64,000 nt of DNA from Nemertoderma westbladi (Eukaryota > Animalia > Xenacoelomorpha): positions 186,001-250,000 of the forward strand of contig JAUCBJ010009103.1 of assembly GCA_032718475.1 (NCBI GenBank). Reading direction: 5' to 3'. The translations under genes and the position numbers were made by a program. Below the pieces are notes generated by a model that saw only the letters and a list, made by a program, of their open reading frames with translations, ran no database searches and was not told the DNA's origin. Position 1 is the first letter of the stretch; every line of letters starts with the position of its first letter. Below are positions 1 to 64,000 of the stretch, one piece after another.

Positions 1-3000
1 CATTGGAACTAAATTCGCTTCCATTGGATCTAAATTAGCATACATTGGAACTAAATTCGCATCCATTGGAACTAAATTCGCATGCATTGGAACTAAATTC
101 GCTTCCATTGGAACTAAATTCGCATGCATTGAAACTAAATTCGCTTGCATTGGAACTAAATTCGCTTCCATTGGAACTAAATTCGCATGCATTGAAACTA
201 AATTCGCTTGCATTGGAACTAAATTCGCTTCTATTGGAACTAAATTCGCATGCATTGGAACTAAATTCGCTTCCATTGGAACTAAATTCGCTTCCATTGG
301 AACTAAATTCGCATGCATTGAAACTAAATTCGCTTGCATTGGAACTAAATTCGCTTCCATTGGAACTAAATTCGCAAGCATTGGAACTAAATTCGCTTCC
401 ATTGGAGCTAAATTCGCATGCATTGGAACTAAATTCGCTTCCATTGGAACTAAATTCGCATGCATTGAAACTAAATTCGCTTGCATTGGAACTAAATTCG
501 CTTCCATTGGAACTAAATTCGCTTCCATTGGAACTAAATTCTCATGCATTGGAACTAAATTCGCTTCCATTGGAACTAAATTCGCTTCCATTGGAACTAA
601 ATTCGCTTCCATTGGAACTAAATTCGCTTCCATTGGATCTAAATTAGCATACATTGGAACTAAATTCGCATCCATTGGAACTAAATTCGCATGCATTGGA
701 ACTAAATTCGCTTCCATTGGAACTAAATTCGCATGCATTGAAACTAAATTCGCTAGCATTGGAACTAAATTCGCTTCCATTGGAACTAAATTCGCTTCCA
801 TTGGAACTAAATTCTCATGCATTGGAACTAAATTCTCATGCATTGGAACTAAATTCGCTTCCATTGGAACTAAATTCGCTTCCATTGGAACTAAATTCGC
901 TTCCATTGGAACTAAATTCGCATGCATTGGAACTAAATTCGCTTCCATTGGAACTAAATTCGCATGCATTGAAACTAAATTCGCATGCATTGGAACTAAA
1001 TTCGCATCCATTGGAACTAAATTCGCATCCATTGGAACTAAATTCGCATGCATTGGAACTAAATTCGCTTCCATTGGAACTAAATTCGCATGCATTGAAA
1101 CTAAATTCGCTTCCATTGGAACTAAATTCGCTTCCATTGGAACTAAATTCGCATGCATTGGAACTAAATTCGCATCCATTGGAACTAAATTCGCATGCAT
1201 TGGAACTAAATTCGCATGCATTGAAACTAAATTCGCTTGCATTGGAACTAAATTCGCTTCCATTGGAACTAAATTCGCTTCCATTGGAACTAAATTCGCT
1301 TCCATTGGAACTAAATTCGCTTCCATTGGATCTAAATTAGCATACATTGGAACTAAATTCGCATCCATTGGAACTAAATTCGCATGCATTGGAACTAAAT
1401 TCGCTTCCATTGGAACTAAATTCGCATGCATTGAAACTAAATTCGCTTGCATTGGAACTAAATTCGCTTCCATTGGAACTAAATTCGCATGCATTGAAAC
1501 TAAATTCGCTTGCATTGGAACTAAATTCGCTTCCATTGGAACTAAATTCGCATGCATTGGAACTAAATTCGCTTCCATTGGAACTAAATTCGCTTCCATT
1601 GGAACTAAATTCGCATGCATTGAAACTAAATTCGCTTGCATTGGAACTAAATTCGCTTCCATTGGAACTAAATTCGCAAGCATTGGAACTAAATTCGCTT
1701 CCATTGGAGCTAAATTCGCATGCATTGGAACTAAATTCGCTTCCATTGGAACTAAATTCGCATGCATTGAAACTAAATTCGCTTGCATTGGAACTAAATT
1801 CGCTTCCATTGGAACTAAATTCGCTTCCATTGGAACTAAATTCTCATGCATTGGAACTAAATTCGCTTCCATTGGAACTAAATTCGCTTCCATTGGAACT
1901 AAATTCGCTTCCATTGGAACTAAATTCGCTTCCATTGGATCTAAATTAGCATACATTGGAACTAAATTCGCATCCATTGGAACTAAATTCGCATGCATTG
2001 GAACTAAATTCGCTTCCATTGGAACTAAATTCGCATGCATTGAAACTAAATTCGCTTGCATTGGAACTAAATTCGCTTCCATTGGAACTAAATTCGCTTC
2101 CATTGGAACTAAATTCTCATGCATTGGAACTAAATTCTCATGCATTGGAACTAAATTCGCTTCCATTGGAACTAAATTCGCTTCCATTGGAACTAAATTC
2201 GCTTCCATTGGAACTAAATTCGCATGCATTGGAACTAAATTCGCTTCCATTGGAACTAAATTCGCATGCATTGAAACTAAATTCGCATGCATTGGAACTA
2301 AATTCGCATCCATTGGAACTAAATTCGCATCCATTGGAACTAAATTCGCATGCATTGGAACTAAATTCGCTTCCATTGGAACTAAATTCGCATGCATTGA
2401 AACTAAATTCGCTTCCATTGGAACTAAATTCGCTTCCATTGGAACTAAATTCGCATGCATTGGAACTAAATTCGCATCCATTGGAACTAAATTCGCATGC
2501 ATTGGAACTAAATTCGCATGCATTGAAACTAAATTCGCTTGCATTGGAACTAAATTCGCTTCCATTGGAACTAAATTCGCTTCCATTGGAACTAAATTCA
2601 CTTCCATTGGAACTAAATTCGCATGCATTGGAACTAAATTCGCATCCATTGGAACTAAATTCGCATGCATTGGAACTAAATTCGCATCCATTGGAACTAA
2701 ATTCGCATGCATTGAAACTAAATTCGCTTGCATTGGAACTAAATTCGCTTCCATTGGAACTAAATTCGCTTCCATTGGAACTAAATTCTCTTCCATTGGA
2801 ACTAAATTCGCATCCATTGGAACTAAATTCGCATGCATTGGAACTAAATTCGCATGCATTGAAACTAAATTCGCTTGCATTGGAACTAAATTCGCTTCCA
2901 TTGGAACTAAATTCGCTTCCATTGGAACTAAATTCGCTTCCATTGGAACTAAATTCGCTTCCATTGGAACTAAATTCGCTTCCATTGGAACTAAATTCGC

Positions 3001-6000
3001 TTCCATTGGAACTAAATTCGCTTCCATTGGAACTAAATTCGCTTGCATTGGAACTAAATTCGCTTCCATTGGAACTAAATTCGCATGCATTGGAACTAAA
3101 TTCGCTTCCATTGGAACTAAATTCGCTTCCATTGGAACTAAATTCGCTTCCATTGGAACTAAATTCGCATGCATTGGAACTAAATTCGCTTCCATTGGAA
3201 CTAAATTCGCATGCATTGGAACTAAAGTCGCTTCCATTGGAACTAAATTCGCTTCCATTGGAACTAAATTCGCATGCATTGGAACTAAAGTCGCTTCCAT
3301 TGGAACTAAATTCGCTTCCATTGGAACTAAATTCGCTTCCATTGGAACTAAATTCGCTTCCATTGGAACTAAATTCGCATGCATTGGAACTAAATTCGCT
3401 TCCATTGGAACTAAATACGCATGCATTGGAACTAAATTCGCTTGCATTGGAACTAAATTCGCTTCCATTGGAACTAAATTCGCATCCATTGGAACTAAAT
3501 TCGCTTCCATTGGAACTAAATTCGCATGCATTGGAACTAAATTCGCATCCATTGGAACTAAATTCGCATCCATTGGAACTAAATTCGCTTCCATTGGAAC
3601 TAAATTCGCATGCATTGAAACTAAATTCGCTTCCATTGGAACTAAATTCGCTTCCATTGGAACTAAATTCGCATGCATTGAAACTAAATTCGCTTGCATT
3701 GGAACTAAATTCGCTTCCATTGGAACTAAATTCGCATGCATTGGAACTAAATTAGCTTCCATTGGAACTAAATTCGCTTCCATTGGAACTAAATTCGCAT
3801 GCATTGAAACTAAATTCGCTTGCATTGGAACTAAATTCGCTTCCATTGGAACTAAATTCGCATGCATTGGAACTAAATTCGCTTCCATTGGAACTAAATT
3901 CGCATGCATTGGAACTAAATTCGCTTCCATTGGAACTAAATTCGCATGCATTGAAACTAAATTCGCTTGCATTGGAACTAAATTCGCTTCCATTGGAACT
4001 AAATTCGCTTCCATTGGAACTAAATTCTCATGCATTGGAACTAAATTCGCTTCCATTGGAACTAAATTCGCTTCCATTGGAACTAAATTCGCTTCCATTG
4101 GAACTAAATTCGCTTCCATTGGATCTAAATTAGCATACATTGGAACTAAATTCGCATCCATTGGAACTAAATTCGCATGCATTGGAACTAAATTCGCTTC
4201 CATTGGAACTAAATTCGCATGCATTGAAACTAAATTCGCTTGCATTGGAACTAAATTCGCTTCCATTGGAACTAAATTCGCATGCATTGAAACTAAATTC
4301 GCTTGCATTGGAACTAAATTCGCTTCCATTGGAACTAAATTCGCATGCATTGGAACTAAATTCGCTTCCATTGGAACTAAATTCGCTTCCATTGGAACTA
4401 AATTCGCATGCATTGAAACTAAATTCGCTTGCATTGGAACTAAATTCGCTTCCATTGGAACTAAATTCGCAAGCATTGGAACTAAATTCGCTTCCATTGG
4501 AGCTAAATTCGCATGCATTGGAACTAAATTCGCTTCCATTGGAACTAAATTCGCATGCATTGAAACTAAATTCGCTTGCATTGGAACTAAATTCGCTTCC
4601 ATTGGAACTAAATTCGCTTCCATTGGAACTAAATTCTCATGCATTGGAACTAAATTCGCTTCCATTGGAACTAAATTCGCTTCCATTGGAACTAAATTCG
4701 CTTCCATTGGAACTAAATTCGCTTCCATTGGATCTAAATTAGCATACATTGGAACTAAATTCGCATCCATTGGAACTAAATTCGCATGCATTGGAACTAA
4801 ATTCGCTTCCATTGGAACTAAATTCGCATGCATTGAAACTAAATTCGCTTGCATTGGAACTAAATTCGCTTCCATTGGAACTAAATTCGCTTCCATTGGA
4901 ACTAAATTCTCATGCATTGGAACTAAATTCTCATGCATTGGAACTAAATTCGCTTCCATTGGAACTAAATTCGCTTCCATTGGAACTAAATTCGCTTCCA
5001 TTGGAACTAAATTCGCTTCCATTGGAACTAAATTCGCTTCCATTGGATCTAAATTAGCATACATTGGAACTAAATTCGCATCCATTGGAACTAAATTCGC
5101 ATGCATTGGAACTAAATTCGCTTCCATTGGAACTAAATTCGCATGCATTGAAACTAAATTCGCTTGCATTGGAACTAAATTCGCTTCCATTGGAACTAAA
5201 TTCGCATGCATTGAAACTAAATTCGCTTGCATTGGAACTGAATTCGCTTCCATTGGAACTAAATTCGCATGCATTGGAACTAAATTCGCTTCCATTGGAA
5301 CTAAATTCGCTTCCATTGGAACTAAATTCGCATGCATTGAAACTAAATTCGCTTGCATTGGAACTAAATTCGCTTCCATTGGAACTAAATTCGCAAGCAT
5401 TGGAACTAAATTCGCTTCCATTGGAGCTAAATTCGCATGCATTGGAACTAAATTCGCTTCCATTGGAACTAAATTCGCATGCATTGAAACTAAATTCGCT
5501 TGCATTGGAACTAAATTCGCTTCCATTGGAACTAAATTCGCTTCCATTGGAACTAAATTCTCATGCATTGGAACTAAATTCGCTTCCATTGGAACTAAAT
5601 TCGCTTCCATTGGAACTAAATTCGCTTCCATTGGAACTAAATTCGCATGCATTGGAACTAAATTCGCTTCCATTGGAACTAAATTCGCATGCATTGAAAC
5701 TAAATTCGCATGCATTGGAACTAAATTCGCATCCATTGGAACTAAATTCGCATCCATTGGAACTAAATTCGCATGCATTGGAACTAAATTCGCTTCCATT
5801 GGAACTAAATTCGCATGCATTGAAACTAAATTCGCTTCCATTGGAACTAAATTCGCTTCCATTGGAACTAAATTCGCATGCATTGGAACTAAATTCGCAT
5901 CCATTGGAACTAAATTCGCATGCATTGGAACTAAATTCGCATGCATTGAAACTAAATTCGCTTGCATTGGAACTAAATTCGCTTCCATTGGAACTAAATT

Positions 6001-8545
6001 CGCTTCCATTGGAACTAAATTCGCTTCCATTGGAACTAAATTCGCTTCCATTGGATCTAAATTAGCATACATTGGAACTAAATTCGCATCCATTGGAACT
6101 AAATTCGCATGCATTGGAACTAAATTCGCTTCCATTGGAACTAAATTCGCATGCATTGAAACTAAATTAGCTTGCATTGGAACTAAATTCGCTTCCATTG
6201 GAACTAAATTCGCATGCATTGAAACTAAATTCGCTTGCATTGGAACTAAATTCGCTTCCATTGGAACTAAATTCGCATGCATTGGAACTAAATTCGCTTC
6301 CATTGGAACTAAATTCGCTTCCATTGGAACTAAATTCGCATGCATTGAAACTAAATTCGCTTGCATTGGAACTAAATTCGCTTCCATTGGAACTAAATTC
6401 GCAAGCATTGGAACTAAATTCGCTTCCATTGGAGCTAAATTCGCATGCATTGGAACTAAATTCGCTTCCATTGGAACTAAATTCGCATGCATTGAAACTA
6501 AATTCGCTTGCATTGGAACTAAATTCGCTTCCATTGGAACTAAATTCGCTTCCATTGGAACTAAATTCTCATGCATTGGAACTAAATTCGCTTCCATTGG
6601 AACTAAATTCGCTTCCATTGGAACTAAATTCGCTTCCATTGGAACTAAATTCGCTTCCATTGGATCTAAATTAGCATACATTGGAACTAAATTCGCATCC
6701 ATTGGAACTAAATTCGCATGCATTGGAACTAAATTCGCTTCCATTGGAACTAAATTCGCATGCATTGAAACTAAATTCGCTTGCATTGGAACTAAATTCG
6801 CTTCCATTGGAACTAAATTCGCTTCCATTGGAACTAAATTCTCATGCATTGGAACTAAATTCTCATGCATTGGAACTAAATTCGCTTCCATTGGAACTAA
6901 ATTCGCTTCCATTGGAACTAAATTCGCATGCATTGGAACTAAATTCGCTTCCATTGGAACTAAATTCGCATGCATTGAAACTAAATTCGCATGCATTGGA
7001 ACTAAATTCGCATCCATTGGAACTAAATTCGCATCCATTGGAACTAAATTCGCATGCATTGGAACTAAATTCGCTTCCATTGGAACTAAATTCGCATGCA
7101 TTGAAACTAAATTCGCTTCCATTGGAACTAAATTCGCTTCCATTGGAACTAAATTCGCATGCATTGGAACTAAATTCGCATCCATTGGAACTAAATTCGC
7201 ATGCATTGGAACTAAATTCGCATGCATTGAAACTAAATTCGCTTGCATTGGAACTAAATTCGCTTCCATTGGAACTAAATTAGCTTCCATTGGAACTAAA
7301 TTCACTTCCATTGGAACTAAATTCGCATGCATTGGAACTAAATTCGCATCCATTGGAACTAAATTCGCATGCATTGGAACTAAATTCGCATCCATTGGAA
7401 CTAAATTCGCATGCATTGAAACTAAATTCGCTTGCATTGGAACTAAATTCGCTTCCATTGGAACTAAATTCGCTTCCATTGGAACTAAATTCTCTTCCAT
7501 TGGAACTAAATTCGCATCCATTGGAACTAAATTCGCATGCATTGGAACTAAATTCGCATGCATTGAAACTAAATTCGCTTGCATTGGAACTAAATTCGCT
7601 TCCATTGGAACTAAATTCGCTTCCATTGGAACTAAATTCCCTTCCATTGGAACTAAATTCGCTTCCATTGGAACTAAATTCGCTTCCATTGGAACTAAAT
7701 TCGCTTCCATTGGAACTAAATTCGCATGCATTGGAACTAAATTCGCATCCATTGGAACTAAATTCGCATGCATTGGAACTAAATTCGCTTCCATTGGAAC
7801 TAAATTCGCATGCATTGAAACTAAATTCGCTTCCATTGGAACTAAATTCGCTTCCATTGGAACTAAATTCGCATGCATTGAAACTAAATTCGCTTGCATT
7901 GGAACTAAATTCGCTTCCATTGGCACTAAGTTCGCTTCCATTGGAACTAAATTCGCTTCCATTGGAACTAAGTTCGTTTTGATATTATGGGATTGGAACT
8001 AAGTTCGTTTTGATATTCTGGGATTGGAACTAAATTCGCTTCCATTGGAACTAAATTCGCATGCATTGGAACTAAATTCGCATCCATTGGAACTAAATTC
8101 GCATGCATTGGAACTAAATTCGCTTCCATTGGAACTAAATTCGCATGCATTGAAACTAAATTCGCTTCCATTGGAACTAAATTCGCTTCCATTGGAACTA
8201 AATTCGCTTCCATTGGAACTAAATTCGCTTCCATTGGAACTAAATTCGCTTCCATTGGAACTAAATTCGCATGCATTGGAACTAAATTCGCATCCATTGG
8301 AACTAAATTCGCATGCATTGGAACTAAATTCGCTTCCATTGGAACTAAATTCGCATGCATTGAAACTAAATTCGCTTCCATTGGAACTAAATTCGCTTCC
8401 ATTGGAACTAAATTCGCATGCATTGAAACTAAATTCGCTTGCATTGGAACTAAATTCGCTTCCATTGGCACTAAGTTCGCTTCCATTGGAACTAAGTTCG
8501 CTTCCATTGGAACTAAATTAGCTTCCATTTGAACTAAATTCGTGC
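1..8545. repeat. 21-bp satellite/minisatellite array (consensus CATTGGAACTAAATTCGCTTC) with higher-order repeats; continues off the left edge
   Basis: About 400 head-to-tail 21-mers with a few recurrent variants (CTTC/CATG/CATC/CTTG, GGAA/GAAA). A marker variant GGATCTAAATTAGCATAC recurs at 609/693-bp intervals. Confidence 0.98.
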
Positions 8546-8990
8546 TACCTCTAGGTCATATGCTCTCATGTAACCTTTCTGATGAAGCCGATATGAAACG
8601 TACAAAATGTTCTCTGTATTGCCGTGGCAATCAACTTACAAGATATTTTTCAAACTACGAATTCTATAAAGTCTACTTTGTTTAAATGTTACTGTTACAA
8701 TCTATATCGTGCTTTATGGTCGGTATTTCGGGTGGAATCCTTGCGTAAAGTAAAGGTTTCATATAATATGGGTTTTAGGTTGCTATTTAAATATAGTAGA
8801 AACGACGATGCCGACACTATGTTTGTCCAAAATCGCGTTAATACCTTTACGAGTACACACCGGGTACCTATTTACTCCTTGTTGAATCGTATATCGAAGT
8901 CTAATAACTCTATTATTTCTGCTTGTTATAATGGTTGCTCTGAGTCAGTCCTTCGGGACCGTTGGAACACACTATTAAAGTAATTAATTA
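8546..8990 (+). mobile_element. Degraded 3' fragment of a non-LTR retrotransposon ORF2 (post-RT region, RTEX-like)
   Basis: Translates from 8554 as GHMLSCNLSDEADMKRTKCSLYCRGNQLTRYF. After a frameshift it reads KSTLFKCYCYNLY..LW..LRKVKVSYNMGFRLL..MFVQNRVNTF..YSLLNRISKSNNSII, the typical C-terminal tail after the YLG motif of LINE RTs. Confidence 0.75.
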
Positions 8991-11900
8991 TCTGTAATAG
9001 TCATTTAACCACAGTTAATGCCGGTGCTTACACCGGTTCAGATCTGGGAAACACTTTCCCCTGGATGAATTGATTGTTTCCACAATGGATGTCTTGCAGA
9101 TGATTTTCCCTCAGAATTTCCTTAATTCCCCCAGAAATTATTCGTCCGAATAATTTCCTTCCCTGTATAACAACCCACACCTGAGTTGTGCTGCGAAGTT
9201 AATACCATTGATATAAAAAATTTAGAAAGTAATAATACTTCACAAAATTATATTAATAATTGATTAAATCTATATAATATTGGGTTATAGTGCATGTCAA
9301 TGATAAAATATGAGTGTACAGTACAGTTATCAATTTAATAACGAAAAAGAATACGCACATCTGCACGTGCAGGCAACATGGTTAATCACCCACACAGCAC
9401 ATTACTAGCGAGAAAAATGCAATATATGATAAAATAATGCTGCACTACCACACCAATTAATCTCTATAAACAAATATATATTTATTGAAAATTTAATGTA
9501 ATTAACCGAGAGAATACACATTATAATTTTGAAACAATCATAAAACTAAATCACTCTTCAAAAAAGCAAAATGAAAAGTTTTTTTGCAAATACCAAAACT
9601 GATTCACATAAACTAATACCAAAGCAATAATATTTTTATATTTTTAGCGGGGACTTTATATTTAAATATAAAATACACAAAATAGATTCAAGCCTGAAAA
9701 AATTTGAAATAATTCTTTATTTAATTTTAATTATTTAATTTATTTATTATTTTCTTACTTATAATAAAGTATTAATAATATAAAATAAAAGGCCCAATGT
9801 TATTTTTTTCCAGTGTACATAAATTTAAATTTGATCAGCTACTAATATCTACGTAGCTACAAAATAGTATCATCAGTCAATGAAAACAAAATATTGTGGG
9901 GTGAGCAACATCAGTGATGGAGCCATTAGTACTATTACTTGATTGATTAGCTAGGAGTGATGTTGATTTGTTCTGCTGAATGTCTTGGTCATATTCCTCT
10001 CCGAGTAACAGAACACCACCCCATATAAGGAACAAATGGGAATCTCCTGTTAAAATGCCTTTTGCTCTTACATGTTGCTTAAACACCCCACAACATATAA
10101 TGCAATTTATTTTGAAGTAAATATATACACAATGGGTATGACATACATTGATATTTTTAGTAGTTAATATTTCTAGATCGAAAATAAATTTTCACATATA
10201 ATAAGTGATAAGTGGTTTATTTACGCTTAATAAATTATTTTTTATGAGCAATAAATTATTTTTTGCGCGTCATTATTATGCTTAATATTAACAAATAAAA
10301 ATACCAAATGTGTGCCACAAATCTGATGACACGCGAATCAAATAAAATATAAAGCAACTTAACTGAACTACTTTTATTATTACTTGCTATTTTGTTGATA
10401 ATAAATAGAATTAAAAGAAATAAGACAGGCCTAGCGAACATCAATCTAAAAATAAATTTATTGAAATTAACTATAATATCTAACAATAACAAGTTGAACT
10501 ATAACTACACAAAATGAAACACAAGTAATTGATTATGGATTAATCATGTCTGCATTTTGGGTAAAGTTACTGACTATCACCAAAACCATGCTAAGAATCC
10601 TATATTTGCTGCGTATATTTGCTGCGAATTGTAAGTAAGTAGTATATTGCAGGCAGTCCCAGCATATTATGTAACTTTATGAGACCCACTCATATAAATA
10701 ATCAAATAATACACTGACAGTAGTACCGGAAACAAGTATCCATCCATCCATTCTGTAAGAATCACATGAAAATGTAATAATAATACCATACAGACTGCTA
10801 CATTGCCTAGCAACCTGGAAGATAGAGATATTCCTATTATCAACTCGGAACTTCGGAAAAATAATAGACAGATAGGTAACGGTACTCTACATGGCAATAA
10901 ATTGCATTACGTCGCAGTCAGACAAGTAAGATTGTATAACAATCTTACAAAAAATATACTATAATTATATTGGGAACTATTTATAAATTAACAGAACATT
11001 AAAAGTCAAAGTTCCAACATTATAACAAAAAAAACGTACATGTAAAATAGTGGTACCTCTGGAATACTAATACTAATGAAATGTAAGTCTGTTAGGATAT
11101 CAGCATAATATTCGTTCAGTAGAATAGCCTAACTCGAAAGGAAACAATAATAATGGATAGAAAACCAGTAACCGGTAATAATAATAATACTAAAACTAAA
11201 TTAAAAACACACACAATAATGGTAGTCACGGTTACACACAAACTATAACTTAAAAAAACGACCCACAACAACTAATTATTATAGCATAGCAAACAGCTCT
11301 AGTTTCTGACTGATAAACATTCAGAGTTATATATATATAGCTACTGACAATAAAGTACATTTAATTATAAATATTCTCCTATCAACATAAAAATTATTTA
11401 AATAAATATAATATAATCACACTGCATATACAAAAGGCAATATGACTGTGTATATTGGAGGCAGGCCGTTTAATGGAACTGTAAAAGTAAGGTGGTTTTG
11501 CTTTAGTTAGATAAGTTAGGCTCTAAATACTAAGTATATTATAGTATATATATATTGTATGTATATATATATTGTATATGTATATATATATTAAGTTGGG
11601 GTTCATTATTACAATATTACATTAACCTATAAGTTAACCAAGACACTGCCACCCACAACTAGAAGTCTCATTAATGTTGTTTTACTGTTAATTAAAAGAA
11701 CATTTAATTGCAAACACAAGTAGGAAGCTACTACACTATGATATTATGTATAATATTACATACAAAACAAAATGTAATTCGATGAGGTGTCGCGTTGTCA
11801 CATGATATTAATTAATTAATGATGACATAAGGTAGCTAAATACATACATACAGCGTCAGGAAATATTGTATGGTGTCACGCAATTTTTATTTATTTCCCG

Positions 11901-12489
11901 TGCAATATAATAGTGAAAGAAAAAAAGTGAATGAGTTTATAATAGCAATTGGGTTAATTAATGAAAATAATTAGGGAACAAATTAGCACCCATACACTAC
12001 ATGCAAATCGCTTAATTAATTAGTCAAACTAAAATAAAATAATGTAAGTGATATCAATTAGAAAATAAAGCTGCACCGATTGGCAAACTATATAATACCT
12101 GGAACATTATGGGTGTCAACTACCTCAAACAAAAAGGTGTTGCCGAGATAGAAAATTGCAAGTTGAAAGGAAACTATATTGGCAAAATAACATCTACCAA
12201 ACTTATGTACCATATTAATATTATTGTAATAATGTTATTATATATTAAATACAAATTTTAATAGTGCTGTCACACAAAAATAGCATTGGGTTCACTAATT
12301 ATTATTGTTAATCGCTACAAAAATTGAAAAAGGAACTAATAAATTTGCCAATACGCGTTGTTCAATATTATTTGCACATAAAAAGCTACGGAGAGTAATT
12401 GAAACTGCCATAAGCACGGGTCACTAATATATCTAGGCCTAACTAATACTCTGGACTCTTGGATTAATGTACTTACACTGTTATTGCAA

Positions 12490-12765
12490 ATCTTTTTTAG
12501 ATATATTTTTTTATTTTTGATTTATTAATTTTAGAAGGCAATTTTTATATTTTTTTACAATTTTTTTTACAAACTTTTATTATTATTTTTTTTTGTTTTA
12601 TAGGTTTTTAAATATTTTTTTGTAATTTTTTATATTAAATTATTAAATTTTTATTTTTTTTTATTTTTTTTATTTTTTTTTTATATTTTTTTTATATTTT
12701 TTTTTATATTTTTTTTTATTTTATAATTTTTTATTTTTTTTTTACATATTAAATATTTTTATACA
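12490..12765. repeat. T-rich low-complexity tract
   Basis: Long runs of T interrupted by A, with almost no G or C. Confidence 0.85.
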
Positions 12766-13419
12766 AATTGCATTAAGTATATAGAAAAGTATAAGCATAT
12801 AACGAAACTAATTGAGTAGTAGGCAGATAATGAGATTGGGAATTGATAGGTAGACAATGAAAGGCACACTATTAATAGCTAATGCTCGCTCATTTGTCTA
12901 AATACTAAATATTGGCTTAGCTAAGAAACCGAAATAATTCAATAATAATATAATATAACTAACCCTTTATAGATACATAAACAATAAACTTTATTATAAT
13001 TAATTAACTATACAAATATGGTTGTAATATAATATATATATTGACTTTATATTAATATGGGAATATTATATTTATTGACAGAAAGGTAAGCTTTTGTGAT
13101 TGCATAATAGCACCATATACCAAACCCAACACAGTAACTATGTTTGATTAAAAAAAACCAACCTTTCAAAGCCTATGGAAATGCACCAGTTTAAGTTAAT
13201 GAGGCGTTGCTATAGAAACAATGTTCAGTCAATAATAGCTACAATATAATTGGATAATGTTAAACTAGAGAAAGAGATTGGTCGTCGCTTATTGCCGACT
13301 TACAGACTCTTATATTATTACTCACATACCTCGCAGTAACCAAGCAACCACAGTAAACAATGGGAAATACTTATGTTATGTACCAGTATGGTGACTCTAA
13401 AAGTCTCTCTCTTGGCTGT

Positions 13420-13655
13420 GTAACAATAACAATAACAATAACAATAACTCTCCAGGATGGACACTACATAACTATCCAACCATTTTTCTTTACAAATCAT
13501 AACAAACGTTTAATGGGGAACCCAGGTTCCCACACCAGTTACCAAAGAGAAACAAACTCGGCAGGGATCGAACCCAGGACCCTCTCAGCTAGAAGCAAAC
13601 CGAGTGGCCACTCACCTGCGAGTGGCCAAACACTGACCACTCACTCCACTGGTCA
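13420..13655 (-). mobile_element. tRNA-derived SINE with (TTATTG)n tail
   Basis: Minus strand shows an A-box-like AGTGGAGTGAGTGG, a B-box GGTTCGATCC (~13565-13574) and a 3' tail of TTATTG repeats (13420-13448). Confidence 0.6.
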
Positions 13656-14917
13656 ATAAATACTTCAGGACTTCGTGGTACATGGTGGGAATGCATAGTT
13701 ATGAACTATGGAAGATGTTCAAATTTCCACAACAGTAACGAAAATTACAGGCCTATAAATTTGTTCATGCTGAAATAATGCTCTTTTAAATCATTTTTAT
13801 TTCATCATAGTTGCTTAGTTGACTGCTGGTAACAAATAAAACATTGAATCCATCGTACTGAATAAGTGGCCTATAATATTTAATGATAGTGCACACGGTT
13901 TTCATTTGGGATAAATTTCATGGGCTTATAAAAAAATTTTGTATTCTTTAAATATAAAGTTTTGACCAATAGACACAAATTTCATGTGGTGTGTGCACTA
14001 GTACTGCTATAGCTTAAATAAATTATAATACAATTTCATGTGAACTACAAAATTATATTTTAATGGTAAATAACATTAAAAAACAAAAAAGTAATTATAT
14101 TCTCAAAAAAAAAAACTTTTAGGAATCCAATTATTAATTGTAGTGATAAAATATATAATAATTTGCATTACGAATAGATTAGTTATAGGCAGTTAGTCAT
14201 AGATTAGGCGAACACAAGTTATGAAAGCAGGCCTATAAATTATAGTTGTACTAAATAATAATGTAGTATTATTGTAATAGCCACAAAACCCTTAGCCTAG
14301 GAGAAAAACGTACAAAGCACCAAAATGTACAACAGTAAATAAAACCTTAGCCTACACTAAAATTATCCTAAAATTAAACCAACGATAGATATGGAATACA
14401 GAATTACACAAAAATGGCAAATGTCACTTTTTTTTTTATATATATATTTTTTTTTATATAAAAAAGACGCACTGTTAGTAATAATGACAACATGGATAAA
14501 ACCAACCAAATACAAAAGTTAATAAACTGATTTTGAAATTAATAATCATCTTTGATAGTAATTTCAAATTGACTCACATTGCAATAAAAATATGACTAAA
14601 CACAAATATTGATTATAGTTACTAAGCAACGATCTGGCAAGTGGTGAATAAGAATAAATAGACAGCAAAATGGTGCCTCAAAATTACAAACAAGTGGACG
14701 GGAAAACAGAGATGAAAATGGGAATGATTGACATGTGTAATAGATATTCTATTGAGAATCCAGGCGGCATCATTGGTTACAACATAATCATATTCCTTCA
14801 TTTGTACCTGACAGACTCTCAGTAAGTCTGGGTATTATTTTGTGGGGAGAGCAATTAATTATAACCCCATAGTGTGTATAAATAGTTTATTATAGTAAAA
14901 TCTTAACAAGTAGTGGC

Positions 14918-15010
14918 CGTTTGTTCTAACACTGGGAACGTTTGTTCTAACACTGGGAACGTTTGTTCTAACACTGGGAACGTTTGTTCTAACACTGGAA
15001 ACGTTTGTTC
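14918..15010. repeat. 21-bp minisatellite (CGTTTGTTCTAACACTGGGAA) x ~4.5
   Basis: Direct tandem copies visible. Confidence 0.9.
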
Positions 15011-18000
15011 GACTACACTTCAGAAAATGTAGATTTTTACGTGTTTTTTCTAACCTTTTTTTTTGGTTTTAACTGTTTATAATTTCACTAAGATTTCCTA
15101 CCAACGCATAAACACCACAAATAAACCAATAAACTTTTAGATTTTTTAAATTTTCCCCAGTAATAAACACCCAATGTCGGCAGTGGGCTAAGCCCACCAT
15201 ATTAAAAGCAACTCTGTGGCTTATGAATTGTAATGTTACCATTTCTTAACAATTACAAACTGATCATCAGCTGTAACAAATACAAGCATAGAGAAACGCA
15301 TTCCTCTGCAGTATTCCTCAGGAAGATTCCTCTGCAGTTTTTGGATTTGATAAATTGTGATTTTTATTTATTTTTTATGAACTTTTACAAGGTAATGAAT
15401 GTTTTAAAGTGTGTGGTACAGTTTGATTATTGTTGGGTTAGGGTGGGTTTAGAATAGGATAAAGATTAGCTAACATTTCAAAGACAGAGACATAATCTAG
15501 AAGAGAAAAAATTTCCTTGGACAATGAATATTTGTTGTTGTTCTAATGTTTTTATTTTTGCTAATATTCATAGCTAACACATTTGTACATTTTCAAAAAA
15601 TTCTATATTTTTTTTAAAATTGCAGAGGTCTATGGAACTCTACCCAAATATAGTGAGGAGTCTCAATATTATAACTTTAATGCAGTCAAACCTTCCCTTA
15701 AATATTGCACATAGCAAAACTACAAGTCGACGGAAAATTTGTAGCTAACGTACCCGGAAACAGCACTGAGTTGAACAATTAGCCGATAAATTGGTAATAT
15801 GACGTGCTAATAAACAAACGAATTGCTGTCAAAGGTGATAATCACTCAATATTGAAGGAATTCTAAAATTGCAATAGTTGTAATTAGCTATAAACAATTA
15901 GGTGGATGTGGATGAAAGTCTATCATACGAAACAGCCATTACAAATTTAATTTAATATTCAATTATTGCAAAACTAACAGCAGTGTGTAGCAGAGTAAAT
16001 GTACGCATATGGAGTTCTAGAACACATTATTCTAGAACTCTATGTGAGAACGCGGGGGTAGACACAATGATAGAAAAGCCGTATCATAACTGCTTTTAGC
16101 ACGCTTTTTATGGTTAAATGAAAAAGTTGCTTTTTTGATAAACATCTTTATAGCATTCTCCCAAGTTGAATCCCTGTAATGTTTACTTTACTTCACTGCT
16201 ATTAATTAATTTTAGCAAATATTAATTGATAAAAATAGTAGTAACAGTGTTCATTTAATCTTTTAAAATATAAATATATATATATAGGCTTAAGAATACC
16301 AATATTATTACCTATGCGGACACCATATTATTTTTAATATCTACAAAAAAATTTATAATAGAGTTGAAAAATGCAGGAAGGAGGTATAAAAACTCGAGGA
16401 GGCCAAAATAGTTAATGTCAGGTTTTATTTTCAATAAGTTCAACCAGTTTCTAAATCTTATAAATCATTTTCCGAGCGAGAGACAATGTAAATGAACACT
16501 ATACTGCTACTTCTCTTGAATGGAGTAAAAATAGAGGCAACTATTTACACCCTAAATCTCTTACTTTATTTACGTCACAATGATAACACGAAATATAATT
16601 AACACAAAATAATATTCAACAGCACTTTTATGCTCAGCGCATAGAGGAGGAGCTAGGTTGGATGCGTGTGGCCATTAATACAACAACAAAGTGTGAATAG
16701 GGGGGGCATATTGACAACCTAATGAATATATAAGCACAATCAAAACATTTAGTGATTGCCTGATTATAATATTATGATAATTTTAATTAAGTAAGATAAT
16801 TCTGCACTATACTTATATATATACCAGTGTGAGGGAAGATTCTACCAGGTCGGTTTAACTAAATATTAAAGATTCCACCTTGATTATAAACTGTTGAAAC
16901 AATCCCGATGTATTTTAAAAATAATTGAATATTTACTGAAATTATAGTCGCATAACGGCAATAAAGGGATTGAATTGAAACAATCGAATAATTTATTATA
17001 AATATGAAACGTCGGAGTTATTGGAAGTTAAGGGGCGTTTTATTGTATCGGGATTGTGACAAGGGATTTAATTGCCAAAGCAGTGGAATGTTTGAGACAC
17101 ACGTGTGAGTCACTCACTAATACTCACAACTAAGTCGATAGTCGAATGATAATTAATTACTGCGCTTAAATTAACAAAATGCTCTACACTATTATAATAA
17201 GCTACAATAACATACAATAAATACAAATAATAATGCAAAAACCCATATTATTAAACAGCTCAAGATTAAAGAGGCACACTTTGAGCTGATTAAAACCTAA
17301 ATAAAATATTAAACAAAAGGATTTAGTCGCACCTGGAATTAGCAAAAAAAAACGCAGAATATTGTTAAACAACAAGGAGTGAGGACAGGGGGGGGGGGGG
17401 GGGGGGAGTGTTAATAGCACTAAAGGGTAATAACAAACCATGGGAGATGGCAGTTAAATGGGCGGTAAATTGTCCATTAGGGCTTAAGATAAATACTAAC
17501 AACACAACCTGATTGGCTCCACGGATCAACCAATCACGGAGGGACTACAAATAGAACACATTCAACCGCATACCTAAAACTAGAATAAAGATAATAATTT
17601 ATTATTTATTGTGTGGTAAACAATAATAAACGGATAGTATTATGCATATTGGACACATCAACTTATTTACTATATAAGTTTAATAACCCAATTAATTAGG
17701 GTCAACATTTAAAAGTGAAATAAAATAAATGCAATAATATATGGAGGACTACTAAGCACAGATTCAAATATTGGAACAAAAAAATGCACCGAGGCACAAA
17801 ATGATACGAAAACAGCAGTGAGCTCACTATTTATTACAACAACATCACGAATTATCGCACACGGTATAATAACTCATCTGTTGTCGAATGCAACACCTAT
17901 TGCATTTATGGAAGGTGGTTTGAGAAGTTGTAACTAAGATGTGTTTCATCGCAGACTCTACGGGGTCTGTCGGGCTGTTTGCAATATAATAAGGGGTGAT

Positions 18001-18155
18001 GGACGGCGGGAAATTCAAACAGGAACGCGGTAAGTACTAATAGCACCTGTCTCTGCTATATCTGCGAGTTTTGGCAAAATAACAATTGAAGAAACTCAAA
18101 TATTCGAAAAGCTCTGATTATTTTCAGCATTCCGCGTCGTACCGCTAGTGGGCGT

Positions 18156-18470
18156 TTAGAAGCCGTCCCCCCCGAGGAGATTATCAGGCAGCAGACTAGG
18201 GGGGAACAGGTTGCCGCCGGAGTGGATGTTAAAGTCCCCGGTGCCGCCGCCGAACAGCGCGGACGTGTCTGCGGCCCCGAACTGGGACGAACTGACAGCG
18301 CCCCCTGGCGGCTGCGACTGGCCCCATTGCATATTCCCGCCGCCTCCGTTGTTGGCGGGGGGCCATTGGCTCGAGTCGCCAGCGCCACCTTGCGGTTTGA
18401 ACCTCGGCTGTTGGTGGTTCTGATTTGTCCCCTGGAGGGCGGGGTTACCCCAAGACGCCATCGAAGGATT
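18156..18470 (-). CDS. GW182: GW182 last coding exon (C-terminal silencing region, NPSMASWG...[12 protein letters not shown])
   Basis: Acceptor TTATTTCTAG ends at 18471, phase 0, WG motifs, stop at 18156-18158. Confidence 0.9.
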   Translation of the reverse strand, partial: NPSMASWGNPALQGTNQNHQQPRFKPQGGAGDSSQWPPANNGGGGNMQWGQSQPPGGAVSSSQFGAADTSALFGGGTGDFNIHSGGNLFPPSLLPDNLLGGDGF

Positions 18471-21400
18471 CTAGAAATAAATTATATTTATTTTAAAGTA
18501 GTTATAAGTAAGTAGAAAGTAAATAGTAATAATTACTAATGATTTGTGATGTAATGATTTTTTTTGTGTACTGTACTAGGGTATTAAGTGCACTATATAT
18601 ACAAAAATGTTAAACTATTGCTGATGCTATGACCTCGTCTTTACTTCGCCAGCAGTGCCCACTGAATCTTAATCTGCGTTCACGGGGTGGTTGATACAGG
18701 TGGTATTGTACCATAAAGCTCAGCGTTTGTCATGTGTTGTTTCCAGCTGATGTTTAGGGCTACCCTTAGTAGTCTTGTGTAGCAACCATCAATTCGTTGT
18801 TCAAGTGATTTAGTCAGTGACCAGGTCTCACCCCCGTATAAAAATACACTTTCCACTGTGGCTCGAATGAACTTAGTCTCCAGGTGCCTGGAGAGATCTG
18901 ATTTCCAGATGGTATCCATTTTTGATAGAGCTACCCAAGCCTTTGCTTTCCTAACTTCTATGTCCTTTCTGCTACTCTCTATCCATGATCCAAAGTACTG
19001 GAAGTCGTCGACCTTCCTTAGTTGATTATTATCAATGGTTGTCAAGTTTCCATCAACATTAAAGGTCATGAATTCGGTCTTGGTAGCATTTATATGCAAT
19101 CCAACCCCCTTAGCAGCCCTCTCCACTTTATTTAGTAGAAGCTGTGCATCTGCTAGCGTATTAGAGAGCAGGGCGATGTCATCCGCAAAGTCGGTGTCTA
19201 TGACTGTAGTTGCCGGATATCTACTACTTCTGCGTTCTTGAAGTGTGAATCCCAGATCTTCACCCTTTGTGGCCGTCCTCATTGCGTAATCCAGCACAAT
19301 TACAAATAGTAATGGTGCTAATGTGTCACCTTGCAGTACGCCAGCCAGGATTGAGAAAAACTCAGTTTCACCATCTGGTGAGAGTACCTGCGCTTCTGTG
19401 TCACAATATAACAATCCAATGCCAGCAACAATTACTTTTGGTATTCCATAAGCTCTTAGCATTTCAAGCATTTTACCTCTATGGATGGAGTCGAATGCCT
19501 TCTTGAAGTCCACAAAAGTCATGACTGCGGGGAGATTCTTTGACTTAATTCCCTCAATCAGTCTCCGTAGTGCAAGTATCTGAGCTATTGTTGATCTACT
19601 TGGTCGAAATCCGTTTTGGCTCTTACGCAGTAGTTTCTCTATGTGAGGCCTAATCCTATATAGAATCATTTTATTGTATATTTTGGCAGCTACCACAAGC
19701 AGACAGATCCCACGATAGTTTGTTGGTACGCCGAGGTCTCCTTTCTTGGGGAGAGGCTTTAGTTGACCTTTAGTCAAAATTGGTGGTGGCTTTTCCCCTT
19801 TTAACATCCGGTTGCAAACATTCAATAATGGTCTGTTTAGCACTCCGGTTTTCCATACCTCCGCTGGGATTTCATCTAATCCACTCGCTTTATTATTGGA
19901 CATGCTTTTAATGCTTCTTTGGAGTTCGGCAGGGGTGAAGTCCACTGTTTCTATAGGTAGTGTCTTGTCATATATTTTCCTTGTAGGGCTGACATCGATG
20001 TTTGGTGGCTGCCCAAGCAAGTTGCTGAAGTGATTTTTCCACTTCCCCACACGTTCTTCAGGACTATCGGCTTTGAGGCGCCCCTTTTCACAACTTTTCC
20101 GACCAGATACCTCATTTACAGTTTGCCAGGTAAGTCTTGATTGTTGCTGTATGTGAGCAGTTGTAATTACCTCAATCTTGTCCTGTATGTACTTTTCCTG
20201 GCTGATGTTGTAGGCCAATTTAAGATCGTCCTTCTTTCTCAACCATGTTAATGTTTTCGGTTTTCGGTTGTTCGGTTTTAACTTTGTTGGCTATCTTAAG
20301 ATCTTCTCTCTTACAAGTAACCTCAGAGTTTTGCCATGGCACATAATGTTTTAGTTTGGGTTTCTGGGGGATGTGCCTCTTAGCTGATTCTTTGTGGGCT
20401 TTTATTATATTCTGGTATATTGATTCGGTGGACTGGTTTTCATCCATTGACTGAAGTGCTTCAAAGCGGTTTTGAACTTCTACTGTGTAAGCATCCTTTA
20501 CAGCATTGTCAGTTCTATTGCTGATATACTTAAAGTATTTATTGTACACAAGTACAGTAAATAAAATTGACTATATTTACCGCCCCTCCCGAAAATCGAG
20601 GGAACAGAAAGTAAATAAAGTGCTTTACTTTATTTACTTTTTCAACGTACTTCATTCGACGTGATTATATCTTACGATCTCTGCTTAGGAACTAAACCTC
20701 AACTACTAACTCAGACAGAAGGTTGTAAGGGATTCTTACAGTGCAGCACTATAGAACACTGCATGTAGTGGATTGCAGTGCTTTTAAGGATAATTATAAG
20801 TAATTAATAAATTAATTTCAAAAAATATAAATTGTTTATTAAAAATAACAAAAAAAAATACCGGCTTTAAATTAGTAAGGAGTAATAATTAATAATTGTT
20901 TAGGGATATCGTGTGCCACACTTAAGCTATCTATTGGATTAGGTTTTACAACTGACACTAAAATGTGACGGTATTTACCTGAGGCTGGGAATTCAACTCA
21001 AATGTTCTGAATTCTTGTTCGCTCGCTAACTCAGCTACTATCGTTGTGTTGCTGAGAACGCACATGTTGAGACTGCGCTGTGCTTTTATTGCATCGTCCT
21101 TGCTATTGTAACGGATCATGGCTATTCCACAGGATAGATTTACTATAAAGGCCAGCAGAGGGCCGTGTTGCATACACAATGTACGGAGTGTTGACCCATC
21201 AATCTGGAAACATTTTAGAAATTGCATTAAAAATTAATAATAGTTTTAAATAATATATGAAATACAAAATTGTGCAGCAATAAAAGTATAATTAACCAGA
21301 AAATTCCAACAAAAAATAGACAATTTAAAAAATGCACAATCCTATAACAAACCCTTTTTAATTGCAATGCTCCAGCAATTGGTTAATAAAAACAACTTAA

Positions 21401-24400
21401 TGTACCAAACCAGATTGAGTTTTAACCCATAAAGCCTAACTCGGCTTGAGCAAACCTCACCCAAAGGAAATGGTTTAATTATATACCTCTAATGACGACT
21501 GAATGAAATATATCGTTTTGGGAAACCCCAAATCGCAAGCAGTGCTTTTATAGAGGATAACTTATAATTATTTTGTATTGATATACTTTAAATTTCGCAA
21601 TGTGGGTTCGAACCAGTGCCCGCTAGATTGGGAGTCAGGCGCTCTAACCATTCTGACACAAGGACAACGAGTAAGTTAGATACTATAACTTGATATATAA
21701 GTTTATTTTATTACTATCTTAACTATTTGCGATGACTGCACCATTGCGTTTTATCATTCTCTCTCTGAAAGTAATGAACTGGTTATTTAGTGTTACACCT
21801 GAGACACAATGGTCTCTACTTAACTGATACATCTAATAACCAACCTGTTGAGTAATATTCCTTAACACAAGGATAGCCGAGGCTTGATTCTGATTGGTCT
21901 GTTGTAAACCGGCCATCTGCTGTTGATTGGCTGGGAAGCCGCGGGGGAATGTTTGCTGACCGTAGCCGGCGTTGGTTGGTTGGGAGGCCCAAGTCCGCTG
22001 CGGAACTCCGCCCCCACGTGACACAAACTGCTGCGACTGTCCCATCAGCTGTTGGTGTTTTGATTGGTTGATTGCGAGGGATGGGTTCCAATTCATTTCG
22101 TTGTTAATCGACGGGTCATTCCAATTGTTTGAACCCGACTGAAAAGTGAAAAACGAAACTCACATCTTGAGAACCAACGTTATAAATATTGTTTCCAATA
22201 GCGACAGGCAGGAGAGAGAGAGAGAGAGAGAGAGAGAGGGAACTTTGACGCAAATTCCATCTCGGTGAATTAATATATCGTCTCAATGTTAAATTATCAG
22301 TTAAAGGAAAGGAACACGTTACAGTGACTCGTCATTTTAACCAAAACAATAAACAAGAGTCAATAGAACAGGTTACAGTAATATTTTGGGAGTAATCAGC
22401 TGTTACGTGCGTCACTTTTCCCCTGGAGAGGGATGTAACGAACATAACTATATTTGTTTCTGTTTGCCACCATGAAGCTTAATGTTATAGTTCCCTATGA
22501 ATATAATGAACCCACCTTATTGACCTTGTTTCCTGCACTCATACGATTAATATCATTGGTTAGATGCAACAGGTCCCGCTCGCTAATCTTATTTAGACTG
22601 AGATGATTCTGCGCCTGTCCCGGCGTCATCTCGGGATCGTTGGAGTAATCCTTGACGCAGCCCTCCCACGGAACCCCGGGCCGGAACTCGGGGGGACCGA
22701 TCTTACTCAAGGCCTCCGGGGTCAACGCGGCCATCCCGCTGCTCATCGAGGCCTTGGCGTCGACGCCGCCGGCGAGGCTGTTGGCGATACTCGCGGACAT
22801 CCCGCCGACTCCGAAAACATCGTCGACGAGAGGAGACTTCATGGAGCCGTTGGAGTTGGAACTCGAACTGAAATTCAACCACAAAAAGAATGGTTAACAG
22901 GAGGATTCTCGAGAAAAAAAAACAGCCAATCAAAAGGTTCCCTCTTATTATAATAGAGTAAATGTTTCTGTAAAACAATGGAAACTTTATGGACCTGACT
23001 GTGTTTTAAACCACATTGACTGAAAAGCAGCTTAAAACATATCCTAAACACTAGCTACTCCCATATCCTACACACAAACTACTCCCATCCCATCAATATA
23101 ATTACAGTACCCAATATACTAACCTCCTACTCAAGTAGGACCGCAATCGACTTTGTTGCGTCATATCGCCGCCTCCCCCGGTACCAGAGACACCCATCTG
23201 GTTGGCTGTGTGTTGCGGGTATCCGCCCGATTGGACTCCACCGCCGCCCAACATCTGTCCCCCGCCGCCCAACATCTGCCCCCCGCCGCCCAACATCTGT
23301 CCCCCGCCGCCCATCATCTGTCCCCCGCCGCCCAACATCTGTCCTCCGCCGCGCATCATCTGCGCCCCAAACTGCTGCTGAGTGGCGGTCATGTCCAGTT
23401 GGGCGGGTTTCTTGGTGGTAGGGAGGGCTCCCCCTCCCATGGATGCCCCCTGGAGGGCGCCCCCTCCCATGGGTGCCCCCTGGGGGGCCCCCGCCGACCC
23501 GGACAATAGTTCGCGCTGCAGTTCGTGTTGCAGTTTGTTCATCTGGAACCGGATCTGTTCGATCTGCGTTGTCACGGTTTGGTACTCCCGCTGCAACAGC
23601 TGTTGCTGCTGCCGATTGCGGCAAGTCGCAATCTGCAATAAAATAGTTTTGCGGTGAATCAGCTGTTAAATAGTCTTTCAGATAAGTGAAAATATGTCAA
23701 ATTAAGCGAAACATAATAGTAAAACATAGAATAAAGTTAGAGGAAAGAAGACTGAAGACTCCACTCTACCGGAGGCAACCCGAAGGCTCCTCTCTACCGC
23801 AGGCAACCCAAAGGCTCCTCTCTAATGGAGGTAACACGAAGGCCCCTCTCTACCGGAGACAACCCGAAGGCGCCTCTCTACCGCAGACAACCCAAAGGCT
23901 CCTCCCCGCCGGAGGCAAAACCAAACTACCGCAGACAACCCAAAGGCTCCTCTCCGCCGGAGGCAAAACCAAAGGCTCCTCTCTACCGGAGGCAACCCGA
24001 AGGCTCCTCTCTACCGGAGGCAAAACCAAAGGTTCCTCTCTACCGGAGGCTAGCCGAAGGATCCTCTCTACCGGAGGAAACCCGAAGGCTCCTCTCTACC
24101 GGAGACAAAACCGAAGGCTCCTCTCTACCGGAGGCAAAACCAAAGGCTCCACTCAACCGAAGGCAACCTGAAGGCTCCTCTCTACCGGAGGCAACCCGAA
24201 GGCTCCTCTTTACCGGAGGCAAAACCAAAGGCTCCTCTCTACCGGAGGCTAACCGAAGGATCCTCTCTACCGGAGGCAACCCGAAGGCTCCTCTCTACCG
24301 GAGGCAAAACCGAAGGCTCCTCTCTACCGGAGGCAAAACCAAACTCTACCGCAGACAACCCAAAGGTTCCTCTCCGCCGGAGGCAAAACCAAACTCTACC

Positions 24401-27400
24401 GCAGACAACCCAAAGGTTCCTCTCCGCCGGAGGCAAAACCAAAGGCTCCTCTCTACCGGAGGCAAAACCAAACTCTACCGCAGACAACCCAAAGGCTCCT
24501 CCCCGCCGGAGGCAAAACCAAACTACCGCAGACAACCCAAAGGCTCCTCTCCGCCGGAGGCAAAACCAAAGGCTCCTCTCTACCGGAGGCAACCCGAAGG
24601 CTCCTTTCTACCGGAGGCAAAACCAAAGGCTCCTCTCTACCGGAGGCTAGCCGAAGGATCCTCTCTACCGGAGGCAACCCGAAGGCTCCTCTCTACCGGA
24701 GGCAAAACCGAAGGCTCCTCTCTAGCGGAGGCAAAACCAAAGGCTCCACTCTACCGCAGACAACCCAAAGGCTCCTCCCCGCCGGAGGCAAAACCAAACT
24801 ACCGCAGACAACCCAAAGGCTCCTCTCCGCCGGAGGCAAAACCAAAGTCTCATCTCTACCGGAGACAACCCAAAGGCTCCTCTCTACCGGAGGCAACCCA
24901 AGGGCTCCTCTCTATAGGAGTGAATCCAAAGGCTCCCCTCTACCAGAGGCAACCCGAAGGCTCCTCTCTACCGGAGACAACCAGAAGGATCCTCTCTACC
25001 AGAGGCAACCTGTAGGTTACTCTCTACAGGAGGAAACCCTAAGCCTCATCTCTATAGGTGGCAACCCGAAGGCCCCTCTCTACCGGAGGCAACCCAAAGG
25101 CCCCTCCCTATAGGAGTGAATCCGAAGGCTCCCCTCTGCTGGAGGCAACCCAAAGGCTCCTCTCTACCAGAGGCAACCCAAAGGCCCCTCTCTATAGGAG
25201 TGAACCCGAAGGCTCCTCTCTACCAGAGGCAACCCAAAGGCCCCTCTCTGTAGGAGTGAATCCAAAGGCTCCCCTCTGCCGGAGGCAACCCAAAGGCTCC
25301 TCTCTACCAGAGGCAACCCGAAGGCTCCTCTCTACCGGAGACAACCCGAAGGCTCCTCTCGACCGGAGGCAACACAAAGGCTCATCTCTATCAGAGGCAA
25401 CCCAAAGACTCCTCTCTATCAGAAGCAACCCAAAGGCTCCTCTCTACAGGAGGCAACCAGAAGGCTCCTCTCTACCAGAAGCAACCCGAAGGCTCCTCTC
25501 TACATGAGGCAACCAGAAGGCACCTCTCTACCAGAGGCAACCCAAAGACTCCTCTCTACCAGAGGCAACCTGAAGGTTCCTCTCTAATGGAGGCAACCGA
25601 AGGCTCCTCTCCACCGGAGACAACCCGAAAGCTCCTCTCTACCGGAGGCAACCCAAAGGCCCCGCTCTATAGGAGTCAACCTGAAGGCTCCTCTCTACAG
25701 GAGGCAACCAGAAGGATCCTCTCTACCAGAGGCAACCCGAAGGCTCCTCTCTACCAGAGTCAACCCGAAGGCTCCTCTCTACCAGAGGCAACCCAAAGGC
25801 CCCTCTCGATATGAGTCAACCTGAAGGCTCCTCTCTACCGGAGGCAACCCGAAGGCTCCTCTCTACCAGAGGCAACCCGAAGGCTCCTCTCTACCACAGT
25901 CAACCCGATGGCTCCAATCTACCAGAGGCAACCCAAAGGCCCCTCTCTATAGGAGTCAACCTGAAGGCTCCTCTCTACAGGAGGCAACCAGAAGGATCCT
26001 CTCTACCAGAGGCAACCCGAAGGCTCCTCTCTACCAGAAGCAACCCGAAGGCTCCTCTCTACAGGAGGCAACCAGAAGGATCCTCTCTACCAGAGGCAAC
26101 CCGAAGGCTCCTCTCTACCAGAGTCAACCCGAAGGCTCCTCTCTACCAGAGGCAACCCAAAGGCCCCTCTCGATATGAGTCAACCTGAAGGCTCCTCTCT
26201 ACCGGAGGCAACCCGAAGGCTCCTCTCTACCAGAGGCAACCCGAAGGCTCCTCTCTACCAGAGACAACCCGAAGGCTCCTCTCTACAGGAGGCAACCAGA
26301 AGGATCCTCTCTACCAGAGGCAACCCGAAGGCTCCTCTCTACCAGAGTCAACCCGAAGGCTCCTCTCTACCAGAGGCAACCCAAAGGCCCCTCTCGATAT
26401 GAGTCAACCTGAAGGCTCCTCTCTACTGGAGGCAACCCGAAGGCTCCTCTCTACCAGAGGCAACCAGAAGGATCCTCTCTACCAGAGGCAACCCGAAGGC
26501 TCCTCTCTACCAGAAGCAACCCGAAGGCTCCTCTCTACCAGAGTCAACCCGAAGGCTCCTCTCTACCATAGGCAACCCAAAGGCCCCTCTCGATATGAGT
26601 CAACCTGAAGGCTCCTCTCTACCGGAGGCAACCCGAAGGCTCCTCTCTACCAGAGGCAACCCGAAGGCTCCTCTCTACCAGAGACAACCCGAAGGCTCCT
26701 CTCTACAGGAGGCAACCAGAAGGATCCTCTCTACCAGAGGCAACCCGAAGGCTCCTCTCTACCAGAGTCAACCCGAAGGCTCCTCTCTACCAGAGGCAAC
26801 CCAAAGGCCCCTCTCGATATGAGTCAACCTGAAGGCTCCTCTCTACCGGAGGCAACCCGAAGGCTCCTCTCTACCAGAGGCAACCCGAAGGATCCTCTCT
26901 ACCAGAGGCAACCCGAAGGTTCCTCTCTACCAGAGGCAACCCGAAGGCTCCTCTCTACCAGAGGCAACCCAAAGGCCCCTCTCTGTAGGAGTGAATCCGA
27001 AGGCTCCCCTCTGCCGGAGGCAACCCAAAGGCTCCTCTCTACCAGAGGCAACCCGAAGGCCCCTCTCTGTAGGAGTGAACCCGAAGGCTCCTCTCTACCA
27101 GAGGCAACCCAAAGGCCCCTCTCTGTAGGAGTGAATCCGAAGGCTCCCCTCTGCCGGAGGCAACCCAAAGGCTCCTCTCTATCAGAGGCAACCCAAAGAC
27201 TCCTCTCTACCAGAAGCAACCCAAAGGCTCCTCTCTACAGGAGGCAACCCGTAGGCTCCTCTCTACCAGAGGCAACCCGAAGGCTCCTCTCTACAGGAGG
27301 CAACCAGAAGGATCCTCTCTAAAGTACTAACAAATGTGGATTAATATTACAATAAAATACATTAAGTGCGATGCAAATAGAGTAAATCGTACCTGTTGTT

Positions 27401-30400
27401 GGTATTCACTTTGACGCTGCAGACACGTCTGGAGACCTGGGGTTAGATTCATCATGTGGTTAATAATGATGAATTGACTGGGAGAGATATTCTGCCCCAG
27501 TAGCGTTGGGGGTAGGATACCCATTTGAATTGCCGCCTTTATGTGGTAGATATTCATTTGTAATTGTTGTTGTTGTTGATTATTAGGAAGTTGGCCCTGA
27601 AGATTATTTGGGCCAACAAGATTCCCTTTCATTCCCTATAAAAACAGGTTTAAATATATTAAAATTGATAACTAAAAAACTATTATAAAATGTATATTTA
27701 AATAAATAAACAACTACTTTAGCATACTAACAAGTAATGCAGCAGCGGTTGCAGCTGATGAATTTTGTAGCACCGGGTTAATCTGATTGGCTGGTCCCGG
27801 CATACGCTGATTAGCAACTCCCATATCCTATTAATGGACAATACAGTATTACCCAATAAAAGTATTACAATTATAAATAATAAAACAAACACGTTCGTGG
27901 GGCGCCGCGCAGCACGCCAACTTGAGCAAATTCGAATTGATCTGGAGTCAACATTTCGAGAGGTTTGCCCGTAACTTTCAAAAATATTGGAACTTTCTCT
28001 AGTATGCCCATACAAAATTTGGTTGAAAATGGTTAAAGTCTTCAAAAGTTAGGAAGTTCACGAATCACGAATGAATTTTTCATTACAGACGGACAGACAG
28101 ACAGACAGAAGACGGACATGAAATTTTGCCCTATTTACTAATTATAATTGTGCGCTATGGCTCTCCTGACTGCGTGGCTCGCCCCCCATACTGTAGACCA
28201 TAAATAGGAATATGCGTAATGTAGGATGATAATATTTGTCCCAGTTGCCATAGCTCCCATAGGTCCCATAGGTTAGTAATGGCATGATGCTTTCACTCTC
28301 TTGTTGTATTCCCTTCTCTTCTCCTGCTGTTATCCTTTAATGCTTTCTCCCTTCTCTTCTCCTGCTGTTATCCTTTAATGCTTTCTCCCTTCCCATCTCC
28401 TGCTGTTATCCTTTAATGCTTTCTCCATTCTCTTCTCCTGCTGTTATCCTTTAATGCTTTCTCCATTCTCTTCTCCTGCTGTTATCCTTTAATGCTTTCT
28501 CCCTTCTCTTCTCCTGCTGTTATCCTTTAATGCTTTCTCCCTTCCCTTCTCCTGCTGTTATCCTTTAATGCTTTCTCCATTCTCTTCTCCTGCTGTTATC
28601 CTTTAATGCTTTCTCCATTCTCTTCTCCTGCTGTTATCCTTTAATGCTTTCTCCCTTCCCATCTCCTGCTGTTATCCTTTAATGCTTTCTCCCTTCCCAT
28701 CTCCTGCTGTTATCCTTTAATGCTTTCTCCCTTCTCTTCTCCTGCTGTTATCCTTTAATGCTTTCTCCCTTCTCTTCTCCTGCTGTTATCCTTTAATGCT
28801 TTCTCCCTTCTCTTCTCCTGCTGTTATCCTTTAATGCTTTCTCCATTCTCTTCTCCTGCTGTTATCCTTTAATGCTTTCTCCCTTCTCTTCTCCTGCTGT
28901 TATCCTTTAATGCTTTCTCCCTTCTCTTCTCCTGCTGTTATCCTTTAATGCTTTCTCCCTTCTCTTCTCCTGCTGTTATCCTTTAATGCTTTCTCCCTTC
29001 TCTTCTCCTGCTGTTATCCTTTAATGCTTTCTCCCTTCTCTTCTCCTGCTGTTATCCTTTAATGCTTTCTCCCTTCCCTTCTCCTGCTGTTATCCTTTAA
29101 CGCTTTCTCCCTTCTCTTCTCCTGCTGTTATCCTTTAATGCTTTCTCCCTTCTCTTATCCTGCTGTTATCCTTTAACGCTCTCTCCCTTCCCTTCTCCTG
29201 CTGTTATCCTTTAACGCTTTCTCCCTTCTCTTCTCCTGCTGTTATCCTTTAATGCTTTCTCCCTTCTCATCTCCTGCTGTTATCCTTTAATGCTTTCTCC
29301 ATTCTCTTCTCCTGCTGTTATCCTTTAATGCTTTCTCCATTCTCTTCTCCTGCTGTTATCCTTTAATACTTTCTCCCTTCTCTTCTCCTGCTGTTATCCT
29401 TTAATGCTTTCTCCATTCTCTTCTCCTGCTGTTATCCTTTAATGCTTTCTCCCTTCTATTCTCCTGCTGTTATCCTTTAATGCTTTCTCCCTTCCCATCT
29501 CCTGCTGTTATCCTTTAATGCTTTCTCCCTTCTCTTCTCCTGCTGTTATCCTTTAATGCTTTCTCCCTTCTCTTCTCCTGCTGTTATCCTTTAATGCTTT
29601 CTCCCTTCCCTTCTCCTGCTGTTATCCTTTAATGCTTTCTCCCTTCTCTTCTCCTGCTGTTATCCTTTAATGCTTTCTCCCTTCCCTTCTCCTGCTGTTA
29701 TCCTTTAATGCTTTCTCCCTTCTCATCTCCTGCTGTTATCCTTTAATGCTTTCTCCCTTCTCTTCTCCTGCTGTTATCCTTTAATACTTTCTCCCTTCTC
29801 TTCTCCTGCTGTTATCCTTTAATGCTTTCTCCCTTCTCTTCTCCTGCTGTTATCCTTTAATGCTTTCTCCCTTCCCTTCTCCTGCTGTTATCCTTTAATG
29901 CTTTCTCCCTTCTCTTCTCCTGCTGTTATCCTTTAATGCTTTCTCCCTTCCCTTCTCCTGCTGTTATCCTTTAATGCTTTCTCCCTTCTCTTCTCCTGCT
30001 GTTATCCTTTAATGCTTTCTCCATTCTCTTCTCCTGCTGTTATCCTTTAATGCTTTCTCCCTTCTCATCTCCTGCTGTTATCCTTTAATGCTTTCTCCCT
30101 TCTCTTCTCCTGCTGTTATCCTTTAATGCTTTCTCCATTCTCTTCTCCTGCTGTTATCCTTTAATGCTTTCTCCCTTCTCTTCTCCTGCTGTTATCCTTT
30201 AATGCTTTCTCCCTTCTCTTCTCCTGCTGTTATCCTTTAATGCTTTCTCCCTTCTCTTCTCCTGCTGTTATCCTTTAATGCTTTCTCCATTCTCTTCTCC
30301 TGCTGTTATCCTTTAATGCTTTCTCCCTTCTCTTCTCCTGCTGTTATCCTTTAATGCTTTCTCCCTTCTCATCTCCTGCTGTTATCCTTTAATGCTTTCT

Positions 30401-33400
30401 CCCTTCTCTTCTCCTGCTGTTATCCTTTAATGCTTTCTCCATTCTCTTCTCCTGCTGTTATCCTTTAATGCTTTCTCCATTCTCTTCTCCTGCTGTTATC
30501 CTTTAATGCTTTCTCCATTCTCTTCTCCTGCTGTTATCCTTTAATGCTTTCTCCCTTCTCTTCTCCTGCTGTTATCCTTTAATGCTTTCTCCCTTCTCTT
30601 CTCCTGCTGTTATCCTTTAATGCTTTCTCCCTTCTCATCTCCTGCTGTTATCCTTTAATGCTTTCTCCCTTCTCTTCTCCTGCTGTTATCCTTTAATGCT
30701 TTCTCCATTCTCTTCTCCTGCTGTTATCCTTTAATGCTTTCTCCCTTCTCTTCTCCTGCTGTTATCCTTTAATGCTTTCTCCCTTCTCTTCTCCTGCTGT
30801 TATCCTTTAATGCTTTCTCCCTTCTCTTCTCCTGCTGTTATCCTTTAATGCTTTCTCCATTCTCTTCTCCTGCTGTTATCCTTTAATGCTTTCTCCCTTC
30901 TCTTCTCCTGCTGTTATCCTTTAATGCTTTCTCCCTTCTCTTCTCCTGCTGTTATCCTTTAATGCTTTCTCCATTCTCTTCTCCTGCTGTTATCCTTTAA
31001 TGCTTTCTCCCTTCTCTTCTCCTGCTGTTATCCTTTAATGCTTTCTCCCTTCTCATCTCCTGCTGTTATCCTTTAATGCTTTCTCCCTTCTCTTCTCCTG
31101 CTGTTATCCTTTAATGCTTTCTCCATTCTCTTCTCCTGCTGTTATCCTTTAATGCTTTCTCCCTTCTCTTCTCCTGCTGTTATCCTTTAATGCTTTCTCC
31201 CTTCTCTTCTCCTGCTGTTATCCTTTAATGCTTTCTCCCTTCTCTTCTCCTGCTGTTATCCTTTAATGCTTTCTCCATTCTCTTCTCCTGCTGTTATCCT
31301 TTAATACTTTCTCCCTTCTCATCTCCTGCTGTTATCCTTTAATGCTTTCTCCCTTCCCATCTCCTGCTGTTATCCTTTAATGCTTTCTCCCTTCCCTTCT
31401 CCTGCTGTTATCCTTTAATGCTTTCTCCCTTCTCTTCTCCTGCTGTTATCCTTTAATGCTTTCTCCCTTCTCGTTATACAATATAGCTTTATCCACAAAT
31501 CTTCCCGTTATACATTCTCTTAGATTTATCCAACAACGGTACCCTTCCCCTTGCCGTTATCTAATACTACTACTAGGTCAATGAGATCCTTCCAGGCTTC
31601 CCGATTCTCCATAGTTGTCGCAATTTCGTTTCTCCCAAGTTCAGTATCCCTTTCAAGTTGATCTATATATGTTATGGCCGGTCGTCCACGACTACGCTTT
31701 CCATGAGTTGGTTGCCAGAGAAGTAGATCTGGTATGACCTCGTCTTTACTTCGCCAGCAGTGCACACTGAATCTTAATCTGCGTTCACGGAGGGTGGTTG
31801 ATACAGGTGGTATTGTACCATAAAGCTCGGCGTTTGTCATGTGTTGTGTTAATTTTCTATTGAGCTACCCAGACTTTTGCTCTCCCAACTTCTATGTCTT
31901 CTCGGCTTTCTTCTACTTTTTGCCCATGACTCAGGGTACTGGAAGTTATCAACCTTCCTGAGTTGATTATTATTAATTGTTGTCAAGTTTTCATCAACAT
32001 TAAAGGTCATGATTTCGGTCTTGGTAGCATTTATATGCAATCCAACCTCCTTAGCAGCCCTCTCCACTTTATTTAGAAGAAGCTGTGCATCTGCTAGCGT
32101 ATTAGAGAGCAGGGCGATGTCATCCGCAAAGTCGGTGTCTGTGACTGTAGTTTCCGGATATCCACTACTTCTGCGTTCTTGAAGTGTGAATCCCAGATCT
32201 TCACCCTTTGTGGCCGTCCTCATTGCGTAACCCAGTACAATTACAAATAGTAATGACGCCAATGTGTCACCTTGCAGTACGCCAGCCAGGATTGAGAATA
32301 ACTCAGTTTCCCCACCTGGTGATATTACTTAAGCTTCTGTTTCACAATATAACAACAATACAATACCAGCAGCTAAGCTACCATTAATTCTGGTATTCCA
32401 TAAGCTCTTAGGATTTCCAGTGTTTTACCTCAATAAGCTTTCTAAAAGTCCACTGTGGGGAGAATCTTTGGAATTCCTTCAACTAGTCTCCGTGGCGATA
32501 GCCTAGTCTTATCTAATATTGCCACGCGGTATCTTCATCCAATAAAGAGTTCGCATTGGAGAGAGCCCAATAATTTATAGCCCAATAATTTATAGCCCAA
32601 TAAATTATAGCCCAATAATTGATAGCCCAATAATTTATAGCCCAATAATTTATAGCCCAATAATTTATAACCCAATAATTTATAGCCCAATAATTTATAG
32701 CCCAATAATTTATAGCCCAATAATTTATACCCCAATTTTGTATCCATTCTTGACGTTATCCAACGGTGCCATCCTTTCTTTTGTTGTTACCCGAAAGTGA
32801 TTTTCCCTTCTTTTGATGTTATCCAATAATGTTAACCAAAATCTTACTATATTTTACTAAATCTTACTATCGATTATAATTAAATCGCTTTGATTTTTTT
32901 CACATATGAATAAATTCCATAAATACTGTTAGTTAATTAATATTGTATAATTACCCGCCCAAGCGTTATCATTCAAAAATACAAAATACATTTACGCCCT
33001 GGTACAGATAGCAGCTGCAAAGTTAAACAGAAATCGCACATCAAAACGAGGCCATGCCTCCCTCCCGAGCTACATTGACGCGGTTAGCTAACTACGATAA
33101 GCTTGGGCGCCATTCAAATACCACGACACGCGTATTCACATAGGGGGGGATTGGAGAGATCCGAGATTGGATGGGGGACGCAAATCCAATCTCGGCGAAT
33201 TAATATCTCGCCTCAATGTTCAATTATGAAGTAAGAGAAAGGAGCAGGTTATAGTGGAACATTATTCTAACCAAAACAATAAACGAAAGGCAATAACAGG
33301 TTACAGTTTTAGTTTAGTTTTATTTGTATTAAAACAATTCATCCTCCTGGAGAGGGGTGAATGATAGCGTCGAAGCCCTATATGATAGCGTTACAATTTT

Positions 33401-36400
33401 GTTTGGGCACAGCATGGAAATGTTAAATATACACAGAAGGTTACAAACATCCCTGGAGGCAATCTTTGTTATTTTCATCAATTAGGCATTATAATGCCTA
33501 CTTTACTACAGTAATGTGACGTCACTGCTAAAATATTTTTGAAAACTGTCGTGCCGGTCAAAAGATATAGGGATCATCAGATTTACAATAACATGACCAG
33601 AAATAAAAATTCGGAGTAAAATACTTTAATGACTTTTCCATCACGTCACGATAATTTGAGCAACAACAGTTCAATAAATTGTTCACCTTTTCAGAATTTT
33701 TGTACTCGTTGAAACCAGAAGTAGTGGCTAAACTTAGTGGGAGTTGTGTCGGGTGGGTGTAAAACGCGGATCCGGGAGGACTTCCGTAGGGACAATGTTA
33801 AATGTAGAATCCGGATCCGGATCCGGATCCGCGTTTTACTCTGACCCAGTTTTGTCGTGAAGTTTTTGTTCAAAGTAAAAAAAATACGATAAATGGTATC
33901 TTGGAAATATTCTCTTTAACTTAAACGGGTTTAAAGATAAAAAACGGTCAGATTCTGTTAGATATTCCGCACTATTTAAAGTAAGATATCGTACACAAAT
34001 GAATTTATATTATTTTTGATATTAAAATCATATTATTTGGTTGTTAGTTGGTTTGGGTTATTGATATATTTTATAATCTAAGTTATAATATGATAAATTA
34101 TTGCAAACATGTGTTTCGACATAATTATAGTTATTATTGAAATATAATAAAATATTGATCTGTTTGTAGTTGGTACGGGTTGATAAATATTGTAATTTCA
34201 AAATAAATAATATGATAAAATAATGCAAACAGGTGCGAGCGGTGACCGGTGTCCGCCTTCAGGTCTCTTACATCAGTAGCACTACCATGTGTAGTATAGA
34301 CACCGTACATTGTGGAATGACGCCCCGCTAGCAGCAGTTGTAACATTGTGTTGGTGGGTGGCAGGAGTGACATCATGGTGGCGGCGGTGGTACTAGGGTT
34401 CCAATGTATAGCAACACTGTAGTTGTGGCTGTGTTATAGTGGGGTTGGCGACATGGTGCTTAAATGGTGGCAGTTGCACCTCGCTTTAGTCAGACACAGA
34501 CCATAATTAAAGCAGTAATTGAATCCTATCCCTAATCCGAGCAATGAGTTTCTAATCGAATTAATTTTGTGGAATTGAGGATTTACCATTGCAATATCCA
34601 AACGAATGACATATTTTATAAAAGAGAAAAGTTGCCTCCAGACGGGATACATTTGTACTTCCGTGCATATTTAGTATTCCATACGTACAGTTTCACAAAG
34701 TCTGCATTGACCCCTAGGTGGTATCGAACTGGTGACTTCCAGATTAGATTTCTGGCACTATAACCATTCCAAAAGCGGTTCAGATAAAATATCTTGTGTG
34801 CGTGCCGAAACCAAACTAAATAGCGTGACATAATATTTGAATGGCCCTACATCTGCGCAAGTCATGCAATGCAAAAACTTGAGACCCCTATTAGCGCCCA
34901 TTCACTTTATATTTATAACATTACGTATAACCCTGGCCAGGCCACTTATCTAATTTCATTGCACATTTAATAATCAATAGTTTGGCGGGTTACATATCAG
35001 GGGGAGGAGGGGGGTAACAGAACCTTTCAATCTCCTCCAGTCTCATGCAGTCTACCTGATACGTTAGTGGTCAATGTTTGAAGGTTGCTATATGAAGCAA
35101 TTTTATATTTTTGCATGTCCTTAATATACAATTAGTTATTGATAGATTAGACTGTTATGAACAAATGATCTATAACTAGTGTGTTAGATTTCTCTTTCTA
35201 TTTGTTTCCAAAAAAATTTAAAATTTCCATTGTACAAATTTTTTACAATTTCAACATAAAAACAAAGCCAGTTAGGAAAAATAAGATCTAATAGAGAGAA
35301 AAAAAAGTAGACATAAAAAAGGTTCTGTGACGTCCGTATGGCAATAATAGCTTTGTGTAGGAAATCGTAGATCAAGGTAAAGCAGAAAGGGACACCGGAA
35401 TACCTTGTCGGAGTCCGGCAACGGGGGGTGGTGACCCACGGCTAGGGGTGTCTGCCAGTCCACCGGCACAACTACCGGTAACGGCGGTGTAGACTGTTGT
35501 CCATCCTCCGTCTGATTAGCACAAACAATAAATAGGCCTTTGTTTACATCGGATGCATTAAATAATTAAAACTGGCCAAAAATATAATACGTAATGGGAG
35601 AGAGGAGATGTCAAAAGAACCGGGTCAAAAAGCAATTCGGTATCGGATAATTTGGTGCTACGATAGTACGCTATTCGGTCACAAAAATTTATTTCGACTA
35701 CATTTCCCTGTGTAGGAGGCACCACGTACTACCGTACGTAGAATAAAATGTTACTACCGTAGTATAAAATGGTACTACCGTAGTATAAAATGTTACTACC
35801 GTAGTATAAAATGGTACTACCGTAGTATAAAATGTTACTACCGTAGTATAAAATGGTACTACCGTAGTATAAAATGTTACTACCGTAGTATAAAATGGTA
35901 CTACCGTAGTATGAAATTGTACTAACCGTAGTATAAAATGTTACTACCGTAGTATAAAATGTTACTACCGTAATATTAAATTGTACTACCGTAGTATAAA
36001 ATGGTACTACCGTAGTATAAAATGTTACTACCGTAGTATAAAATGGTACTACCGTAGTATAAAATGTTACTACCGTAGTATAAAATGGTACTACCGTAAT
36101 ATTAAATTGTACTACCGTAGTATAAAATGGTACTACCGTAGTATAAAATGTTACTACCGTAGTATAAAATGGTACTACCGTAATATTAAATTGTACTACC
36201 GTAGTATAAAATGGTACTACCGTAGTATAAAATGGTACTACCGTAGTATGAAATTGTACTAACCGTAGTATAAAATGTTACTACCGTAGTATAAAATGTT
36301 ACTACCGTAGTATAAAATGGTACTACCGTAATATTAAATTGTACTACCGTAGTATAAAATGGTACTACCGTAGTATAAAATGGTACTACCGTAGTATGAA

Positions 36401-39400
36401 ATTGTACTACCGTAGTATAAAATGGTACTACCGTAGTATAAAATGGTACTACCGTAGTATGAAATTGTACTACCGTAGTATGAAATGGTACTACCGTAGT
36501 ATAAAATGGTATTACCGTAGTATAAAATGGTACTACCGTAGTATGAAATTGTACTACCGTAGTATGAAATGGTACTACCGTAGTATAAAATGGTACTACC
36601 GTAGTATGAAATTGTACTACCGTAGTATGAAATGGTACTACCGTAGTATAAAATGGTACTACCGTAGTATGAAATTGTACTACCGTAGTATAAAATGGTA
36701 CAACCGTAGTATGAAATTGTACTAACCGTAGTATAAAATGGTACTACAGTAGTATAAAATGGTACTACCGTAGTATAAAATGGTACAACCGTAGTATGAA
36801 ATTGTACTAACCGTAGTATAAAATGGTACTACAGTAGTATAAAATTGTACTACCGTAGTATAAAATGGTACTACCGTAGTATAAAATGGTACAACCGTAG
36901 TATGAAATTGTACTAACCGTAGTATAAAATGGTACTACAGTAGTATAAAATGGTACTACCGTAGTAAAAAATGGTACTACCGTAGTATAAAATGGTACTA
37001 CAGTAGTATAAAATTGTACTACCGTAGTATAAAATGGTACTACCGTAGTATAAAATGGTACAACCGTAGTATGAAATGGTACTACAGTAGTATAAAATGG
37101 TACTACCGTAGTATAAAAATGGTACTACCGTAGTATAAAATGGTACTACAGTAGTATAAAATTGTACTACCGTAGTATAAAATGGTACTACCGTAGTATA
37201 AAATTGTACTAACCGTAGTATAAAATGGTACTACAGTAGTATAAAATGGTACTACCGTAGTATAAAATGGTACAACCGTAGTATGAAATTGTACTAACCG
37301 TAGTATAAAATGGTACTACAGTAGTATAAAATGGTACTACCGTAGTATAAAATGGTACTACAGTAGTATAAAATTGTACTACCGTAGTATAAAATGGTAC
37401 TACCGTAGTATAAAATGGTACAACCGTAGTATGAAATTGTACTAACCGTAGTATAAAATGGTACTACAGTAGTATAAAATGGTACTACCGTAGTATAAAA
37501 TGGTACTACCGTAGTATGAAAGGGTATTACCGTAGTATAACATGGAAATGGTACTACCGAAGTATGAAATGGTACTACCGAAGTAGGTCTAAATGGGACG
37601 AAGGTTCGTATAGGTAGACTTCACAATCTTCATTATGAATGAAGATAAATGAGCAGGTTATAGTGGCAGGCACGTCATTCTAACCAAAACAATAAAGAAA
37701 GTCAATAGCGCAGGTTATTTGATGTGGTAGTACAGCAGCCCACGCGGTCGGCGCTATGTAGTACCAGTTGTCTAGGCGGTTAATAATACTACAGTAGTAA
37801 TTAATACCTGACGGATGCCTAGGCAAGGCATGTTGTACTGCGGTAGTACTGAGTGCAGAGGCATCAGATACTACGGTAGTATCTTTTCGGGGCAGTACAG
37901 TGTTAGCTTCCAGATACACCGGCACTGAATTATTCTGGACGAAGTTGCTTACATCCATATAATATTAATAAAACAAATGTCTGAAAATATATGGTAAAAA
38001 TGAAGGGGAAATGGAAATTGAGTTATAAATAAATGGGGAAAGTGAGATGAAATACACTACTATGAATTAAAATTACTTGTGGCAGTTTGTGGAATTAAAT
38101 AAACTTATATGTGGAAGTTGATGGAGTGAAATAAACTTATATGTGGAAGTTGGTGCAGTGAAATAAACTTACATGTGGAAGTTGGTGGAGTGAAATAAAC
38201 TTACATGTGGAAGTTGGTGCAGTGAAATAAACTTACATGTGGAAATTGGTGGAGTGAAATAAACTTACATGGTGATGTTAGTAGAGTGAAATAAACTTAC
38301 ATGTGGCCTTTGATTGAAGTTTTTGACACCCGCCGAAGCACCGATTTGTCCAGCTGTCCCGGGCCAATGCTGGTTGCTACGTAACGCCGCATTGGCGTCG
38401 CCCCATAGACCCGTTACGTCGTCCCCTATTGGTGGTTTCCCTTGGAGGGGAGGGGCTTGTGAGTCGTCCCATCCGCTGCCCCCCTTCTGGGGTTTAATAA
38501 CCTGGTAAAACAACGGACAGGTTCGCTGTTGTAGTTAGAGTTACCAACAGGAAACACGGAAAATTTGAGAACACAGCATGCCTGTTCTAGAAGGCAATGT
38601 ATGTCAGAGAACCCAACTTGCACACAAAATGCTTGTTACAGAAAATAATCTAGCCGTTAGTTTCAAAACACTATTGGCGTGTTCTAGAACAAATGTTTGT
38701 TGTTGAACAAAACCGCCTGTTCTAGAGCACAAAAACCTGCCTGTTATAGAACCTGCCATGCTTGTTCTAGAAGACGAAATGACTGTCCTAGAACGCTCAA
38801 TATATGTTCTAGAACATACATACCTATTTTAGAATAAAACAAGCAGTCTATTAATGTTCCCAAGTCGTTACATATATACTATAGATAATGTGGGGCGAGC
38901 CACGAAGTTGGCGGAGCCTTAGCGAATTGACACTGTTAGGGGGTGGGTCAATTTATGCAAATAGTTGTCGTCGTCGTCGTCGTCGTCGTTGTCGTCGTCG
39001 TCGTTGTCGTCGTCGTCGTTGTCGTCGTCGTTACGATTTTGACATGCTAATAACTTTGTCGGATTTAAAGCTGCCAAGTTGAAAATTTGTAGGTATCAAT
39101 ATAAGCAAAAGTTGAGATTTTTGAGAGACTTTCAGACACCATCAGTGCAATGGTCTCCCGCTAGAGGGCCACATGTCTAAACATTAAATGGCCACCCATT
39201 TCTTTGCTTTTAATCCGTTTAAGCTGAAACTTGGGAAGTATGTACTAGACCATTAGCTGTAAATTTCAAAGGAGGCTAATCTGTCTGCAGTTCTCCAGTC
39301 TGCCGCTAGAGGGCGAAATGTCCCGAATGTGAAATTATTCTTCCATTTAGTTGTTTATGATCTGATTACGCTGAAACTTGTCATATATGTACTAGATGAC

Positions 39401-42400
39401 ATCCTGAGTCTTTGTGTGGATTGTAATCGGTCCGAAGTTTTCCAGTCTCCCGCTAGAGGGCCACATGTCTAAACATTAAATGGCCACCCATTTCTTTGCT
39501 TTTAATCCGTTTAAGCTGAAACTTGGGAAGTATGTACTAGACCATTAGCTGTAAATTTCAAAGGAGGCTAATCTGTCTGCAGTTCTCCAGTCTGCCGCTA
39601 GAGGGCGAAATGTCCCGAATGTGAAATTATTCTTCCATTTAGTTGTTTATGATCTGATTACGCTGAAACTTGTCATATATGTACTAGAAGACATCCTAAG
39701 TCTTTGTGTGGACAGTAATCGGTCCGGAGTTTTCGAGTCTGCCGCTAGAGGGCGAAATGTAGGAAAGTGATAACCTTTGCGAATTCCTTGATCTTAATCT
39801 ATTTAAGCTGAATTTTGGAATATACAGTACCGGTATGTACTAGACCACATGCCTCGTCTTTGTGAGGAAGGTGATCGATCCGTAGTTCTTTAATATGCCG
39901 CTAGAGGGCTAAATGTATGAAAGTGAAAACCTTCCAACATTTCGTTATTTATGATCCGTCAATCGGAAACTTGGTAGATATGTAATAGACCATAGGCTGT
40001 GGCTTTGTAGGGAAACTAATCCTTCCTTCTTCAGTTACCCAGTCTCCCGCTAGAGGGTTAACGTTTTCCGGGAAAATCTTCTCCTATGTTTTTATAATCC
40101 TTTCGAGTTGATACTTAGCATTAACTCATTTCACGTGCTGCGCGAAGGCCCCACTTCGTGTTGTATAAACGTACCTTCCTGTCTGAGTCGGGGGCGCGAC
40201 TAAGTTGCGCCGCCCATATGTGGGTTCCGATCCCGACGTCGCCAGAGAACTCCCCGTTGGCGCGCGCCGCACCGAAGTTATTCGAGTTCCACTCGTTGGG
40301 ACTCCAGTTGGCGTCGTCAGTGTCGTTCCGAGGCGTCCTGGGTCCGTCGTCCGTGTCCCACGCCGAGGTCTGGTCCACCGGAATCTCACCCCATGCGTTA
40401 GACAACGTTAGGTGCGACTGCAGATAAACATAAATAAAGTTACAATATTATAAAGTTGGGCGAGACTGCAGAAAAATAAAAGTTGCAATAGAAAAAGTTG
40501 GGTGTCCATGCTGGGAAATAAAGTATAAATAAACAACGTTAGGTGTGACTGCAGTGAAATAAAGATACCAGGATAGCGTGAGGTGCGACTGCTGTGAAAT
40601 AAAGTTACAATGGCTAACGTTATGTGTGAGTACAGTAAAATAAAGTTTTCGTAAACACGAATTACGTGAACCTCTCTCTGTATTCAGTTTTAGTACACAC
40701 AATAAGTCCTTCCCAAGTGTTGACTCTTCTTTAATAAGAATTAGGAGAGGAATCCGCCATCTATTCGGGACTGAGTAAATCTACTCAGCAGCAAACTCTG
40801 TTGATATATATGACGTCGTATCGTAATAGCGTACCCAGAGTGGGCGGGGATTACGGTATATAAATAGTGGCACGGAGAACATTAATAAATCGGCTATAAC
40901 TACACCAAAGTGCATTGGCTCCTGGAAAGATATAAAAAAGGATACCATCTGGAAATCAGGTCTCTCCAGGCACCTGAAGACTAAGTGTACTTTTATACGG
41001 GGGGTGAACCTATACTAGCCCTAAATATCAGCTGGAGACAACACATGACAAACGCCGAGCTTTATGGTACAATACCACCTGTATCAACCACCCTCCGTGA
41101 ACGCAGATTACGATTCAGTGGGCACTGCTGGCGAAGTAAAGACGAGGTCATACCAGATCTACTTCTCTGGCAACCAACTCATGGAAAGCGTAGTCGTGGA
41201 CGACCGGCCATAACATATTTAGATCAACTTGAAAGGGATACTGAACTTGGGAGAAACGAAATTGCGACAACTATGGAGAATCGGGAAGCCTGGAAGGATC
41301 TCATTTCCACTCACCGAGCTCGCTCCACCTAGCAGTAGCTATAACCACATGGCTTCCCCTTATGTTACGCAAAGATGTCCCTGATATAACGTTGTAACAA
41401 AAATAATAGGTTAGATCGCAACCCAATTACTATTTGTAGGGAGGCAGATGTTGGTTGTGGTTGCGTATAATTTATAGGCGTGGCGCGTACGGAAGGGAAC
41501 TCTGAATACCTTGGAATCGTATGTCATATAATCGATAAAGGTATGGTTTAAACCCCCCACGATATAACTCCTGTGTATCTCCTTCGCATAACAACTGAAA
41601 CATAACGCCTGATTGATTACGAAATACACCATAGATAACTATTTCAAAAAATTCAATAAAAACGTCATAATTTTACTAATCTCAGGCAATGAGTGCCCGC
41701 AAACGTCACACTAAAACCTCTAATAAGGATTACTATATAGAGATGGAGTCATTTTAGTATCATACCGAGACTTGATTTTGTTTTTGAAAAAAAAAATTGG
41801 GCCAACAATCTCGCTAACATGGTAACGTGTTAATTAATTGTTTCAAAAAAAAATCTCATTAAAAAATGTTTCTTGTCTCCAAAGCCCAAAAATGGGGTCA
41901 GGACAGGTCAATTATATTTTTTCAATTCCAAATTTTTTTCCAGAAATTATTCTCAAATTAAACCTAATTTTAAGTAGGCCTTATGAAAAAAAAAAAAAAG
42001 CAAACAACGACGTTTGCAATGTTAAACTATTGTACAAATTTAGCTTCTTTCAAACGAGCGCGTAGATAATGTATCGTGGGCACTAATGTAACAAGAATAA
42101 TTGAATTATTAACAATACCGTATGTTAAGATAAGATACAATCATGGCTATAAATAAGGTTGACTACACCCAGCGGCGTTGTATTAATAACGAGGAACGCA
42201 AAATAAAATCATTGGCTCATTCTTAAAGGATATGATGATGGCATACAGACAGACAATCTAATGGCGACATTTAAACAACCAAAGGCAGGAAAATAAATAA
42301 CACCGGGATAGGTTGGGATGGGGTAGGGTGGGATGGGATGGGTTGTGATTGGATGGGATGGGGTTGGGTTGGGATGGGGTCGGGATGGGATGGGATGGGA

Positions 42401-45400
42401 TAGGATAGGATTGGAGGGATGGGATGGGTTGGGTTGTGATGGGATGGGGTTGGGATTGGGATGGGGTTGGGTTGGGATGGGATGGGATTTGATGGGATGG
42501 GATGGGATGGGGTGGGATAGGATGGGTTGTGATGGGATGGGATGGGATGGGATGGGTTGTGATGGGATGGGGTGGGGATGGGATGGGATGGGTTGTGATG
42601 GGATGGGATGTGATGGGATGGGATTGGATGGGATGGGATGGGATGGAATAGGATGGGTTGTGATTGGATGGGATGGGGTTGGGTTGGGATGGGGTCGGGA
42701 TGGGATGGGATGGGATGGGATAGGATAGGATAGGATAGGATAGGATAGGATAGGATTGGAGGGATGGGATGGGATGGGATGGGATGGGATGGGTTGGGTT
42801 GTGATGGGATGGGGTTGGGATGGGATTGGGATGGGATGGGGTTGGGTTGGGATGGGATGGGATGGGGTGGGATAGGATGGGTTGTGATGGGATGGGATGG
42901 GTTGTGATGGGATGGGGATGGAATGGGATGGGATGGGATAGGATGGGTTGTGATGGGATGGGATAGGATGGGATGGGATGGGGTTGGGATGGGGTTGGGA
43001 TGGGGTGGGGATGGGATGGGGATGGGATGGGATGGGATAGGATGGGTTGTGATGGGTTGTGATGGGATGGGATGGGTTGTGATGGGATGGGATGGGATGG
43101 GATGGGATGGGATGGGATGGGATGGGATGGGTTGTGATGGGATGGGATGGGATGGGGTGGGATGGGTTGTGATGGGATGGGATGGGTTGTGATGGGATGG
43201 GATGGGATAGGAACGTCGTTCTAAATAAATAAATGTGATCCCAACACATTGTGTAATAATAAATCTTATATTAATAATCATTTATTGTAGTAACAATAAT
43301 AATGTACCATGGATGTGAAATAATGCAAATAGAACGAGTCATAAATTATTATTTGCTGGTTTTGTTGATGTAAACTTATAACGCAGCCGCACCAGGGCCA
43401 GAACCACAGGCGACAAAATTCACGTGGCACTTTTTAATCATTAAACATTAAACCTTAAACCTTTTGAACTAAGTCTAGCAATGCTTAAAATGTTGAAACG
43501 CCAAATACATTGTCGCTATATTGAGCGAAAGCTACGTACGTCTATAACCAATGTACCAACCCAGATTGAGTTTTAACCCATAAAGCCTAACTCGGCTTGA
43601 GCAAACCTCACCCAAAGGAAATGGTTTAATTATATACCTCTAATGACGACTGAATGAAATATATCGTTTTGGGAAACCCAAAATCGCATTCAGTGCTTTT
43701 ATAGAGGATAAATAATAAAAAAAAATTTTTAACTTCGAATCATAAACAAACAGACAAACAAACAAACAGGCACTATTCTGCGCTGCTTATTTTCAAGCTA
43801 TTTTTCGACTCTTTTTCTTGTTAGAAAAATTCTAGAAATCCATTGCTTCAAATTGAATCTGCGAATTTTGGAATATTAAAACATAAAATAGAATAAAGCT
43901 CAAAAAATAAAAAATAAAAAAAGCTTTAAAAAAGCCCATAAACACGCACTAAAATCCTCATATAAAGAAAATGAGACAAAGTAGTCGAGTGCACTCTGCA
44001 GAGTGCACAGACAGATCTGTCTGTCTTATCAAACAATCATGATTATAGGGACTACGTATAAAGTTGTGGTGATGTGACAATGTTAATATTCTACACTATG
44101 CCAAACAATGCGGGGGGGGGGGGGGGGTGGTCACAATTTGATTTTAGCCAAAAATTAAAAAATGAAGGTTGAAAACTTGGCTTCTGCAGTTCTGACTGTT
44201 GACAAGGTACTTAAATTCAATTACTAAAAAAGTAAAAAAAACTGAAAATCGCATTAACGGGGTTATATATTCATTGTTTGTATATATACAGGTTGTATAT
44301 ACATTGTTGATATATGGAAGGGGGATTGGTGGGTATCACGAGTTTACTGTGTGCGCATGTTTATAAAATAAAGTATGCGGCATATGTGTCGCATATAGTA
44401 ATTACATCGCAGCTGCCGGATATGTCGTCCGATTAGAACCAGCATGCCTACAACCATAGAGGTTACAAGGGGTAATCGAATCTATATAATCCTTAGTTAT
44501 ATTTACCTTATTATATTTACGTATTTGGGCGTACTAACTAATACACACTCAATAATATTAGATGTAAACTGTAAGAGGAATGTTAATAATCAACATATAT
44601 TTATCTCGAATACCAAAGTTGTGTATATGTGTGTTGTGTGTATGTTGGGTTGTGAATGGAAGGGTCGTTGGTTCGAATACCAGTCATTTCGTAAATTTAT
44701 GTAATGATTATAAAAATCCAAAGAAGGTCATGTCTATATTTAGGTATAACGCGGTGACATAAAACTGAACATACAACGTAACCGCGTGATGTAATGGCAT
44801 ACTGACTGAGAAATAGTCGCACTGAGATATAAAGTTGGAAAATATGTAGTCCTGGCTATTTGGTAGTGCGAAATTAATTCCATAGAGATAAATATAATCA
44901 TACATTATTTACTGCTTAAACAATAATGAGAATAATAATGAGAATGGGTTTCTGTTATATATTATATACTAAATAAATAATCAAATAACACGTTAACTGT
45001 TGAGAATCGAGAATAATTGTAAAATGAGGGAAAATTATGTGTTATCTGGGAAAATTAACCAATAAAAAGACTATTAATTGTAATTTTATTTTATTTTATT
45101 ATTATCATCTGATTAACGTTTCGATATAATGGAAATTATGTTTAAAAACATTATAAAGTGAATATTTCCATAATCATATTAATTTCGCTACGTGTTTCTA
45201 TAGCGATTGCGACTTCGAATGAAAACCTTACTCACGATCGCAATAAAAATGTATTGGTACCGGTACCGGCTCAGGCGGTATTATGGTACCGGCTCAGACG
45301 GTATTGTGGTACCGGCTCAGACGGTATTGTGGTACCGGCTCTCAGACGGTATTGTGGTACCGGCTCAGACGGTATTGTGGTACCGGCTCAGACGGTATTG

Positions 45401-47549
45401 TGGTACGGCTTGTGCGGTTTTATGGTACCGGCTCAGACGGTATTGTGGTACCGGCTCAGACGGTATTGTGGTACCGGCTTGTGCGGTTTTATGGTACCGG
45501 CTCAGACGGTATTGTGGTACCGGCTCAGACTGTATTGTGGTACCGGCTTGTGCGGTTTTATGGTACCGGCTCAGACGGTATTGTGGTACCGGCTCAGACG
45601 GTATTGTGGTACCGGCTCAGACGGTATTGTGGTACCGGCTTGTGCGGTTTTATGGTACCGGCTCAGACGGTATTTTTATGGTACCGGCTCAGACGGTATT
45701 GTGGTACCGGCTTGTGCGGTTTTATGGTACCGGCTCAGACGGTATTGTGGTACCGGCTTGTGCGGTTTTATGGTACCGGCTCAAACTGTATTTTTATGGT
45801 ACCGGCTCAGACGGTATTGTGGTACCGGCTCAGACGGTATTGTGGTACCGGCTCAGACGGTATTGTGGTACCGGCTTGTGCGGTTTTATGGTACCGGCTC
45901 AGACGGTATTTTTATGGTACCGGCTCAGACGGTATTGTGGTACCGGCTTGTGCGGTTTTATGGTACCGGCTCAGACGGTATTGTGGTACCGGCTTGTGCG
46001 GTTTTATGGTACCGGCTCAGACGGTATTTTTATGGTACCGGCTCAGACGGTATTGTGGTACCGACTCAGACGGTATTGTGGTACCGGCTTGTGCGGTTTT
46101 ATGGTACCGGCTCAGACGGTATTGTGGTACCGGCTCAGACGGTATTATGGTACCGAATGATAATTAGCTATGTTTTACATAAACCCACCTGCTGGTACTC
46201 CTTTTTCTCCTCTTTCGTCATGTTTGCGAAATCCGGCCGTTTGGGGGCGGTACCTGAGTTCTTCCAGCTGTTTGACCCGGTGGGACTCCAGGGCTTCGCG
46301 GCGTTGGCCCCCGCAGCGCTGGTCGCCACCGCTGGGTTGGGGGTGGCCGGCGAGGCGGCCCAATCCGGCGTGGAGGGGCCCTCAGCCGCCGCAGCCGTCG
46401 GCGTCGCGTCCCACACCGAGGAGGAGCCGCGACGTGAACTCCCGTTGCTAGGGCCCGGTCGGTAACTAGGGGCCCCGGACGACCGGTTCGGGCCCACCGC
46501 GTCCTCCCAGGTGCCCATGTTGGTGAATGTATCGCCCGGGCGACGTCCTATCCCGCCCTCCATCAGGGCGCCCGGGTGGTGCGTGGGCGTGGATGGCGCC
46601 GTCTGTCCAGCCGACTGCCACCCCACCGACGACATGTTAACGCCCTAAAATACACAAAACCGTTTAAATTTTACTTTAACCAAAATCCACGCATTAATGA
46701 ACTTCTGTGAATGTTGAGTCAGACAATAAGTTGATGTACTCAATAGCTGAGTTACTCTTGTACTCTACGTCGTACGACGAGTGACGTGTTTGACGGTATG
46801 ATTGAACGGCATAAAATAAATAATCTCAAAGGATTTCACGTAATAAAGGAAAGGAATCCAAACAGGATAGTTAACTGTTTCACACCGTAAAAATGAATTG
46901 ATTTAGACAAAATTATGCCAATATAATAAACATAGCTAATGGACATTAATTTATAATGAACTACAGTCGGACCCGGACAGTCGGACCCGGACAGTCGGAC
47001 CCGGACAGTCGGACCCGGACAGTCGGACCCGGACAGTCGGACCCGGACAGACGTCCGGGTCAGATTTGTTCATCTGATATATTTATCTGAAAATTGTATA
47101 CCGGTAGTATTTTGTATTAAAATGTATATAAAATATAAAAAGTAACAAAACGTAACAGTAAATGTTAGTAACTGTATCTGCTTTTTTATTAATTCTAATA
47201 TAATTTACAATTTCTACATTATCAGACAGGTATAGAACGCATCCCCGTCGTAGCCACCCCCACCTACCTGCTGGTCGTGATGAAGGCTTTGCGACGGCCC
47301 ATTGGCTGGGCCGCCCTCGTCGCCCCAGATACCCAGCGTCTGGGCGCTGCTGGCCGCCGCCCCGACGTGGCTGTTGGCCGGGGTGTCGCCCCAGACACTC
47401 TTGAGTTGGTTGCCACCCCACCCGCCGTCCTGTTTGCCGCCAGGGCCTTCCCCGCGGTCCCACATTCCGCCGGCCCCCGCTGGAGGGCCGCCTCCCAGGG
47501 GGTTCCACGCGCTCGCTGTCTCTCCCCACATACCCACTTCCATGGTCAT
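18156..47549 (-). CDS. GW182: GW182/TNRC6-family miRNA silencing scaffold (gawky ortholog), spliced; join of 47268..47549, 46189..46644, 40175..40417, 38301..38501, [35404..35511], 27393..27635, 23124..23632, 22516..22867, 21845..22138, 20979..21203, 18156..18470 (~1,075 aa)
   Basis: GW/WG-rich N-terminus, motif [19 protein letters not shown]-rich exon, QQSRL motif, PAM2-like [30 protein letters not shown]|[34 protein letters not shown], and C-terminal LLPDNLLGG. All junctions are GT-AG with compatible phases. Confidence 0.95.
18628..20560 (-). mobile_element. RTE-clade LINE, truncated at both ends and frameshifted; RT domain largely open (ORF 18680..20242); lies in the last GW182 intron
   Basis: RT motifs [72 protein letters not shown]. 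Upstream linker [11 protein letters not shown] lies in another frame (20220..20549). Confidence 0.93.
20979..21203 (-). CDS. GW182: GW182 RRM exon
   Basis: [16 protein letters not shown]...[20 protein letters not shown] is the TNRC6-type RRM. AG at 21204-5, GTAAAT donor at 20978, 225 nt, phase 0-0. Confidence 0.96.
21399..21559 (+). mobile_element. ~160-bp dispersed non-autonomous element, copy 1 of 3
   Basis: Near-identical to 43550-43710 and 49851-50011 (AATGTACCAAACCAGATTGAG...CAGTGCTTTTATAGAGGATA). Confidence 0.85.
21600..21662 (-). mobile_element. tRNA-derived SINE head / tRNA relic
   Basis: Minus strand GTGTCAGAATGGTTAGAGCGCCTGACTCCCAATCTAGCGGGCACTGGTTCGAACCC has A-box and B-box at tRNA spacing, but no good acceptor stem. 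Confidence 0.6.
21845..22138 (-). CDS. GW182: GW182 exon (M2 region and first RRM strand, SGSNNW...[10 protein letters not shown])
   Basis: Acceptor CACTTTTCAG, donor GTTGGT, 294 nt, phase 0-0; joins the RRM exon in frame. Confidence 0.92.
22247..22440 (+). repeat. Diverged interspersed repeat, copy 1 (related copies at 33177-33360 and 37650-37720), preceded by (GA)n
   Basis: Shared blocks GACGCAAAT..ATCTCGG.GAATTAATAT.TCG.CTCAATGTT and TTCTAACCAAAACAATAAA...CAGGTTA. Confidence 0.7.
22516..22867 (-). CDS. GW182: GW182 PAM2-containing exon
   Basis: [29 protein letters not shown]. Acceptor AATTTCAG (phase 2), donor GTGGGT. Confidence 0.93.
23124..23632 (-). CDS. GW182: GW182 Q-rich/coiled-coil and Gly-Met repeat exon ending in [11 protein letters not shown]
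   Basis: Acceptor TATTGCAG; donor AG|GTTAGT in phase 2, which matches the next exon. Confidence 0.9.
23755..27322. repeat. 28-bp intronic minisatellite (AGGCTCCTCTCTACCRGAGGCAACCCGA), ~125 copies
   Basis: Tandem array. The many overlapping ORFs here are translations of the repeat. Confidence 0.97.
27393..27635 (-). CDS. GW182: GW182 Q-rich exon (GMKGNLV...[18 protein letters not shown]...EYQQQ)
   Basis: Acceptor TTTTTATAG, donor GTACGA, 243 nt, phase 0-0. It resembles the GW182 'AVQ.G.L.P.LLNQ' segment that precedes the Q-rich domain. Confidence 0.85.
27722..28145 (+). mobile_element. Probable Helentron-associated non-autonomous element (HINE-like) with (GACA)n microsatellite
   Basis: Begins ACTAACAAG, has a CCAAATTT-like core and GACGGACAGACAGACAGACAG near the 3' end. 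Classified from architecture only. Confidence 0.4.
28310..31472. repeat. 38-bp pyrimidine-rich intronic minisatellite (CCCTTCTCTTCTCCTGCTGTTATCCTTTAATGCTTTCT), ~83 copies
   Basis: Highly homogeneous tandem array. Confidence 0.98.
31562..32500 (-). mobile_element. RTE-clade LINE 3' fragment (same family as 18628..20560), internally deleted, with (TAG)n tail
   Basis: DFADDIALL region nearly identical to 19000-19450. C-terminus [41 protein letters not shown]. Tail TAGTAGTAGTA at ~31565-31576. Confidence 0.92.
32563..32740. repeat. 15-bp minisatellite (AGCCCAATAATTTAT) x ~11
   Basis: Tandem copies visible. Confidence 0.95.
33177..33360 (+). repeat. Diverged interspersed repeat, copy 2 (see 22247..22440)
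   Basis: Colinear similarity with 22247-22440. Confidence 0.7.
35404..35511 (-). CDS. GW182: Tentative GW182 internal/cassette exon ([36 protein letters not shown])
   Basis: GC-rich island with CTAATCAG acceptor and AAG|GTATTC donor, 108 nt, open in the phase-0 frame required by its neighbours. No recognisable motif. Confidence 0.5.
35743..37585. repeat. 21-bp intronic minisatellite (TACCGTAGTATAAAATGGTAC), ~87 copies
   Basis: Tandem array with an internal quasi-palindrome TACTAC-C-GTAGTA. Confidence 0.97.
38090..38306. repeat. 32-bp tandem repeat x7 that includes the GW182 splice donor
   Basis: Unit GAAATAAACTTACATGTGGAAGTTGGTGGAGT; the register position recurs at 38100, 38132, 38164, 38196, 38228, 38260 and 38292. 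Confidence 0.9.
38301..38501 (-). CDS. GW182: GW182 Ago-hook-like exon ([13 protein letters not shown]...DDVTGLWGD...NQRPH)
   Basis: Acceptor TTTTACCAG, donor CAT|GTAAGT, 201 nt, phase 0-0; GW and DDxTxLWG motifs. Confidence 0.9.
38875..40070 (+). mobile_element. Probable HINE/Helentron-like non-autonomous element: (TCG)n microsatellite followed by ~147-bp tandem repeats (292-bp dimer)
   Basis: (TCG/TTG)n at 38965-39032; 39150-39440 is duplicated at 39442-39732; each monomer carries CCGCTAGAGGG and TGAAACTTG. Confidence 0.65.
40175..40417 (-). CDS. GW182: GW182 exon with conserved Ago-binding motif I ([23 protein letters not shown]...GIGTHIW)
   Basis: Matches the TNRC6 LSN.GWG..P..Q..AWD motif. 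Acceptor CTGCAG, donor AAG|GTACGT, 243 nt, phase 0-0. Confidence 0.93.
40404..40650. repeat. Degenerate ~40-48-bp tandem repeat that includes the GW182 splice acceptor
   Basis: About 6 recurrences of AACGTTAGGTGYGACTGCAG..AAATAAAGT. Confidence 0.75.
40915..41340 (+). mobile_element. RTE-clade LINE 3' end (same family), inserted in the opposite orientation
   Basis: [17 protein letters not shown]...[18 protein letters not shown]...HRARST*, followed by TAGCAGTAG. Nearly identical to the reverse complement of 31590-31845. Confidence 0.92.
42305..43210. repeat. (GGGAT)n pentanucleotide satellite, ~900 bp, with an internal ~320-bp duplication
   Basis: GGGAT/GGGTT/GGATA units; block ~42335-42440 recurs at ~42653-42800. 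Confidence 0.97.
43550..43710 (+). mobile_element. ~160-bp dispersed element, copy 2 of 3
   Basis: Near-identical to 21399-21559. Confidence 0.85.
45255..46156. repeat. 23-bp intronic minisatellite with two interspersed unit types (GGTACCGGCTCAGACGGTATTGT / GGTACCGGCTTGTGCGGTTTTAT)
   Basis: About 39 tandem units, ending ~30 bp from the donor at 46188. Confidence 0.96.
46189..46644 (-). CDS. GW182: GW182 N-terminal W-rich exon ([10 protein letters not shown]...KEEKKEYQQ)
   Basis: Acceptor ATTTTAG, donor CAG|GTGGGT, 456 nt, phase 0-0; spaced Trp in a G/S/T/P context. Confidence 0.9.
46964..47050. repeat. 14-bp minisatellite (CAGTCGGACCCGGA) x6
   Basis: Tandem copies, followed by an inverted TCCGGGTC. 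Confidence 0.93.
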
Positions 47550-47564
47550 GAGGTAGAATTTACT
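47268..47564 (-). CDS. GW182: GW182 first recognisable coding exon (ATG at 47549; [10 protein letters not shown]...GGWGG...VWGD...IWGD)
   Basis: Dense GW/WG repeats, acceptor TTTTATTCAG at 47565, donor CAG|GTAGGT. The frame is open to the acceptor, so an upstream coding exon cannot be excluded. Confidence 0.88.
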
Positions 47565-47656
47565 CTGAATAAAACAAATAATTTAAAATTATAATTAAAT
47601 AATTTTTTATAATATAAATAAATAATATGAATAACAGAAGATATTACAATTCGATA

Positions 47657-48108
47657 CACTCTAAAAAAAGATTAAGCAATTTACAATAAAAATTAAATAT
47701 AATTTAATAATAAAATACAATTTGTCTACAAAATCGGGGCCAAATAGGGAGCTCCAAGACTTGCGGCAAATTTCTTAACGATATCTTTGTAGTTTATTTA
47801 TGACAATTGTTTTATTACATTTATTACATTGTTTAACCAGAAGTTATCCTTCTGATTTGTCTAAATCTCTGATCAATCTGTTCAGATATAATAATTGGAA
47901 AAAGGTTTATTAAGATATGTTTTATCAAATTGCTTAAGTAAACATTTCGTGTATCAGTCAACTGTTATTAGTAAATTTGACTCTACCTATTTTTTTACCC
48001 ATTTATCCTCGCAATTTGCTTAAAATAATGGATAATTTGCAAATATTTTATATAAAAAATAATTCTACCAGCTATATTTTTGCAAATTGAACAATTTTAT
48101 TTAGAGTG
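47657..48108. mobile_element. MITE with CACTCTAAA termini flanked by TA (EnSpm/CMC-like non-autonomous)
   Basis: TA|CACTCTAAA... ...TTTAGAGTG|TA, with imperfect ~30-bp TIRs. Confidence 0.7.
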
Positions 48109-48246
48109 TATAGTTCCAAAAAAGCGTAGCTGGTAATATTCGGTTATAATTTCCGGAACTATCCTTTTGCTAAAAATGACTTAGGATATATTAGCTTGAA
48201 ATTCCTTAGGATTTGATCTGATTAAAATTGTTAAATAAATAAATAC

Positions 48247-49236
48247 TAGAGTTGAAACAGAGACTTGTCACTGATATCTGTTCTCTGAATTCTCCGGGCT
48301 ATTTTTGGTTTCTGGATAGGTCTCTGGTTCCCGGGTATTGAAAACAGACATTTTACCCAGAGATCAGTGATTTTTCAAATTAAAAATATATATTTATCTT
48401 GTACAAGATAAAATGATAAATGAAGATTTTATCACAATTTTTTTTTTACTATAAAAATAATTACTTTAATTTTTAACAATTTTTAATTCTCCGCTTCAAC
48501 AAAATTATATAGCAACTTCTACCCTATTTTTAAGCATGACTCACACTAAATGAACCAGTAATCTTCTATTTAATTTAAGGTGCGTTTCATTTTAAGTATA
48601 ATTATACGACTCTGCATTTGTGAATGTTAAATTGACAATGGAATTTAATTAATGAGTTTTAAGTTCAATTTGCACCTAAAGAAAGTTCTTATTTAAGAAT
48701 AAGGGAAGGGTGCTTAATTTGAGCCATAAACCATAAAGTTTACATGTAATAGTAAAGGCAGAGCTCTTTTCACCTTGTTGTAGGCTATACATTACGGCGA
48801 CCAAATGAACAGAATGAGCGTAACGAGACTTGCAATAGGGTCGAGTACTGGACTTGTGCACTAACTGTATTCGTAAATCACCAAGTTTATCGAGTCCATT
48901 AAAACGTATATGATTTTAACAGTTGTGAATTCAGTGCCTTTTATATTTAACAAAGTCCCTATGTAGCAAAACAAATTAATGTAACTTTTAGCATTAACCC
49001 AAACTGTACTTGCGCTTATTTTTTTCATTAGGTAAGGGTTGAATCGGTTGGATTTACTGTAATTCAACCATAAATAGTTATCAGTTCATACGTACCTGAT
49101 TTTTGCTATAATCAAATTATAAGTACAAAAATAAGCAAAGTCTCTGATCCCTGGCTCTGGTATTTTCCAAAATAATTCTCTGGGTAGGTCTCTGGTTCAC
49201 CGGGATTAAGAAAAACAGGCCTCTGTTTCAACTCTA
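48247..49236. mobile_element. 990-bp non-autonomous hAT-type DNA transposon
   Basis: Perfect 16-bp TIRs TAGAGTTGAAACAGAG / CTCTGTTTCAACTCTA and a perfect 8-bp TSD ATAAATAC (48239-48246, 49237-49244). Confidence 0.9.
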
Positions 49237-49850
49237 ATAAATACCCTTTTCAAAATAACGAGGTACCGGAACTGTTTGCGTTGTAACAGTCTATACAGTA
49301 CCGGTACACCTATTAATTGCAAACCACTGGATAGTTCTGTACGGTACCTTACACTCTATATTAAATGGTGCTGCGTCATAAAATGAAAGATGAAACTACA
49401 TTCATTACCCTAAGGGCGGATGTGCCAAACTACCATCATTGGGTATTGCACTTTGGTTTGGCCAATACATTGTCTGATCTAGTAATCAATATTGGTTACG
49501 ATTTAGCAAGCAATCATTTACTTAAGTGTCTCCGAACCGCAGAATACATCGTCTGGTTCTAACGTCTGCCAAGTTTCAGCTCATTAACTTAAAAGTGGAA
49601 TAAAAATATTAATAAGATAAATAAGGAATCAGTATTTTAATCCTGATAACTGTAGATTACTGGTAAGTCTGGGTTGTATTATTTGGTCTGGTCTGGTGTA
49701 AATGCTATAATATATTTAGCTCATCATACGATCCTGCAACATATACATTATCAGTACCGGTATACTCCCTAATCCCATTCTGTATTTATATATTATATAT
49801 TATATATACATAGTATGATTGTATTGATTGAAAATTTATTAATATAAATT

Positions 49851-50011
49851 AATGTACCAAACCAGATTGAGTTTTAACCCATAAAGCCTAACTCGGCTTG
49901 AGCAAACCTCACCCAAAGGAAATGGTTTAATTATATACCTCTAATGACGACTGAATGAAATATATCGTTTTGGGAAACCCAAAATCGCATTCAGTGCTTT
50001 TATAGAGGATA
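49851..50011 (+). mobile_element. ~160-bp dispersed element, copy 3 of 3
   Basis: Near-identical to the other two copies. Confidence 0.85.
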
Positions 50012-50319
50012 AATAATAACAAACACTACTACGGGAAAAACGTTCCAATAGTACTCTATGAAAGTACCGGTATATTAAATTTAAATATAATATTATTTAT
50101 TATATTAAACTAACAATTAACTAGTATATATATACACGTCATATTACATGGGATTCTGGATATTACAACAATTTATATTTTCCCCACTATGTGTATATAT
50201 ACCCGATACAGTTCATGTTATTTTCGGTGGATATTAAAAAATTATATTAATTAAAAATTAAGATAATATAAAGTAGACGTGTACGTACAACCCAATATAA
50301 ATTATGAAATTGCACCTAC

Positions 50320-50461
50320 CTGGTTCTACTGTATCGTTGTCTATCCCGCAATGTAACGATACACATTAATTGCAGATCAATAAACAATCCAAACAATGGA
50401 TGGAAGATAATATGATTTGTCCTTGAGTACCGCGATAAAATCAAATCATATACATGGAAGC
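50320..50461 (-). other. Candidate upstream (probably 5'UTR) exon of GW182
   Basis: Strong acceptor TTATTTTTTAG and donor CAG|GTAGGT, 142 nt, same strand as GW182. No protein motif. Confidence 0.45.
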
Positions 50462-50614
50462 CTAAAAAATAATGTATATATACAAAATAAAATAAAATAA
50501 ATAATATTATATTATTTATGTGGGGGGGAGGTTGCGAATTGTAAGTGTAAGTTGTTATATAAGTAGGCCTACTTAAAAGTGAAGGTGTTATATAGGCCTA
50601 CGAATAGAACATGG

Positions 50615-50794
50615 TACCATATGGCCTACTTAAATATTTAAATTATTAAATTAAATATTAAATTAAATTATTAAATATTTAAATTAAATATTATTAAAAT
50701 TAAATAAAAATTAAATATTTAATAATTAAATATTAAATTAAATTATTAAATATTTAAATTTATACTTAAATATTTAAGTAGGCCATGATGGTAC
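50615..50794. repeat. Inverted repeat (GTACCAT.TGGCCTACTTAAATATTTA) enclosing an almost pure A/T spacer
   Basis: Arms at ~50615-50640 and ~50767-50794. Confidence 0.7.
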
Positions 50795-50994
50795 ACTGGT
50801 ACAGGAAACGCACATACAAAATTTGTAAACTTTCGAACCTCAATGTTGTTGAAACACAGATTTTAGACTTGCCTAAATGAGCATTTATTGTGCGAAAATG
50901 CTAAACAATATACTGTTAAAAAAGAAACGCACAACATTAAATTGTGATATATTGATATATAATGTGATAAATAATCTGTGCTTGCAAATGAAAA

Positions 50995-51166
50995 TGGAGG
51001 TGGTTATGTACCAGTGTCCAGGTTGAACACCTCAAATATTATAAAGTGTCTGGTTGGAGATGTGTGCATTGTACTTGACACAGTGAACCCGGCGTAGCAT
51101 TCTTGTGAATGTGCCATTCAGCGATTAGGTGTCATCAGCAGTTAGTGCTCAGCATGGACTCCCATA
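50995..51166 (-). mobile_element. Old RTE-like LINE relic abutting the poly(A) of the large LINE
   Basis: Minus strand translates YGSPC*ALTADDT*SLNGTFTRMLRRVHCVKYNAHISNQTLY, matching the RTE YGxxxWxLT..LDGxYTRMLRR..HxxN..LY region. Confidence 0.6.
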
Positions 51167-51310
51167 TTTTTTTTTTTTTTTTTTTTTTTCGTATAGAGGC
51201 TGCTCGATGGCGCCATATATTAAAATAGGTTTGGTTAAAATCATGGTACATAGCACATACCAATATATAAAATACAACAGGTACAGTTGCACAAATACAT
51301 AAGAATTAGG

Positions 51311-51384
51311 TAGTCAATAAAATATACATCCCCCCAGTCAATAAAATATACATCCCCCCAGTCAATAAAATATATATCCCCCCA
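51311..51384. repeat. 24-bp repeat x3 in the LINE 3'UTR (AGTCAATAAAATATACATCCCCCC)
   Basis: Tandem copies visible. Confidence 0.85.
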
Positions 51385-51599
51385 GGGAATACACATCATC
51401 ACTAGTATAGTGTTAAATACAAAATACATAAATACATGATATAACCATCACTTATAACCAATACATGATATAAACAGATACAGGTTACAGATCCCGAATC
51501 AAATTTGTTTATATATTAGAGGAATATAAACTGTCAGGGGGGTCGGAATTTCGGCTAATTAGAAATATCAGATTGTTGTATTGGTCCCAATTAGGTTAA

Positions 51600-54500
51600 T
51601 TAAATTCCAAAGTAATCTAGTATATGCTTATGTCGGTCGCCGAATGGTATCGCCATTTGATAGCAGTTTGAGATGAAATTAGCGTCACTTTGTTCTTTCA
51701 AGCTTAATTCGCCGGGCTTTATGTTTGAAATTACTCTCCGTCTTGAGTACGTAGAGGTCAACAGCGAGCGAAGGGAGGGCAACGGGTAGGATTTGGCTGC
51801 GTTCTGATAAGTGCTGCCCAATCAAATATGGGGTTTACGGGGAATGTTGTGTAAGAGGGCGTAGCAGAGTCCTGTCTGTAAAACCTCGTTAGGGCACGAT
51901 TCCAGGCGCATAATTGTTCCAACTATTGATTTAAAGGCCTCGTCCGCTACATAGCCACATCCCATTAGTTTATAGACAGTGTTGTTACTGGCATAGTTGC
52001 CGAGGCAGAGTAGCCTTCGTAATAATTTCCTGTAGTGGATTTCCAGGGTTTCGGTTTGGGATTTCGAGAGTGCGCCAAACAAGAATTTAATCTTGTACAA
52101 TGCTGATGGGATACCAATGCCATTCCATAACCTCCCAAGTGTTTCACAGTCTAACCAGCGAGCAGTCCAAGATCTGCTTCTAAAGATTTCACAGGTGGTG
52201 GATAAGGTGGTGATGCAGTACTGTAGGGCATCATACTTCCTAATAGCAAGGTTAAACCCTAAGAAGTAAAGTGTTGTACTTTCGGGGATTAGGTATCCAT
52301 TGATATCCAGGAAGGCAGGGTACGAGGTAGGTGAACTGCAGAACCATTTTGTTTTGGAATGTTCAAGTTCTAGATCCAGCTTGTGGCACTCGTCCATTAT
52401 AAGTTTCTTTATTATTGATAGTAACAATGTGTTGGCAAGCTGTATTTTTCGAGGTGTTTGTTATTATACATTTATTATAAGTTTCATCATCCTTGTAATT
52501 TCTAACGAGCTGGTAGCCTGTAGAAGGAAGTCGTCAACATAGCCAATTACTCCAACCCATGCTGACCCAATGGAGCATCCTAGTTTATCAGCTTGCAGCT
52601 TGTTAAGGATGGTGGACGTATATATGTTGAAAAACGAGGGCGATAGTACTGATCCTTGTTTAAGTCCCTTAAGTATACTGTAGCCTGGTAATTCCACATG
52701 TTCACCAAACTTAAGGTAGATGATGGTAGCCATGTAGTAGCGACATAGGACTATCACAATGTATGGGTTGATTGATTCCGATAACTTGTACATTAACTTG
52801 GCAAGGTTCACCTCGTCAAATGCAGACTTGATGTCCATTTGACACACAAAAAGAGGTGATCTTTGACGGTAAAATTCCACGCATTCCAAGGCTAGACCAA
52901 TTGCCATGTCTATTCCAATTCTTTTTTTAAAACCTAGTTGATTTGGATTTGTTAGAATTTCATAATCTGAGAGGTACAGTTATAAGATAGTTCCCTCAAA
53001 GATCTTAGCAAAAATATGGATAGATGCGATTGGACGGTAAGAGGATAGTAACTGGCGGTTCTTCTTCTTCCCCTTATACACATGAGTAACAGTAGTGTTT
53101 CCAAATGAGGAAGGTACTTCACCAAGCCTAATTGCTCCATTAAGTATGTTGGCAATAGTTCTGGAGGTGGAGGTTGGATTTGTATTAAGTAGGTGCTCTG
53201 CTGTCAGAGACATAAAATCGAGTGATTTCCCTTTGTTGAGTTTAATAATAACTTGCTTCACAACTATGGGTGAAATGGATGGCATAAGCTCATTGTCACA
53301 TTTGTCTATCAGATTCCCTACTAGATCGTTCAGGTCGCTATGCTCTTTCTTTATTTTCTCAGATGGGGTGCATAGTTCAAATTTCTTCCTAAGCTCCTGT
53401 TGTACATTGTCAGGTGGTGCAGGTGAGTGTTTGCTGCCAAAATGGGACCAGAACATTTTTGGATTACCCTTAAAGGAGTTGCAAGCATGGGTCAGGTTGC
53501 TTTGAACTTGTTGTTTGGTTAATGTGTTTCGCAGGCGACGGACTATAGACTTGGATGAGCGAAAACTGGCCTTAAATTTTTTCTTTTCATCATAATTTGT
53601 TGAATTTTTCCATAATGAATGTAACTTTTTTGAGACAGAAATGCGTTCCTTAAGCAGAGTTGAATGAACCCATGGCTTCTTCATTTGTTTTGGCGCCTTC
53701 TTCCTTTTCCTCAGTGGTATATGTTTACGTGCTGCTTCAATGAAGATCCCTTCAACTCTTTTTGTGTATTCGTTCAGGTCTTCTGTACTCCACTGTGAGA
53801 GGGCTGATTCAAATTTCTCATTCAGAATATTAAGGTGGTCATCCACTTCGGTTTCATACTTGTTTCGGTTTTTGGGGCATGTCAGTGACCAGTGATACTT
53901 TGGTATAGTTACACGGAACAAGTTCTGTGCCTCGTCCCCGGTGGAGGCGTTTCGGGTGTGTGTCGGCATCTTTGGAGAGAAGTGAACCTCCACTGGTGTG
54001 TGGTCGGATAGATTCTTAGACTGGTCCATGCAGTGCACTTTCCCTGAATGAGAGATGGTGTCTAGCGGGGCTATTACGTGGTCCAAGTATGATATACCTG
54101 TATCCCCTCTATAGAAGCTATGACAAGGGCCGTTTATTGTTGCAAACGTATCGAAAGCTGCCATACTGTTGCGTGTCAGAAAGCGATGTAACTTTTTCCC
54201 TCTAGGGGTTGCCTTCGATCTGTTGCATCGCGTACCTTGAAGAGGTCCAACATCCGCATTGCTATCCATTAGGACGATTGGAGTTAGGTCATTGTTTACA
54301 TCCAGAACTGCCTGCAGCTGTCCCATAAAATTGTCATATAAACAGCTGCGTTTACTGGAGTCTGGGGCATAGCAGCTGCAGCATAGTAGTAGGTAATGAG
54401 CATTATCAGAAGATAAGATAGCCTTGGCCCCTATTATATTATCGTCGCAATCAACTTGGGTAACATTGGTAAATTTGCTCTTTCTCAGGAAAATAGCTAC

Positions 54501-54908
54501 ACCTCCATATGTTCGATAGAGTAAGGATTTTGCAGGTATATAGTTGCAGTGGAAGTCATCATCAAAATTTTCCAACTGGGACTTAGCCTCCATACTGTCT
54601 AGTAGGTGCTCCTGGAGAGCCAGCACATCTAAGTCAACCAGCAGTTCGTGAACATAATCAATATTATTGGTTAGGCCTCTGCAATTATAAGTACCCACCT
54701 TGAGGAGCGGTGTATTCATGTTTTCATTGTTTACACATCCACTATTTGACCTTAATACATCATTGTGTATAGCTGAGTTACCTGGTGAGCTTAGGGTATG
54801 TACGTGGGAATGTAGTTTGTGTCCAAGTTTCCTGATGGCCCTACCTCGCTTATGGGCAGGGCTCCTAAGCCTAGGGCCTTGTCCACTCCTTATTGGCCTG
54901 TTAAACAC
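51600..54908 (-). pseudogene. LINE ORF2: apurinic-like endonuclease plus reverse transcriptase, split by frameshifts (52980..54908, 52464..52907, 51822..52427, 51600..51821)
   Basis: EN motifs GTYNCRGL, LALQEHLL, YGGVAIF, YAP, MDSNAD, SYLDHVI, SDHTPV. RT motifs SSYRPIAS..FAKIFE, MDIKSAFD, GLKQGSVLSPSFFNIY, GCSIG..VIGYVDD, YFLGF. Confidence 0.93.
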
Positions 54909-55296
54909 AATACCTAATTGGGCGCTTCCGGATCAGGGTTCGATATAGATCCGAGTCCTTCAGATTCCATGCCCTACATTTAACCCCTTGAGGCCAGAAG
55001 CTTTGAGAGAGTAGTTTTCCATCTGGCTTGTTGTTGGAGCTACGTAGGCTGAAACGCATAGTTTTTGAGCCACCTCTGTTTCTAGTCACAATTCTGTCCA
55101 CCAGTACATCTCTTTCACCAAGGTAATCCAATATATCATCTTCAGTGTAGCAGCTTATCACACCTGTTATGTGGTATTCAGTTGGTAATATGGTATGGTC
55201 AGGGGACCGAGTATGAAAATTATTGTTTGCGATAGTTGGGACGGTTTCAGCTGCCGCATATCTAATTACTTTGCTAGACCTTATCCCCTGTCTCAT
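54901..55296 (-). CDS. LINE ORF1 C-terminal RRM-like domain segment
   Basis: YHITGV..TEDDILDYL..V..KTMRFSL..LLSQSFWPQGVKCRAW. The terminal FWP.GV.CR.W signature is typical of ORF1p in CR1/L2/RTEX-type LINEs. Confidence 0.8.
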   Translation of the reverse strand: MRQGIRSSKVIRYAAAETVPTIANNNFHTRSPDHTILPTEYHITGVISCYTEDDILDYLGERDVLVDRIVTRNRGGSKTMRFSLRSSNNKPDGKLLSQSFWPQGVKCRAWNLKDSDLYRTLIRKRPIRYCV

Positions 55297-55467
55297 CGGT
55301 TCGTGGGAAGCCTCCCTGAGTTAAAGGGTTGGCCTCGTCCAGGTACTGGAGTGATCGTTTATGGTAGTGAAGGTCATCGCAGTGGCTGGATACGCGGTTT
55401 TCCTCGACCTTGACGCGCATCCCTTGGTTCCTGGAGAGCCGCACCGAGGACAGGGGCGGGCTTCGTC

Positions 55468-56652
55468 CTAGTTGTCTGCAGGATGATCAGTTGTTTGACT
55501 CGACCTTGTTATATGTTTCGTCGGTTCACACGGGACCTCAGTGGGGACGATAGTAGGCCTCACCGTTGTAATTACAGATTTTCCATTATTCCCAATATTT
55601 TTTCCATTAAGCTCCGTATTGGATGATGTGTGATTATGAAGTATGAAGGTACATGTTCTGGTTCCATTGGATTTGTATTTTGTTTTTGTTTTTTTGATAG
55701 CATGGGTACTAGAGATTGGGGCAGGATTCGTTATTGGACAGGAGTCACTCAAGACTGAGTATCTATTACTGGTTGAGGTTGGCAGAGGCCCATTCTGCTC
55801 TTTGGATCTTCCTTTTCTCAGTAACTTGCGTTGACGCCTGGTGGTACTGGGACAACTAGGTGTATCAGTTTCTTTAGCTATCATTCTGGGATTGCTAGGA
55901 TCAAATGTGACACAAACAGGGGTTACCATATCCGGTGGGATGTATTCCGTGCTGTTGGGATTTGTAGGTGGGAACTGATTGGGTGAGGATACAGAGGCGG
56001 ATATTCTGCTATCAGAGAGTGAGTCCAACACTAGGTATGTAGATGAATTTGCAGGAGTTGTAGCCGAGCACTGTGAGAGGGGGCTAGAGGATGAAGCATC
56101 GTCCAGAACTATGTAATCACACTGATTCTCACGCCTATCGGGGGTTGCAGCCAATGTATCACAGCTGATGCATCTACGGCTGGGTCCAGGGAGGTAGCTA
56201 TCTGGTACAGGATGTGGTTGAGCCAGTGGCATATCTTGTATAGACTTTAGGTCAGCTTGTAATAATATTCTGGTATTCCTCTCATGGACCACCTCGTCAT
56301 TGAGCCTTTTGATTTCTTCTAGCAAGCGCTTATGATCTGTTTCAAGTTTGCTGAATCTATTTTGGAATGTAACCGTCATCGAGATTAGATCTTTCCGGAG
56401 GGTATCCATGGTGATATCGTTGGTTGAGGGGTCGGCAATTGTCAGCCGTTTCCTACATGCCTCAGTGAATTTCTTTTCATATATACAACGTAGCAACTCA
56501 TAAATATCATTGTATAATTCGTGTGTGGATACTCGATTTTTTAATTGCATTGAGGCAGCCTGTACAGGGGACATAAGAAGCTTGACATCATCTAGAAGAT
56601 TGTGCCTCATCTCTTCACCTCCTGTCTTAACCTGTGCACCAATTATGGACAA
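55468..56652 (-). CDS. LINE ORF1 segment: helical domain, coiled coil and S/T/P-rich linker
   Basis: LKNRV..LYNDIYELL; heptad-like DTLRKDL..FSKLETDHKRLLEEIKRLNDEV..LQADLKSIQD. The frame is open back to ~56800, adjoining the protease segment. Confidence 0.75.
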   Translation of the reverse strand: MSIIGAQVKTGGEEMRHNLLDDVKLLMSPVQAASMQLKNRVSTHELYNDIYELLRCIYEKKFTEACRKRLTIADPSTNDITMDTLRKDLISMTVTFQNRFSKLETDHKRLLEEIKRLNDEVVHERNTRILLQADLKSIQDMPLAQPHPVPDSYLPGPSRRCISCDTLAATPDRRENQCDYIVLDDASSSSPLSQCSATTPANSSTYLVLDSLSDSRISASVSSPNQFPPTNPNSTEYIPPDMVTPVCVTFDPSNPRMIAKETDTPSCPSTTRRQRKLLRKGRSKEQNGPLPTSTSNRYSVLSDSCPITNPAPISSTHAIKKTKTKYKSNGTRTCTFILHNHTSSNTELNGKNIGNNGKSVITTVRPTIVPTEVPCEPTKHITRSSQTTDHPADN

Positions 56653-56789
56653 TGCATTCTTTCTAGTCAGGGGTATTATTTCAGCAGCCCATTCATTATT
56701 TCCAGAGAGGGGTGCGGGGACGGTAGGGTGACACAGATTTTCAGAGTTGACAGCTTCTACTAAATCAGGCCTGCCAGATATGCCATAGC

Positions 56790-57794
56790 TTAGAGGTTGT
56801 TTGTTTTGTTTGGAACCAGTTCATGTGAGTAATGGTTTGCAGTGTGGTGGCCCAGATCTACAATCTTACAGGAATCAAGGCAGTTGTGTATCCACTGTCT
56901 GCTCTTTATACTGTCCCTCAGAAGATCTAATGCCGTATCTGATGACTGGGCCAGGCTGAGAGCGTAGAAACATACGAAAATTCCACAGTCAAAAGAATTG
57001 GGTTGTTTTGGGAGGTTTGAGGGGACTACTGTTGTCATCCATGGTGTTATGACACCAGTTTGGTACTTTTTGGGTTTTAGGTTGTCTATTTTTGACAGTA
57101 CTTTTATAATCTCAAAAGTAGTTTTGTTTGGAATGTTTCTACCAAGAGGGTCTAGACATCTCACCGCATTATCTGTTGTACTAGCTACGTGGAGTACAAA
57201 GTGGTTATTCTCTTCTCCAGGCCCATATTTTGTACACTCAGGAAAGAAAAGCAGATCAGGTTTTTTCAAGTCCGAGGTACCCAGGTATAGCTTAGCTATA
57301 TATTTAACTGCACTGAGAATGTCGTAATTCTGTGTTTGAAGCCTTAGAGTGAGGTGGATAGGCAGTGCAACGGTATGGTTATAATGTCGCACCAGTATTC
57401 CCAGGAATCCGTCAACTATGGTATCTGTTACCCATGTAGTGGGCAACAGAGTCTGCAAGTCTTTGGGGCTTGGTATAATTAATCCAGGACGTCGTTCATC
57501 AATATCCAATGATGACAGGTACTTTTTTACCTCCTCCGTCCTATTTGTATTCTTCTTGGTTGGGCTGCACGGGTAGACATCTATACATTCAGCCACTAGG
57601 TTGGTGCGTAACTTGGTGTCTCCTGTTGCTAGATCAGGGGAGTTATTGTCTAAGATGCTTGTTTGGTTTTTCAATGGGGCATCTACTGGGAAGTCAATTT
57701 CTTCAATTAGCCCATTGAGGGCCGCCTTAACCACGTGGGGTTGCATGTCTTCTGTCTGGATGTCTGGAGATGCCGAGACAAATCTATTCTCCAA
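56790..57794 (-). CDS. Ulp1/SENP-family (peptidase C48) cysteine protease domain within the LINE ORF1 region
   Basis: DLQTLLPTTWVTDTIVDGFL (WLxD motif), FFP..NNHFVL (His, 57201-57203), CLDPLG (Asp, 57150-57152), PKQPNSFDCGIFVC (oxyanion Gln 57003-57005, Cys 56985-56987), terminal SRQWI. Confidence 0.9.
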   Translation of the reverse strand: MENRFVSASPDIQTEDMQPHVVKAALNGLIEEIDFPVDAPLKNQTSILDNNSPDLATGDTKLRTNLVAECIDVYPCSPTKKNTNRTEEVKKYLSSLDIDERRPGLIIPSPKDLQTLLPTTWVTDTIVDGFLGILVRHYNHTVALPIHLTLRLQTQNYDILSAVKYIAKLYLGTSDLKKPDLLFFPECTKYGPGEENNHFVLHVASTTDNAVRCLDPLGRNIPNKTTFEIIKVLSKIDNLKPKKYQTGVITPWMTTVVPSNLPKQPNSFDCGIFVCFYALSLAQSSDTALDLLRDSIKSRQWIHNCLDSCKIVDLGHHTANHYSHELVPNKTNNL

Positions 57795-58196
57795 AAGTTT
57801 AGGTTTAAATTTGGTATTATTATTGCTCTTCTTAGTGTGTTTCTTTCTGGGGCATTGCTGTGGTGGTGTTCGGTTTCCCCTCTTTGTTGTTGTTAACTTT
57901 GGTCTGCTGGCTGTAACCTTCTTGAGCTCTGATGTGGTCTCAGATGCAGTAATTAATCTAGGGGTATCAGAGATTGGGCTAGGTGGGTTTGGTTGATTAT
58001 CATTTTTGTCTGGTCCGTCCGTATCTGGGAATTAAGTTACATTGTGTTGGTGAGGTGTAAGTAGTTGCAGCAGGGTTTGTGGCTGTGCCAGAAGGGGTTG
58101 CTGGTGCGGAAGTAATTATGGTGCTGGCATTCCTAGTACACCATGATCCGTTGCCCATAAGATCCTCTATGATAGTAGCAGTATTTGACTTAGGTG

Positions 58197-60437
58197 TTAG
58201 ATTTGTCTGGGTTGCTTGTATGGGTGTTGGTTGTGCTGGAAGTGTGGAATGAGGCGGGGATTAGCTGGCATGGGCAAAGGTTGAGACACAGGTACAGGTG
58301 TATGTTGAGACTGGGATGCTGCTAGTGGTTTATGTTTGTTTGATTTAGGAACTTTGTTTGGATGCAGCATGGACTTCCTTTTAGTGATTGCTGCCTTTAG
58401 GGACCTCGCTTGCGGTAGTTGGGGGGCGGGGCCTTTGCTCCTTGTGTGAGGCCTGCCTGTGTGTGTCTTAGTCTGGAGTGCGGGAGGGTGTGCTATGTGG
58501 GTGTCCTCAGTGATGGTTTGGCTGGTGTTAATGCTGTCATTGCCAGGAAAGTCTGATGATACAGTGTGGGGTGAAGTAGTTGTCAGTAGATCTAGTGTCC
58601 CAATGGATTTGTACAGTACATTGCTAGGACTGCAAACGGCAGTATTAGGTACGGCACTGGTATATATTGGCACTGAGTTTACAACCAACCTCATACCCAT
58701 GCAGTTATCTTGTTTCCCAATGTCCGCTGTAGTAGGTGCCGTCATTGTCTCGGTAAGCACATTACAGGTGGAGTTACCATCCGTCTCCAGGCCCCCCTGG
58801 TCCAGGTCACTGGGTCTACTAGTACCCGGACATATCTGGGCCGGGGTCGAGGCTAGCATTAAAGGATTTAGGTTCGGGAATGCTACTACCTCTGGACCGG
58901 GCGTGGTTGCTGTACAATGAAATTCTGGTAGATTCCCCCGGGTTGGGTCATCGGCTGTATGGATACCCGGGCCTACCCAACCCGGGTTCGTCGGGGAAGC
59001 TTGAAATCTTACTCGCTTAACTCGCTTGTAATCAGCCTGGTTTTCCGCTGTCCCGGAGGAGTCGACCATCTTTGATCGGAAGGGATCGCCCATCGTCATC
59101 ACAGAAGGTTCGCCCATCGTTGTTCGGGAGGGATCACCCGTCGTCACCCTGGAAGGTTCATCCGTCGTCGATCGGGAGGGATCGCCTGTGATCATACCGG
59201 AGGGTTCGCCCATCGTTGTTCGGGAGGGATCGCCCATCGTCATCACAGAAGGTTCGCCCATCATCAATCGGGAGGGATCGCCTGTGATCATACCGGAGGG
59301 TTCGCCCATCGTCAATCGGGAGGGATCACCCGTCGTCACCCAGGAAGGTTCATCCGTCGTCGATCGGGAGGGATCGCCTGTGATCATACCGGAGGGTTCG
59401 CCCATCGTTGTTCGGGAGGGATCGCCCATCGTCATCACAGAAGGTTCGCCCATCGTCAATCGGGAGGGATCACCTGTGATCATACCGGAGGGTTCGCCCA
59501 TCGTCAATCGGGAGGGATCACCCGTCGTCACCCTGGAAGGTTCATCCATCGTCGATCGGGAGGGATCGCCTGTGATCATACCGGAGGGTTCGCCCATCGT
59601 CAATCGGGAGGGATCACCCGTCGTCACCCTGGAAGGTTCATCCGTCGTCGATCGGGAGGGATCGCCTGTGATCATACCGGAGGGTTCGCCCATCGTTGTT
59701 CAGGAGGGATCGCCCATCGTCATCCCAGAGAGTTCGCCCGTCGTCAGTCGGGGGGGATCACCCATCATCACCCTGGAAGGGTCGCCCGTCGTCAATCGGG
59801 AGGGATCGCCCGTCATCATCCCAGAAGGTTCGTGCGTCGTCGTTCGGGAGGGATCACCCATCGCCATCCCGGAAGATTTGCCCGTCATCACCCTGGAAGG
59901 TTCGCCCGTCGTCAATTGGGAGGGATCGCCCATCGTCACCCCAGAGGGTTCGCCCGTCGTCACCCCAGAGGGTTCGCCCGTCTTCACTCCAGAAGGTTGG
60001 CCCGTCTTTGATCGGGAGGGATCGCCCGTCGTCACCCTGGAGGGTTCACCCGTCGTCAATCTGGAGGGATCGCCCGTCGTCATCCCGGGAGGTTTGCCCG
60101 TCGTCAATTGGGAGGGAATGCCTATCGTCACCCCGGAAGGTTCGCCCGTCTTTGATCGGGAGGGATTACCTGTCGTCATCCCAGAGGGTTCCCCCGTCGT
60201 CGACCGGGAGAGATCGCCTGTCGTCATCCCAGAAGGTTCACCCGTCCTCGATCGGGGGGAATCGCCCATCGTCATCCCGGAGGGTTCGCCCATCGTTGTT
60301 CGGGAGAGATCGCCTGTCATCATCCCAACCGGATCGCCCGTTGTCGTTCGGGAGGGATCCCCAGTCGTCCGGGTTGTAGTTGTGGGGCGGGGTACGGGTA
60401 AACGGCTTTTCGGAGGTGTTCTTACTAGGGACGGCAT
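58197..60437 (-). CDS. LINE ORF1 N-terminal segment: MPSLVRTPPKSR.., 8-aa tandem repeats and a disordered region; one in-frame TGA at 59700-59702
   Basis: ORFs 59700..60557 and 58197..59693 share a frame. The stop is a CGA>TGA change relative to sister repeat units. Confidence 0.7.
59075..60370. repeat. 24-bp coding minisatellite (~54 units) encoding TGDPSRxT/MGEPSGMx octapeptides
   Basis: Alternating GGGATCGCCC / GGTTCGCCC units, no indels, open on both strands. Confidence 0.93.
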
Positions 60438-61204
60438 CGCAGAAACTCTGCAGCAGCCTGGCTGTGCTACTGTACTGTGCAGCTGTGGGTGGTAAGAAAA
60501 ATGACAGTACAGTACCGGTAGACCGTTATTAAAACTGCAGCTACCGTATAGCACCAATGTGCCGGCGCTGCAGGGTACGGTACCACTAAAATCAATGAAG
60601 GTAGTTAAAACAAATAAGAGGTAAAACTACAAAAAGCTACGACCGGTTCCTGGACCGCGAACGGGTACAGGCTCGTACGGTAGAATGAGTCAGTCTGACT
60701 GCGTCGGTTTCAGCATTTGTGGTATGTAGCATGTAGTATGTGAGCTGCTGTCCAAGTTATCTGTTTATATAGGAGTTACTGGCTCTACTGCCGTTCTAAA
60801 TAATTGAAGAATGGAACATAAGATTCCGATGTATACACCGGAACGGTACACCTCTATTTTTGTGCAATATCTCGAGAACCTATACAATATCACCCTTGCT
60901 TCGAGGTGTAAACAGTGTAACTATAGACAAACACGAAATCAATCACACGGTTCGAATTATATTGACTTATGATGGTCCGGTACGGACCACACACCGGCAC
61001 TAGTAGAAGCTGGCCATGCAAGGATTCCAAACACAATCTGAATATCGTCGTAAAATAGCTGAGATATGGGCGTTCGAATGTTACATGTATTTACTTCCGC
61101 TGCAGGTCAATTTATTACATTTAATAAATACATAACATCTGGAACAATTCGTTTATCTCATTAAGTTGCTGGGCAACAATGCAATTCCAATACACCATGA
61201 CTAG

Positions 61205-61980
61205 AATATAGTGTCGTTTTTCAGGTACCTGAATTTTTCTAGAAATCTTAATGAGATTGCATGAAATTTGAAACAGAGTTAGTTTCATCTTCCTCATCCT
61301 TGCTGGGTGAGTCAGAATTTTAATTTTGCTTTAATACATATCTACAAGCGGTTGAAAAAAGTGTCTCCGTCGGTATTGCACCAGGTACACCGCAGTTATT
61401 CTTCAACCTTATAGCGATTTGTTGTTAACGGAAAGCTGACCGTGCAAGGATTCCAAATATGTATTAGAATCTGAATTTCGTCGTACAATTGAGATATAAG
61501 CATTGAAAAGTTTCATGGTTTGGCACTGCGCTATAGACTATCTTATTCTATTTAATAAATAATCCGCATTCTGGAACACTTTGTTTATGTAAGAGTATAA
61601 TAGTAAGAATAAGAATGTAAGAATAGTATGATTATCTAATTATTGCATTATTGTCAAGCTACGTATAATGGGATAAACAAAATTTTCTAAAATTTATTTA
61701 TTTATAATTTATTAAATATAATATAATAGCTTCGCGCAAGTGGAAAACCATGCAACTTTTGAACGCTCTTATCTCAGCTATTCTACAACGAAATTCAGAA
61801 TGTGTTTCATATTTAGAATCCTTGCAAGGTCAGCAAATTCTGGCTCACCCAGTAAGGAGGAGGAGGGAGGTGAAACTATCTCCGTTTCAAATTTCATGCA
61901 ATCTCATTAAGATACGTGTAGAAAAATCTGGGGGGGGGGGGGGGGGGGGCGCCCAGGTACCTGAATAACGACACTATTCC
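61205..61980. mobile_element. Foldback/MITE-like inverted-repeat element
   Basis: 61208-61320 is the reverse complement of 61836-61977 (ATAGTGTCG..CAGGTACCTG..TCTTAATGAGATTGCATGAAATTTGAAAC..CTGGGTGAG.CAGAATT). 61440-61520 mirrors 61750-61830. Confidence 0.75.
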
Positions 61981-63599
61981 AGGAAATGTTGTATCACTTT
62001 GATACGATTTAATATTACAGGGCATTTTGTAAGGCCCCCCAAAGGTCAATATTGTTCAACATCAATATTATTCAATGGGGCTATATAGAAATTTCAGTAA
62101 TTCCAGAGTGAGTTTAGAGGGTGGCAAGAGTATGCCGTATATATAAATAAAAAAGTAAACTTTTTAAAACAGCTGATCCTAGAGTATACCGGTACATATA
62201 TATATTATATATATATATATATTCCATAGCCCGTAAAATTTTAATTATACATGCTGAGCTGACCTATATACTGTAATAAGAATGAATGCTTTAAGCATAA
62301 ATATATAATAATGTAAAATTAATATTAATATATCGAAACTTACTTACCCAATATTACTGAGGCGACAATGTGTATGATGACAGGCAAGAGTAGCACAACT
62401 TAGCCAAGGTAAAACAAATATTGCATCAAAGTTATTAAATATATAATTTATATATAAAACTAAATAATATTTAGATAAATGCGTAATTGGAGGTAAGTAT
62501 TTTAAGCATGAGTAGATTGGCACCATTGATATGAATGCAACGAAGGAAGAACAAGGTGGAACTATTTGCAATGCTTCTAGTGTAACTGGAAATGACATCA
62601 ACAACAAGCCTGAAAAATAAAAGTGCTGATATATAATTGAGGTTGATATTTCATATAATAATATATAATGTTACAGCATCGCTTATTTGTTAAAATGTTA
62701 AGCTACTGAATATAGAATAGGACTAAAGTGTAAAGGGTACATAAATAGTTCGTTCGTTATGTACCTATAATATAAACGGATACGTTCGTTCAATTGGGAT
62801 AACTATGGAAAATTATGAGTACAGTATATGCAGACGTTTTAGTACTAAAAAAAAGCAGGTTTTTCAATTGTCCAAAAAAGTTGATTGTATTCTGGGGGAT
62901 GTATTTTGACATCTACTGGGTGTATTTCAACAAGTTATAGCTCATTTTAAAGCTAAATAATAGAGGAATGCAATGGAATAACTTCCAAATTGTTTTATTG
63001 ATATCATATTGAAATACAACATAGATAATATACCCCTATTTTTGAAAATTTTTGAAAAATGTTTTTTGAAAAATTTTTGAAAAATATTTTTGAAAATTTT
63101 TGTCCCAAACGGTAACACCTATAGGTTTTTATTGGGATTCTATAAACTAAATTCTTATTTGAAAGGAAAATCTTCGGGAAGTTGAACGTTCAAGATTTTA
63201 CGAAAAAATAAAAAATACAACCGGAGATATGGCTGGTGTTATGTGGGAGTCGATTATGTCAATTAGGATTGTCCCATGTGTAACACCAAGTGCACTGCTT
63301 TACCATGCTCTAGAATCAGTTCTAACAAACGTGATTTAAAGATTCTAATATCAGCACATAGCCCAGATATTGGTCTTTTGCGTGAGTAATCATTTGTAGC
63401 AACAATTGACTGTGGAATAGACTTTAGTTGCTTTTACATTTATCGGCATGAGCTTTGTCCCCCCTGTAACAAAAGCCTGTAACACAAAAAATCGTTACAG
63501 GGCGGGACGTCCCACATGTAACATGTAAATTGAATAAATTTGGGCAACAGAGTAGGACATGTCTCACCTGTAACACTATCAGTAGAAACGCAAATGGAC

Positions 63600-63905
63600 T
63601 ATTAATTGTATTTCTATTTAATTTAGTTGCTAAGGCTAAGAATAAGAAAATCCGTTGGATATATTTGAAGGCTGGTCACGGGAAGGGCACAGCGGATGGA
63701 GTTGGTGGAACGATTAAGAGGACATTGTCAAATATTATTGGCATGCACATTGATGGCGATACCCCTAGCTTCAAAGACATAATTGCCATGCTGAAACCAA
63801 GATATTTCTATACTCGGCTAATGATGTGGAACTGGTAAAGGATACCATACCAAGTAACATAGGCCCCCTCCAGGGAATTGGAAAGGCCCACAAGATAGAA
63901 CCAGG
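63600..63905 (+). pseudogene. DDE-type transposase fragment (Sola-like; subgroup uncertain)
   Basis: IRWIYLKAGHGKGTADGVGGTIKR matches the W....HGKG..DG.GG..KR catalytic-region motif. After a frameshift it continues ...IGPLQGIGKAHKI. Confidence 0.7.
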
Positions 63906-64000
63906 GTGGCGATATCTATAGGATAAATATTTCTTGTAAGAAAGTGAGTCCACTATTCTGCATCCAGTATGGCGTGGCAGTCCTTGTGTCTCAGGCGGAA

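What the first reader, a model, noticed from the sequence alone, without database searches (positions are those of the whole stretch)
51167..60700. Non-LTR retrotransposon whose ORF1 carries a Ulp1/SENP (SUMO-type) protease: candidate anti-silencing LINE
Seen, 5' to 3' on the minus strand: ATG 60437, ~54 octapeptide repeats, a disordered S/T/P region, then a C48 protease with WxxD, His, Asp, Gln and Cys all present (56900-57470). After it come a helical domain and coiled coil, an RRM-like domain ending FWPQGVKCRAW, ORF2 (APE + RT), a 3'UTR and poly(A). The segments are colinear and intronless and can be joined through a few frameshifts, implying an ancestral ORF1p of roughly 1,800 aa. I see no TIR or TSD suggesting a nested insertion. 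Established: Ulp1-like domains are known cargo of some DNA transposons (Mutator-like, Zisupton, Ginger). LINE ORF1 accessory domains are usually PHD, esterase or zinc knuckles. SUMOylation is required for piRNA-guided and KAP1-type transposon silencing. Inference: ORF1p brings a deSUMOylase to its own RNP or chromatin to counter host silencing, or processes its own polyprotein. I do not know a well-described LINE with this architecture, but I cannot search.
Basis: partly seen in the sequence, partly recalled or inferred. Interest (0 to 1): 0.88.

Follow-up and report, generated by a model that had tools for sequence, protein, structure and literature searches.

The report
LINE packaging protein fused to SUMO-protease
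A small, recently active family of copy-and-paste jumping genes in an animal genome has a SUMO-protease-type domain, with all catalytic residues present, fused in front of its RNA-packaging protein, which it likely uses to strip host protein tags and would thereby weaken silencing.

Summary
The minus strand at 51167-60750 carries a two-ORF APE+RT non-LTR retrotransposon. Its ORF1 region holds a C48/Ulp1 domain (Pfam E 9.6e-9) with His, Asp, Gln and Cys present. The window copy is dead (10 breaks). Contigs from two studies show the open state at all 9 breaks I could test, giving a continuous ORF1 of about 1,860 aa and an ORF2 of about 1,010 aa, so the protease is not a private insertion. The family is young (about 0.6% divergence) and roughly 3-8 copies. 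The last ~630 aa correspond to the ordinary ORF1 of RT relatives, whose 13 complete ORF1s all lack the protease; repeats plus protease are an N-terminal add-on. Ulp1 in non-LTR elements is already known from nematode NeSL/Utopia (RLE type, single ORF; PMC4640811), and this scan noted such elements before on other DNA. I found no report of it in an APE-type ORF1, but Repbase and Dfam could not be searched. Activity, substrate and anti-silencing role are untested. Verdict: new variant of a known kind.

The parts
51167..60750 (-). Decayed near-full-length copy of a two-ORF APE-type non-LTR retrotransposon; the 5' end is approximate
   Evidence: about 0.6% from family contigs
60438..60771 (-). Candidate 5' UTR with a TATA-like TATATAAA at 60771-60764; boundary uncertain
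   Evidence: Sequence; depth above the flank at 60500-60680, falling to flank level by about 60800
59073..60437 (-). ORF1 start (ATG 60437) and 54 octapeptide units (TTGDPSRx / TMGEPSGM type); one stop at 59700-59702 at a position where 16 other units have CGA
57570..59072 (-). Low-complexity S/T/P-rich linker; two frameshifts in this copy (58261, 58013)
56870..57470 (-). C48 (Ulp1/SENP-type) cysteine protease domain: W57434, D57425, H57203, D57152, Q57005, C56987
56200..56820 (-). Helical segment and coiled coil, probably the N-terminal part of the clade's native ORF1; frameshift at 56820 in this copy
   Evidence: Sequence; the profile match to relatives' N-domain was not significant; junction bridged by single contigs in X2 and X3
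55200..56199 (-). Disordered linker with an NRYSVL motif; [NS]R[FY]xxL is present in 10 of 13 relatives' ORF1s; breaks at 55470, 55423, 55323 in this copy
54901..55199 (-). C-terminal RRM-like domain ending WPQGVKCRAW, homologous to the C-terminal domain of relatives' ORF1; ORF1 stop 54901-54903
   Evidence: 14.6 bits against a maximum of 2.8 in shuffles; hhalign probability 73.7. The RRM label is recalled, no Pfam hit
51600..54719 (-). ORF2: APE endonuclease + reverse transcriptase, no RNase H found, about 1,011 aa when read through; two stops and one insertion in this copy
52396..52473 (.). Private 78-nt insertion of a high-copy repeat into the RT, with a 12-nt duplication
   Evidence: (joint 52395-52474 in X1, X2, X3)
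51167..51599 (-). 3' UTR with three 24-nt tandem units (51312-51385) and poly(A) tail 51167-51189

Best explanation
This is a decayed copy of a young, low-copy APE-type non-LTR retrotransposon family whose ORF1 carries a Ulp1/SENP-type protease domain fused in frame in front of the RNA-packaging module, and the protease likely removes SUMO from host proteins near the element's RNA-protein particle or chromatin, which would weaken SUMO-dependent silencing. Shown: the domain, its catalytic residues, its in-frame continuity with the downstream ORF1 in family contigs, homology of the C-terminal domain to relatives' ORF1, and absence of the protease from those relatives. Inferred: an ancestor gained about 1,200 N-terminal residues (repeats, linker, protease) long enough ago for silent-site composition to match ORF2; ORF1p coats its own RNA in many copies and so concentrates the protease there. 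Untested: enzymatic activity, SUMO specificity, nuclear access and any effect on silencing.
For: C48 assignment; model pLDDT 84.9 with SENP5 and Ulp1 as top folds, NEDP1 lower. His, Gln invariant and Asp, Cys near-invariant in 75 aligned sequences, all kept in the query although no relative exceeds 37% identity over the domain. All 9 testable breaks are open in contigs of two studies; one 2,525-nt X3 contig spans 55613-58140, from upstream of the protease into the native ORF1. Four-fold-site composition of the protease matches ORF2 (p 0.37) and not host exons (p 2.5e-14). Precedents: Ulp1 fused to the VANC anti-silencing protein in VANDAL elements, role of the Ulp1 part unknown (PMC13317346 passages); Panoramix SUMOylation is needed for piRNA-guided silencing in Drosophila (10.1101/2021.07.27.453956 abstract).
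Against: No activity data. Residues that are conserved in relatives at the substrate-binding surface differ: His-Phe for His-Trp (72 of 74), Leu for Phe (62 of 74), Tyr for Trp (51 of 74), so the substrate may not be SUMO. The fold model was built from an alignment of C48 proteins, so its match to SENPs is partly circular. Contigs are majority paths and do not prove that one intact copy exists; 36 of 76 differences were not displayed. The ATG-proximal region lies at about single-copy depth in X2. The family is low-copy, which shows no great success against silencing. Composition also matches an unrelated RTE element (p 0.98), so a donor that was itself a transposon would fit as well. No selection test was possible.
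Confidence: 0.42

Rival explanations
1. The fusion is real and the protease is active, but it works on ubiquitin, NEDD8 or SUMO to protect ORF1p/ORF2p from degradation or to steer DNA repair during integration, not to counter chromatin silencing.
For: Diverged substrate surface; NEDP1 and CE-clan deubiquitinases also match the fold. A repair-pathway role was proposed for Ulp1/OTU domains of Ginger transposases (PMC2836005 passages). ORF1p acts mostly on the RNA particle, away from the donor chromatin (established for L1; recalled).
Against: SENP5 and Ulp1 rank above NEDP1 and deubiquitinases by sequence and fold, though by small margins.
Confidence: 0.27
2. The protease cuts its own ORF1 polyprotein, releasing the ordinary RNA-binding module from the long N-terminal extension, as viral CE-clan proteases do.
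For: The architecture looks like a polyprotein; a KTGG site lies about 80 residues after the protease (residue 1282, nt 56622), resembling the SUMO C-terminus QTGG (recalled).
Against: Only 3 Gly-Gly pairs in 1,247 non-repeat residues against 2.0 expected. By eye the KTGG site falls inside the helical domain shared with relatives. Adenain-like folds rank far below Ulp1-like ones.
Confidence: 0.13
3. The extension was captured from another transposon or transcript by template switching and rides along without function (or as a non-catalytic SUMO binder); the family is too young for it to have decayed.
For: Family divergence is only about 0.6%; no second lineage with the fusion was found; C48 is common cargo of DNA transposons (MULE, PIF1, zf-BED fusions).
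Against: About 1,200 extra codons sit in frame with the native ORF1; silent-site composition and CpG depletion of linker and protease match ORF2; the full catalytic set is kept.
Confidence: 0.15
4. The protease is a private nested insertion or an assembly chimera in this one copy.
For: The window copy has 10 breaks and one true nested insertion.
Against: Protease region is covered at multi-copy depth in X1-X3, with contigs bridging both of its junctions in the open state; no flanking direct repeat over 10 nt or inverted repeat over 9 nt.
Confidence: 0.03

Closest known systems
NeSL elements of nematodes and Utopia-1_TSP (PMC4640811, passages read; NeSL-1 original paper recalled, not read)
   Same: [quoted passage not shown]
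   Different: Those encode one protein with zinc fingers, RT and a C-terminal restriction-like endonuclease and are target-specific. This element has two ORFs, an APE endonuclease, and the protease inside ORF1
Two-ORF APE-type LINEs of the RTE-side group (Proto2 / RTE-X-like; the clade name is recalled, no named reference could be placed in the tree)
   Same: APE+RT ORF2 without RNase H; RT motifs QGSVLSP and LTAEHL; ORF1 ending in a WP-G domain; linker motif NR[FY]xxL
   Different: RT only 22-38% identical, on a long branch. Relatives' ORF1s are 309-482 aa with no protease (13 of 13); this one is about 1,860 aa
KAONASHI / VANC-Ulp1 fusions of plant VANDAL (Mutator-like) transposons (PMC13317346, passages read)
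   Same: Ulp1 domain fused to an accessory transposon protein; linked to anti-silencing; function of the Ulp1 part unknown
   Different: DNA transposon in plants; VANC binds DNA motifs; here the partner is a LINE RNA-packaging protein
Ginger1, Mutator Ulp1-bearing transposases (PMC2836005, passages read)
   Same: C48 domain as transposon cargo in animals
   Different: DNA transposons, domain at the transposase C-terminus
Accessory-domain ORF1p classes: esterase, PHD, CCHC (PMC3905857, PMC4120745 passages); SF1 helicase in insect LINEs (PMC5563155 passages)
   Same: Modular ORF1 that gains an enzyme domain; helicase proposed as a silencing suppressor
   Different: Term searches of these main texts found no Ulp1 in ORF1

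Membership tests
Peptidase C48 (Ulp1/SENP) | Pfam PF02902 score above the curated cut-off | tested here: met
   35.8 bits against 20.7
Peptidase C48 (Ulp1/SENP) | His-Asp-Cys triad in that order plus oxyanion Gln | tested here: met
   H57203, D57152, Q57005, C56987 in the conserved columns
Peptidase C48 (Ulp1/SENP) | CE-clan fold | tested here: met
   pLDDT 84.9; SENP5 TM(target) 0.85, E 3e-10; model built from a C48 alignment, so partly circular
SUMO-specific protease | Two-tryptophan Gly-Gly tunnel and SUMO-contact residues (roles recalled) | tested here: inconclusive
   First Trp kept; second is Phe; two further conserved aromatic positions differ
SUMO-specific protease | Cleaves SUMO conjugates or pro-SUMO | not testable with these tools
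   Needs an enzyme assay
APE-type two-ORF non-LTR retrotransposon | ORF2 with APE endonuclease followed by RT | tested here: met
APE-type two-ORF non-LTR retrotransposon | ORF1 with a coiled coil and an RNA-binding-type C-terminal domain | tested here: met
   C-terminal domain matches a profile of 17 relatives' ORF1 ends; RRM identity itself not confirmed by Pfam
APE-type two-ORF non-LTR retrotransposon | 3' tail and interspersed multiple copies | tested here: met
   Poly(A) 51167-51189; depth about 3-8 times the flank (rough)
APE-type two-ORF non-LTR retrotransposon | Target-site duplication | tested here: not met
   No match of 8 nt or more between the 3' flank and 58900-61400; not obligatory for all clades (recalled)
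NeSL/Utopia clade | Single ORF with C-terminal restriction-like endonuclease | tested here: not met
   Two ORFs, N-terminal APE
Proto2 / RTE-X clade | RT groups with named clade references | tested here: inconclusive
   Falls outside the Jockey/R1/I-type rows (SH-aLRT 99) and next to unnamed relatives (84), on a long branch; no named Proto2/RTEX sequence was available

The most novel reading that the evidence does not exclude
A previously undescribed LINE lineage has turned its RNA-packaging protein into a counter-defence enzyme: each ORF1p multimer delivers an active deSUMOylase to the element's own particles and loci, dismantling the SUMO scaffold of piRNA-guided heterochromatin. It would be the first APE-type LINE with an encoded anti-silencing protease and a compact, testable model for why unrelated transposons keep recruiting Ulp1.
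Probability: 0.25. Interest if true: 0.85.

Novelty: new variant of a known kind. Interest (0 to 1): 0.58.

Why it matters
Ulp1-like proteases have been picked up by Mutator, Ginger, CACTA and NeSL/Utopia elements, and the papers read here give no tested function for them. An independent gain in the ORF1 of an APE-type LINE adds another case of convergence and places the enzyme on the RNA particle. Because the family is young and its open frames are visible in public reads, a wild-type versus Cys-to-Ala comparison is directly feasible. That would test whether transposons fight SUMO-dependent silencing enzymatically.

Tried and rejected
No whole genome is held for this window, so copies could not be collected directly. 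Word-based protein searches for long relatives of the protease and of the APE region found nothing; these are weak negatives. The full HMMER search gave 131 generic C48 proteins, none with a significant match to the downstream ORF1 parts; 52 of the 131 were scanned with Pfam and none had RT or endonuclease domains. A FastTree of the first 60 of 130 usable C48 hits left the protease on a long unsupported branch, so its donor is unresolved. Single-sequence folding failed (pLDDT 32). The Atlas gave no hit of 0.9 or more for the helical segment and was unreachable for later queries. The helical segment did not match a profile of relatives' N-domains above shuffles; the similarity is by eye only. 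Viral contigs held no RT relative. No RNA holder was listed. X4 covers only 55805-57534 with one long contig; its library type is unknown, so no expression claim is made. The host-exon control had one piece out of frame and was redone. No complex prediction was run (enzyme-substrate pair, no host SUMO sequence at hand). Literature: ten full-text searches returned no APE-type LINE with Ulp1 in ORF1. Kapitonov 2009, Khazina 2009 and Sasaki 2022 are not held. Supplements were only partly searchable (1 of 2 files; 12 of 33 files), and Repbase/Dfam could not be searched, so a catalogued example may exist.

Full report
Observation. From ATG 60437 there are 54 octapeptide units in a frame with 1 stop, against 48 and 14 stops in the other frames; the stop is a TGA where 16 other units have CGA. 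A low-complexity linker follows, then an ORF piece that matches Pfam Peptidase_C48 above the curated cut-off (35.8 bits, E 9.6e-9). Its best solved relative by sequence is yeast Ulp1 (E 1.9e-11). W57434, D57425, H57203, D57152, Q57005 and C56987 fall in the invariant or near-invariant columns of a 75-sequence alignment. A model built from that alignment has pLDDT 84.9 and matches SENP5 and Ulp1 best; this is partly circular. ORF2 has APE and RT domains, and a poly(A) tail ends the element at 51167.

Is the fusion real? Four runs from three studies hold the stretch. The window copy has 10 breaks: 7 in ORF1 and 3 in ORF2. Nine lie in the laid stretch 50800-59050, and at all nine the contigs of two studies show the open state: length differences at 58261 (X1, X3; net 37 nt by contig coordinates), 58013, 56820 (X2, X3), 55470 and 55423, sense codons at 55323, 52981 and 51824, and absence of a 78-nt insert at 52396-52473. 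One X3 contig of 2,525 nt runs from 58140 through the protease to 55613. Applying only the length differences, with X at each break, gives ORF1 = 1,858 aa and ORF2 = 1,011 aa. The tenth break (59702) was masked, not tested. Limits: contigs are majority paths and may mix copies; 36 of 76 substitutions were not displayed; X4's contig keeps the window's state at 56820, so the decayed form also exists in another sample.

Family size and age. The window copy differs from the contigs by 0.59-0.66%. Depth over the protease is 70, 776-919 and 77 in X1, X2, X3, against 22-32, 118-143 and 10-24 on flank contigs, roughly 3-8-fold. The tool warns that depth is not a copy number, so this is only an order of magnitude. 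The ATG-proximal 60340-60527 is at flank level in X2, so the start and repeats are not shown to be family-wide. No TSD was found.

What was added to what. The RT is divergent: the best of 75 protein hits are 28-34% identical. In trees it falls outside the Jockey/R1/RNase-H-bearing rows and beside a group of unnamed APE+RT elements, on a long branch. I recall this group as Proto2/RTE-X-like; no named reference tested that. A metagenome scan kept 79 loci (the best 80 of 235 confirmed stretches, from a truncated list). None of the 79 has a C48 hit (best E 0.97). Thirteen hold a complete ORF1 of 309-482 aa that starts shortly after a stop. A profile of their C-terminal domains matches the window's last ORF1 domain (14.6 bits; best of 200 shuffles 2.8), and an [NS]R[FY]xxL linker motif in 10 of 13 is also present. 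The N-terminal helical domain resembles theirs by eye only. So the last ~630 residues are most likely the ordinary ORF1, and about 1,200 residues of repeats, linker and protease were added in front. These relatives are distant and mostly one subclade, so they do not tell how widespread the fusion is among closer families.

Age of the add-on. At four-fold sites the protease matches ORF2 (p 0.37) and differs from the host exons in the window (p 2.5e-14); linker and protease share ORF2's CpG depletion, while the repeats do not. This argues against a fresh capture from a host gene but not from another transposon, since the unrelated RTE element has the same composition. The protease has no close relative among 1.84 billion representatives (131 hits, best E 4.9e-11), and its tree position is unresolved.

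Mechanism. Shown: an in-frame C48 domain with its catalytic set on a LINE ORF1. Inferred: ORF1p multimerises on its own RNA (PMC3905857 passages) and would concentrate the enzyme there. I favour removal of SUMO from host silencing factors (0.42): SENP/Ulp1 rank first, SUMOylation of Panoramix is required for piRNA-guided silencing (10.1101/2021.07.27.453956, abstract), and Ulp1 is fused to an anti-silencing protein in VANDAL elements (PMC13317346 passages). Against this, several substrate-contact positions have diverged, and nothing here shows activity, expression or nuclear access. Rivals: a ubiquitin-like isopeptidase protecting the particle or steering repair (0.27), a passenger or non-catalytic domain (0.15), self-processing (0.13; Gly-Gly sites are at chance frequency), and a private chimera (0.03).

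What is known. NeSL and Utopia-1_TSP carry an N-terminal Ulp1-like domain, but they are single-ORF RLE elements (PMC4640811 passages). Ginger1 and Mutator transposons carry Ulp1 (PMC2836005 passages). Term searches in ORF1 surveys of the Jockey superfamily, L1, the CR1 group and gastropod LINEs found no Ulp1 or peptidase (PMC4120745, PMC5203782, PMC13343379, PMC11203168; main text only), nor did a review of giant transposons (PMC6431247). Ten library searches found no APE-type case. Repbase, Dfam and several key papers were out of reach. Two earlier notes of this scan describe C48-bearing non-LTR elements in other genomes, filed near NeSL.

Verdict. The feature is real and family-wide from the linker to the tail. 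It is a new variant of a known kind: known cargo in a new position and a new retrotransposon class. Interest 0.58; 0.85 if the anti-silencing deSUMOylase reading proves true (probability about 0.25).

Noticed in passing
window 22495-47582 (-): Exons of a GW182/TNRC6-like gene (TNRC6-PABC binding domain at 22498-22893, E 2.5e-10; GW-rich exons at 46168-47582). The LINE lies upstream or in a 5' intron, on the same strand.
   Followed up: partly
window 52396-52473 and 51027-51125: The 78-nt insert in the RT and the 3' flank of the element belong to very high-copy repeats that are joined to each other in many contigs, probably parts of one SINE- or MITE-like family.
   Followed up: partly
window 59018-59004 (-): Right after the repeats ORF1 reads KRVKRVRFQ: a basic patch that fits the PP1-docking RVxF consensus and could be a nuclear import signal (both motifs recalled; chance match is possible).
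   Followed up: no
window 55767-55750 (-); L013, L017, L022, L027, L028, L031, L033, L040, L043, L049: A short [NS]R[FY]xxL motif is kept in the otherwise unalignable ORF1 linker of 10 of 13 relatives and of this element; binding partner unknown.
   Followed up: partly
L003, L008, L009, L013, L017, L022, L027, L028, L031, L033, L040, L043, L049: A widespread ORF1 type (helical N-domain, coiled coil, linker, WP-G domain); no Pfam family above cut-off in the 6 proteins scanned (5 of these plus L050).
   Followed up: partly
window 55805-57534: Run X4 holds one 1,729-nt contig over the protease and helical region that is nearly identical to the window copy (1 difference, 1 gap). Its library type is not on record.
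   Followed up: no
window 18680-20290 (-) and 31849-32328 (-): RTE-like LINE fragments (RVT_1 E 2.8e-33 for the first).
   Followed up: partly
window 61000-61980 and 63470-63838: High-copy element with nested inverted repeats, and a transposase-like fragment with a weak DUF7869 match (E 0.083).
   Followed up: no
window 1-8542, 23754-27321, 28310-31472, 35737-37585: Long satellite arrays with periods 21, 28, 38 and 21.
   Followed up: no
P0143, P0163: Proteins that join a C48 domain to a UCH deubiquitinase domain.
   Followed up: no
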